A stretch of 63,110 nt of DNA, counting the filler, from Nemertoderma westbladi (lineage: Eukaryota > Animalia > Xenacoelomorpha): assembly GCA_032718475.1 (NCBI GenBank). It is 3 parts of 3 records of this genome, joined end to end, with 100 filler letters (N's around TTAATTAATTAA, not from the genome) between each part and the next. Parts side by side here need not be neighbours in the genome. Positions count along the whole stretch, not along the records: positions 24,122 to 54,967 come from JAUCBJ010008011.1; 2 more parts are not named here. One strand, given 5' to 3'. Below are positions 1 through 63,110 of this stretch, piece by piece. Position 1 is the stretch's first letter, and every line of letters starts with the position of its first letter. The notes below the pieces were generated by a model. It had not been told where the DNA came from and did not search any database. It saw only the letters and a list, made by a program, of their open reading frames with translations. Both the position numbers and the translations under genes were made by a program.

Positions 1-3000
1 TTTTGAAACTCGTAGAAGACCATTGGGGCTACGTTCCTATCGAGTGGGGGTACAAAAAATATGTCGACAATAGGGGCCAAAAAGGGCCAGAATATGAAAA
101 ATAGTTTTTATCGAATAATTTTTTATTTTTTACTTTAGTTGGTTAACGTAGATTCTATTCAGTCAATATCGATACGGGGAATTCAAATATGCTATCGGTT
201 TTGCTCCGCGGACGCTATTAAAAAAATAAGGGCCAAAAATAAAATTTCGCGCTTCAAACTCGCTTCGCGGGAAATCGTCTAGCTCGAAAACTACTTAATT
301 TACGGGAGATTTGTTTACACAGACTTATAGTGCGTTAAATTATCTATCTAGCAGCGTTAATTACAGCGCCGAAGCTATTATACAACTGGAGCGGCAGACG
401 ATCGTGTGAAATATAATATTTATAAAAAAGGGAAGAAAAACGTTTTTTTCTTAATAATCTGCTGTTCTATTATAATTTAGCTCTTTGCGCCAAAACTACC
501 TGTAAAATGTAGCAAATTAACTCCGCTATCTTTTTTCTTAACATTTATAATTAAAATTACGAATTTTAAGGGTCGAAAAACATCGCGTAATTTTGGCCCT
601 TTTTTTCATTTTTTTTTGGGGCCAAAAATGACCCCCTCTCAAAAGATAGAAAAAAAAATTACGGCAAAGAATATACAAATTTTATTGAATTTGGACCATC
701 AGAACCGAAGTTAGAGCGATTTTAGTAAAAAAATAAAAAAATTTTTTTTTACAAAAAAATAAGAATGGTCAATATTGGATTTCGTACCCACGAACTTAGG
801 TTTCATTAACATGATTGATAACCACTAGACTACGTGACCAATATAATTTGAAATTTTCGAGTGACTATTTTTAAACATCAATAACTTCGGTTCTATTGGG
901 CCGTTTGATCTGAATCTTTTTTCATTGGATAGAGGATAGATTGTAGTGTGTGAAATAGGATACAACTTGGGAAAAGACGCATGTGCACTTAGTGCAAAAT
1001 GCACTTAAATAGTGGACATTTTTTCGATATTTCAAACACTATTATTTCCAGTTCTATTCATCGTAGAATGTTATTACTTGGGTTAAAATGTAGTTTGGAG
1101 TGATTTCTAACTATAATCTTAACATTTGTTTATCTTTTTATGTCTATAAAGAGACTTAAAATGTCCATGAATATGGTCCAAAATCGCAAATGTCGCGATT
1201 TATTAAATTGGATTTTTGACACTTTTAGCGACTGACACTTGATCATGCACCATCGTAGATCAGTAGAGAATAGACATAAGTGTGTTAAATAGGAACCACC
1301 TTTAGGATCCGCTAAAGTGCACTTGTGCAAATATGTGTGCAAATGTGCAATTTTTTTTAATAAGGTCAAATGGTGTATTATTGGGTTCTTTTCGTTGCAG
1401 ATAATTTATTTTCATATTAATATGTTGTATGGACCTTACTGAGCGCATTAGGAGTATGTGTACAAATAACCGGTCCTTATAAGGGTTCAATTGTATAAAT
1501 TAATAATAAATAAGGTTGTAATATTCTAAAAACCAGTGTGATCTTAAATGAACTTTAAACAATAAATAGAGATCAGATAACAAATGGACCACACAATTTA
1601 TTAAAAAACTCGCACCTTTTCGGACTTATCGCTTCAATTTTATTCAACAGTGGATATTTGGGGGAAGTTAGATGAACTGCATTTATGCAGTGATTCTAAC
1701 TTCCTCCTTCGTAATATAATATACCAAAGACACATTCTTTGGAGGACCTGTTGTTTACTATGTAGACTTTGTTCAATCTAAACAACTAAAGTCAGATTAA
1801 CAATATTATACTGTAAAATTTCTACGCAATGGTGAGTGGTATAAAATACTGAACTTCGAACTATGGTTCTGGAGTAATTTTTAATACATCAACATCTATA
1901 GGGATTTACCCATAAATGAAATCTAGAATACATTGTTACAGTATAATGGTATCAACAACCATATATTCTATATAGATCATAACAGAGACTCCTTATTGAT
2001 TCACGATTATAATTTCAGAGCTGAAATGTTTCGTTGACTATAACTCACAGACCACATATCGTGTACAAACGACCTAGTAGTGTTTATTTATTTTGGTGAG
2101 TTATGAAGGGGAAGGATCCACTTCGAGGAAAATAATATGTCGTTTAAAACAAAAATTAATATAAAAGTAATGAGTCCGGCTGTCCTCCACTCCCTGTCAC
2201 TCGACCAGTGTCTTTCTTCCTCCTCCCTTACCCCTTCCCTCGCTTTTCCCTTTACCTCGTGGTCTTTCGTTAAGTATATCTTTATTGAGGGGCCCACCTT
2301 GGTGGGAAGAAACATTTTTTAAAAACATTCAGTAAGGGCGGCGTCGAGTGAGGTGAATTCGCCGCCCCTCTAAAGGACGCAGTCTACATAGAGGACGCGT
2401 AGTTACTGCGAAAACGGTGTTCCCCCCCCATTCGACCTATTTCCAGCCGTACGATTTTCTCGATTTTTCGAGGGGGGACGCGTAATGCCAAAAAAATAAG
2501 ATTCTTCAGAGCTTTTAGCGAATCTATCGTTTTGACGGACATGACGGACAATTGTCTGGTTTTTTTGTCTTTTTTTCACTAGGACTCTTAAAAAACCTCT
2601 ATTTGACGCATCCAGAGACACCGAGAATCGAAAGAGGGGGTCTAAATTAGACGTTTCCACATCTTGGAATACCCCGCCTCCGGGCTTGTTTTCCGTCTAT
2701 TGTCCGTCAAAGTTGAAAAAACGGACAAAATGACTTTGCGGAATCCGCTATAACTCGGCTAATATTAATCGTACGGGGACGAAAGTAACGCGGTTGGAAA
2801 GGGGAAGAGTGGTACTACCTTCGTATCGAATGGGGGTAAGATATTTATTAAAATTTCGGGTGGAAAAAGGGGCCGTAAATTTCTACGTTTTTGTCCGTCT
2901 TTTTTCGAAATTTTATTTCCGAAATGTTTAATTTGACAACGCGGGTAGGATTCCACTAATTCTTTTTTGAAACTCGTAGAAGACCATTGGGGCTACGTTC

Positions 3001-6000
3001 CTATCGAGTGGGGGTACAAAAAATATGTTGACAATAGGGGCCAAAAAGGGCCAGAATATGAAAAATAGTTTTTATCGAATAATTTTTTATTTTTCACTTT
3101 AGTTGGTTAAGGTACATTTTATATGGTCAATATCGATACGGGGAATTCAAATATGCTATCGGTTTTGCTCCGCGGACGCTATTAAAAAAATGAGGGCCAA
3201 TATTAAAATTTCGCGTTTCAAACTCGCTGCGTGGGAACACGTCTAGCTCGAAAACTACTCAACGTCTGGGAAACGTATTTAAACATTATTATAGAGCGTT
3301 AAATTATCTATCTTTCAGCGTTAGTTACAACGCCGTAGCTATTATACAACTGGAGCGGCAGACAATCGTGTGAAATAAAATATTTATAAAAGGGACGAAA
3401 AAAAAATTTTTTTTCTTAAAATCGCTAATCCATTATAATTTAGCGTATTGCGCCAAAAGTATTTTTAAATTGTAGCAAATTACCTCCGCTATCTTTTTTC
3501 TTAACATTTATAATTAAAATTACGAATTTTAAGGGTCGAAAAATGTCGCGTAATTTTGGCCCTTTTTTTCATTTTTTTTTGGGGCCAAAAATGACCCCTT
3601 CTTAAAAGATAGAAAAAAAAATTACGGCAAAGAATATACCAATTTTATTGAATTTGGACCATCAGAACCGAAGTTAGAGCGATTTTAGTGAAAAAATAAA
3701 AAAAAAATTTTTTACAAAAAAATAAGAATGGTCAATATTGGATTTCGTACCCACGAACTTAGGTTTCATTAACATGATTGATAACCACTAGACTACGTGA
3801 ACAATATAATTTGAAATTTTCGAGTGACTATTTTTAAACATCAATAACTTCGGTTCTATTGGGCCGTTTGATCTGAATCTTTTTTCATTGGATAGAGGAT
3901 AGATTGTAGTGTGTGAAATAAGATACAACTTGGGAAAAGACGCATGTGCACATAGTTCAAATTGCACTTAAATAGTGCACATTTTTTCGATATTTCAAAC
4001 ACTATTATTTCAAGTTCTATACATCCTAGAATGTTATTTTTTGGGTTAAAATGTAGTTTGGAATGATTTCTAACTATAATCTTAACATTTGTTTATCTTT
4101 TTATGTCTATAAAGAGACTTAAAATGTCCATGAATATGGTCCAAAATCGCAAATGTCGCGATTTATTAAATTGGATTTTTGACACTTTTAGCAACTGACA
4201 ATTGATCATGCACCATCGTAGATCGGTAGAGAATAGACATAAGTGTGTTAAATAGGAACCACCTTTAGGATCCGCTAAAGTGCACTTGTGCAAATATGTG
4301 TGCAAATGTGCAATTTTTTTTAATAAGGTCAAATGGTGTATTATTGGGTTCTTTTCGTTGCAGATAGTTTATTTTCATATTAATATGTTGTTTGGACCTT
4401 ACTGAGCGCATTAGGAGTATGTGTACAAATAACCGGTCCTTATAAGGGTTCAATTGTATAAATTAATAATAAATAAGGTTGTAATATTCTAAAAACCAGT
4501 TTGATCTTAAATGAACTTTAAACAATAAATAGAGATCAGATAACAAATGGACCACACAATTTATTAAAAAACTCGCACCTCTTAATATATGGCTTCAATT
4601 TTATTCAACAGTAGATATTTGGGGGAAGTTAGATAAACTGCATTTATGCAGTGAATCTAACTTCCCCCTTCATGATATAATATACCAAAGACACACTCTT
4701 TGGAGGACCTGTTGTTTACTATGTAGACTTTGATCAACCTAAACAACTTAAGTCAGATTAACAATATCATCCTGTAAAATTTCTAAGCAATGACTGGTAT
4801 GAAAAATGCTGATCTTCGAACTATGGTTCTGTAATTAAATTTTATTACTTTATCTTTTATACGGATTTACCAGTGAAAGAAACCTAGAATCGATTATCAC
4901 AATGTAACAGTATCAATAACCATATCTATTCTATGTAGATCATAAGAGAGACATCCTTGATTCATATATTATAATTTCCGAGCTGAAATGTTTCGGTGAC
5001 TATAACTTACAGGCTTCGTATTATGTACAAACGACTGAGTAGTATATATTAATATTAATGTGTTACCGGTATATAGAACGAGTGTAGACTGGGAGCGAAA
5101 ATATATTACATACAATTTCGAGTAATATAAAATTAACGAGTCCAGTTCGTCTCCCCTCGTGTAATTCGACGCATACCCCCCCCCCCCCCCCCCCTCCACA
5201 CTTTTCCCTTTACCTCGTGGTCTTTCTTTAAGTATAACTTCATTTTGGGTCCACCTTGGTGGGAAGAAACATTTTTTAAAAACATTCAGTAAGGGCGGCG
5301 TCGAGTGAGGTGAATTCGCCGCCCCTCTAAAGGACGCAGTCTACATAGAGGACGCGTAGTTACTGCGAAAACGGTGTTCCCCCCCCATTCGACCTATTTC
5401 CAGCCGTACGATTTTCTCGATTTTTCGAGGGGGGACGCGTAATGCCAAAAAAATAAGATTCTTCAGAGCTTTTAGCGAATCTATCGTTTTGACGGACAAG
5501 ACGGACAATTTTCTGGTTTTTTTGTCTTTTTTTCACTAGGACTCTTAAAAAACCTCTATTTGACGCATCCATAGACACCGAGAATCGAAAGAGGGGGTCT
5601 AAATTAGACGTTTCCACATCTTGGAATACCCCGCCTCCGGGCTTGTTTTCCGTCTATTGTCCGTCAAAGTTGAAAAAACGGACAAAATGACTTTGCGGAA
5701 TCCGCTATAACTCGGCTAATATTAATCGTACGGGGACGAAAGTAACGCGGTTGGAAAGGGGAAGAGTGGTACTACCTTCGTATCGAATGGGGGTAAGATA
5801 TTTATTAAAATTTCGGGTGGAAAAAAGGGGCCGTAAATTTCTACGTTTTTGTCCGTCTTTTTTCGAAATTTTATTTCCGAAATGTTTAATTTGACAACGC
5901 GGGTAGGATTCCACTAATTCTTTTTTGAAACTCGTAGAAGACCATTGGGGCTACGTTCCTATCGAGTGGGGGTACAAAAAATATGTCAACAATAGGGGCC

Positions 6001-9000
6001 AAAGAGGGCAAGAATATGTAAAATAGTTTTTATCGAATAATTTTTTATTTTTCACTTTAGTTGGTTAAGGTACATTTTATACAGTCAATATCGATACGGG
6101 GAATTCAAATATGCTATCGGTTTTGCTCCGCGGACGCTATTAAAAAAATGAGGGCCAAAAATAAAATTTCGCCCTTCAAACTTGCTTCGCGGGAAATCGT
6201 CTAGCTCGAAAACTACTTAACTTACGGGAGATTTGTTTACACAGACTTATAGTGCGTTAAATTATCTATCTAACAGCGTTAGTTACAGCGCATTAGCTTT
6301 TATACAACTGCTGCGGCAGACGATCGTGTGAAATAAAATATTTAAAAAAAGGGACGAAAATTTTTTTTTTTTTAATAAATCGCTACTCTATGATAGTTTA
6401 GCTCTTTGCGCCAAAACTACCTGTAAAATGTAGCAAATTAACTCCGCTATCTTTTTTCTTAACATTTATAATTAAAATTACGAATTTTAAGGGTCGAAAA
6501 ATATCGCGTAATTTTGGCCCTTTTTTTCATTTTTTTTTGGGGCCAAAAATGACCCCCTCTCAAAAGATAGAAAAAAAAATTACGGCAAAGAATATACAAA
6601 TTTTATTGAATTTGGACCATCAGAACCGAAGTTAGAGCGATTTTAGTGAAAAAATAAAAAAAATTTTTTTACAAAAAAATAAGAATGGTCAATATTGGAT
6701 TTCGTACCCACGAACTTAGGTTTCATTAACATGATTGATAACCACTAGACTACGTGACCAATATAATTTGAAATTTTCGAGTGACTATTTTTAAACATCA
6801 ATAACTTCGGTTCTATTGGGCCGTTTGATCTGAATCTTTTTTCATTGGATAGAGGATAGATTGTAGTGTGGGAAATAGGATACAACTTGGGAAAAGACGC
6901 ATGTGCACTTAGTGCAAAATGCACTTAAATAGTGGACATTTTTTCGATATTTCAAACACTATTATTTCCAGTTCTATTCATCGTAGAATGTTATTACTTG
7001 GGTTAAAATGTAGTTTGGAGTGATTTCTAACTATAATCTTAACATTTGTTTATCTTTTTATGTCTATAAAGTGACTTAAAATGTCCATGAATATGGTCCA
7101 AAATCGCAAATGTCGCGATTTATTAAATTGGATTTTTGACACTTTTAGCGACTGACACTTGATCATGCACCATCGTAGATCGGTAGAGAATAGACATAAG
7201 TGTGTTAAATAGGAACCACCTTTAGGATCCGCTAAAGTGCACTTGTGCAAATATGTGTGCAAATGTGCAATTTTTTTTAATAAGGTCAAATGGTGTATTA
7301 TTGGGTTCTTTTCGTTGCAGATAATTTATTTTCATATTAATATGTTGTATGGACCTTACTGAGCGCATTAGGAGTATGTGTACAAATAACCGGTCCTTAT
7401 AAGGGTTCAATTGTATAAATTAATAATAAATAAGGTTGTAATATTCTAAAAACCAGTGTGATCTTAAATGAACTTTAAACAATAAATAGTAGAGATCAGA
7501 TAACAAATGGACCACACAATTTATTAAAAGACTCGCACCTCTTCGGACTTAATATATGGCTTCAATTTTATTCAACAGTAGATATTTGGGGGAAGTTAGA
7601 TAAACTGCATTTATGCAGTGAATCTAACTTCCCCCTTCATGATATAATATACCAAAGACACACTCTTTGGAGGACCTGTTGTTTACTATGTAGACTTTGT
7701 TCAACCTAAACAACTTAAGTCAGATTAACAATATTATCCTGTAAAATTTCTAAGCAATGACTGGTATGAAAAATGCTGATCTTCGAACTATGGTTCTGTA
7801 ATTAAATTTTATTACTTCAACTTTTATACGGATTTACCAGTGAAAGAAACCTAGAATCCATTATCACAATGTAACAGTATCAATAACCATATCTATTCTA
7901 TGTAGATCATAAGAGAGACATCCTTGATTCATATATTATAATTTCCGAGCTGAAATGTTTCGGTGACTATAACTTACAGGCTTCGTATTATGTACAAACG
8001 ACTGAGTAGTATATATTAATATTACATGGGTTACCGGTATATAGAACGAGTGTAGACTGGGAGCGAAAATATATTACATACAATTTCGAGTAATATAAAA
8101 TTAACGAGTCCAGTTCGTCTCCCCTCGTGTAATTCGACGCATACCCCCCCCCCCCCCCCCCCCTCCACACTTTTCCCTTTACCTCGTGGTCTTTCTTTAA
8201 GTATAACTTCATTTTGGGTCCACCTTGGTGGGAAGAAATATCTTTTAAAAACATTCAGTAAGGGCGGCGTCGAGTGAGGTGAATTCGCCGCCCCTCTAAA
8301 GGACGCAGTCTACATAGCAGGACGCGTAGTTACTGCGAAAACGGTGTTCCCCCCCCATTCGACCTATTTCCAGCCGTACGATTTTCTCGATTTTTCGAGG
8401 GGGGACGCGTAATGCCAAAAAAATAAGATTCTTCAGAGCTTTTAGCGAATCTATCGTTTTGACGGACATGACGGACAATTGTCTGGTTTTTTTGTCTTTT
8501 TTTCACTAGGACTCTTAAAAAACCTCTATTTGACGCATCCAGAGACACCGAGAATCGAAAGAGGGGGTCTAAATTAGACGTTTCCACATCTTGGAATACC
8601 CCGCCTCCGGGCTTGTTTTCCGTCTATTGTCCGTCAAAGTTGAAAAAACGGACAAAATGACTTTGCGGAATCCGCTATAACTCGGCTAATATTAATCGTA
8701 CGGGGACGAAAGTAACGCGGTTGGAAAGGGGAAGAGTGGTACTACCTTCGTATCGAATGGGGGTAAGATATTTATTAAAATTTCGGGTGGAAAAAAGGGG
8801 CCGTAAATTTCTACGTTTTTGTCCGTCTTTTTTCGAAATTTTATTTCCGAAATGTTTAATTTGACAACGCGGGTAGGATTCCACTAATTCTTTTTTGAAA
8901 CTCGTAGAAGACCATTGGGGCTACGTTCCTATCGAGTGGGGGTACAAAAAATATGTCAACAATAGGGGCCAAAGAGGGCAAGAATATGTAAAATAGTTTT

Positions 9001-10657
9001 TATCGAATAATTTTTTATTTTTCACTTTAGTTGGTTAAGGTACATTTTATACAGTCAATATCGATACGGGGAATTCAAATATGCTATCGGTTTTGCTCCG
9101 CGGACGCTATTAAAAAAATGAGGGCCAAAAATAAAATTTCGCCCTTCAAACTTGCTTCGCGGGAAATCGTCTAGCTCGAAAACTACTTAACTTACGGGAG
9201 ATTTGTTTACACAGACTTATAGTGCGTTAAATTATCTATCTAACAGCGTTAGTTACAGCGCATTAGCTTTTATACAACTGCTGCGGCAGACGATCGTGTG
9301 AAATATAATATTTATAAAAAAGGGACGAAAAACTTTTTTTTTTTAATAAATCTGCTGCTCTATGATAATTTAGCTCTTTGCGCCAAAACTACCTGTAAAA
9401 TGTAGCAAATTAACTCCGCTATCTTTTTTCTTAACATTTATAATTAAAATTACGAATTTTAAGGGTCGAAAAATATCGCGTAATTTTGGCCCTTTTTTTC
9501 ATTTTTTTTTGGGGCCAAAAATGACCCCCTCTCAAAAGATAGAAAAAAAAATTACGGCAAAGAATATACAAATTTTATTGAATTTGGACCATCAGAACCG
9601 AAGTTAGAGCGATTTTAGTGAAAAAATAAAAAAAAATTTTTTTACAAAAAAATAAGAATGGTCAATATTGGATTTCGTACCCACGAACTTAGGTTTCATT
9701 AACATGATTGATAACCACTAGACTACGTGACCAATATAATTTGAAATTTTCGAGTGACTATTTTTAAACATCAATAACTTCGGTTCTATTGGGCCGTTTG
9801 ATCTGAATCTTTTTTCATTGGATAGAGGATAGATTGTAGTGTGTGAAATAGGATACAACTTGGGAAAAGACGCATGTGCACTTAGTGCAAAATGCACTTA
9901 AATAGTGGACATTTTTTCGATATTTCAAACACTATTATTTCCAGTTCTATTCATCGTAGAATGTTATTACTTGGGTTAAAATGTAGTTTGGAGTGATTTC
10001 TAACTATAATCTTAACATTTGTTTATCTTTTTATGTCTATAAAGTGACTTAAAATGTCCATGAATATGGTCCAAAATCGCAAATGTCGCGATTTATTAAA
10101 TTGGATTTTTGACACTTTTAGCGACTGACACTTGATCATGCACCATCGTAGATCGGTAGAGAATAGACATAAGTGTGTTAAATAGGAACCACCTTTAGGA
10201 TCCGCTTAAGTGCACTTGTGCAAATATGTGTGCAAATGTGCAATTTTTTTTAATAAGGTCAAATGGTGTATTATTGGGTTCTTTTCGTTGCAGATAGTTT
10301 ATTTTCATATTAATATGTTGTTTGGACCTTACTGAGCGCATTAGGAGTATGTGTACAAATAACCGGTCCTTTTAAGGGTTCAATTGTATAAATTAATAAT
10401 AAATAAGGTTGTAATATTCTAAAAACCAGTGTGATCTTAAATGAACTTTAAACAATAAATAGAGATCAGATAACAAATGGACCACACAATTTATTAAAAA
10501 ACTCGCACCTCTTCGGACTTAATATATTGCTTCAATTTTATTCAACAGTAGATATTTGGGGGAAGTTAGATAAACTGCATTTATGCAGTGAATCTAACTT
10601 CCCCCTTCATGATATAATATACCAAAGACACACTCTTTGGAGGACCTGTTGTTTACT
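1..10657. repeat. Tandem array of ~2.96-kb units (~3.6 copies), probably derived from a non-autonomous DNA transposon
   Basis: GAAACTCGTAGAAGACC recurs at 5, 2969, 5927 and 8897 (periods 2964/2958/2970). The same short ORFs recur in the track. The array stops abruptly at ...GTTTACT 10657. Confidence 0.97.
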
Positions 10658-11013
10658 TATTATTTATTATTATTTCAACATACAAATTAATGTAATTGTT
10701 GCACTTTACCGGTAGACACCATGTAATATAAATTGATCAATCAGTACACCAGCTGAACTATTATAAATAACAATTTCTTAGAAGGTAGGACAGAATAGCG
10801 AAATTATCCTATCTATAATCTGAGTTACACCGTATAAGGAAACAATATTCTATTTATCATTAATAGTCGTGTTCGTATACTTCAAAGTATAATAGATATA
10901 TTATATTTCTACTTAGCGCCGTGACCCCAATGCATAAATCAACAATGAAAATGAAACACACAACAATTTAAGTTAATAGATGAAATATTAATATTGTTAG
11001 AAAATAGAAATAA

Positions 11014-14000
11014 TTATTTGTTAGTTTCATTTCTGATTTTCATCGCCTTATAAATGAACAGGCTCAGATTTACAAGGGCTGATTTGGAGTTCGTTGACAA
11101 CAATTGGCGGTAATTTTGTTTCGTTGGGTCTCGCCAAAAAGTTTCGGGTATTAATTGCAATCGTAGTTCCGCATAAGCTGGGCAGATCAGGATGAAATGC
11201 ATTTCGTCCTCTATTGCATTTAGTGTGCAAAAAACACATAATCTTTCCAATGGGTTTTCTTTCCGCCATCTGCCTTCTTCCACACGTAAATTATGTGAAG
11301 AACAACGTAGGCGTGCCAAGGCTACTTTCAGTTTGGGGTGGTCAGTCAAAATGTTTAAGTAACCCTCAACTCGAAAGTTATATTTTATATATAGGGCTCC
11401 CTTAGAAGACGCTTCGCAATCAGCCCACCATCCCTGGATGAACTGATCATGAAGCCTCCTCTTGGCGCTGGCAAGGAAGGTTTTTTCATTGTGTACATTT
11501 TGTTCCGTCCAAAAAGAGCTCAATCCAATATTGTTGATTAAGTTACGTATTTGTACTACCCAGTTTGTCGCACCCCTTTTACTCGATGTTTGCGTATGCA
11601 TGTCCTTAAGCAGTGTGTAATATATCTGTTTTGTCAGGCGTTTCTCAGGGAGCTTCAGAATCCTCACCCAAAATTTTAACATAGCAAATTGTCGATGGAG
11701 ACGTAGCGGTACCGTCCCTGTCTCTCCATACACCATAAAGTTTGGGGTTGTCGTTTTCACGCCCAGACCTCTCTTGAGAAATTTTAGATGTACCTTTTCC
11801 ACGTCTGGACCTGCGATGTCCCCCCATACTGGGCACCCGTAGTGCAGGATCGGAAGTATTAGAGAGTTAAATAGTTTGTAGCGAAGATCAAATGTGATAC
11901 ATGGGAATGTGAATAGATATTTGTTCAACGAAAACAATGCCTTATTCGCCTTCTCTGCAAGTACACGTTGAGCCTCGGTGAAGGACCCCATACAAGAAAA
12001 GGTAACTCCCAGATACAAATAATGTGAAACCGTTTCCATAGCAACACCCTTGTATGACCACCTTTCTAATCTTGCAAGTTGCCCACCTTTGCGAAACACC
12101 ATAACATTTGATTTGGCGAGATTAACCCTTAAACCCCAGTAGTCGCAATAGTCACCTAACGTGTCGAGACAATGTTGTAAGTCTGATGGACTGCTTGCAA
12201 GTAATACAATATCGTCGGCATAAAGGATGAGAAATAAATGTAAATATCCTATAGTAATCCCTTCAAAGCCATCCTTCGCAAGCTCTGCCTCCAGATCGTT
12301 CATGAACATCGCAAATAAAAAGGGAGACAAACAATCACCCTGTCTCACACCTGACAAACACGGAAAACAATCAGAGACTTCTCCATTAGAGCGCACACAC
12401 GATTTGACGCAACTATACATGCTCTTGATCACATCAAACAGCTTACCACTGAACCCAATACTAGCTAGTTTTATCCACAGTGCGTCCCTGTTAACGCTAT
12501 CAAACGCCTTTGAGAAGTCAATAAAGGCCGCGTATAGCTTACCAACTTGATTACGAGTGAAATGTTCAACTAGTCCATTTAACAAGAAGATATGATCGAT
12601 CGTACTGTATCCATATCTGAAACCCGCCTGTGCTTCCGATAGAACTTCCATACAGTCTGCCCAAAATGACAATCTTGAATTTACTATGCTGGTGAATAGT
12701 TTGGCTATGCAACTAATAAGAGATATACCCCTATAGTTATCTGGGTCAGAAAATGTACCTTTCTTCTTATATATAGGAGAAATTATCGCAATCGCCCATT
12801 CTGTGGGGAATTTGCCAGATGCCAAAATGGCATTGAAAAGTACTGTTAAAATTGGGATGAGGAAATCTTTACCTTCAATCAGGAACTCGTTCAAAATGTT
12901 ATCTATTCCAGGGGATTTACGTTTCTTCAATCTATCAATAGCATTTTCCAACTCACATTCAGTTAAAGCAACCGAAATATCGTTTTCGAACATGCCTTGG
13001 CACTCATCTACGTTAACCGTTTCTGGTGGTGAGATGCCTACATCTACAAAATTGTTATTATTTGACAGTAGGGTCTCGTAATACTTTGAGAATGAGTCTA
13101 ATGTAGGCCCCCCCTCGCGAGTTCTAGAACCTGTTCCTGTTGAGTTTTTTAACATTGCCCAAAACTGTTGGCTATTCACCACCCTAGTGCGTTCTAATGT
13201 TTGTGACTGTTCTCGATCATATGCTGCCTTTGCTTGACGAATGCACTTACAGTACTGTGAACGAGATGTAGCTAGTCTGTTGAAGGTACTGTGAGTGGGA
13301 CTATTTTTCCATGCATTAAATTCTCTACGAAAAATAAAACGCTTATCCGCACATTCATCATTGTACCACGGGTAAGAAACATTACATTTATCACCCGGTG
13401 ATCCGCCTTCCCTTACTTTGAAGTATCGTCCTGCCACTTGTCTAATGCAGTCAACTATCTCCTCTGTTGCATTATCAATATCCGCCGGAGTGTTAAGTCC
13501 TGTGCATAGTTTGTCGGCGATATTGTCTAATTTAGTTTGTACCACTTCTGAAGATAGCTCTTTTTTAAACTTATCACTGAATTTTTCCTTCCATTTAAAC
13601 CTACTATTTTGTTCCCCGCATTTCGTTGTTTTATCGATATTAGTATCCACTTGCGTTTCAATTTCTACTGGCCAAGAAAATTCGGCAGTGACAATAACGT
13701 GAGGACTAAACAAATTTGGGTCCCCAACATAAAAATTTGAGCAGTGAGATAATAGACCGCATCCAGCTAGGATATAGTCTATGGTCGAAGCCCTAGTTCT
13801 CCTTTCACCAGGTGCAAAAAATGTAAACTTTCCTACGCCATCATCGCGCCCAGCCCTTCCATTCAATATTCTGACCCTGGCATTTTTACACAAATTTAGA
13901 AGTAGTTTACCATGGTTATTTTTTACTTCATCCTGATTTCTCCTAATTTTATTTACAGAACCTTCCCAGTCACCATTGTCATCATCGAAAACATAATCTG

Positions 14001-14607
14001 GGGGCAATAACTCATTTAAGTCATTGGGCCTGTCAGAATATTCATCACAAATGAAATCATTCAGTTCTGCAGTTCTGGCATTGAAATCGCCTGCTATAAT
14101 AGTTTCCCTGCTCGAACCAAATTTAGCAATTCCATTTTCAAGTAAGTCATATAAAGATGCAGGGTCACCACAATGGGAAGTTGATCCTTCTGGGGGTATA
14201 TAAATTGCACAAAATAATATATCAATCGGTGAATTTACAATAGTTCCACAGATATTTAGAAAAATTATATCCTCATTACGTTCTAGAACAGTTATATGTC
14301 CTTCAAGCTGTTTTTTGTAATACACGTTTATCCCTCCACTAAAACGTCTAGCTTTGGGATTTTTATTCAACCTTGTTACGGCAAAATAATTAAAACCTGC
14401 AATATCCGCAATGAGTGAATTTTCAGGGCTCAGCCAGGTTTCTGTACATACAAAAATATCATAATTATTTAATACTTCCTGGAACTCCAAGTCTGGTAAT
14501 TTGTTAACTATACCTTCAACATTCAAAGACCCAACTTTTAGTGAACTTATAGGCATATAATTAATTGGTCTCGAGTTCAGGTTACCGCCACTGGTCGTAC
14601 TGGTCAC
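11014..14607 (-). CDS. LINE ORF2: APE endonuclease + reverse transcriptase + C-terminal CCHC finger
   Basis: 1197-codon open frame with SLNVEG, CTETWL, GDFNART, IDYIL (APE); YRGISL, FIDFSKAFDSV, GVRQGDCLSP, LYADD (RT); RLCVFC...EDEMHFILICPAY. Track start is GTG; first ATG is at 14556. Confidence 0.96.
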   Translation of the reverse strand: MTSTTSGGNLNSRPINYMPISSLKVGSLNVEGIVNKLPDLEFQEVLNNYDIFVCTETWLSPENSLIADIAGFNYFAVTRLNKNPKARRFSGGINVYYKKQLEGHITVLERNEDIIFLNICGTIVNSPIDILFCAIYIPPEGSTSHCGDPASLYDLLENGIAKFGSSRETIIAGDFNARTAELNDFICDEYSDRPNDLNELLPPDYVFDDDNGDWEGSVNKIRRNQDEVKNNHGKLLLNLCKNARVRILNGRAGRDDGVGKFTFFAPGERRTRASTIDYILAGCGLLSHCSNFYVGDPNLFSPHVIVTAEFSWPVEIETQVDTNIDKTTKCGEQNSRFKWKEKFSDKFKKELSSEVVQTKLDNIADKLCTGLNTPADIDNATEEIVDCIRQVAGRYFKVREGGSPGDKCNVSYPWYNDECADKRFIFRREFNAWKNSPTHSTFNRLATSRSQYCKCIRQAKAAYDREQSQTLERTRVVNSQQFWAMLKNSTGTGSRTREGGPTLDSFSKYYETLLSNNNNFVDVGISPPETVNVDECQGMFENDISVALTECELENAIDRLKKRKSPGIDNILNEFLIEGKDFLIPILTVLFNAILASGKFPTEWAIAIISPIYKKKGTFSDPDNYRGISLISCIAKLFTSIVNSRLSFWADCMEVLSEAQAGFRYGYSTIDHIFLLNGLVEHFTRNQVGKLYAAFIDFSKAFDSVNRDALWIKLASIGFSGKLFDVIKSMYSCVKSCVRSNGEVSDCFPCLSGVRQGDCLSPFLFAMFMNDLEAELAKDGFEGITIGYLHLFLILYADDIVLLASSPSDLQHCLDTLGDYCDYWGLRVNLAKSNVMVFRKGGQLARLERWSYKGVAMETVSHYLYLGVTFSCMGSFTEAQRVLAEKANKALFSLNKYLFTFPCITFDLRYKLFNSLILPILHYGCPVWGDIAGPDVEKVHLKFLKRGLGVKTTTPNFMVYGETGTVPLRLHRQFAMLKFWVRILKLPEKRLTKQIYYTLLKDMHTQTSSKRGATNWVVQIRNLINNIGLSSFWTEQNVHNEKTFLASAKRRLHDQFIQGWWADCEASSKGALYIKYNFRVEGYLNILTDHPKLKVALARLRCSSHNLRVEEGRWRKENPLERLCVFCTLNAIEDEMHFILICPAYAELRLQLIPETFWRDPTKQNYRQLLSTNSKSALVNLSLFIYKAMKIRNETNK

Positions 14608-15205
14608 CCTATTTCGAAGGTGTCGGAGCTCGTAGGGTTTGCAGATTGACCCTCGCTAACGCCACCCGCAAGGTCACCACGACTGGTACCAACCATGTCT
14701 TGGTTAGGACACGTTGGGTTCGGATCCTGTTTCTCGCCCTGACTGGGTCCCTGCTGGGTAGCCTCCTTGCTCCGAGCTGAGCGACTTATCATACTGCGGG
14801 AGTTGGCCCGTTGTTTGCCAATGTCACCCACACTACCAGATCGACTACCTCTAGTTGCACTACGGCCTCGTCGCTTAGCCGCCCCATTAGCGTTTTCTTT
14901 TATTGTGTGTTGAGTTAAGGATAACTCATCCGATATTTCGTTTATAGATTTCTTATGTTTTTTCGGTTTGAGTACAACGGGTGCAGGTGAGATCCCTTTG
15001 ATGGGTGCTACAAGATCTACCGTCCCACTTGGAGGTACTTTACCACCAACTGTTGGTTCCTCGGCAGTATCACAGAGGACTGCGAAACGGTTGCCCGCTG
15101 GAGATTTTTGTGGCTCATCTGACTTTCCAGGTTTAACAACGTTACTATTGCCGCGCGTTACTGGTATGAGATTCCATTCGCTAGGTCCAGAATTACTATT
15201 ATTAG
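14604..15205 (-). pseudogene. C-terminal remnant of LINE ORF1
   Basis: Basic, disordered ORF containing NRFAVL, with its TGA overlapping the ORF2 GTG (GTGA, 14604-14607). The first ~25 aa of the track ORF are an off-frame reading of the neighbouring RTE fragment. Confidence 0.6.
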
Positions 15206-15209
15206 AATA

Positions 15210-15540
15210 ATGAAGGTATGCTGAACATACGTGAGCGAGAGACTGAATCAAAGGCCTTGAAGAAGTCAACAAAGATAACAGCCACATAGATGCCTGTCTT
15301 TCTTTTTTGATTACTCTTCAATTATCCTTCTAAGTGCCAAAAGGGCTCCATGGTCCCACGACCTTTACGGAACCCATTCTGATTTCCACGGAGCAGTCTC
15401 TCAATGGGATCCCTGATGCGATTTAATATAATTCTATTGTATAGCTTTGCAGCTATCGAGATCAATGAGATTCCCCGAAAAGAACCATAGAGTGTTAGGT
15501 TGCCCTTCTTGGGAACTGGCACCAACTTATTTGTTTTCAG
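15210..15540 (-). pseudogene. RTE-clade reverse transcriptase fragment
   Basis: VPVPKKGNL..FRGISLISIAAKLYNRIILNRI..NQNGFRKGR, then after a frameshift VAVIFVDFFKAFDSVSR. Confidence 0.88.
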
Positions 15541-15570
15541 TTCTCGTGGGACTCTTGTTGTTCGTTACAT

Positions 15571-18500
15571 GTCTACGATGAAGCTATCAGTTGCATGTGG
15601 TGTGAGCGATGATATAAGCTTTCAGTTGCATGTGGTGTGAGCGACAATGTAAGCGTTCAGTTGCACGTGGTGCGAGCGACGATGTAAGCTTTCATTTGCA
15701 TGTGGTGTGAGCGATGATGTAAGCTTTCTGTTGCATGTGATGTGAGCGTCAATTTAAGCTTTCAATTGCATGTGGTGCGAGCGACGATGTAAGCTTTCAG
15801 TTGCATGTGGTGCGAGCGACGATGTAAGCTTTCAGTTGCATGTGGTGTGAGCGACGATGCAAGTGTTCAGTTGCATGTGGTGCGTGCGACGATGTAAGCT
15901 TTCAGTTGTATGTGGTGTGAGCGACGATGTAAGAGTTCAGTTACATGTGGTGTGAGCGACGATGTAAGCTCTGAGTTGCGTGTGGTGTGAGCGACGATGT
16001 CAGCTTTCAGTTGCATGTGGTGTGAGCGATAATGTAAGCTTTCATTTGCATGTGGTGTGAGCGACGATGTAAGCTTTCTATTGCATGTGGTGCGAGCGAC
16101 GATGTAAGCTTTCAGTTGCATGTGGTGTAAGCGACGATGTGAGCTTTCAGTTGCATGTGGTGCGAGCGACGATGTAAGCTTTCAGTTGCTTGTGGTTTGA
16201 GCGACGATGTAAGGTTTCAGTTACATGTGGTGAGGGCGTCGATGTAAGCTTTCAGTTGCATGTTATGTGAGCGACGATGTAAGCTTTCAGTTGCATGTGG
16301 TGTGAGCGACGATGTAAGCTTTCAGTTGCATGTTATGTGAGCGACGATGTAAGCGTTCTGTTGCATGTGGTGCGAGCGACGATGTAAGCTTTCAGTTGCA
16401 TGTGGTGTGAGCGACGATGTAAGCTTTCAGTTGCATGTTATGTGAGCGACGATGTAAGCTTTCAGTTGCATGTGGTGTGACCGACGATGTAAGCTTTCAT
16501 TTGCATGTGGTGTGAGCGACGATGTAAGCTTTCTATTGCATGTAGTGCGAGCGACGATGTAAGCTTTCAGTTGCATGTGGTTTGAGCGACGATGTAAGCT
16601 TTCAGTTGCATGTTATGTGAGCGACGATGTAAGCTTTCAGTTGCATGTGGTGTGAGCAACGATGGAAGCTTTTAGTTGCATGTGGTGTGAGCGACGATGT
16701 AAACTTTCAGTTGCATGTGGTGTGAGCGACGATGTAAGCTTTCAGTTGCATGTGGTGTGAGCGACGATGTAAGCTTTCTGTTGCATGTGGTGTGAGCGAC
16801 GATGTGAGTTTTCAGTTGCATGTGGTGTGAGCGACGATGTAAGCTTTCAGTTGCATGTTATGTGAGCGACGATGTAAGCTTTCAGTTGCATGTAGTGCGA
16901 GCGACGATGTAAGCTTTCAGTTGCATGTGGTTTGAGCGACGATGTAAGCTTTCAGTTGCATGTTATGTGAGCGACGATGTAAGCTTTCAGTTGCATGTGG
17001 TGTGAGCAACGATGGAAGCTTTTAGTTGCATGTGGTGTGAGCGACGATGTAAGCTTTCAGTTGCATGTGGTGTGAACGACGATGTAAGCTTTCAGTTGCA
17101 TGTGGTGTGAACGACGATGTAAGCTTTCTGTTGCATGTGGTGTGAGCGACGATGTGAGTTTTCAGTTGCATGTGGTGTGAGCGACGATGTAAGCTTTCAG
17201 TTGCATGTTATGTGAGCGACGATGTAAGCTTTCAGTTGCATGTGGTGTGAGCGACGATAGAAGCTTTTAGTTGCATGTTATGTGAGCGACGATGTAAGCT
17301 TTCTGTTGCATGTGGTGTGAGCGACGATGTGAGCTTTCAGTTGCATGTGGTGTGAGCGACGATGTGAGCTTTCAGTTGCATGTGGTGTGAGCGACGATGT
17401 GAGCTTTCAGTTGCATGTGGTGTGAGCGACGATGTAAGCTTTCAGTTGCATGTGGTGTGAGCGACGATGTAAGCTTTCAGTTGCGTGTGGTGTGAGCGAC
17501 GATGGAAGCTTTTAGTTGCATGTTATGTGAGCGACGATGTAAGCTTTCTGTTGCATGTGGTGTGAGCGACGATGTGAGCTTTCAGTTGCATGTGGTGTGA
17601 GCGACGATGTAAGCTTTCTGTTGCATGTGGTGTGAGCGACGATGTGAGCTTTCAGTTGCATGAGGTGTGAGCGACGATGTAAGCTTTCAGTTGCATGTGG
17701 TGTGAGCGACGATGTGAGCTTTCAGTTGCATGTGGTGTGAGAGCGACGATGTAAGCTTTCATTTGCATGTGGTGTGAGCGACGATGTAAGCTTTCTATTG
17801 CATGTAGTGCGAGCGACGATGTAAGCTTTCAGTTGCATGTGGTTTGAGCGACGATGTAAGCTTTCAGTTGCATGTTATGTGAGCGACGATGTAAGCTTTC
17901 AGTTGCATGTGGTGTGAGCAACGATGGAAGCTTTTAGTTGCATGTGGTGTGAGCGACGATGTAAGCTTTCAGTTGCATGTGGTGTGAGCGACGATGTAAG
18001 CTTTCAGTTGCATGTGGTGTGAGCGACGATGTAAGCTTTCTGTTGCATGTGGTGTGAGCGACGATGTGAGTTTTCAGTTGCATGTGGTGTGAGCGACGAT
18101 GTAAGCTTTCAGTTGCATGTTATGTGAGCGACGATGTAAGCTTTCAGTTGCATGTAGTGCGAGCGACGATGAAAGCTTTCAGTTGCATGTGGTTTGAGCG
18201 ACGATGTAAGCTTTCAGTTGCATGTTATGTGAGCGACGATGTAAGCTTTCAGTTGCATGTGGTGTGAGCAACGATGGAAGCTTTTAGTTGCATGTGGTGT
18301 GAGCGACGATGTAAGCTTTCAGTTGCATGTGGTGTGAACGACGATGTAAGCTTTCAGTTGCATGTGGTGTGAACGACGATGTAAGCTTTCTGTTGCATGT
18401 GGTGTGAGCGACGATGTGAGTTTTCAGTTGCATGTGGTGTGAGCGACGATGTAAGCTTTCAGTTGCATGTTATGTGAGCGACGATGTAAGCTTTCAGTTG

Positions 18501-19050
18501 CATGTGGTGTGAGCGACGATAGAAGCTTTTAGTTGCATGTTATGTGAGCGACGATGTAAGCTTTCTGTTGCATGTGGTGTGAGAGACGATGTGAGCTTTC
18601 AGTTGCATGTGGTGTGAGCGACGATGTGAGCTTTCAGTTGCATGTGGTGTGAGCGACGATGTGAGCTTTCAGTTGCATGTGGTGTGAGCGACGATGTAAG
18701 CTTTCAGTTGCATGTGGTGTGAGCGACGATGTAAGCTTTCAGTTGCGTGTGGTGTGAGCGACGATGGAAGCTTTTAGTTGCATGTTATGTGAGCGACGAT
18801 GTAAGCTTTCTGTTGCATGTGGTGTGAGCGACGATGTGAGCTTTCAGTTGCATGTGGTGTGAGCGACGATGTAAGCTTTCAGTTGCATGTGGTGTGAGCG
18901 ACGATGTGAGCTTTCAGTTGCATGAGGTGTGAGCGACGATGTAAGCTTTCAGTTGCATGTGGTGTGAGCGACGATGTAAGCGTTCAGTTCCATGTGGTGT
19001 GAGCGACGATGTAAGCTTTCAGTTGCATGTGGTGTGAGCGACGATGTAAG
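15571..19050. repeat. 35-bp satellite (GAGCGACGATGTAAGCTTTCAGTTGCATGTGGTGT)n, ~99 copies
   Basis: Direct 35-bp periodicity (e.g. 16271 and 16306) with no spacers. The left edge is more degenerate. Confidence 0.98.
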
Positions 19051-19600
19051 CCAGCTTGGAATACGGATACCGCTCGCTGTCTCAACTGTTGCCCTGCGGT
19101 CGGACCAGGCGCGGATCCAGAATATCCGGGGGGGGGGGGGCAACTGCCCCCCCACCCCCCCGGCCCTCCTTGGATCCGCCACTGGGCGGTCTGTCTGTCT
19201 GTCGCCTAATATTTCTCGGCTAATAACGCAGTCAATCTTTGATGAAATTAAACCAAAAGCAAAATTGGTAGACATTTAATCTGACGGAAGACTGAAATAG
19301 AACCAGTAGTGCTACAGTCTCTCGCTAGAGAGGTCGTATAGGCAACGGGTAATAGTGGTAACTGTATGTCAAACTTGCTTAACTTTGCCTATCGGCATGC
19401 TGCATTGAGACTGCATTATATATATCACATATATATTAAGAATGCTGTGCCGCATTGTCGACCAAATTGCGTCGCCACAACTCCCTATCAACCACGTTAT
19501 TTGCTAGATCGTCAGGATCTTCAAGGTCAGTGTCCTCTATGAGGCGTCTCTACCGGGCTATTAGGACAAACCAGTAGTCCTATGGGTGTTGCTTTCCGTC
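19051..19600 (+). mobile_element. Possible DINE/Helentron-type non-autonomous element with a tiny GC-rich MITE inserted
   Basis: (GTCT)n at ~19169-19183 followed by typical module sequence. Inverted pair CAGGCGCGGATCCAG (19106) / TGGATCCGCCACTG (19151-19164) flanks G and C runs. Confidence 0.35.
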
Positions 19601-19619
19601 TGGCGTTAATTCATGGTGT

Positions 19620-20866
19620 GCGTTTATTCGAGGTGGGCGTTTAATCGAGGTGGGCGTTTATTCGAGGTTACCGTTTATTCCAGGGGGGCGTTTATTCGTG
19701 ATCGTGGGGGGCGTTTATTTGCGGTGGGCGTTTATTCGAGGAGGGCGTTTAATGGACGGGGGCGTTTATTCGTGGGGGCGTTTATTCGAAATGGCCGTTT
19801 ATTCAATTTTGGCGCTTATTCGGGGGTGGCGTTTATGGGCGTTTACTCGATGTGGGCGTTTATTCGCGGTGGGAGTTTATTTGGGATAGGCGTTTAGTCA
19901 AGGTGGGCGTTTATTCGAGGTGGGGGTTTATTCGGGATAGGCGTTTATTCGAGGTGGGGGTTTATTCGAGGTGGGCGTTTATTCGTGATCGTGGGGGGTG
20001 TTCTTTTGCGGTGGGCGTTTATTCGAGGAGGGCTTTTAATGGAGGGGTGCGTTTATTCGAGATGCCTTTTATTCAAGTTGGGCGCTTACTCGGGGGTGGC
20101 GTTTATTCGAGATGCCTTTTATTCAAGTTGCGCGCTTACTCGGGGGTGGCGTGTATGGGCGTTTATTCGATGTGGGCGTTTATTCGCGGTGGGCGTTTAT
20201 TCGGGATAGGCGTTTAGTCAAGGTGGGCGTTTTGTTCGAGGTGGGAGTTGATTCGGGATAGGCGTTTATTCGAGGTGGGTGTTTATTCGAGGTGGGGGTT
20301 TATTCGCGGTGGACGTTTATTCGCGGTGGACGTTTATTCGAGGTGGGGGTTTATTAGGGATAGGCGTTTATTGGAGGTGGGGGTTTATATGAGGTGGGAG
20401 TTTATTCGAGGTGGGCGTTTATTCGTGATCGTGGGGGGCGTTCATTTGCGGTGGGCGTTTATTCGAGGAGGGCTTTTAATGGAGGGGGGCGTTTATTCGA
20501 GATGCCTTTTATTCAAGTTGGGCGCTTACTCGGGGGTGGCGTTTATGGGCGTTTATTCGATGTGGGCGTTTATTCGCGGTGGGCGTTTATTCGGGATAGG
20601 CGTTTAGTCAAGGTTGTCGTTTTGTTCGAGGTGAGGGTTTATTCGGGATAGGCGTTTATTGGAGGTGGGAGTTTATTTGAGGTGGGGGTTTATTCGCGAT
20701 AGGCGTTTATTCGAGGTGGGGGTTTATTCGAGGTGGGGGTTTATTCGTGATCGTGGGGGGCGTTCATTTGCGGTGGGCGTTTATTCGGGATAGGCGTTTA
20801 TTGGAGGTGGGGGTTTATTCGAGGTTTGTTTGAGGATTCGAGGGGGTGCATGTTCGAGTAACGGTA
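19620..20866. repeat. Degenerate 16-17-bp array (GGTGGGCGTTTATTCGA)n, probably amplified subterminal repeats of a Tc1/pogo-like MITE
   Basis: Dozens of GGCGTTTATTCG copies ending at ...ACGGTA (20861-20866), which resembles a TACCGT terminus. The origin is inferred. Confidence 0.75.
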
Positions 20867-21009
20867 CGATGTTCTATCATGTACTACACTTAAGGCCTGC
20901 TACTGGTTTAAGTTTGGGTTTAATAAAATGAATGGCATTTATATGTGATTCCCGATGAGATCAATAATGCAAACAGATCAGTTGTGCGGTTCCACGATCT
21001 TCGTATCCA

Positions 21010-21670
21010 CTGGGGTGTCCTTCGCGGAGACATTAGTCTACTTCTTCTTCAATATTCTGGTGGACTATAATGTTTAAGACAACTCTTGAAATATCTCTAC
21101 CATGAGGTACTCATAGTCGAGTGTTCCTATGCATGAGAACTAGTAACTACAGTAGATGATGTTCCCATGTTCTCAGATCTTGACTAAGCCTATGCTGATG
21201 ACTTTGGTTTACTGTCCTGTCAGTGACATTGGAGGGAGAGCTTATCTAGATTAGAGGAGGAGGCATACAATGTTGGACTTTTAGTAAATAGCTCAAAGAC
21301 CAAAACTGTGACAGTAAATATTTGATTCAGACAAGCAGAAAGTTGATCGTGAAAACATTCAATCACTGGATGGACTGGTAAGTCATGTGAATGGATGATT
21401 GGTTTGGATGTCTGGTGAAGATTTCCGAATGCACAAAGGAAAGATGTGGTCTGCTGCATCCTACGGTTATCCAGCATCTGGAGTAGTTGTGATATCACGT
21501 GCTCTTTAAAGGTACGCATTTTCCGTGCAGCAGTGCGTTGATCTTTGCTGCTGCTAAATGCTACAAACACCTGGATGGCACATAAAACCATGATGGCACC
21601 CCATTTACTGCATGGAGGTACAGCGCAGCAGGTTGTCTTTATCAAAGACCACCAGAAGAGGTCAGTAGTC
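21010..21670 (+). pseudogene. Decayed RTE-clade RT fragment
   Basis: FFFNILVDY, YADDFGLL and LEEEAYNVGLLVNSSKTK readable across frameshifts; similar in character to 55068-55815. Confidence 0.7.
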
Positions 21671-23602
21671 CTGATCTAACACTATACTCTTTAAAATGGA
21701 ATATTTAGGCAATATAATTAATATCTAAAGTATATTTTGTTTTTTTTGTAGGCTGTATGAGATAATTTTTGAGTGATAACTCCAGAAAAGCTTGAGCATA
21801 CCTGTAACCTGATCCAAAAGGTATCTGTAGGTGAAAATTAATGTCAAAAACGTCATAAGTGAAAATAAGAAATGTGGGCAGCCTTTTTAAGAGGACTTCT
21901 TCTATAGCGCCATGAAAATTTGTTTAGTATATTTCAATAGTAAGCATTGTTGATGGTTTGGATACTTCCCATTAGCGTAGAAGGCTGATTTTAGGCTCAT
22001 TTGAACCACAATCATTGATTTAGTGGGGGTAGAAGTTGATGTAACAAACTTTTTTTTGAAATATTTTGGTCAATTCCTCAAAATTTTAGCTCAAAAGTGG
22101 TGGTGTGATAGCCCATATTTACTCGAAGAGCAGTATTCTTTCAAATATGACTTTATGGTGGTCGTAGGGAGTTGATTTTGTGCTTATTAGAACCGAAATG
22201 GTCGATTTAGTGGGGGTAGGACTAGTTGGAATAGTTTAAATATCATTTTAATTGTATTTTTAGTCAATTAAAGCCAAATTTTGGCCCTCATATATATCGC
22301 GATAGCTTTCACTATGTGTCATTTGTAAAATGAATTGTCTTGGTCGTCTGGTGTTGATTTTGGGCTCGTTCGATCGCAATCATTAGCGTGGGAAGAACAG
22401 GTTGGCATGGTTTTATAAATCATTCTTATTTATATTTTTAAGCCAATATCTGAATATAGTTTTTAACCCAGTATAGTTAACTGTTAGTTATTGGTATGTA
22501 ATACTTGTTGGTTTGACGTCTCTTAATATTTTGAAGTTCAACTAGTGCACCCTAACTAAATTAAAAAAAAACTAAAAACTAAATTGATGATTGCGGTTCA
22601 ATGAACCAAAAATGGTACGACCTAAAGAATTTATATTACACATGATGTACTGTAAGTGTAAGCTGTCGTGACGACATATGTGTGGGCTAAAATTTTATAT
22701 TTTCTGATTGGCTGGCTTAAAAAGTGGATCAACACTATAATTTTTGTCCAAATTGGCTACTTTTTCAGTTATAATTTTTGACCAAATTGGCTACTTTTTT
22801 CAGTGTTGTTTTGCTGGTTTTCACCAATATTTGGGAGCATTAATATTTTTCGACCTTGTACCTCTGAGCACGATTCGTTCCGGAATACCTCAACAACGTC
22901 AGTTTACACACTTCTTCTAGTCATCGTATGAAGACAATATTGAGCCGATTTGAACTGCAACGGTTGATTTAGTGGGTGTAAAGAGGATATAGCACTTCTT
23001 ACAATGACTAGAAGACTGAAAACTGACATTTTGGTGTTCCGTAGATGAATCTTAGTTATTAGTAACTATAGTAATAACTAAATCTACATGTAGTTTCCGA
23101 AATATTGGGTGAATGATTTAGACGACCACAACTACCCCCAGTAATTTTAATTTGAATTTTTATGATACCAATATCGACTTTATACAGTGAGTGGAAGTGT
23201 AGTTAACTGACAGGGGTTCGCGATAATTTCCGCTTAGTGATTTAAGCCGCTAGCGACGTAAGACCGGGTAAATGTTTCGGGTTGCCCACATTTCTCAGTT
23301 TGTTGAATTTTACCCCAATGGGCATTTCTTACCTTGATATTAGTTTAGTCAGCCATATAGGTTATGCTCTCTGAATTTTAAGGTCCCTCAGTTATACAGC
23401 CTACCCCTTATTACATTGTTATTACAGTAGGCATACTGTATACAACAACGGTAGTACAGGAGTATTAATATAATAAAATTTTAGAAACATTAAATTAATA
23501 GTAAAGAAAGGTAATATAATATAATAAACGGATTACTATTTTTGTGGCAGGTAGAATTTCGTCATCGGGCAGTTTGCATCGAAGTCATCATCAAATGCAT
23601 CA

Positions 23603-23616
23603 GTTGCCATGGTAAC
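23603..23616. promoter_or_regulatory. Near-palindromic RFX X-box motif
   Basis: GTTGCCATGGTAAC matches the X-box consensus; function untested. Confidence 0.3.
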
Positions 23617-23772
23617 TGTTGTCTGAAATGTCATTTTAAATATCACTTTTTCTCTTTAGTGAATTTAGTTAATGAATACAGCATGATTATTTTCATTGAC
23701 CTAAATAGTTGTTAAACAATCATTTTTCAACCAGGGTTGTTTGTACGGAGCCCCCCTTTCCCCCTTTTTTTT

Positions 23773-24021
23773 CTAAGTCCGGCCCGGAGATACTATCTCA
23801 GGCCCGGAGATACTAAGTCCGGCCCGGAGATACTATCTAAGGCCCGGAGATACTAAGTCCGGCCCGGAGATACTATCTCAGGCCCGGAGATACTAAGTCC
23901 GGCCCGGAGATACTATCTCAGGCCCTGAGATACTAAGTCCGGCCCGGAGATACTATCTCAGGCCCGGAGATACTAAGTCTGGCCCAGAGATACTAAGTCC
24001 GGCCCGGAGATACTATCTCAG
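23773..24021. repeat. 20-bp minisatellite with alternating variants (40-bp dimer), running into the gap
   Basis: GGCCCGGAGATACTAAGTCC alternates with GGCCCGGAGATACTATCTCA. Confidence 0.95.
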
Positions 24022-24121
24022 NNNNNNNNNNNNNNNNNNNNNNNNNNNNNNNNNNNNNNNNNNNNTTAATTAATTAANNNNNNNNNNNNNNNNNNNNNNN
24101 NNNNNNNNNNNNNNNNNNNNN
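24022..24121. other. Scaffold gap with artificial six-frame-stop linker
   Basis: 100 bp of N with TTAATTAATTAA at 24066-24077; the same layout occurs at 54968-55067. Confidence 0.97.
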
Positions 24122-24713
24122 GATTTAAATTGTCACAAGGAATTTTATCTATTGAATGGATTTTCAAAATTTCTTGCTAGCACCAAAATTTGCACACAGC
24201 ACCGAAAAATACAAGTTTGATACGCTTGGTGCAACTCGTATATATTTCATCGAATCCAGAACCCCAAAAAACTCCAATTGCGTAAAAAAAAAGTTTCAAA
24301 CAATCAATTTACAAAATTGACATATTTCAAAATTTGGTGCTGGCACCAAAATTTGGCACCCACCGAAAAAAACAAGTTTGAAATTTCTAAATCAATTTAT
24401 ATGAATTCCATCTAATTTCTAACACCAAAAAACCGGTGTAAATCAAAAATAGAGATGTTACAATTCATATTTAATGAAATGTAAAAAAACGTCTCAAAAA
24501 AGTGCCAAAAGTAGGGTTAAAAAATGGTGCTATAACTCGAAAAGTACCCAATATTTTTGAAAACGGTTTTCACTACTAGGAAGACAATAGATTTTTAGGA
24601 AAAGTCATACAATTTCAGATTCCCAACTGCGTTTGTTTCAGAATTATAATAAAAAAACCACGGGGGGGGGTCATATTGACCCCCCCCCCCCCCCCCGGGT
24701 TTAATAGGGTTAA
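24122..24713. mobile_element. Right end of a piggyBac-like non-autonomous element
   Basis: Ends ...AGGG|TTAA (24706-24713), preceded by a G-run TCATATTGA C-run palindrome. The left part is lost in the gap. Confidence 0.55.
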
Positions 24714-25377
24714 AACACATAATCTGTCGTAGCTGACGTCAGACTGCATGTGTTTTAGCAAATTTGCTAAACTTTCCCCCTACTACTTACCTACTAAGTT
24801 TGGTTCGATTTCGAACCAGCGATGCCTAGATATTCGCGTTCAAACATTTACCAGACAGACAGAAGGACAGGCCTAATTTGCCCTATATGAACCGTATGCC
24901 AAGGCTCGCCAACTACGTGTCTCACCCCACATTATACAGGAAAGTAGAAATATGGAAAGAGGCAATAATTTTCGGGGCTTGTTAGATCATCAAAGTTCTA
25001 ATTAATACATGTACCCCCTAGCTAACTTTATATACCTTATAGGAATATCTATATATTAATTTTTGGATATTAAATTTATATTTAAATATTAATTATGGAT
25101 GGGCATTTTGAATTTTCACAAATGGTGGGCGGCCACTTCCCAGACTTCTCCAGACATATATTATTGTCTATATATTATTATATTATATTATTGACATATT
25201 ATATTGTAGTATATTACATGCCACATATTGATAATTAGTGTTTCGGTTATTGAATTAGCCCAAACGATCTTCCTAGGATTGAATTATTACTTAGTTTAGA
25301 GTTATTTAGAAGGCATCAAAAACCCTACAACTTCAACCGTTTCGGATGGTACATCGTAAAAGTTCCCTCAATGTATC

Positions 25378-25540
25378 TAAAGGTTCGCCCCTGGGATCTA
25401 AGGTTTGCCCCAAGAATCTAAAGGTTCGCACCAATTATTTTAAGGTTCACCCCTGGGGTCTACGGGTTTGCCCCTAGGACCTAAATGTTCGCCCCAATTA
25501 TTTTAAGGTTCGCCCCTGGGGTCTAAGGCTTCGCCCCAAG
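25378..25540. repeat. Short degenerate array of AAGGTTCGCCCC motifs
   Basis: About 8 copies at 19-23-bp spacing. Confidence 0.7.
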
Positions 25541-26259
25541 GATGCTTGTTTCTGAGATAATTTTTTTTAAATACATTATTTCCAAATTACAAATAATACT
25601 CTGTATTGAATTCCACTAGTTTTTTTTAAGGTTATAAATATAGAATATGATATTAAGATCTTAATTGTATTCAATCACACTTTACAGTCTTTAGTAAACA
25701 TTTCTCTAAACTCGATAACAACAAAGTTAAGTGAAGGTACCTTCCGAGTTGCCTAATGTGTAATTATAATGACATATCAACTCATTGACACTCCCAAGAA
25801 TGGAACCACAACAGCTTAAAACTAACTGATCACTGGAAATTTATCATTATATTTTGTTAGATCTATTATTATTATTATATGAAGCAGTGACAGTCTTGTC
25901 TGACAGATCATATTATTATTTTATATATCTGGAATTCACACAAACAGAAAATGATATACATAAATACATTCCCGACACCACTCCCTTACCTAGAACCTGT
26001 ACAATGACAATTTACGTATGAAACGAACTGGAATATGTCCAACCAATAACATGTTTATTAACATGAAGTTCGGTTTCAGAAATTATATCAATTTATATTG
26101 TCATTCGGTTAAATAAACATTGAGAATATATCATAAAGATAGCCTGAATGCAGTAGGTCTTAATATAAATGAGATACATCTACGTTATTATTGTTTTTGA
26201 AATTTGCTATATAATTTATTCGGATATTGTCCTTACATATCCATACATACACTTTCAAC

Positions 26260-26936
26260 TGTCAATGCTAAGGAGATGTTTGTTCAGGAATTTATTCGGC
26301 ATCCATTGCTGATAGACGAACATCAGTTTGATATCGGCGTCTATGTCCTAATAGCATCAGTTGATCCTCTACGTGTTTACGTCTACGAAGCTGAATGTCA
26401 GTGTCGGTTTGCTTTGTCTCCACACGAACCGCTAGACCCAAACGATATGTCAGTATGTCATACTTGGAGATAATTAAACACCATTTTTTTTTTGAGTGTG
26501 GGAAATGCCCTCATCCTCCGCATACATGGGAGAATATGAAGGTTTTGACAAAAAACGTAGACGCCTTTTGAATCAAATTTTAGCAGATTAGGTAGTGGAT
26601 GTCAATAGTATTTGGATGAAAATTTGCGAAATAATAGCTACGGTTGTTTCTAAAAGTTATACTAATATGATAACAAAAGCAGCAACACTTAAACTTTCCC
26701 CTCATCATTTCTTTGAGTTTACCAGATTTGACTTCAATATAGATGCTGAGCATAAAGTCTACCTTATGGAAGCTAATATGTCACCACATCTTTCTCCAGT
26801 ACCAAATGCAGAAAATTTTATCATGTATCACCAGATTTTACACCACGCCTTCAAGCTACTCCGATTAACTGTCTCCCAACTCAGTAAACATACACAAGAA
26901 AACTTTCAGTATGAGGTTCCAAAATATCCAGGATGA
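26260..26936 (+). pseudogene. Tubulin-tyrosine-ligase-like (ttll-15-like polyglutamylase) pseudogene fragment
   Basis: FVQEFIRHPLLIDEHQFDIGVYVLIASVDPLRVYVY and FFEFTRFDFNIDAEHKVYLMEANMSPHLS are TTL catalytic-domain motifs. The intervening YVILGDN*..WEMPS is broken by a stop and frameshifts. Confidence 0.82.
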
Positions 26937-28476
26937 AAATGGTTATCTCGGTTCATATATAATAAAATTCATTGTCATGAAATTTCTATATTTCTAAAGT
27001 TCTAAATTTCTTTGTAATTATCTTTACTACTTACATGTAAGAGTCTGTGGCCTCTTTTAGAGGGCGCTAGATTCAGTATTTATTGTTTGATTTAAGTCAG
27101 ATCTAATGTTGTCGATACGAATTTTGAGAGGCCCTCATGCCCCCTTGTTTTTTTAACTATCCTTGATAATGAAACTGTCTCTTTTGGCTAATTGTATTAA
27201 TTGCAATGAAAACAAATACCAGTAAATGTACAAATTGCCGAGTGAGTGTCAGTGAAAAATGTCTGTTATTCATCGTGGGGTTAAAAGGGAATAAAGCTAT
27301 TTGGTTTCATGTAGGCCTAATTAATAACTTTTTAAACCTCCCTCCCTTCTCTCGAAATCACTGAACCTCTGTGCAATATTTCCTCGTCGTTTGTGTATTG
27401 CATTGCTTCCGGTCGATCCTGTTCGTTGTTCGGTCGGGAGGTTTTCTCTATGTTGTCGTTTCGCTGTTATCCAACCTTCACGTCCTTCAAGGTTGCTCGC
27501 TTTTTCTCTACACACCACAATAGGAAATTTTTCTCAAATATACCTAAAATTGTGGAAATCCTCATCATCTTTGAGGTTCACTGGACTTTACATATACAAG
27601 GCACTGTAAACAGTTACTGTACACTTTATTTTATTACGTGGGGAAATGGTGTGGATAGGATTTTGAAACAGAGAGTCGTCATGTTTTAAGTACTTTAACA
27701 TTGTTCAGAAGGCCTACCGCACTCTGTCTTAATTTCTTTAAAATATTTTGATTAGAATAAAGTTTTAGGGAAATATAATTAACTAATTAATATGAAGTAC
27801 AAACGGTCAGTATCTATCTATATTAATTCGATACACCCCCAGGCGGGGTAAATGGAAACCAGTAAAATTTATGTACATATCTATCTATACAGTATCTATC
27901 TATACATAAGTATAATAATGGGGATTTTACAGGTAAGCTACAAGTAGTACAAGTAATTTCTCATCCTACAACTGACCGTATTATTTGAATAGAAAAAGTA
28001 ATTCATAAGATTAACAATCTTGATGTAGTATATTCATTTTAATTAATTTCATCCGCCACACTCGTTGTGTAAATGTAATTAAATAAAACGAACAATATCC
28101 TTGCTATTGGTGGGCGAAATGTAATTAAAAACCAATGAATAGATTCCCAAGCATCATTACATAGTCGTTGCTAATTACATTAATCAACTATCTTACTATT
28201 CAGATATTAGCACCTGAGCCTGAAAACCTTTTTAGAAAAAGATAGAACATTTTACACTGTTGGTAATTCTGCGCAGTTATACCTTTTAACAAACCATAGA
28301 CATACCACTGTTGTTGTAAGGGATTGCACATGTTACTCTTACACTATTCTGGAGTTACAGTTAGCACCAACATTGTTAGCCGAGTGATGCACCCATTTCT
28401 CATTTTAGCCAAGATGATTTGGAAAAACAACGCCTATCATTCTAAGACACATTCAGTCACTGAATTCTCATTCAAA

Positions 28477-29286
28477 TACGTATTCGTATACGTATACGTA
28501 TTCGTATACGTATTCATATATGAATTCGTATACGTATTCATATACGTATTCGTATACGTATTCATATACGTATTCGTATACGTATTAATATACGTATTCG
28601 TATACGTATTAATATACGTATTCGTATACGTATTCATATACGTTTTCATATACGTATTCATATACGTATTCGTATACGTATTCGTATACGTATTCATATA
28701 CGTATTCGTATACGTATTCATATACGTATTCGTATACGTATTCATATACGTATTCGTATACTATTAATATACGTATTCGTATACGTATACGTATTCATAT
28801 ACGTATTCATATACGTATTCATATACGTATTCGTATACGTATTCGTATACGTATTCATATACGTATTCATATACGTATTAATATACGTATTCGTATACGT
28901 ATTCATATACGTATTCATATACGTATTCATATACGTATTCATATACGTATACGTATTCGTATTCATTTACGTATTCATATACGTATTCATATACGTATAC
29001 GTATTAATATACGTATTCGTATACGTATTCATATACGTATTCATATACGTATTCATATACGTATACGTATTCGTATTCGTATTCATTTACGTATTCATAT
29101 ACGTATTCATATACGTATTCGTATACGTATTCATATACGTATTCATATACGTATTCATATACGTATTCATATACGTTCGTATTCGTATTCATTTACGTAT
29201 ACGTATTCGTATTCATATACGTATTCATATACGTATTCGTATACGTATTCGTATACGTATTCGTATACGTATTCGTATACGTATTC
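28477..29286. repeat. 12-bp minisatellite (TACGTATTC[A/G]TA)n built from 6-bp subunits
   Basis: Direct periodicity; generates spurious YVFIYVF and MNTYTN ORFs. Confidence 0.97.
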
Positions 29287-29534
29287 TGAGAGAATTTACA
29301 GAGTGAGTGAAAAAAAAAATCTTTTTATTGTAATGAAATACTCCAGTTGAAAAAATCGAAATTATTGAGCACATAAATGAACAAACATGGATGTTTTATT
29401 AAATATTAAACGGACTTAGCTATATACAATTAATGTTTAATGTTGTACAAGTTAGGAAGACTAAATTGCTAGATAGAATGACCTTAATAAATTTACAATT
29501 TTCCCTGTGGCCAATTTATTGTTTGGTGGATAAT

Positions 29535-29762
29535 TGGGGGCAATTGTCCGTGGGCAATAATCCGGGGAGCTATTGTCCGCGGGGCAATTGTCCGCGGGGC
29601 AATTGTCCGCGGGGCAATTGTCCGCGGGGCAATTGTCCGCGGGGCAATTGTCCGCGGGGCAATTGTCCCGGGGCAATTGTCCGCGGGGCAATTGTCCGTG
29701 GGGCAATTGTCCGCGGGGCAATTGTCCGGGGGCTTCTCCGGGGGGCAATTGTCCTAGGGGGT
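29535..29762. repeat. 15-bp array (GGGGCAATTGTCCGC)n
   Basis: About 14 copies; reverse complement of the family at 61499-62120. Confidence 0.95.
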
Positions 29763-30085
29763 CATGAGCTAATCATCATCAAAATCAAACTTCAGATTGC
29801 CACAATTTCCACTGCCTCCACTTGATCCAGCTAATGAATAGATATCGCATTGTGATAAGATAGCAGAAGAATTAAACTGCTGACGTAGAGCTCGAGGTCT
29901 CCTATTCCGGAAATTAATCAACCAATTATGGTGAAGAACTTCAATTTATTTTGAATGGGTGATAAAGTCCTCGAGGTACCAATTCGTACCACCATTAGTA
30001 GAAACCGTCGGATGATCCAACGTGTTGACCCAAAACATGCCCATTTTTATGATCAACGTTGGGCCCATTCAATGGTTCCCACTCA

Positions 30086-30488
30086 AGTGGGTGTCTGGGA
30101 TCCACAAGGGGGTGTAGGTGTGTGGGTGTCTGGGATCCACAAGGGGGTGTAGGTGTGTGGGTGTCTGGGATCCACAAGGGGGTGTAGGTGTGTGCGTGTC
30201 TGGGATCCACAATGGGGTGTAGGTGTCTGGGTGTCTGGGATCCACAAGGGGGTGTAGGTGTGTGGGTGTCTGGGATCCACAAGGGGGTGTATGTGTTTGG
30301 GTGTCTGGGATCCACAAGGGGGTGTAGGTGTGTGGGTGTCTGGGATCCACAAGGGGGTGTAGGTGTGTGGGTGTCTGGGATCCACAAGGGGGTGTAGGTG
30401 TGTGGGTGCCTGGGATCCACAAGGGGGTGTAGGTGTGTGGGTGTAGGTGTGTGGGTGTCTGGGATCCACAAGGGGTGTAGGTGTGTGG
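30086..30488. repeat. 35-bp minisatellite (TGTGGGTGTCTGGGATCCACAAGGGGGTGTAGGTG)n, ~11 copies
   Basis: Period 35 (30121 and 30156); unrelated in sequence to the 15.6-19-kb satellite. Confidence 0.96.
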
Positions 30489-31760
30489 CCTACCGTATAC
30501 AACCCAACTCTTATAACCGAATATGATATCCCATCATTTGTTCAGTAATGTAGGCCTACTCAGTACTGGTCGAATCAATGTCGTATTAATTAAGTGTCTT
30601 CATTGAATTTACAGTATCAATTATTATATATATATATATATAAATATTACTTGAAATTGAAAGTGAGAAAGATGGATGTGGATAGAGAGCTGACGGAATG
30701 TGGGCAGGACATTGTGCCTTATAGTGGACAAGCCAATGGGGAAAGTTGATTTAATTATATGTTACATCCATTGTGAAGAATAAAAGCAATTATTGCCGAT
30801 TTTCAAGATTACTTTGCTGAGCTGAAGTTGTAATTGTACGTGTTCATAACTGAAAACGGTACATCCGTTCATTAATTAGTGATAACAGGGATAATAAGTA
30901 GCTTTATAACAGACATTACGTGATGTTTCATACTAATTCAATTATAGGAATAGATCCTAAAAACATAGATAATATCACTGAATGAAACGTTCCGCAACCC
31001 TGGAGGCTGTATGTAGCTGCAGAAAATATTTACCGCGCCATAATAAATGCAAACACATGTTGCACAACTTCTCGTAGTAAATTGGATTTTCGTTGTAAAT
31101 CAAATTTATTTATGCCCAAAGTCTATAGTCTGGAACACAAATAATTATAATTGAATGTACTCCATTCCTTTTAATTTCATTTCACCAGAAATCTATTCAC
31201 CACCATCTTGGGTGATTATCCACAGTAAACCTTCCATTCTACAGTAGTTAGTTACCTTGGTTGTTCCATTGGTTTAACCAAATAAATTATGTAATCTTCT
31301 ATTATAGGTCATCAATTATTATAAATAGTAAAATTATTTATTAATACAAATGCAGTGTATTATTGTGTCTCGGAAATTCTAAATAAACACCCATTAAAGC
31401 ACATTGAAATCTAAGTATAAGTATATTATTATGATTATATTCACGTTTCTATTATTTTTTTTGTGTTCGTAATTACATGCCTTTGTAGCTCTGATATGAT
31501 ACCAAGGTGTATATTGTTTGTTTATTAAAGATAACTGTATGTTTACGATAAAAAACAACAATATCTTTATAATATGCAAACACAAACCATAGTACAGTTA
31601 GAGTATAAGACAATACTGTATATAGATACCGAAGTTTTGTATTTGAAAATATAACATAATATTAGAAAGCAATTAATATAAAGTAGTAGGTCAAATTAAC
31701 TGCATTTCTCTAACGAAATTATATATTTGAATGGGAGAATCTTTTAGGCTCGTTAAGCCA

Positions 31761-33339
31761 AGGAATGCCTGTTCACCACCATGGGTGATCTTCCACAGTA
31801 AACCCTTCCACTCTGTTTCCTAAAGGAATGCCTGTTCACCACCATGGGTGATCTTCCACAGTAAACCCTTCCATTCTGTGTCCTAAAGGAATACCTGTTC
31901 ACCACCATATGGGTGATCTTCCACAGTAAACCATTCCACTCTGTTTCCTAAAGGAATTCCTGTTCACCACCATAGGTGATCTTCCACAGTAAACAATTCC
32001 ACTCTGTTTCCTAAAGGAATGCCTGTTCACCACCATGAGTGATCTTCCACAGTAAACCCTTCTACTCTGTTTCCCAAAGGAATGCCTGTTCACCACCATG
32101 GGTGATCTTCCACAGTAAACCCTTCTACTCTGTTTCCCAAAGGAATGCCTGTTCACCACCATGGGTGATCTTCCACAGTAAACCCTTCCACTCTGTTTCC
32201 TAAAGGAATGCCTGTTCACCACCATGGGTGATCTTCCACAGTAAACCCTTCCACTCTGTTTCCTAAAGGAATACCTGTTCACCACCATATGGGTGATCTT
32301 CCACAGTAAACCCTTCCACTCTGTTTCCTAAAGGAATTCCTGTTCATCACCATGGCTGATCTTCCACAGTAAACCCTTCCACTCTGTTTCCTAAAGGAAT
32401 GCCTGTTCACCACCATGAGTGATCTTCCACAGTAAACCCTTCTACTCTGTTTCCCAAAGGAATGCCTGTTCACCACCATGGGTGATCTTCCACAGTAAAC
32501 CCTTCCACTCTGTTTCCTAAAGGAATACCTGTTCACCACCATATGGGTGATCTTCCACAGTAAACCCTTCCACTCTGTTTCCTAAAGGAATGCCTGTTCA
32601 CCACCATGAGTGATCTTCCACAGTAAACCCTTCTACTCTGTTTCCCAAAGGAATGCCTGTTCACCACCATGGGTGATCTTCCACAGTAAACCCTTCTACT
32701 CTGTTTCCCAAAGGAATGCCTGTTCACCACCATGGGTGATCTTCCACAGTAAACCCTTCCACTCTGTTTCCTAAAGGAATGCCTGTTCACCACCATGGGT
32801 GATCTTCCACAGTAAACCCTTCCATTCTGTGTCCTAAAGGAATACCTGTTCACCACCATATGGGTGATCTTCCACAGTAAACCATTCCACTCTGTTTCCT
32901 AAAGGAATTCCTGTTCATCACCATGGCTGATCTTCCACAGTAAACCCTTCCACTCTGTTTCCTAAAGGAATGCCTGTTCACCACCATGAGTGATCTTCCA
33001 CAGTAAACCCTTCCACTCTGTTTCCTAAAGGAATGCCTGTTCACCACCATGGGTGATCTTCCACAGTAAACCCTTCCATTCTGTGTCCTAAAGGAATACC
33101 TGTTCACCACCATATGGGTGATCTTCCACAGTAAACCCTTCCACTCTGTTTCCTAGAGGAATGCCTGTTCACCGCCATGGGTGATCTTCCACAGTAAACC
33201 ATTCCACTCTGTTTCCTAAAGGAATTCCTGTTCATCACCATGGCTGATCTTCCACAGTAAACCCTTCCACTCTGTTTTCTAAAGGAATGCCTGTTCACCA
33301 CCATGGGTGATCTTCCACAGTAAACCCTTCCACTCTGTT
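31761..33339. repeat. 63-bp satellite (~25 copies; 65-bp variants every 4-6 units), resuming at 45298-45371
   Basis: Unit AGGAATGCCTGTTCACCACCATGGGTGATCTTCCACAGTAAACCCTTCCACTCTGTTTCCTAA; continues in register after the LTR element. Confidence 0.97.
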
Positions 33340-34596
33340 TGTTCGCGCTTTCAGACCTTTGGCAGTTTAACCCGCCAAATTAGGATGTCTTCTAGATAAT
33401 AAATCGCTTTAGCCTCTAACAAGTATTTGATTCACTACACTAGTTGAAACCAATCTGTGCGCGATCATTCACCCGTTGGATATACCCGGGAGATTGATTT
33501 CGACAGCTTAATCTTATTGCTATGTAAGCCTAATGTATTATTCGACTGACAGTATTATATAATCTCTGACAATATTATTCACCTTCGGGAAATATTAACA
33601 GTTCCTTTAGGACGTGGCGCTCTATCTATATAAACAGAGTTATGACTTAAACTACTCACAACGATATGGCTTAGTTACAATTCACATATATGGCGCATTC
33701 TTTAGGAAATGCTTCGTTATCAGTCTCACTCATACACAATGCTGCACAATACTGCACACTGATCTGCCGATCTTCACTGATTTTAGTCACATATAAAAGG
33801 AACACGGACCGAATCATGTAGGGTCTATCAAATAACATTAGATTCACTTCAAACCACTTAACATAGGTCGCAATCATTTATCTGTAACCTTTCTCTCTTA
33901 CCTTCGGTATATCAAGAATATTGGGTTTTCGGGGTTATTTGTCGTTATTCCAAATATAATAATTCATCAACCATATTATGAAGAACTGACAGTAAATAGC
34001 AGTATAACAATATAAAGTATGCACAGTGTTACACAGTATGCAGTGTATGCAGTACTGCAGTATGCAGTATGCAGTATGCAGATAACGGATATATGTCCTT
34101 ATAATTAAGCCTACTAGTGTAGGGCTAAAGCAGAAAAGCACAAAATACTCCAAAGCCGTTCTTCCTGGCTTAGAATCACCAACAACACTGAAAAGAATAA
34201 CTATAAGAATACCAGCTACCCTTATTCCACGAAGCTCCCGTCCAACACAGAGAAAGAGCAGTGAGATAGGAAAATTCAGTTCAGTAGCTCTGTGATAGGT
34301 CAAAATCAAAGCCAACTCAAATCCTATTGGCAGATACAGAAAGCAGGGCTATGGGGCAACGTGGCAATATCAGCCGTTAGCCGTCGTCATGGTAGCGACA
34401 CTGTTTTCAAGAGTATCGAGCTTTTTACGTCACGAAATTACAGATTATGTTCTCTAAAGTACAAATACAGAAGAAATGGCTTTTATGTCCTCCAAAACAC
34501 CAGTACAGCAAGGACACGGCCTTTTTATGCCTGGTAAACCAACCACAGAGTACTTTACGGGGATAATAACCGGCTAATTACGCAAAAGCTTTTACA
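33340..34596 (-). repeat. 3' LTR
   Basis: TGTTCGCGC...TTTTACA; near-identical to 44041-45297. Confidence 0.97.
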
Positions 34597-37500
34597 CCGC
34601 TCCCAGAAAATGGGATTTAAGTCTATAAAATATAACAAATCACAGTTTCTAAAATATAAAGATACTCTAAACAGTTAGTCTTTCTTGCGCGGACGGCGTT
34701 TACGCAGTTTTTTAAAGTTAGCCAGAGTCTTTTTCTCTTTGGGGGGAGCCACTTTACTAGGAGGGCCATAACTCCTGGGTGAAGGGTGCAATATGATTGC
34801 ATTAGAAGGTTTGGGTTTACGGTCGGTGTCTCGTCCATTTCGATATGCTTCTCCTCGAGCTGATTTTCCTCCGCTTATCATGGGATACGTTCGTCCAAAA
34901 CTCTCGCAGAGAATAGGGTTTTCTAAGCTTGATATCTTCTTAGAGATTCGAGATTTCCCAATCGAACTGAGATAAGGCCAATTCGTTTATCGATTGGACT
35001 TACTGTTATAACTTACGTTTATCTGAACAAACGCAGGTTTCTTTTTTGATCTTTATAGAATAGCGTTTAACTCGTTTCGTACAACGCTCTCCTTCACCTT
35101 GATGAGGGGTTGTATCGCGTTAAACGGGGACGACCATACGGTTGGATAGTGATATTAGGTGTCCGCGTCACAATCCGGCTAGGTAAGATGGGCGGCTAGC
35201 TAGAAATCACTGTCGGAGTGTTACCGATTAATTGTTAGGGTAGCACTAGATCTTGAACAGTGAATACAGTCCACGAGGATCCGCGACACCACCAGGATCG
35301 CAGGTCTGAGGTCCAACTAAGGAATGAGGAGGTTTGACCGAGTATTCCGGGACTCTGATCGTAGGTTTACTCCCGGATCGTTCGAGCCGAGTGAGCATAG
35401 GTGATACGTCAACAAGTTTCGGTTTCCGTGGATGTTTATGTCTTTCCGTTTATTAGTTGGGTCTAGGGCATTTATCATAATAATACCAAAGACGCACGTC
35501 TGGTAAGGTAAACGCGGGTGATATTTATTTGTTGTTACAATGCTTCTATCAAGAATTCCAAATATACGTTGGAGTTACCGCGTCCATTTGTTTCTTTAGT
35601 GTCTTTTCTTTCGAGTCGATTTCGAATAGAATTTTCGCATTCGAATTTCAGTTTATGGTTCCGACTCCGCTGGGCAGGATATATAGTCGACATAGTCCGT
35701 ATTGTGTAAATCGATAGGATGATCAGTAGTTAAGAAGCCCATATACGTACCATTACGCTGCGTATATCGAGCAGCGAATTTTCTATAGTCCAACTCGCGC
35801 GAGCTGCTCTTGGGACATTGGCGGTTCGATATAACGACCATCGTCCTCCGCAGCAGTTGGGCTAACGTCGCCGCATATTAAGCTATCAACAAACGCTTGT
35901 AAAAGTAGAGTATATCGCTCCCCGATACCAAGACCATCTTCTATCAACTCCGTCATATCTGCTATATATGAGTTTATCCATATTATAATGAGTTTATATT
36001 TAGGCGAGCGGGCGTCGCTGCCTACCCCAATCAACCCCCGGACAGTACGAGATCCTCAGCGCCGATGTGTCGTCGCCGCTGTACTTTCGCCAACGACGTA
36101 GCCGCACAACGACAACGACAACCGGCACAAGTCACTCAACTGTCCGTCCCAAAGGCTTAGATGTACTTCAGGTTTTCCTTGGAGAGTTAGGTTACTTTTA
36201 CGATTGCGACTAGCTACTGTAAACACACCTTAGCAGTAACATTCACCTATAAACTCACAAATACCACACAACTGGTCACAACTACGCACATTCGGGCCAT
36301 TTGTCCGTTAGTCAATGCCTTCCAGAATGTCACTGTATTATTATGTATCCTTGGATACTAGTAGTGCGCTATTTATTCCCTATGCTATTCAATGGGACAA
36401 GCTTTCTATTGTTCTTTTAACTCAATTCTAATTCTAGCGTGGTTGTTGCTATGGTGACATTATGCAAAGCTAGCGGTAGAATTAGGGTAATTCCAATGCA
36501 TACAGATCTGGGATGTTATTTAATAGTATTCTTTAATAGTCAATGTTCTGTTTTATACATGACTTTATGAATTTTATCGGCTATTGACTATGTTTGGGAG
36601 ACTTCGCACACTCATACTCATAATAAGATAAATCTCCGCTCCCTTGATCTATTAATTAATGGAAATTTTGGGAATGTTATAAATTGCGTAAAAATGGCAA
36701 TTTATTAAATTCATTAAAAGGCATGAATTTAAATTATTCCCTGAAATTTTATTATTTGATAATTAAATGGACATGTTTTGATTCTAGAACATGGCTGGGG
36801 ACACAAGATCCTTAATTCTATGACAATTGTCTTTTTAAGAATATCGGTAAATGCTACGATATCTTAATTGACTAGAATTGCTGAAGGATCTGAATTTTAC
36901 AGATTTTGATTTATTAGATTTGCAAATATTAAATAATTAATATTTGAGATGGGCACCGATTTATTCCAGAACTTGTCTGGGGACGTTAACCACTGATTCT
37001 AGAATTTGTCTTTCAAGTATATCGGTGGGTGCCGCGATATCTTAATCGACTAGAATTACAGATGGTCAAAGGGTTTAACAGATTTATTTTGCGTTATACG
37101 CTACTGTTAAAGGGACATCACGCTACTATATGTATTATTTAATATACGGTATGAGAGCAATATCGCACGAAGCAATGTCAGTGTGAAGAGGCAAGTCGTT
37201 TCCAAGGTCTACCCAGAGCTTGGTTTAGCCGAGACACGAGGATCTGAACTTTGCATTCCTAATACTCTGCCTACCAATAATACTTGAATATAGTAGTGGC
37301 TTTATTGTACTTTAATAAGTACGGACATTTCATCTTACTGTAGTTACGTATTTGTAATGTAATACGGACAGTAAGGAAGAAGGAAAAGAATTATTTCTTG
37401 CCGTCGCACTAAATATAATATATACGTAATTACGTACGCAATAAACACGAATATATTGCACTATTCAACTAAATAATCGCTAAATAAGATTCTACTAAAT

Positions 37501-37603
37501 TAAATAAAACGATTATAATAAAATTACGTAGTAATACATACATAAATATAAAAATAATAAAATAATATAAAATAATAGAGTCACACACCCACTCCATATG
37601 TTG

Positions 37604-40600
37604 TTACGTTATGGAGTCCCTAGATGTTTGAAGGATTAGGGAGGTGGTCGTGGGAAGAGAATCTTGCCTTCCACAGTTTCCGGAGAGTCCTCCATTCCCT
37701 TCCGGTAAACACAAACGACCAGCTGGGCGATTGAGTCGCTGCATCCCGAATACAATTCCAGGTTTCCTCTTCGTCCTGGAATAGTGACGATAGAAACATC
37801 GCTCTAGGTACACGACGGCCTTACAAAGCCGATTCCAGGAGCTATAGTGGTCCGTCGCTCCCTGCAGGAGAGGTGAGAGTCCCTGCGAGACGTCTGATGT
37901 TCCAGAGCTCCAATCGCTCTCTCTGATTTTCATGAAGGATCCACTCGCGGTGGGGAGGTCCAGATCCACGGCGTCGTCCCTGGCAATATGTAATACCGAC
38001 AGATCTATCCCGGGTTCAAATAACTCCGATCCACCCGTCCGGGTTTTAGGTTTGACTTTCTCCGCTCCCTTGGCTGGTCTAATCTCAGTCGGAGTAAGAT
38101 GGGGAGGCCATTCATCCTCCTTACTCAGGAAGTCGGGTTCACCTAACCGGTCTGTAGTATCTGTCAGTTCTTGAGGAGTTGCTCCTCTGGAAGCGATGTC
38201 GGCTATATTCATCGTCTTGGGGCAATATCTCCATTGATCTACATTGGAGTTAAGATTGTCATTATCTGAGGAGTGTGGTGTTCCCTCAGTTGGGTCGTCT
38301 CCCTCACTAGTATCGTCTTCCCATTCACTCACCTGGCAGACGCGATCTTGAAGCAGTCTTTCCCTGAGCGTTCTACGGGAAGGTCCAGTAAGGTACCAAC
38401 CTACTCTAGTTCTTACCGCATAGGTCTGAAGTGGTTGCGGTTGAGTAGGTCGTTTCTCTAATGTCTCCAGCGCCTCATGCGCGTTTTGGCCGATGAGTAT
38501 TTGCACTCCAGGATAATCAGTCTGGAATCGAGGTATCTTAAGATGTTGGATGCTCTCATCCTCGTCCCAATTATAAAGGTCTGCTTGAGTAGTAGCGAAG
38601 TTCTTTATTGCCACCATTTTGACTGACCTTATACTGTGTTCTCCTAGTTTATCCTGTGGAGTGGACAACTCACCTATATAATAGTCGGCAGCCACAGCAG
38701 ATTTCCAAACCTGCATGATCCCTGACATGTTTAGCTTGGTTCGGAACTTGGGTTGTCCAGCAAAGATGTCTTCGGCTAGTTCTTTATCGATGAATGTTCC
38801 TGTGCTGCCGGAGTCCAGGAGGGCGTTCACTATATAGCTCTTCTGAGGTCCGTGGACCCGTAACTGGACTACAGGAAATTCTCGGATCCCTATAGTGGAA
38901 GTTGGCGCTTTCCAAGATGGTTGTTGATCGGAAGTAGTTAAGGTAAGGTCGCTGTCTGTATCTTTTTCATGAGTGAGTGCTCGATACACTGCGGTATTTA
39001 TCATGTAACAGGATTCGTTTTCGTCGGAGAACTCGTCCGTATAGAATCCTTCCATCTCAGATTGATCAGTGTCGTTCACATCACTGAATTGGACATGTAG
39101 TTCGGACTCACTTACCTGACTCGGGCTGTTTCGTTCGAATTCCGTGTGCAACAAGATATGATGTTTTGCGCCGCACTTTGCACACCTTGCGTCGGAGTAA
39201 CAGGTTCGCCGTTGGTGTCCTCGTCTGAGGCAATTATAACACAACCGCTTATCCCACATGACTTCACGTCTATCCTTTAGTGATTTCCTCAGGAATTTAT
39301 CACACGCATTTAAACAGTGGGGCCCGTCGCACAGCACACATTTCGGCTTGATGTTACTTACTTTAACCTGTGCTATGTGGTGCACACTTGTTCTTTCCTC
39401 GGGCTTTCTCACCTGAATTCTTTTAGGAGACGTAGGAAGGGTTTTTTGTACCGGTTCCCTTCTGTCATTGGGTCGAGACTCGGATTTACTTACCTGATCT
39501 TTAGGCATTTTATTGACATAATAAGATCTGTCAGTGTCTTTCCCGCTGTCCTCTCCTTGAGAAGTTTGGCTTTCACCGTCGTTGGTATAACATACTGGTG
39601 TTACCCTTCTCCTAGAAACGGGTTTCTCACTTACCTTACTTTCCGCTGTCTTCTCTCTGGACTGCTTTATGAGCTGTAATTTCACCTCGCTATCCAAGAA
39701 TGACATGAGATCAGCCATGGTAGGGTCTCGTTGTTGTTGTTCCATCATATATAACACCTTCTTGTCCCAGCGTGTACCTACTCCACCCTTGGGCAAAGTA
39801 GATGCTAAGGCTCCTACAACCATAGAATTCTGGTATTCATGAGACTTACCTAACCAATCTAGTTGTCTACAGATCTCCTGAATCTCATCGGAAAACTCTA
39901 TAATCCCGCTGCTAAGAAACTTTTGGGGCGCCATTAATTTCGCATATAAATACCTAGCTATGTTAGTCCTATTACCATACCTGATGTTTAGTGTATCCCA
40001 AACTTGTCTTAATCCATCTGGATGTCCAATAAATTTTAACGCCATTGACTTGGGAGATCCTTCCAAGCACTCGATGAGGTATCTAAGTTTTTCTCCATTA
40101 GATAGTACAGAGTTCTGTATGTTATCTTTGTAATATTCATTAAAAGGTAACCATTTCATCTCATCTCCATTGAACTTGACGATCTCTCCCACCTTTACCG
40201 CTTGCCGGGCTTCGGTTCTAGCCATTTGACGCGTAAAACTTTCTTGGGCCATCGTGTTATTTAATATCGAGTTATCGGTATATAAATTTCTCGGATTATG
40301 ATCAGTTCTATAGGGAATGTCATTATCAACAGGTCTATAATTACCCTTAATAGGGTTCACTATAGGAGTTACTACTTCGCTAGCAGTATAGATGCGTGTA
40401 GGCTCCACACCTTGCGCATGCGATACTTCAGACCTAACAGGTTGACACATTGTTACAGAGGGTGGTGGTATACCCTTTTGAGTATTTACTAATTTATCGC
40501 GTTCTAGCGCGATACTTTGCTGCACTTCTTGCAACTCTAGCCTACTTTCCCTTACTGTGCCCTTGAATTGCTGGACAGTCTCCTGCATCTGCCCGAGCAG

Positions 40601-41708
40601 GATATCCATCCCCCGCCGTCTCTCGTCCACCCATTCGACCGCCGAAGCGGGAGTCGCCAACGTTGTAGCGGGCGGACGAGGGACAACGGGCGACAAATCA
40701 TGAATATTTCGCTCGGGGTCCAGGACTTGAACTGTCTCCTGGGCAGTTCTACTGGGCACAGGTAGCTTAGTGCTATGCAGAGGGAATTTAGAGGTAGTCT
40801 CAGGGAGCACAGGTGTGTCTATCACCGAAGGGGTGATTTCAAGAACAGGCCTAATTATTTCAGGCTCATCTACTATAGTAGGGAGTCTTTCTATTTTAAT
40901 TATTTGGTCTGTGGGCTCTGTACTACCTAAGTTGGTGTTATTTAGTTGCCTTCTAACAGCTGGAGGCAAATCAGGCAATTTCTGACGGTGGAATGTTCTT
41001 TTACGTCTGCTTAAACGAGATCTATTTCCTTTGCCTTCAGTATCGGTGGTATCGCCTTCCTCAGATGATGTATATCCCTGTCTTTTGGGAGTAGATCGAT
41101 TCATCATCTGCATATTACTAGCTGTTAACTGTTTATTTATGCAGTCTTGATTCTCCTGAATGTTTTCCAATTCTAATTGGATGGTTTCTTCAGCCGCCCT
41201 CCGTTCTGCTTCTGCTACTGCTATTTTTCTTTCCGCTTCGGCCGCAGCTGCCGCCTTTGCCTCTGTCGCTGCCGCTTCTGCCTCTGCCGCTGCCGCTTTT
41301 GCCTCTGCCGCTGCCTCTGCCGCTGCCGCTTTTGCCTCTGCCGCTGCCTCTGCCGCTTTTCTATCCGCTTCTGCCGCTGCCACTGCCGCTGCTGCTGTCT
41401 TTCTATCTTCTATCCGTTTTTTTCTTTACTTGTTCTTCTTGGACTCGTGTCAGGCGGAGTTGTTCATCAAATTTAGCCTGATTCGCAGCCCTCATTTCCA
41501 CATCGATGGCATCCAACACAAGCTTGGTTCCCTCACTATTAGGGCTAAGTCCCTCTAACCTTCTCCTCAACTCGTCATTACCTAAAAAACGTTGATAGTC
41601 TGACAGATAGATGTCAATGGCATCCCTCTTATGCGGTTTCTCTGCTGTCACTTCGCTCTCGGTTGTATCTAGTAGACTGTCTGACAGGTTCTGCTTTGCG
41701 TCAGACAT
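37604..41708 (-). CDS. BEL/Pao Gag-protease polyprotein fused to an RNase H C-terminal remnant; one frameshift in an A7 run near 41420
   Basis: KFNGDEMKW..EKLRYL..LEG (DUF1759-like), triple Cys/His knuckle CVLCDGPH..CYNCLRRGH..CAKCGAKHHILLH, ALLDSGS protease, then directly WRYCPKTMNIADIASRG. Removing one A joins ORF 41403-41708 to ORF 37604-41383. Confidence 0.9.
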
Positions 41709-43199
41709 GCTTATGTGTACAGTTGAATGTCTACTGCTGTATTACAGTCTGAGCAAGTCTAGTAACTCAGTATTAACTGCTAGCCTAGTAATTAATTACC
41801 GGTACTACTACTCAGTGTAGCGTGGTATATATAATATATTAGAATACCGGTATGCTTATAGTATATATAACTATTATTACAGACTAGGTTTATCACAGAA
41901 TACCGGTATAACTTTAGCACAAATATATATAAATATATAATAGGCCTATCGGGAATACCGGTATACAGCTTACAGTTTGTAGTATATATAATTCTGGACT
42001 AGAATTAATTACAAGTACCAGTATAATTTCAGCCTAAATTTATAGAAATAAAGATAATAGGCCTATCGTAAATACCGGTATGCAGTTTACACTTATAGTG
42101 TATATATATAAGTATAATTACAAACTAGAATTAATTACAGAATACCGGTATGATTTCAACCTAAAATTTATAGAAATAAATATAATAAGCTTATTGTAAA
42201 TACCGGTATATCAATTATTTTAAATAACTGAATTTCTGAATTTCAAGGGTTACTTGGTTACTTACTTACTTTATTGCCGTTATTTAAGCAGTAGTCCAAC
42301 TGATATTGAGACCTAATGGTTGTATGGTAGGCCTACGATTTATAAATCGTTAGATTTGATTTATAATATATATATACCCGTTTAATGGGTTTTGTCAATG
42401 TTGAAATAAATGTTATTATTTCTGGGGTAATCACTACACAAAGCGGTACGCTTTCAGTGAAGTGTTACTTATAGGACACTAAAACAAATAATTCTAATTT
42501 ACCTAAGTTACTTAATACTACAAATTACGTACAATTCGGGTGAGATTACAATCTCTAAATAAACACAAAAATTTACAAAAACACAAAAATACGAATTTTT
42601 TAGGGTAATTTTACAAGAAGTCTACAAACCAGCCTAACAAAGGGTTAGAATTCTGGTTATTACAACGGACAGGGTACTACGGTATTTGAAATAATAAGTA
42701 GTAGTAAATATACTGCGTTGTCCAGATAGAAAAATACCACCGCCTGACGACCTATAGCCGTATCGCTATAGGTTCTACGTTATGTATCACGGAGTGTTCC
42801 TACCTAGAAGTTAATAGAGCTAATCGAAAGTGCCTATCAACCACTTTACAACACAAATGTAATGCCTACACTAATTACTTTCGGAAAGCAATGTACACTA
42901 AACCCTAAATTAGGTACGAGTACTTGTATAACATATAATCTGTAGTTAAATATACTTGAACAGCTAAAAGAACCACGGCATCTGCTGGAGTGACCGATGC
43001 ACAAAATCACCAGTCTTTACCTACGCCAAGCAGCCCGTGTAGTACCGGGGTTAATTTAACTATAGCGGTATGTATAACAAACACAATTACTGTAGGAACA
43101 AACTTGGGGAATGAATGTTGCGGATAATCGCATAAACTCTGAATAATAAATATTACGCTACGCGTACAAACTACTCAAACAAAATGCAGACCGAACACT

Positions 43200-43715
43200 G
43201 ACAGACTACTATCAAGCCTAAACAAACCACGGTATATGCAGACTCCGAAATAATTAGGTAGTATGCGTTCTAACCCAGTAGTACGACTTATTCTTTAGTT
43301 GGGGGTTTACCTTACAGCATTCGCTGCCCCTACTTCCTAACAGTTCTTTATCGGACAAGTGATCTACACACGCTGCAATCCGTTCAGACCCAATAACAGC
43401 CAGACAACTATCCAGCCTACAAATTATCTAAATAAATATTATACGCTACCCATACAGACTTACACAAACAAAGTACAGACTAAACGATGGCAGACTACTC
43501 TCAAGCCTAAATAAACTACAGGACATGCAGACTCCGAAATGATTAGGTAGTATGCGTTCTAACCCAGTAGTACGACTTATTCTTTAGTTGGGGGTTTACC
43601 TTACAGCATCTGCTGCCCCTACTTCCTAACCGTACTTAATCGGACAGGTGCTCTACACACACTGTAATCCGTTCAGACCTAACAGCAATCAGACAACAGC
43701 TCAGCCTACAAATTG
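43200..43715. repeat. ~290-bp direct duplication in the BEL 5' leader
   Basis: CAGACTACT.TCAAGCCTAAA...GGTAGTATGCGTTCTAACCCAGTAGTACGAC at ~43202 and ~43491. Confidence 0.9.
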
Positions 43716-44040
43716 TCTGTACAATCTGATCAGGCTTACACGCCTTCTGTTCAATACTGGCCTACAAACAAATAAAACTTGACAGAAATAAGTAAAATCT
43801 CAATAAAAACCAGGCGTCCCCGATTAATTATTAAGACCTACCGGCATATATAATCAAATCGAATAATACTGCTGTACTTATACTGGAAGTACCGGTTAGG
43901 ACAGTTGGGCCTACGGACCTACAGAAGTACCGGTTCTGGCAGTTGGGCCTACTGACCTACAGATGTACCGTTCAGGTTTACCGGTTGACCGGTACTTTCA
44001 ACTTTATTGCTTACTGCAATAAAGAAGCTATATCCGTTAT

Positions 44041-45297
44041 TGTTCGCGCTTTCAGACCTTTGGCAGTTTAACCCGCCAAATTAGGATGTCTTCTAGATAA
44101 TAAATCGCTTTAGCCTCTAACAAGTATTTGATTCACTACACTAGTTGAAACCAATCTGTGCGCGATCATTCACCCGTTGGATATACCCGGGAGATTGATT
44201 TCGACAGCTTAATCTTATTGCTATGTAAGCCTAATGTATTATTCGACTGACAGTATTATATAATCTCTGACAATATTATTCACCTTCGGGAAATATTAAC
44301 AGTTCCTTTAGGACGTGGCGCTCTATCTATATAAACAGAGTTATGACTTAAACTACTCACAACGATATGGCTTAGTTACAATTCACATATATGGCGCATT
44401 CTTTAGGAAATGCTTCGTTATCAGTCTCACTCATACACAATGCTGCACAATACTGCACACTGATCTGCCGATCTTCACTGATTTTAGTCACATATAAAAG
44501 GAACACGGACCGAATCATGTAGGGTCTATCAAATAACATTAGATTCACTTCAAACCACTTAACATAGGTCGCAATCATTTATCTGTAACCTTTCTCTCTT
44601 ACCTTCGGTATATCAAGAATATTGGGTTTTCGGGGTTATTTGTCGTTATTCCAAATATAATAATTCATCAACCATATTATGAAGAACTGACAGTAAATAG
44701 CAGTATAACAATATAAAGTATGCACAGTGTTACACAGTATGCACTGTATGCAGTACTGCAGTATGCAGTATGCAGTATGCAGATAACGGATATATGTCCT
44801 TATAATTAAGCCTACTAGTGTAGGGCTAAAGCAGAAAAGCACAAAATACTCCAAAGCCGTTCTTCCTGGCTTAGAATCACCAACAACACTGAAAAGAATA
44901 ACTATAAGAATACCAGCTACCCTTATTCCACGAAGCTCCCGTCCAACACAGAGAAAGAGCAGTGAGATAGGAAAATTCAGTTCAGTAGCTCTGTGATAGG
45001 TCAAAATCAAAGCCAACTCAAATCCTATTGGCAGATACAGAAAGCAGGGCTATGGGGCAACGTGGCAATATCAGCCGTTAGCCGTCGTCATGGTAGCGAC
45101 ACTGTTTTCAAGAGTATCGAGCTTTTTACGTCACGAAATTACAGATTATGTCCTCTAAAGTACAAATACAGAAGAAATGGCTTTTATGTCCTCCAAAACA
45201 CCAGTACAGCAAGGACACGGCCTTTTTATGCCTGGTAAACCAACCACAGAGTACTTTACGGGGATAATAACCGGCTAATTACGCAAAAGCTTTTACA
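44041..45297 (-). repeat. 5' LTR
   Basis: Copy of 33340-34596; I noticed only two substitutions (near 44744 and 45152). Confidence 0.97.
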
Positions 45298-45371
45298 CTG
45301 TTTCCTAAAGGAATGCCTGTTCACCACCATGGGTGATCTTCCACAGTAAGCCCTTCCACACTGTTTCCCAA

Positions 45372-45535
45372 GTTGCCTTAGTTCCCATTTATCGACCAGT
45401 TAGGATGAAAGCCAGGGTTGGGCTAGGCTGCAGCATTTAAAGCACTGGTCCCAAACAGTGCTGCCCCATCTAGGGATCGAACCAGTGCTTCCTGATTGGG
45501 AGCCCAGGAATGTCACCACTAGACCAAGCTGCTGC
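45372..45535 (-). mobile_element. tRNA-derived SINE head and conserved body; its 3' part is the 63-bp satellite and ends near 31730
   Basis: Box A TGGTCTAGTGG (45516-45526) and Box B GGTTCGATCCC (45473-45483) on the minus strand, then GGCTTTCATCCT..GGTCGATAAATGGGAAC, resembling a conserved SINE central domain. Confidence 0.8.
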
Positions 45536-45774
45536 TTATGCTAATTATATATATATACAATCTGGATAAAAAATAAGTGATTTTGGGGAAAATAATAATT
45601 TAAATAAAATTAAAATAATTAAAATAAAATAATTTTTTTTTGAGAAAACTAGTTTTGGGATAACTAGCAGTGAGAAGAGGTGATTCTTTAGGTACTTTAT
45701 AAAACCGCCTCGAGATTTTATATAATTTAATATTTTGGGGAAGGTTATTCCATATTATTCATTATTTAGTTGAT

Positions 45775-47150
45775 CAAGAGTGGGTTGGTTCAGCCCCGTC
45801 AACTAAATAAGTCATTGAGGGCTATAGTGCCTAGGGCACCATTGAAGGCAAAGGCTTGATACGCATCTGCATTAGAGATGATACAAGCCCCGCCCTGTCT
45901 ATACTGGATGCTCCTGTTAGGTAACCTAACCCAGGAGGCACACTTGGTTCAGGGTGTAACAAATGGACCCCTACAGTCGGCAGCAGGGCTGTAGGCCATG
46001 GATAGGCGGAAGGTAATCAACCAACGGCTAGACATGCTGACAAGGTCGGCGGAAGGTAATCAACCAACAGCGACCTACTGTGAAGACGCTTGTAGGAGTT
46101 GCGACCACAAGCGGTTTACTCCCGCAACTGAAAGATATGAGTATGAGAACCCTCCAGGAGAAATACCGGCTCGGTCGTCGCCCGGGTCAACAAGGACCGC
46201 GTCCCTCAGTGGTACACCAGGCTGGGGTCGATAAATTGGCTACTGGAACAGAAGACAGAGAAGAAAGAAGAACCAACCTGTTGAAATGTAAAAAGACACT
46301 AAAGATTGCTACAATGAACGCACGCACGTTGAAAGCACAGAGCAAACAGGGTGACATGGTCGCTCTGGCAATGGAATATAACATCGACATCATCTGCATC
46401 CAAGAACATCGGATTTGTCACGAAGACACTGCCATGAAGTACAATGACATTGGAAATGGATGGACGTTAGTAACAAGCTCAGCAGTAAGAAACTCTGCCA
46501 ATGCATTAATTGGTGGAGTAGGAATTCTGCTAAGCCCATTTGCACTTAAGACCCTAAACAACATCGAATCTATAAATTCCAGGGTTATGATCGCAACATT
46601 TGATGGGAATCCCAAGACAACAGTTATATGTTGCTACAGTCCAACCAATGCATCAGAGCCAGAACAAGCAGTCAAGTTTTATGAAGAACTGACTGGACTT
46701 ATTAAGGACATCCCGAAACACAATGTTAAAGTCATTGCTGGTGACCTGAATGCGCAAATTGGCCCAGAAGACATCAAGGGTTACACCTATAACACCAGTT
46801 CTAACAGGAATGGGTACTTACTGTACTTTTAGACCTAATGGAAGAATGTGAATTGATACCAACAAACAACACATTCGAAAAGAGTAAGGGGAAGCTATGG
46901 ACCTTTCAATACCCTAATGGAACCAAAGCACAACTGGATTACATCCTTATAAACAAAAAGTGGAGAAATAGCATGATCAACTGCGAGGCATACAGCTCGT
47001 TCAACCTAATTGGTTCGGACCACAGAATTGTGACTGCAGAGATCAGACTCAGTTTGAGAGCCAGCAAACCCAGGACAAGCAAGCAAATCAACTATGACTG
47101 GGAGAAACTCAGAACTGACAATGCTGTAAAGGATGCTTATACAGTAGAAG
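45775..47150 (+). mobile_element. 5' part of an RTE-clade LINE (5' UTR + APE endonuclease), frameshifted near 46825, 3' part missing
   Basis: IATMNARTL, ICIQEHR, GGVGILL, CYSPTN, AGDLNAQIG, QLDYILI, GSDHRIV. Confidence 0.92.
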
Positions 47151-49331
47151 AGATTACAAGAGATTACCTGTGGTGTACCGCAAGGTAGTATATTAGGTCC
47201 TCTGCTTTTTGTATGCTATGTAAATGATATGATAAGTAGTATAGATCCCGATTTTAAACTCATTTTATATGCCGACGACAGTGCTCTTATTTTCTCTCAT
47301 AAAGATCCTATTCATATTTCCCAAAAGTTAAGTGCAGTTCTAGAATCCTGTAATGAGTGGTTGGTTGATAATAAGCTATCCATTCACTACGGTAAGACTG
47401 AAAGTATTTTGTTTGGTTCCAAAAGAAAGTTAAAGAAGGTAATTAAGTTTGAAGTCACTAGTAATGGACATGAGATTGAAAATAAAAAGGAAGTTAAATA
47501 TTTAGGCGCCACATTGGATAACTGCTTATCAGGAGAAAGTACAGTGAAAAATATTTTCTCGAAAGTTAACAGTAGGCTTACGTTTCTATACAGAAATAAA
47601 AATAGTTTGAACACCGACTCCCGCAAGTTACTTTGCTCTTCTTTAATACAGTGTCACATGGACTACAACATGCTCTTCTTGGTATGAAGGCTTAACCAAA
47701 CAGCTTAAATGTAAATTACAAGTAGCTCAGAATAAAGTAGTACGATTTATTAAAGACTACAATCCTAGGCACCACCTAACTCCAGATGACTTTTCTGAAT
47801 CTGGACTACTTAACTTAGATAGTAGAGTTAAGCAGCTACGCCTTAACCATGTGCATAAAGTGTATAATGGTAAATGTCCCAATTACATAAAACAAAAATT
47901 CAACAGAGTACGTGATTTTTTTTTATCAACGATTAAATATAATTATATAGCGCTTTTATTAATTCAACTATGAAACACTATTAATAAATGAATGGCACTG
48001 TTTTGAAACAAATAGCTAATAAAGGCCACTGAACTGTTACACTTGAATGATATTAATGGATAATTTCTTTATAATTAACATTAAAGGGGAGTTAGGGAGA
48101 GGGGTACATCTCCCTGTCCAAATCCCTGACTCCCGCCCCGTCCCCGAACCCCAGACCCCTCCAGGGCCTCCTTCCACCGCGGAAGCACAGAGAGTTTGCC
48201 CTTAATAAGGCGAACTGCAGTCGCCTTCTCACAGCCCCAGGACTGCTCCCAACCCCCGCTGCCTCATCCCCGCCCTCCTCACCACCAGTGCGTCCGCGAG
48301 GTGGCGGATGAATTTCTCGCCCTCGGCGCCCCAGACTCCGTCGGTGGAGCACACGAGGGGGGTGAAGTTCATCCGCCTCGACTCACAGGGCTCCTGGTAG
48401 TGGGCCTTCTTCTCGCGTTCTTTCTGTGAGAGAAGGGTCTCCACAGAGCGGTTTGAACGAACGTAGGAGGTGGCGTCGACATTAATTACAGCGATATCGA
48501 AAGACGCCACCACCTGATTCGTCCAAACCCCCCTGGTGACCAGGTCAGCCCGAACCCCCCCAACCGTCGTCCCCTCCGAGTCCAGGTGCCCATTCCGCAG
48601 CACAACCTCCCGCTCTACGTTCGAGTTCCCGTACGCCTCTGCGAGGAGGTCCCCAAACACGTCACGGATCTCGTTGTGACGGCGGGTGATCAACCCTCCA
48701 ACCTTGCAACTGAGGGCGTGTGACGTGTCGAATGGCACGTAGTAGACACAGAGTTCGTGATACACACTCTTATACTGTAGTACCAGAGCTAGTGCTTCAA
48801 ACTTCTACCTCCCGAATTGTAAATCCTTTGAATCTGTTACTTTCTTTTTTAACGGCATTAAAAATTGGAACGCTCTGCCTAATGAAATTAAAAACCTAAA
48901 TAATCAACATTCTTTTAAATCTGCAGTTAAATCTCACCTCCGTGTGCAATGTAAAAATAGGTACAATAGTCCTACAGTAAGTTATTAGTTTATTAATTAT
49001 TTACTATTTATACTGTAATTACGTTTTAGAATAAATTGTTCTGTACATTACATTTTTATCGTTGAGTCGGACATTGTCACGCTCTCGGTAAAGCTGTACA
49101 TGTACATAGTGTAATTACGTTTTATATTGGTTTTAGGTTAGCGTAGTGTAATATTGTATTTGTAACCAAGTAACATAAAGGACCCCCTTGGAAATAAGCT
49201 GCAAAGCTTTAGGGGTAATCCTATATGTTATGTTGGACAATACCATTATACCGGTACATTGTTTGGTGTATTTGTTATTGTTTTTTACATAATGTATAAA
49301 TAAATCTATCTATCAATCTATCTATCTATCT
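47151..49331 (+). mobile_element. 5'-truncated CR1-group (Crack/Daphne-like) LINE with (TCTA)n tail
   Basis: CGVPQGSILGPLLF..YVNDM, LYADDS, KYLG, NWNALP; 3' UTR ends AATAAATCTATCTATC (49298-49331). Interrupted by the CRE copy. Confidence 0.88.
47917..48747 (-). mobile_element. 5'-truncated CRE-like non-LTR element (restriction-like endonuclease domain)
   Basis: HALSCKVGG..RRHNEIRD..RADLVTRGVW..FDIAV..EKKAHY..FTPLVCSTDG; AATAAA plus poly(A) on the minus strand; 14-bp TSD ACAGAGT(A/T)CGTGAT at 47903-47916 and 48748-48761. Confidence 0.88.
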
Positions 49332-49445
49332 AAGAAGTCTAAAGATACGCGCTGCTTTTTTATGTGAGGTATTCTGAGCTTTTTTTGAGCTGTTTTTCTA
49401 GCTGTTTTCTAGATTTTTTTGAGCTTTTTTTCTAGTTTTTTTTTT

Positions 49446-50040
49446 GAGCCATATTCAGATTATTCGTACCAGACAATTCGTACTGGACAATTTGTACCCG
49501 GAAAATTCGTACCCGGATAATTCGTACCGGACAATTCGTACCCGGTCAATTCGTACCCGACATTTTTTTATGATGGGTACGAATTGTCCGGGAGAAAGAA
49601 CAAAAATATTTATCAAAATTGATAACTAACACGTATTCTACAACATTTATAAAAAAAAGTAGAAAAAACTAGCTAATATAAAAAATAAGAAATGTGTTCA
49701 AGAACAAAAAAATGTGTTCTAGAATAAAAATAATCATCAAAATTGATAGCTAAACTCGTGTTGTATACCATTTGATTTATAAAATAAGTAGCTAAAACTA
49801 GCTAGTATAAAAAATCAATATAGCGTACTTTCACAAGTCACTAGTCAGTACCCGGACAATTCGTACCCGTCAAAAAAAAATTTTGGGTACAAATTGTCCG
49901 GGTACGAATTGTCCGGTACGAATTGTCCGGGTACAAATTGTCCGGTACGAATTGTCCGGGTACGAATTGTCCGGTACGAATTGTCCGGGTACGAATTGTC
50001 CGGGTACGAATTGTCCGGGTACGAATTGTCCGGAGAGACC
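49446..50040. mobile_element. Foldback-type MITE with inverted arrays of 14-15-bp GGACAATTCGTACCC repeats
   Basis: Forward copies at 49460-49560, reverse copies at 49886-50035, with an AT-rich core between them. Confidence 0.75.
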
Positions 50041-50480
50041 ATATTCTGTTTTTGTGAGATTTAAAGATGACATATTGTCTATTAACCGTTGGTCAATATT
50101 GTTTAATTCATAATTTATTGTTTGTAACAACCTATGTGGATTTCTATCAAAGTGGAGAAGTGTGGTATCGTCTGCAAAAAGAGTGGTGATTAATTTTGTG
50201 GAGTTGGGAAGGTCGTTTATATATATTAAAAACAAAGAAGGGGAGATTAGGGACCCTTGTGGAATACCGCAAAGCGAGATTAAAGGATCTGATAGGACGT
50301 ACTGTAGTTGATACTAACTACATGCGGCCGATCCTTTACAAATTCGTTCAGCAATACGTTTTAACGGGACACCCATGATACCGTATGATTCAAGTTCTTC
50401 AACAAAATATTATGGTTAAGCGTATCGAATGCGTTTTTAAGGTCCAGACTGTTCAGACATGCATCACTGTGGTGATTATC
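50041..50480 (-). pseudogene. CR1/L2-group RT fragment truncated by the foldback element
   Basis: GIPQGS..FLIYINDLPN..LFADDTTL..LNLTKTEY. Confidence 0.82.
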
Positions 50481-50958
50481 GAGACAGTTCCATATTTTTT
50501 TCTATGGTAATGAATATAATATTGCATAAACATGACTCAGGAACGTAGACGACACACGATGTATTGTTAATATTAACGAAATATATATTTTACTAATAAA
50601 ATAACAATTATCTTCTGTGCAATGTACTATTTGCAATAAGCACAATCATGATTGGTTGTTAGTCCCCCATTTTTACACTACTTTGTATCAGAAACCTACC
50701 AATCACATTACAACATTTTCTTAAATTTTAGTGGCGAATGCAACTAACCAAAGTGAGCATCAGATAACTGACATCAGTTAATCAGTAATTGTATGCAACT
50801 TCTGGCTTTTTATTTTGTTGTTTTAATTTGTTTTTAATTTGGTTTCACATGGAACCTACCATCAGTTTGTTCTCCTTTCTTCCTTAAATACCATTAACTA
50901 ATCATCTATATTAATTATATTATTATTCTCCTGTTTCCTCCCATAGGAATTCTTCGCA

Positions 50959-51236
50959 ATGAAGACTTCTATATTGTGCTTACTGAGTCTTTGTGTGGGT
51001 TTGGTTTCCACTGAGTCCTGCTCCAACTGCTATGCTGGATGTCCAGGTAACGACGCCACTAATTGCCACAAAGCTTGTGACAGTAAGTGTGAAGAAAAGT
51101 CACTAGATGGTGGTGACTCAAAGGAGAAACGATTTGGTGGAAGTTGCGGCTCCTGTTTCAGTTCCTGTAATGGCGACCCGCAATGCAAAGGATTCTGCAG
51201 CGATGTTTGTTTAGGGAAGAGAGGAACAGAAAAGCG
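50959..51236 (+). CDS. Secreted cysteine-rich multi-peptide precursor, coding exon 1 (signal peptide + peptides 1-2)
   Basis: Acceptor TTTCCTCCCATAG before 50948; ATG 50959; hydrophobic MKTSILCLLSLCVGLVST; two 6-Cys repeats; KR sites; donor CG|GTTAGT at 51237 (phase 2). Confidence 0.85.
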
Positions 51237-52162
51237 GTTAGTTGGTACCATAGTACCGGTAACCATGGAAGTTTAGATGGAAAGTACAGGGATGCATCCA
51301 GTTTTATTTATAACTCATTCCTTATATTTTCAAAGATATCAGGGAGCCGCATGGGCACTATCACCATGCCATATAATCTACTGCAGCTCAGAACAAGTCC
51401 TGTATCATTTCATGGATCCACATTCTTTCTCACCTTTAGATGTGCTATGGATGCATATGGGCAAATGTACCATATTTATATTTTACATTGAGCAATCATA
51501 TATTATAATATCCTATCATAATCATATATTACAATATATTACATATACCTACAGTATAATGTTCTATGGTAGGCCTAAAGTTTACTTCCAAAAGTAAACT
51601 TTGTTAAAGTTGTATCATTGAGCTACAGTATTTCCTATCTTTATAACAGGAGATAGCCAGTCTGTGAGTATTCGGAATAGCATAGCAAAATAGCTTAAGT
51701 ACGCCATCCACTCCGCCACACATACGTCTACCTACAGTTCATACATAAATCATGTGATTATTGTAAGGCTTTTACAACCTCATGAAATGTAATATCTTAA
51801 TTTAAAAAAAATAATAATAGCTGTTCGCTATGGGCAAACAATTGTTCAGGATTAACAATAAACCATCATTATTTTAGAACTTTCTCGAAATGAGCCTTCC
51901 AATTTTGCAATCAATCGGCTGATGATCCAGTTATTACTTTTGACACCATGCTTATTGCTTAGACAAAACTATCGCATTCATGACCAGCATTGAGTGCATC
52001 AATTTTATAATTTGCAAACATAAATTAGAGGGAAGTTCAGAAGGGAAATTATGGGGGAAAGTTAGGAAAGTAATATTTAATGTCTTCCTTCTGTCCCAGT
52101 TACATAATTAATTGTATATCATAAGTTGTTACAGATTTACTTTCCCAATCTTACTTAAACAG

Positions 52163-52370
52163 ATCGATGTGTTCTAACTGCGCCGCGAGCTGTTTCGGTG
52201 ACTCCAACTGTCTACAGTTCTGTGGCGACGTCTGTCTCGGTAAACGCAAAAGGGTCGCACCTTATGACGCCATGGCAACGAGGAAGACGCGTGGTTGTCA
52301 CCAGTGTATTGAAGGGTGCAACGGGAATCAAGACTGCCAGCAGTTCTGCGGCGATACCTGTCTCGGCTAA
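52163..52370 (+). CDS. Secreted cysteine-rich multi-peptide precursor, coding exon 2 (peptides 3-4)
   Basis: Acceptor TTACTTAAACAG|A (phase 2) restores CG+A = Arg of a KR site and is in frame. Two further CX2CX3CX5CX3CX3C-LG repeats; TAA at 52368-52370. Confidence 0.85.
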
Positions 52371-52889
52371 TCACCAGAATTTAACTACCTTTTTTCTCAT
52401 AACAACTTTTATGGATGATGTTTATTAGATGTGTCTAAATTATTTTTCCCCATAGTATCTATCATTAGCCCCTCCACATTACCAACCAACTGTATCGCAT
52501 GTAAATGTGACAATATAAACAATAATTGTGTTACAAACCACCACAGCGAAGTATTGCAGTGTTCATTATAATTATCATACCAAAAATTATTCATAGTTGC
52601 TAATATCATTAGTAAGATTGAAGAAACACAGGATAAACTGATTTTTCCTTCGGATATCAAACAGCTCTCGTATTGTTTTAGACAAGTCAATGTACAATCT
52701 GTACCTCGAAAAGTTACGAACGCTAATAGTCGGTCAATCATTGATGAAATTGAACCGCACTGGGTACGCGTCATGTAGTCTATCAAAAGTTTAGAAATTA
52801 TTATACATACAGACACAGACTTCTATTACTAATCTGCCGGCCGCTAGGAGGCGAATTGTAAGAAACATAGAACTAGCTATAATTATAAA

Positions 52890-53110
52890 ACCAACGTTGT
52901 CCTGCTCCACTAATTGTACTGCAGAACAATGCCATTTCCTATCACCAGTTGGCTGCCAGAGATCGTTTAACATGCCTTGCCCATTGGAAGAGATCTTCAG
53001 CAGATCTCCCAATCCTAGGTAGCAGAAGTCTCCTGAATGACCAACCGGGCCAATCAGCGTCTGAACACACTGAAGTTTGGTGTGAACAACTTGGGGTATC
53101 CGCTCCACTC
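52890..53110 (-). pseudogene. Heavily decayed RTE-like RT C-terminal fragment
   Basis: GDFCYLG resembles DDFCYLGS of the RTE copy at 55230; little else is conserved. Confidence 0.3.
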
Positions 53111-54363
53111 CAGGTAGGTGTACGTTAGAATTTCGCATTTTTACAATTAGACAACAATAATTGGTAATGCCTGTTCGACACTGCTGAAAAGTGTTTGGAT
53201 ACCATCCATTCAACGGCAAATCAGTAAGTATGAGGTCCTTCAAGTGGATTTGTAGTCTTCCTCTGCTTCGACTACCAGTGATCTGATTGCAGCAACGGTA
53301 ATGGTAGGCTTACTGCTTATCGTCCTACTGCTTATCGGCCTACTGCTTATCGGCCTACTTATAGGCCTATTGTAGTCACTATAGGCCTATTGTTATTTTC
53401 CTTACTAACTAATAATGTTCAACCAAATTCTACCCCCATTTTTATTTGTGCTGATCTAATGTTTGTGTGCCACATTAATGTTTGCGGCCATCGTACTTTC
53501 GTAAAAAATCCATATTACTGAAACTTCAATTACATTTTCTAAATGTGAAGAATTTATGTCTTGTAAAGAAACCCCATTGTAATTATAATAAGAAAAATAG
53601 TGTGATAATCAGATCTAATATACCGGAACGCTATAGGCATTCGACCAACTTTGTATTTTATGAATCAACAACTCAAACTTAAATTCATGTCTAATATTCT
53701 TATTATTACATTTCTGAATGAAATGGCTCCAAATTTTTTTTATAACCAACTCACTCTCGTCAAAGTTTAAATACTTAAAATATGCCACCAACCCCTACTA
53801 ATTTTTTTTAATTATTACCAATTGACACCTTCAAATATCGGAATCAATATTATCATATAATTCCTCATCGCAGCTGATAGGGCCTATCGAAAATCTAGAC
53901 ATGATATAAAGTCGCCCTACCTAAAAGCTTCCTATCTCTTCACAAATCCAGCAATGTGTCATAACTCTCTGCTATAACAATAAACACTTAAATCCCTTCA
54001 ACATAAATTCAATCCCCCGTTACAACTGTTCCAACGTAAAAAATATTATTTAGAACCAAATTGATAAAAAAAAAAACAATAATTCCTAAATTGTGGTGGT
54101 CTTCTTGTTCATTCACAGCGTATTTAATCGAATACCTGAATCTTCAAATAGCGTTCCAATACCATTTATATTCCAATGTAAAGAATATGATGGGAAATAA
54201 AATTTGTGTTGGTTGTATAATAAACTAAAACATTAGAAGCATGGAGGCCGGATGAACGAGCAATTATTTATATTAGGAGGTCCATTACCTAATTATTTAC
54301 CGGTAATAATTTGCGCCATAATGTTTTGATAGCCTAATTCATCTATAATTTAAACCTATATAT

Positions 54364-54434
54364 GGGTCATTCTCTTCAAAAGTGGCCAAAATGGTGCTCA
54401 AAAATAGGTGCTCCACTTTTGAAGAGAATGACCC
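54364..54434. mobile_element. 71-bp palindromic MITE remnant
   Basis: Perfect 22-bp TIR GGGTCATTCTCTTCAAAAGTGG / CCACTTTTGAAGAGAATGACCC inside a (TA)n site. Confidence 0.8.
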
Positions 54435-54967
54435 ATATATACATTTTTAATATGTGACGTGGTTTGGAACGAACCCCTATCCTTTAGCTTCTACTAAATT
54501 CCATGCCATATTATCTTGTGTATGCCCTTGCAGACTTGCAGTGCGGTGTAATGTCATGTAATCATGTACCTTAAAAATTCAGGGCAATAATGCGGGCGGG
54601 ACTGTTCCATGCCATAGTTTGATACTATGCCATAGGCCTACTATGAAGATAAACTATGGAGTCCATGTCTGCAACTAAATGTGGAATATGGTTATCAGTA
54701 CCTAATATATTTATTACCCATAATTACCCAAATTATTGGTATTATACATGAACATAGGGGGTAAACACTAGGCCTCCACACCTGCACCTACAGTAGGCCT
54801 ACTTGTAGGCAGGTTAGTAAAGGAGAGCAGGTTACAGAGGCGGGTTGAAACGAACAAAAACAATAAACGAGAGTTCGGAACATTGTAGAAAATCAAATTT
54901 AATTGAGAATCAACAGTCAGATGTATAGGCCTACCGACTTACGGTACATGTACTATAGGTGTATGTG

Positions 54968-55067
54968 NNNNNNNNNNNNNNNNNNNNNNNNNNNNNNNNN
55001 NNNNNNNNNNNTTAATTAATTAANNNNNNNNNNNNNNNNNNNNNNNNNNNNNNNNNNNNNNNNNNNN
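54968..55067. other. Scaffold gap with artificial linker
   Basis: 100 bp of N with TTAATTAATTAA at 55012-55023. Confidence 0.97.
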
Positions 55068-55865
55068 AAAAGAGGGAGCCCAACGGCTCCTCAGCTCATT
55101 AGAACATGCTGCTTCTAGTGTTGGTCTTTTTATTAACTCCAGAAAGACAAAAATTCTGACAGTTAACTTTGAAAGTCCTCAGCAAATCTCTGATCGGATG
55201 AGCATAAGCTCAATGGATGGTATGCTTGAGCATGTGGACGACTTCTGTTACCTGGGATCATGGATCCGGAAGTCAGGTGAGGACCTTCGAATACGTAAGG
55301 GAAAGGCATGGGCAGCCTTGAATAGGCTTTCCAGGATTTGGAAGTCACCGAGAATTAATCGGAAACTTAAGGTCCGATTATTTAGAGCAGCAGTAGTTCC
55401 AGTACTCCTCTACGGGAGTCTATGCTGGGCTCTAACTGCTGAGGACACCAAATCTCTGGATGGCACATTCACAAGAATGCTACGCCGGGTTCATTGTGTC
55501 AAGTACAATGCACACATCTCCAACCAGACACTATATAACATTGGAGGTGTCTCATTGGTTCCCCCAAGCTTGACACTAGAACAAAATCGCCTCCGCTTTG
55601 CAGGACATTGCTTTCGCCGTGAGGACCAGCCAGTGCATAATCTTGTACTTTGGCAGCCTCATGGAGTGAATAAGCATGGTGGACAGTCCATGACTTTCTT
55701 GAGACGCATCTTAAAGGACACTGGCCTTGAAGATGCGGATGATCTAGCAAATGTCATGGGTGATAGGGAGTTGTGGCGGTGCAATTTTGTTGACAAGCCG
55801 GCACAGCATTCTTAAAAATGCAGCTGCAATGCAACATGCCGATCCTAGTAGTAGTAGAAGAAGAA
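55068..55865 (+). mobile_element. 3' end of an RTE-clade LINE
   Basis: VDDFCYLGSWI..LKVRLFRAAVVPVLLYG..RLRFAGHCFR..DRELWR; stop at 55815; (AGT)n(AGA)n tail. Confidence 0.92.
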
Positions 55866-55994
55866 AAGACTATCTATTAAGGCCTGTTTACAAGTGGAAA
55901 CTTTTAAAGCAACTTTCTCGGCAACTATCGCAAGTTTTTTTGGAGCAACTTAATTTAATCGCTGTTTACACGTGGCAACTTTACCATCAACTTG

Positions 55995-56600
55995 GCCGGC
56001 ATACCACGAGTTATCAGTTTATTAAATAGCTTAAAATGGTTGACGCGATCATAAGCTTTTGAGGCGTCTAACATAAACGTTATAGAACAAGGGTGACAAG
56101 AAACCTCCAAGCCGGGTCCCATTTGTAACCAAGAAGGATGGGGACAAATATACCGTCCCAACAAACACGTAACAATTGGTTACGGTACCAGAAATGAATT
56201 AAACGCACTACATATATTGGAATACCACGAGTTATCAGTTTATTAAATAGCTTAAAATGTTTGACGCGATCATAAGCTTTTGAGGCGTCTAACATACGTA
56301 TACACACGAGTTGTTGGTAATGTAATAATTCATAATTTCCTAAACACACAATTCCGTGCCTGACTTAGCTTTAAAACCAAATTGTTTGTCGGATGTATCT
56401 AGGTAATTAATACAACGTTCTAGAATAATATTCTCTATTAATTTACTTAAAATCGTGGACAATGCAATGCCACGGTAGTTATCTTTGCTGGTTAGATCAG
56501 CTGTTCTATCTTTAACCAATGGTACGATAGTGGAAGATATCATATCTGCAGGCATGTAATTGTGAGTAAAAATTGCGTTTACTAAGGCACAAATTGCACC
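55995..56600 (-). pseudogene. Decayed LINE RT fragment (Proto2/RTEX-like) with an internal ~75-bp duplication
   Basis: IVPLVKD..NYRGIAL..QFGFK..MLDASKAYDRV; the segment at 56001-56075 repeats 56223-56295. Confidence 0.82.
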
Positions 56601-57883
56601 AATGAGATTATAGATTTATCTATGTTTTTTTTTCTATTTATCTATCGCTCCCTGCTGTCTTGGTTACTATTAATAACAGAGTGTATTATTAACTATTTCT
56701 TGTTGCAGTTACCTGATATAGGAAATTACCTAATATAAGGTATTTTTTATACTAGCTATAAAATAGTATGCTCGTTAACATGTTAGGTATTATTTTTATA
56801 ATTATATTACATTTTTTTAAATAGTTCTAAATTAATATATTAGCTAGTTTTTGTTATTTTATATTGGTATTCTAGAACATGTTTGCTGGTATATAAAAAT
56901 GTTCCAGAATTTTTTTCTGTAACCTTTTTAAGAGGTCTAGAACATAGTTCTAGAATTTTTGTATATCGTGAACAAAACATACAAATATAAGAAATGGCCA
57001 ATATTATCTATTATACATCTTGTTAAGTAATCAATAAATTTAACAATAAAACAACATATTATATTGTGTAAATAATGTAGCTTTATCTCACTTCGGTCCA
57101 TCGTTTCAATATTTCACTCACTCGCTCCGACCGATGAAATCACCGACCAGGAAAACCCCTATGTCGGAATTTTTAGGCAGGTGATGTACTTATTTATTTT
57201 TTACAACCAGTTTGAATAATCTCTCATTTTTTTATAAAAAATGGCGGGAAGCTTTGAACATTTTGAATGTTTTTTTCTCGAAAAGTAATTTTTTGTGTTT
57301 TTTTTAGACACAAAGGTACACTTTTCTGAGGAACTACTGAATGAAATCTCATGATATTTTTAGGAAATGTTCACAACAACGATTGGCCTATGCATGACTA
57401 GAATTTTGTAGGTTGGAGCGGTGGAGAGTGTAGGTGGAGAGATTAAGAAGTTATTAAGAAAACAGTTGTTGAAATTTCGATTTTTGGTCAAAAACCGAGC
57501 ATTGTTTACAAAAGTTGCCGTAAACAAAAAAAAATTTTTTTTAGTCTTGCTCTTGTCCGAATGGTTGATACAGCTACCTGAAAAATTTCAGAAAATTAAC
57601 TTAAGAAAATCTTAGAGTACCCTTCAACCTTAAGTAATCCAGAAATTAAGCAACATTATATATTGTGTATGGTGTACCTTTATCTCACTTCGGTCCCTCA
57701 TTTCAATATTTTACTCACTCGTTTCGCTCGTTCGTGTAGATATTAACACTCGGGACCGGCGTGATATAAAGTGTTACATTATAGGCCCACACAATATAAA
57801 AAAATAGTTATTATTTTAGTATATTTTTTAAGTTTAATTCATAACTTTTTGTCGTCAAATTAAAAATAAGAAATAATAATAAG

Positions 57884-58666
57884 ATGAAGAATAATATGAT
57901 TGGAAAGGAAGTCGGATCTGGAAGAGACAGACGGGTCTACCTCTTCGAGACTGTAGTGCAGCCTGGTCTGGCCGAGTTCTTCGGTACAATGATGTTCGTC
58001 ATAGTCGGGTCTCTCAGTGTAACTTCGGGTAGTCCTGTTGGCCCAGCATTGGGGTTCGGCATATCCATCGCATACTTAATCATGTCTATTGGTAAGATCA
58101 GCGGTGGTAGCTTCAACCCGGCAGTCAGCGCCGCTTTAGTTTGGACTCGTCAGCTGTCTCCAGCTATGGGCCTTGTTCATCTTATCGCGCAGCTGCTAGG
58201 CTCTACCGTGGGGGCTGCTTCTGTGTATGCTGCGTTGCCAAGTGATGTGTACACAGCAATCAGTGGCGGCAGTGTAGCACCGAACCCGTTGATGAAGGAA
58301 ATGCAAATATTTTACGTGGAGATGCTTCTCACGATGGTTTTGGTGTTTGTCGTTCTCTGCGTGGCTGTAGATGAGAAATACAGTCTGGGTAACGGTGTCG
58401 CGGGTCTCGCCATAGGGTTCACCATAGTTGTCCTGATATTGGCGAGTGCCAATCTATCAGGTGGAGGAATGAATCCAGCCAGAGTTTTTGGTCCAGCGCT
58501 CATCGCCAACAGGTGGGAGTACCACTATATGTATTGGTTGGGCCCCCTAGCGGGATCTATGTGCGCCACACTCCTCTACAAAATCCTATTGGCTGCAACA
58601 CCGCGACGAATCATTTTCAAACATGAAGAAGATAAAAATATTACGGTTGTTACGGTATTACGGTAA
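57884..58666 (+). CDS. Aquaporin (MIP family), AQP8-like, single exon
   Basis: 260 aa; AEFFGT, ISGGSFNPAVS, AQLLGS, VEMLLT, GLAIGF, SGGGMNPARVFGPA, YWLGPL; six hydrophobic segments. Confidence 0.95.
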   Translation: MKNNMIGKEVGSGRDRRVYLFETVVQPGLAEFFGTMMFVIVGSLSVTSGSPVGPALGFGISIAYLIMSIGKISGGSFNPAVSAALVWTRQLSPAMGLVHLIAQLLGSTVGAASVYAALPSDVYTAISGGSVAPNPLMKEMQIFYVEMLLTMVLVFVVLCVAVDEKYSLGNGVAGLAIGFTIVVLILASANLSGGGMNPARVFGPALIANRWEYHYMYWLGPLAGSMCATLLYKILLAATPRRIIFKHEEDKNITVVTVLR

Positions 58667-58872
58667 TTAGGGTTGTTACGGTAATTAGGGTTGTGACTTA
58701 CTGTGACTGTATCTTTAAGAGAGGTTACTGGGAATATGTAGGCGACCCCTTTACAATAAAGTAGAACCTTAGAGCACCTGTTCATAGTTTATCCATATTT
58801 TATCAATATTATTTAACTTTTGCTGTTGGGTGTTTATTATTATCCTGATGAATTGTAAATATAATAGTGGCC

Positions 58873-59801
58873 AGTGGGGTCGCTTAAGGCTAAAATATAG
58901 CAAAATCGTTAATTGCCGGACAAAAGCATGAAAATGTGACTATATACTGTATGTAAAAACTACCGGTACTTCCATAGCAACAGAGTGACGTTTTCATAGC
59001 AACCGGATACTTTTGGTCGTATCTGTTATTGAAACTCGCCATATAGAAAAACTACGATTATATAACTGGGTTGGTTTAAAATAGAAGTCGTGTATACGTT
59101 TCCATAGCAACAGGGTGACCTTTCCCTAGCAACCGCTGTATATTAATGTAGGGCCTAATTATGATTGAGACTTGGGATAATCAACCTGTCTAGCAATAGA
59201 AGATGGTTTGTAGTGAGATCGGCGCTGCTACACGTTTCCAAAGAAACAAGGTGACCTTTCCGTAGCAACTGCTATGTGTGTTAATATATCAATTACACCG
59301 CCTCCTGTATTAAATTATTTTTAGTTTTAGCTCTTGTTATTGATCTTATACCCCCTACCCTTGACCCTTGTGGGGTGGGGTGGGTGCCCATATATATACC
59401 ATACCATATATATATTCCTACATAACTTGCATCACAGCTCCAATATAACTACTAACATCTTATATTGCTAGACAGGTTGATTATCCCAAGTTTCAATCAT
59501 AATTTCATTAAATATACAGCGGTTGCTAGGGAAAGGTCACCTTGTTGCTATGGAAACGTGTCAGACTTATATTTTTAAACTAACCCAAGTTACACAGTAA
59601 TTTTTGTTTATGGCGAGTTTCAATAACAGAAACGACCAATTTTACTCGGTTGCTATGAAAAAGTCACCCTGTTGCTAGGTAAGTAGTCAATTTTTTTGGT
59701 ACAGGCTGAGATTAATCTACACATTTTTTTTTACATATATAGTGACATTTTCATGCTTTTGTCCGGCAATTTAAACGATTTTCAACTTAAGCGACCCCAC
59801 T
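58873..59801. mobile_element. ~930-bp long-TIR palindromic MITE (possibly Academ-like)
   Basis: AGTGGGGTCGCTTAAG...AATTGCCGGACAAAAGCATGAAAATGT is mirrored at 59746-59801; the arms stay similar for ~330 bp. Confidence 0.85.
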
Positions 59802-60899
59802 ATAAGAGCTGTAGGCCTCACCATCATCTCATCATTTGTTTTTGACCAACCCCCCCCCCCCCCCCTCCCACCCGTGTAATAATAATAATAATATCGCAGT
59901 TTTTTATATTGCAAAAACAAACTGTCCCAATGCAAATTTGTTTGAACCTGGGCAGCTACAACAATGCAGCTAAATGTGCCATAAACAACCGGTAATTGAA
60001 CCGCTAGAAACTGGATGAATATCCCGCTAAAACGGCCGCGTTGGCGGGTACCAACTCTACAGCATACGGATAGCGGAATATTAACGGAATGGGTACATCA
60101 GACGACGCTATTACAGTAGCACGGTATTCGCGGGAAATGTATGTCCTTATTGATCGATTGTACAAGGTTACGATCATCTATAAATGTCAACAATCAATTT
60201 ATAATTTTTGGGGAGTTTACCAATAATCATACTCTAAAAGTAAAACAAATAAGTAAGTCATTGTTCATTCAGTTGGCCACTTGGCCTGGGACTCATTCAA
60301 AGTCTGGCGAATTATTTTCCAAATGCGGTCATTCCAGATGATCTACACTCCAACTACCCCCACAGGTAACTCATCTCATTTAAAAATAATAATATAGTAA
60401 TAATAATAATACGAAGCACGGTAATAAAATGGATTAGAAACGTGATCAATACCAAAGTTTGAGATTAAATTTTTCTTTGAATCAGCTGTGATTTACGTAA
60501 ACTTTCGGATCCAAAAGGAGCGAAATAGTAATACGGTAGCTAGGGAAGGGGGATTGTACTAATCCATTGTGTTATTTAACAGAAATGTATGCAGTAATGA
60601 AATATAATGCTTTATCGTTGGCTTTAAATCTTCCTTAGAATCCCATTTAAATCAAAATCTAATTTTGACGAATTTTTTGAGTCGGTGAAACCATTGGCGA
60701 CGTAAGTGACAGTAAGTTCCCCCTAAAGTTATACAAGAAGGCCCGACAGGAATTATAAAATCGTTGACTCTGTGAGTCCTGTATATGATTGATTGAACTT
60801 GATTGTAAATATACAACGGTAACCGGGAAACATGTGCATTGTATGCAATATCATTATATTTATTATTACTTGCAAAAACAAATGTTTCACTAAAACAGT

Positions 60900-61221
60900 T
60901 TAGGCATTTGGTATAGACAGTTCTAACGTAGAGCGGGAGCGATGGATCGCGAGGTGGTCTTTTAGTTTGTCTTTCCTCGCGAACCGATGACCGCAATACG
61001 GACAGCTGAACGGCTTCTCTCCCGTGTGTAACTGCATGTGACGCTGGAGACTGGAGCTCGCGCTGAACTGCTGCCCACAGCCCGGCCACTCACACCGGAA
61101 GTGGCTACGTTTGTGATGACGTAATAACATTGATGAGCTAAATTGGGCAGTGCAACCGGACCAGGAGCACCTGTAGATGTGATTGGGTAGTCCGTCGTCG
61201 CCCGTAGGGATATCCTGGTTG
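60900..61221 (-). CDS. Terminal coding exon of a three-finger C2H2 zinc-finger protein (KLF/Sp/EGR-like architecture)
   Basis: CSWSGC..H..H, CEWPGC..LQRHMQLH-TGEKP-FSCPYC..LKDHLAIH; acceptor TTGTTTTAGTTACCTTAG|C at 61222; stop at 60900-60902. Upstream exons not identified. Confidence 0.82.
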
Positions 61222-61498
61222 CTAAGGTAACTAAAACAAACAGACAAGTTGGTATTGGATGATGTTTCATGAGTAATCCCTTGGTAGCCAATACATCAGC
61301 CTGGACTCAATGGGATACTGCGCATGCGCATATTAGCAATTAATTATGAAATTAGTTAGTGGAACTAAAGGGACTTTACCAGAAGAAGCCTTTTGGCCCT
61401 TGTTACCACATGTATGGGCCACGTGGTTGAGTGATTTCATTTCTTTATTGTAAGGTCAGCAGGCAATTTAAACATAAATATGCGCTTACCATTTGGGT

Positions 61499-62620
61499 AA
61501 TTGCCCCCGGACAATTACTCCCCGAACTATTGCCCCTCGGACAATAGCCCCCGGTCAATTGCCCCGTGGACAATTGCCCTCCGGCCAATGGCCCCCAGAA
61601 CAATTTTCCCCAGACAATTGCCCCCCGGACAATTGCTCCGCGGACAATTGCCCCCCAGACAATTGTCCCAGGATAATTGCCCCAGGATAATTGCCCCCCA
61701 GACAATTGCCCCGAGGACAATTGCTCCGCGGACAATTGCCCTCAGACAATTGCCCCAGGAGGATAATTCCGCCACATACAATTGCTCCCCGAACTATTGC
61801 CCCCGGACAATTGCCCCCGGACAATTGCCCCCGGACAATTGCCCCCGGACAATTTCCCCGTTGACAATTGCCGACCGGGCAATTGCCCCCCGGACTATTG
61901 CCCCCGCGGACAATTGCACCCCAGATAATTGCCCCGCGGACAATGCCCCCCAGACAATTGCCCCAGGCCAATTTTCCCCCCGGACAATTGCCCCCCGGAC
62001 AATTGCTCCGCGAACAATTGCCCACCAGACAATAGTCCAAGGATAATTGCCCCCCAGACAATTGCCCCCAGGACAATTGCCCCCCCCCGGACTATTTAAC
62101 CCGAGGACAATTATTGCCCCCAATGACACCTAACAATAGATTGTCCCCAAGGAAAATTGGAAAATAAATAAGGTCGCTCCCAACTAACAAGTTAGTTAAC
62201 ACTTGTTCCTAACTGCTTCCTAACTTGTTACAACATGAAAAAATAATTTTATATAGTGAAGTTCATTTTATATTTTATAAAATCCATGATTGCTTATTTT
62301 GTGCTCAATAATTCCGATATTTTCCAACTTAAGTAGGCCTATTTCATTACAATTAATACAAATAAAATGTTTACGCACTGAAGTAATTAAATATCATAAA
62401 AAAGGCCTTAGCTATAAGTTCAAATAAATTTTTATAGAAAAAAATCGTGGGTATGTGAAAAACACATAAAAAATTAAAGTTTATAAGTGATGATCAAGGT
62501 TAACATTATAACTTGAATTTCATAAAACCCTAGGAAAACATTCAAAGGATTTTTAAAAATAAATTCTATAAATAAGATATCGGGGTGCAATAGTACGGGG
62601 AGGGGCAATGCCCTAGTTAA
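61499..62620. repeat. Array of (GGACAATTGCCCCCC)n at 61499-62120 with an inverted remnant near 62581-62615; foldback-like element
   Basis: About 40 degenerate 14-15-bp copies; GGGGCAAT-type motifs on the opposite strand ~460 bp downstream. Confidence 0.85.
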
Positions 62621-63110
62621 ATTTTACACACATGATAGGATAACATTAATATTATTGTTAAAGTAGACCTCGTTCTTCGTAATGTTTAATGTTTTAATAT
62701 GATCATACAGAATAATACCAGTACTGCATTGATTATATTACATTGATAATATAAATTGATTAAAACATTGATAAAATTATTACAGTGATAATATTACATT
62801 GAAGTGTCACAAAGTAAACTATCTGTATGTTAAACATTATTATTATTGTTTGGGAACTTGGAAATGTAAAAAATGTTTCTATTTTGAAATGGAAATGAAA
62901 TGTTTCGGTTTAAAAAGTTTAAGTTTCCGTCAAAGTTTTCGAAGGAAATAATATTATAAAATAGAATATAATATAATATAGTACAATAGATAAACAAACA
63001 CATCTCTAAAGCGTATAAGTGGTCTAATTGCAGACATTAATAGTTCAACATCAACATACAATTATTAGTGAATTTCTACTAAAATATATTCATAACATCG
63101 AATTCATTAA

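What the first reader, a model, noticed from the sequence alone, without database searches (positions are those of the whole stretch)
44029..44795. BEL/Pao element without a tRNA PBS: the PBS position is complementary to its own LTR (Tf1-like self-priming?)
Seen: on the coding (minus) strand the 5' LTR end ...GCGAACA is followed immediately by ATAACGGATATA (44040-44029), not by TGG. Its perfect 12-nt complement TATATCCGTTAT lies inside the LTR (44794-44783), preceded by a CA dinucleotide that could be an initiator (+1 at 44795). A hairpin CTTTATTGC-ttact-GCAATAAAG (44002-44024) sits just beyond the PBS. Established: Tf1/sushi-group Ty3/gypsy elements prime minus-strand DNA by pairing the first ~11 nt of the transcript with the PBS, whereas BEL/Pao elements are normally described as tRNA-primed. 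Inference: this lineage may self-prime, with a ~750-nt R-U5. The intact TSD and near-identical LTRs show this copy did transpose recently.
Basis: partly seen in the sequence, partly recalled or inferred. Interest (0 to 1): 0.82.

Follow-up and report, generated by a model that had tools for sequence, protein, structure and literature searches.

The report
Self-priming signature in BEL/Pao retrotransposon
A young, cut-down BEL/Pao jumping gene has no tRNA landing site; that position instead holds 12 bases that pair exactly with a stretch of its own terminal repeat, and distant relatives keep such pairing with different letters, so it likely starts copying itself with a piece of its own RNA, which textbooks do not describe for this group.

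Summary
Observation confirmed. The element (33340-45297, minus strand) has 1257-bp LTRs differing at 2 sites and a 5-bp target duplication. It keeps Gag and protease but lacks reverse transcriptase and integrase, so it needs a partner to move. The 12 bases after the 5' LTR pair perfectly with LTR 44794-44783 (1 of 5000 shuffles); the first TGG lies 228 nt away. All 6 related families with a fixed LTR end show a 10-15-nt own-LTR complement with different letters, four across a predicted splice junction; 3 TGG-type BEL elements show none. Against: two common PBS variants in this family had no visible compensating LTR change (inconclusive), no RNA data were found, and the start site may lie further upstream. 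Best reading: Tf1-like self-priming (0.72). The scan reported the same signature earlier in other genomes; my literature searches found none for BEL/Pao.

The parts
44041..45297 (-). 5' LTR, 1257 bp, TG...CA
   Evidence: flank junctions at 44041
33340..34596 (-). 3' LTR, 2 differences from the 5' LTR
45298..45302 (-). target-site duplication AACAG, upstream copy
33335..33339 (-). target-site duplication AACAG, downstream copy
44029..44040 (-). primer-binding-site slot, 12 nt, no TGG; two common variants in the family at 44040 and 44036
44783..44794 (-). LTR-internal perfect complement of the slot (candidate self-primer), LTR positions 504-515, 742 nt before the LTR end
34082..34093 (-). same complement in the 3' LTR
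44795..44795 (-). A 13 nt before the predicted primer end; candidate +1 or copying stop; A at this place in 17 of 19 elements
44797..44803 (-). possible second helix with 44025-44019; out-competed by the leader hairpin in folding
44002..44024 (-). leader hairpin, 9 bp, just after the slot
44735..44782 (-). 7-nt tandem repeat (6.4 copies) directly after the candidate primer; copy number varies in the family
44597..44605 (-). strong 5' splice-donor-like site AAG|GTAAGA, 180 nt after the candidate primer; untested
34597..34604 (-). purine-rich tract (GGGAGCGG) abutting the 3' LTR, PPT-like
41403..41708 (-). 101-aa ATG frame at the head of gag; ends in a stop, in another frame than the long ORF
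37604..41425 (-). 1273-aa open frame: DUF1759 Gag, zinc knuckles, DSG protease, then only an RNase H C-terminal scrap; RT and integrase absent
31760..33340 (.). 63-bp minisatellite that received the insertion (continues at 45298-45371)

Best explanation
This is a recently inserted BEL/Pao LTR element without reverse transcriptase or integrase, whose primer site pairs with 12 bases of its own LTR, and it likely primes minus-strand DNA with a fragment cut from the 5' part of its own RNA, using enzymes likely supplied by an unseen autonomous partner. Shown: the structure, the missing enzymes, the complement, and the same layout with other letters in relatives. Inferred, in order: (1) transcription starts at A44795 or within about 35 nt upstream; (2) 44794-44783 folds onto 44040-44029; (3) the partner's RNase H cuts near 44783/44782, as in Tf1, freeing a 3'-OH; (4) RT copies about 742 nt of R-U5 and jumps to the 3' LTR; (5) plus-strand synthesis copies the primer back into the PBS, which would keep the match exact and explain why the slots of spliced relatives match exon-exon junctions. 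Whether A44795 is the capped first base (Tf1-like; about even odds) or an unpaired stop point in a longer primer is open.
For: Non-chance 12-nt match at offset 0; it meets the criterion Neumann et al. used to predict self-primers (10 nt or more, 0-5 nt after the LTR; PMC6317226 passage). No TGG for 228 nt; no tRNA-like RNA in the element. Helix probability 0.74-1.0 for RNAs starting at 44795-44830. Relatives: 6 of 6 families with an LTR end fixed by repeats have a 10-15-nt own-LTR complement (0-25 of 1000 shuffles each); own-LTR matches are 10-15 nt against 4-10 nt for swapped LTRs; 3 of 3 TGG elements give 3-5 nt. A blind scan re-found the site in 3 of 3 sister loci and in 4 of 5 new families (0, 1, 3 and 6 of 60 shuffles). 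A at -13 in 7 of 7 and 10 of 12. The window protein falls beside this clade (93/80); 91 of its 150 best hits are nearest to it.
Against: In this family two PBS letters differ from the window in 53-74% of laid depth (44040 and 44036), and the compensating LTR changes are not among the 40 of 80 rows shown; if the LTR site is unchanged in those copies the duplex weakens from -13.3 to -7.3 kcal/mol. Coverage beside the 7-nt repeat is about 10-20-fold lower and the tallies hold one unplaced change of each needed kind in X1 and X3 (chance about 0.14), so this is inconclusive. No RNA reads, start site or cut were seen. The helix vanishes in folds starting at 44860 or further upstream. The 742-nt R-U5 is far longer than in the six fixed-end relatives (86-278 nt). 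In a further blind scan only 2 of 20 families were significant alone. The tree placement is a long branch without a starred node; a smaller tree joined it to P0003 instead (AU p 0.083). No TATA box lies about 30 nt before 44795.
Confidence: 0.72

Rival explanations
1. The primer is the element's own RNA but comes from the 3' LTR copy (34093-34082) at or near the RNA's 3' end, not from the 5' end.
For: The same 12-mer is in the 3' LTR. TATAAG at 44804 would put a start near 44775, leaving the site in U3 and so only in the 3' copy. The second helix seen in relatives could then form without a long 5' extension.
Against: No canonical AATAAA or ATTAAA in the LTR; the only listed variants are AATAAG at 44927 and 44219. 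A cut there would remove the repeat needed for strand transfer (inference from the retroviral scheme). Folding favours the 5' copy pairing in cis.
Confidence: 0.1
2. The pairing is real but regulatory (packaging, dimer or translation switch), and a host RNA primes at a site not recognised here.
For: A hairpin competes for the neighbouring leader bases. Common PBS variants may be uncompensated. Host tRNAs could not be searched because no genome is held.
Against: The helix sits exactly at the slot, 0-4 nt after the LTR, in all 7 fixed-end elements, is 10-12 nt in 6 of them (15 in one), and differs in sequence between families, which one host RNA could not serve. No TGG site is near.
Confidence: 0.12
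3. The match in this copy is chance or a one-off copying accident, and the family is primed by a tRNA fragment.
For: One other 12-nt complement exists among 9414 internal positions. The window's PBS letters appear to be the minority in its family at two places. The element is a long branch, not inside the self-complementary clade.
Against: 1 of 5000 shuffles. The geometry (offset, length, A at -13, A at -2) matches relatives; L078 shares even the GACA-TA start and the GCTT after the slot.
Confidence: 0.06

Closest known systems
Tf1/Tf2 (S. pombe), Tj1 and the Tf1/sushi group of Ty3/gypsy elements
   Same: No tRNA site; the PBS is complementary to about 11 nt inside the element's own 5' LTR. 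For Tf1 the first 11 bases pair with the PBS and RNase H cuts between bases 11 and 12 (PMC7175516 passage; Tj1, PMC4600332 passages). Tf1's PBS also begins ATAAC (PMC11042837 passage), probably a coincidence.
   Different: BEL/Pao Gag and protease, not a chromovirus; non-autonomous; R-U5 of about 742 nt; the complement may not be the first bases of the RNA; relatives build it across an LTR intron and often add a second helix.
Predicted self-priming plant lineages Tcn1 (Ty3/gypsy) and TAR/Houba/Osr-1 (Ty1/copia)
   Same: Predicted from the same sequence signature (PMC6317226 passages).
   Different: Other superfamilies, in plants; no animal BEL/Pao element is named in those passages.
Belpaoviridae (BEL/Pao) as described by ICTV
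   Same: TG...CA LTRs, DUF1759 Gag, protease followed by an RNase H remnant, PPT, animal-type host.
   Different: ICTV gives an 18-nt PBS complementary to tRNA-Arg or tRNA-Gly and tRNA-primed replication (PMC8742986, whole text). This element has none, and is 12 kb with RT and integrase missing.
GalEa copia Conserved Hairpin Site and bivalve biv-TRIM
   Same: No PBS; a 9-bp hairpin near the LTR end (PMC6934838 passages).
   Different: Here the slot pairs with a site 742 nt upstream inside the LTR; the hairpin lies after the slot.

Membership tests
BEL/Pao (Belpaoviridae) | BEL-type Gag and protease | tested here: met
   DUF1759 E 1e-13; Atlas hits 0.91-0.96 with DUF1759/DUF1758; full-length hits carry PF05380
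BEL/Pao (Belpaoviridae) | LTRs, target-site duplication, PPT | tested here: met
BEL/Pao (Belpaoviridae) | RT, RNase H and integrase present and grouping with BEL/Pao | tested here: not met
   only an RNase H tail remains; a deletion derivative, not an autonomous member
BEL/Pao (Belpaoviridae) | 18-nt PBS for tRNA-Arg or tRNA-Gly | tested here: not met
   no TGG for 228 nt; ICTV text
Self-primed LTR elements (Tf1-type mechanism) | PBS complementary to 10 nt or more of the own 5' LTR, 0-5 nt after the LTR | tested here: met
   12 nt at offset 0
Self-primed LTR elements (Tf1-type mechanism) | the complement is the 5' end of the transcript | tested here: inconclusive
   no raw RNA reads; conserved A at 44795 and folding fit; 4-6-nt exon parts and the second helix in relatives do not
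Self-primed LTR elements (Tf1-type mechanism) | RNase H cut releases the primer | not testable with these tools
   needs RNA-end or particle data
Self-primed LTR elements (Tf1-type mechanism) | PBS and primer change together | tested here: inconclusive
   met across 6 of 6 families; not shown within this family
Tf1/sushi group (lineage) | Ty3/gypsy chromovirus proteins | tested here: not met
   proteins are BEL/Pao
Named BEL/Pao lineage (Sinbad, Suzu, Pao and others) | grouping with named reference elements | not tested
   no named references were in hand; a Sinbad/Suzu-like label for the neighbouring clade is recalled from motifs only

The most novel reading that the evidence does not exclude
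A whole branch of animal BEL/Pao retrotransposons has dropped tRNA priming for a self-primer with fixed geometry: about 11 paired bases, an unpaired A 13 nt from the primer end, often a second helix, and in many families a primer that exists only after host splicing of an LTR intron. This element is a deep-branching, intron-less, high-copy non-autonomous member, and its PBS is a DNA record of the primer.
Probability: 0.55. Interest if true: 0.8.

Novelty: new variant of a known kind. Interest (0 to 1): 0.62.

Why it matters
BEL/Pao is formally described as tRNA-primed and its replication as poorly understood (ICTV). A self-primed branch would be a further origin of tRNA-independent priming, in a third LTR superfamily. 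It would explain why such elements fail PBS filters in annotation, and would free them from control through host tRNA or tRNA fragments. The spliced relatives would tie reverse transcription to host splicing. The predictions are precise to the base (a start at or just above 44795, an RNA end near 44783, a strong-stop DNA of about 742 nt plus primer), so existing cap and RNA-end data could test them.

Tried and rejected
No genome is held for the window, so host tRNAs, other copies and the autonomous partner could not be searched. No RNA holder on record was listed; all four runs laid were contigs, which cannot show starts or ends. The exact LTR-end pattern found 0 matches in metagenome contigs. 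Three scans of viral contigs gave no confirmed BEL locus but one 27-residue match, L001, which I did not use. Word-indexed protein searches gave only remote hits; the full scan gave no relative above 38% identity among its best 150. A splice-junction primer in the window itself was tested and rejected: 5 nt with real splice signals, 576 of 1000 shuffles. A self-encoded tRNA-like primer was not found: Rfam gave one sub-threshold hit (28 bits against 78) and ARAGORN none. The second helix is not supported in the window alone (80 of 1000 shuffles; probability 0.04 or less). The U5 hairpin at 44081-44058 is not above chance (z -1.04). An m6A-motif reading of the conserved A was dropped: several families have CAA or GAT there. 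L039 was dropped because its LTR end is ambiguous; L018 gave no hit; 26 families lacked upstream DNA. A TGG search in families with undefined ends was uninformative. The search for Cer7 returned only unrelated papers.

Full report
1. The observation. On the minus strand the 5' LTR runs 45297-44041 and the 3' LTR 34596-33340; both are 1257 bp and differ at 2 sites. AACAG is duplicated on both sides, inside a 63-bp minisatellite. The 12 bases after the LTR (44040-44029) are the exact reverse complement of LTR positions 504-515 (44794-44783). The match occurs only in the two LTRs. One of 5000 dinucleotide shuffles of the LTR reached 12 nt, and 2 of 9414 internal start points reach 12 nt against the real LTR, one being this slot. 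The first TGG is at 43812. The hairpin at 44024-44002 folds better than 199 of 200 shuffles.

2. What the element is. The long frame (41425-37604) has a DUF1759 Gag domain, zinc knuckles and a DSG protease motif; the Atlas's best clusters are DUF1759/DUF1758 proteins. Full-length BEL/Pao polyproteins match only Gag, protease and an RNase H tail: about 600 residues of P0006 between protease and that tail, and the integrase, have no counterpart in the window. A 101-aa ATG frame at 41708-41403 ends in a stop in another frame. The copy is therefore non-autonomous. Contigs from three studies of organism A cover all 30 bins, with thousands of variant contigs, so the family is large. No relative above 38% identity was among the best 150 of 11,825 hits.

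3. Relatives. Two scans fetched 85 BEL/Pao-like loci: 8 from genome contigs and 77 from metagenome contigs (the best 80 of 435 confirmed stretches; the scan stopped after 29 of 64 parts). The LTR 3' end was fixed by a repeat with differing flanks in 9 loci; a tenth, L039, was ambiguous and dropped. Three (L006-L008, P0006-like) have a TGG site and only 3-5 nt of own-LTR complement. The six others (L004, L033, L048, L067, L068, L082) have no TGG and a 10-15-nt own-LTR complement starting 0-4 nt after the LTR, reached by 2, 0, 3, 25, 2 and 0 of 1000 shuffles. Own-LTR matches were 10-15 nt, swapped matches 4-10 nt. In four of the six the best match spans a predicted GT-AG intron in the LTR; I tested this after earlier scan notes suggested it. 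A blind scan of 8 loci with a known LTR start re-found the site in 3 of 3 sister loci and gave 10-11-nt spliced matches in 4 of 5 new families (0, 1, 3, 6 of 60 shuffles), none in L018. In 20 further families without known ends only L078 and L080 were significant alone, and 26 families had too little upstream DNA. These loci were picked with a query from one clade, so they do not measure how common the trait is in BEL/Pao.

4. Geometry. I lined up the 7 fixed-end elements (set A) and 12 families whose best blind hit was 10 nt or more (set B; most not significant alone, L080 left out as close to L082) on the predicted primer 3' end. A stands at -2 in 17 of 19 and at -13 in 7 of 7 plus 10 of 12. 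The base before it is a pyrimidine in only 8 of 19, so it is not a uniform initiator. Flanks beyond the perfect helix also pair: 45 of 5040 partner permutations in set A, 11 of 20,000 in 10 set-B families, where L049 dominates, and 279 of 20,000 with shorter flanks. In spliced families a start at -13 would leave a first exon of about 6-8 nt, which is unusually short (own knowledge). Both points suggest a longer primer RNA in the clade. In the window itself the second helix loses to the leader hairpin, while the 12-bp helix has probability 0.74-1.0 for starts at 44795-44830 and 0 for starts at 44860 and 44890. I leave the two start models at about even odds.

5. Placement. On Gag, protease and RNase H tail the window is a long branch. 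A 31-row tree joined it to P0003 with a long-branch warning; grouping it with the self-complementary clade was not rejected (AU p 0.083). With 20 of its best hits added it fell beside that clade (93/80, unstarred), apart from the TGG group (99/99). Of its 150 best hits, 91 are nearest to that clade. No named lineage was tested.

6. Result against the reading. In the second read-laying (44000-44830; 40 of 80 difference rows shown) two slot positions differ from the window in much of the family: 44040 in 66, 53 and 74% and 44036 in 69, 64 and 74% of depth in X1, X3 and X6. The matching changes at 44783 and 44787 were not shown, and the one X6 contig over the site lists none. The tallies leave one unplaced change of each needed kind in X1 and X3 (chance about 0.14), and depth beside the 7-nt repeat falls about 10-20-fold, which favours contigs like the window. 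The test is unphased and inconclusive. If those copies keep the window's LTR site, their duplex drops from -13.3 to -7.3 kcal/mol, and the re-templating step would be in doubt.

7. Mechanism. Most likely (0.72) the RNA folds 44794-44783 onto the slot, a partner's RNase H cuts near 44783, and the freed fragment primes about 742 nt of strong-stop DNA; plus-strand copying of the primer would rewrite the slot each cycle. Only the structure, the complement and the cross-family pattern are shown. Rivals: a regulatory helix with a host primer (0.12), a primer from the 3' LTR copy (0.10), chance (0.06).

8. Known systems. Tf1 uses its first 11 bases and an RNase H cut (PMC7175516, passages); Tj1 is similar (PMC4600332, passages); a downstream start site makes Tf2 RNA unable to support reverse transcription (PMC5341516, passages). 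Self-priming is predicted for plant Tcn1 and TAR elements by a criterion this element meets (PMC6317226, passages). ICTV describes Belpaoviridae as tRNA-primed with an 18-nt PBS (PMC8742986, whole text). The element works like Tf1 by signature but is not a Tf1/sushi member; it is a BEL/Pao derivative that fails the tRNA-PBS feature. Nine searches listed no paper whose title or abstract start reports self-priming in BEL/Pao. Term look-ups for primer, PBS, tRNA and self-priming gave no occurrence in PMC3118150 and PMC554778; passages of PMC3601003, PMC6934838, PMC13524379, PMC8220671, PMC5443660 and PMC11042837 did not mention it. Subscription papers, Repbase reports and supplements were not seen. 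I recall, unverified, that C. elegans Cer7 was proposed to encode its own tRNA-like primer, a different arrangement. The scan's own notes hold at least ten similar BEL/Pao reports from other genomes; they are unchecked and not counted as evidence.

9. Verdict. A real feature and a new variant of a known kind: a self-priming signature in a superfamily described as tRNA-primed, backed across families, unproven in this one. Interest 0.62.

Noticed in passing
L033, L042, L045, L048, L060, L068, L082, L084 (5' or 3' LTRs): The slot after the LTR matches a predicted exon-exon junction of a 119-426-nt GT-AG intron inside the LTR, with 4-6 nt on the first exon's side.
   Followed up: partly
L078:5' region: Intron-less 12-nt own-LTR complement with the same GACA-TA start and GCTT follow-on as the window, though the middle letters differ.
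   Followed up: partly
L002-L009: BEL/Pao loci sit in contigs filed under bacterial or archaeal MAGs; they look like host eukaryote DNA binned by mistake.
   Followed up: no
window 45440-45530: tRNA-like head with A-box and B-box-like motifs on the minus strand just upstream of the minisatellite; possibly a SINE that carries the 63-bp array. ARAGORN calls no tRNA.
   Followed up: no
window 41700-44000: 2.3-kb leader with a 289-bp duplication (43145-43718), a 128-bp repeat (41862-42210), a 38-bp repeat and many ACCGGT palindromes.
   Followed up: no
window 34597-37604: 3-kb stretch after the ORF with no ATG frame of 75 aa or more; laid contigs cover it throughout, so it belongs to the family.
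   Followed up: no
window 37733-38060: Other copies skip about 320 bases here (joints in runs X1, X3, X4, X6), so the family holds further internal deletions.
   Followed up: no
window 57845-58666: Uninterrupted 273-aa aquaporin frame (Pfam MIP E 3e-48; best solved relatives aquaporin-4); intron-less, first NPA reads NPA, second NPA present.
   Followed up: partly
window 11014-15317, 46041-47687: LINE-type elements: a 1213-aa endonuclease-RT frame with an upstream frame, and broken pieces of another.
   Followed up: no
window 24022-24121, 54968-55067: Two assembly gaps written as 44 N, TTAATTAATTAA, 44 N; the apparent 100-nt inverted repeat is this artefact.
   Followed up: yes
window 15460-19000 and 30087-30488: 35-bp satellite arrays, about 99 copies in the first.
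   Followed up: no
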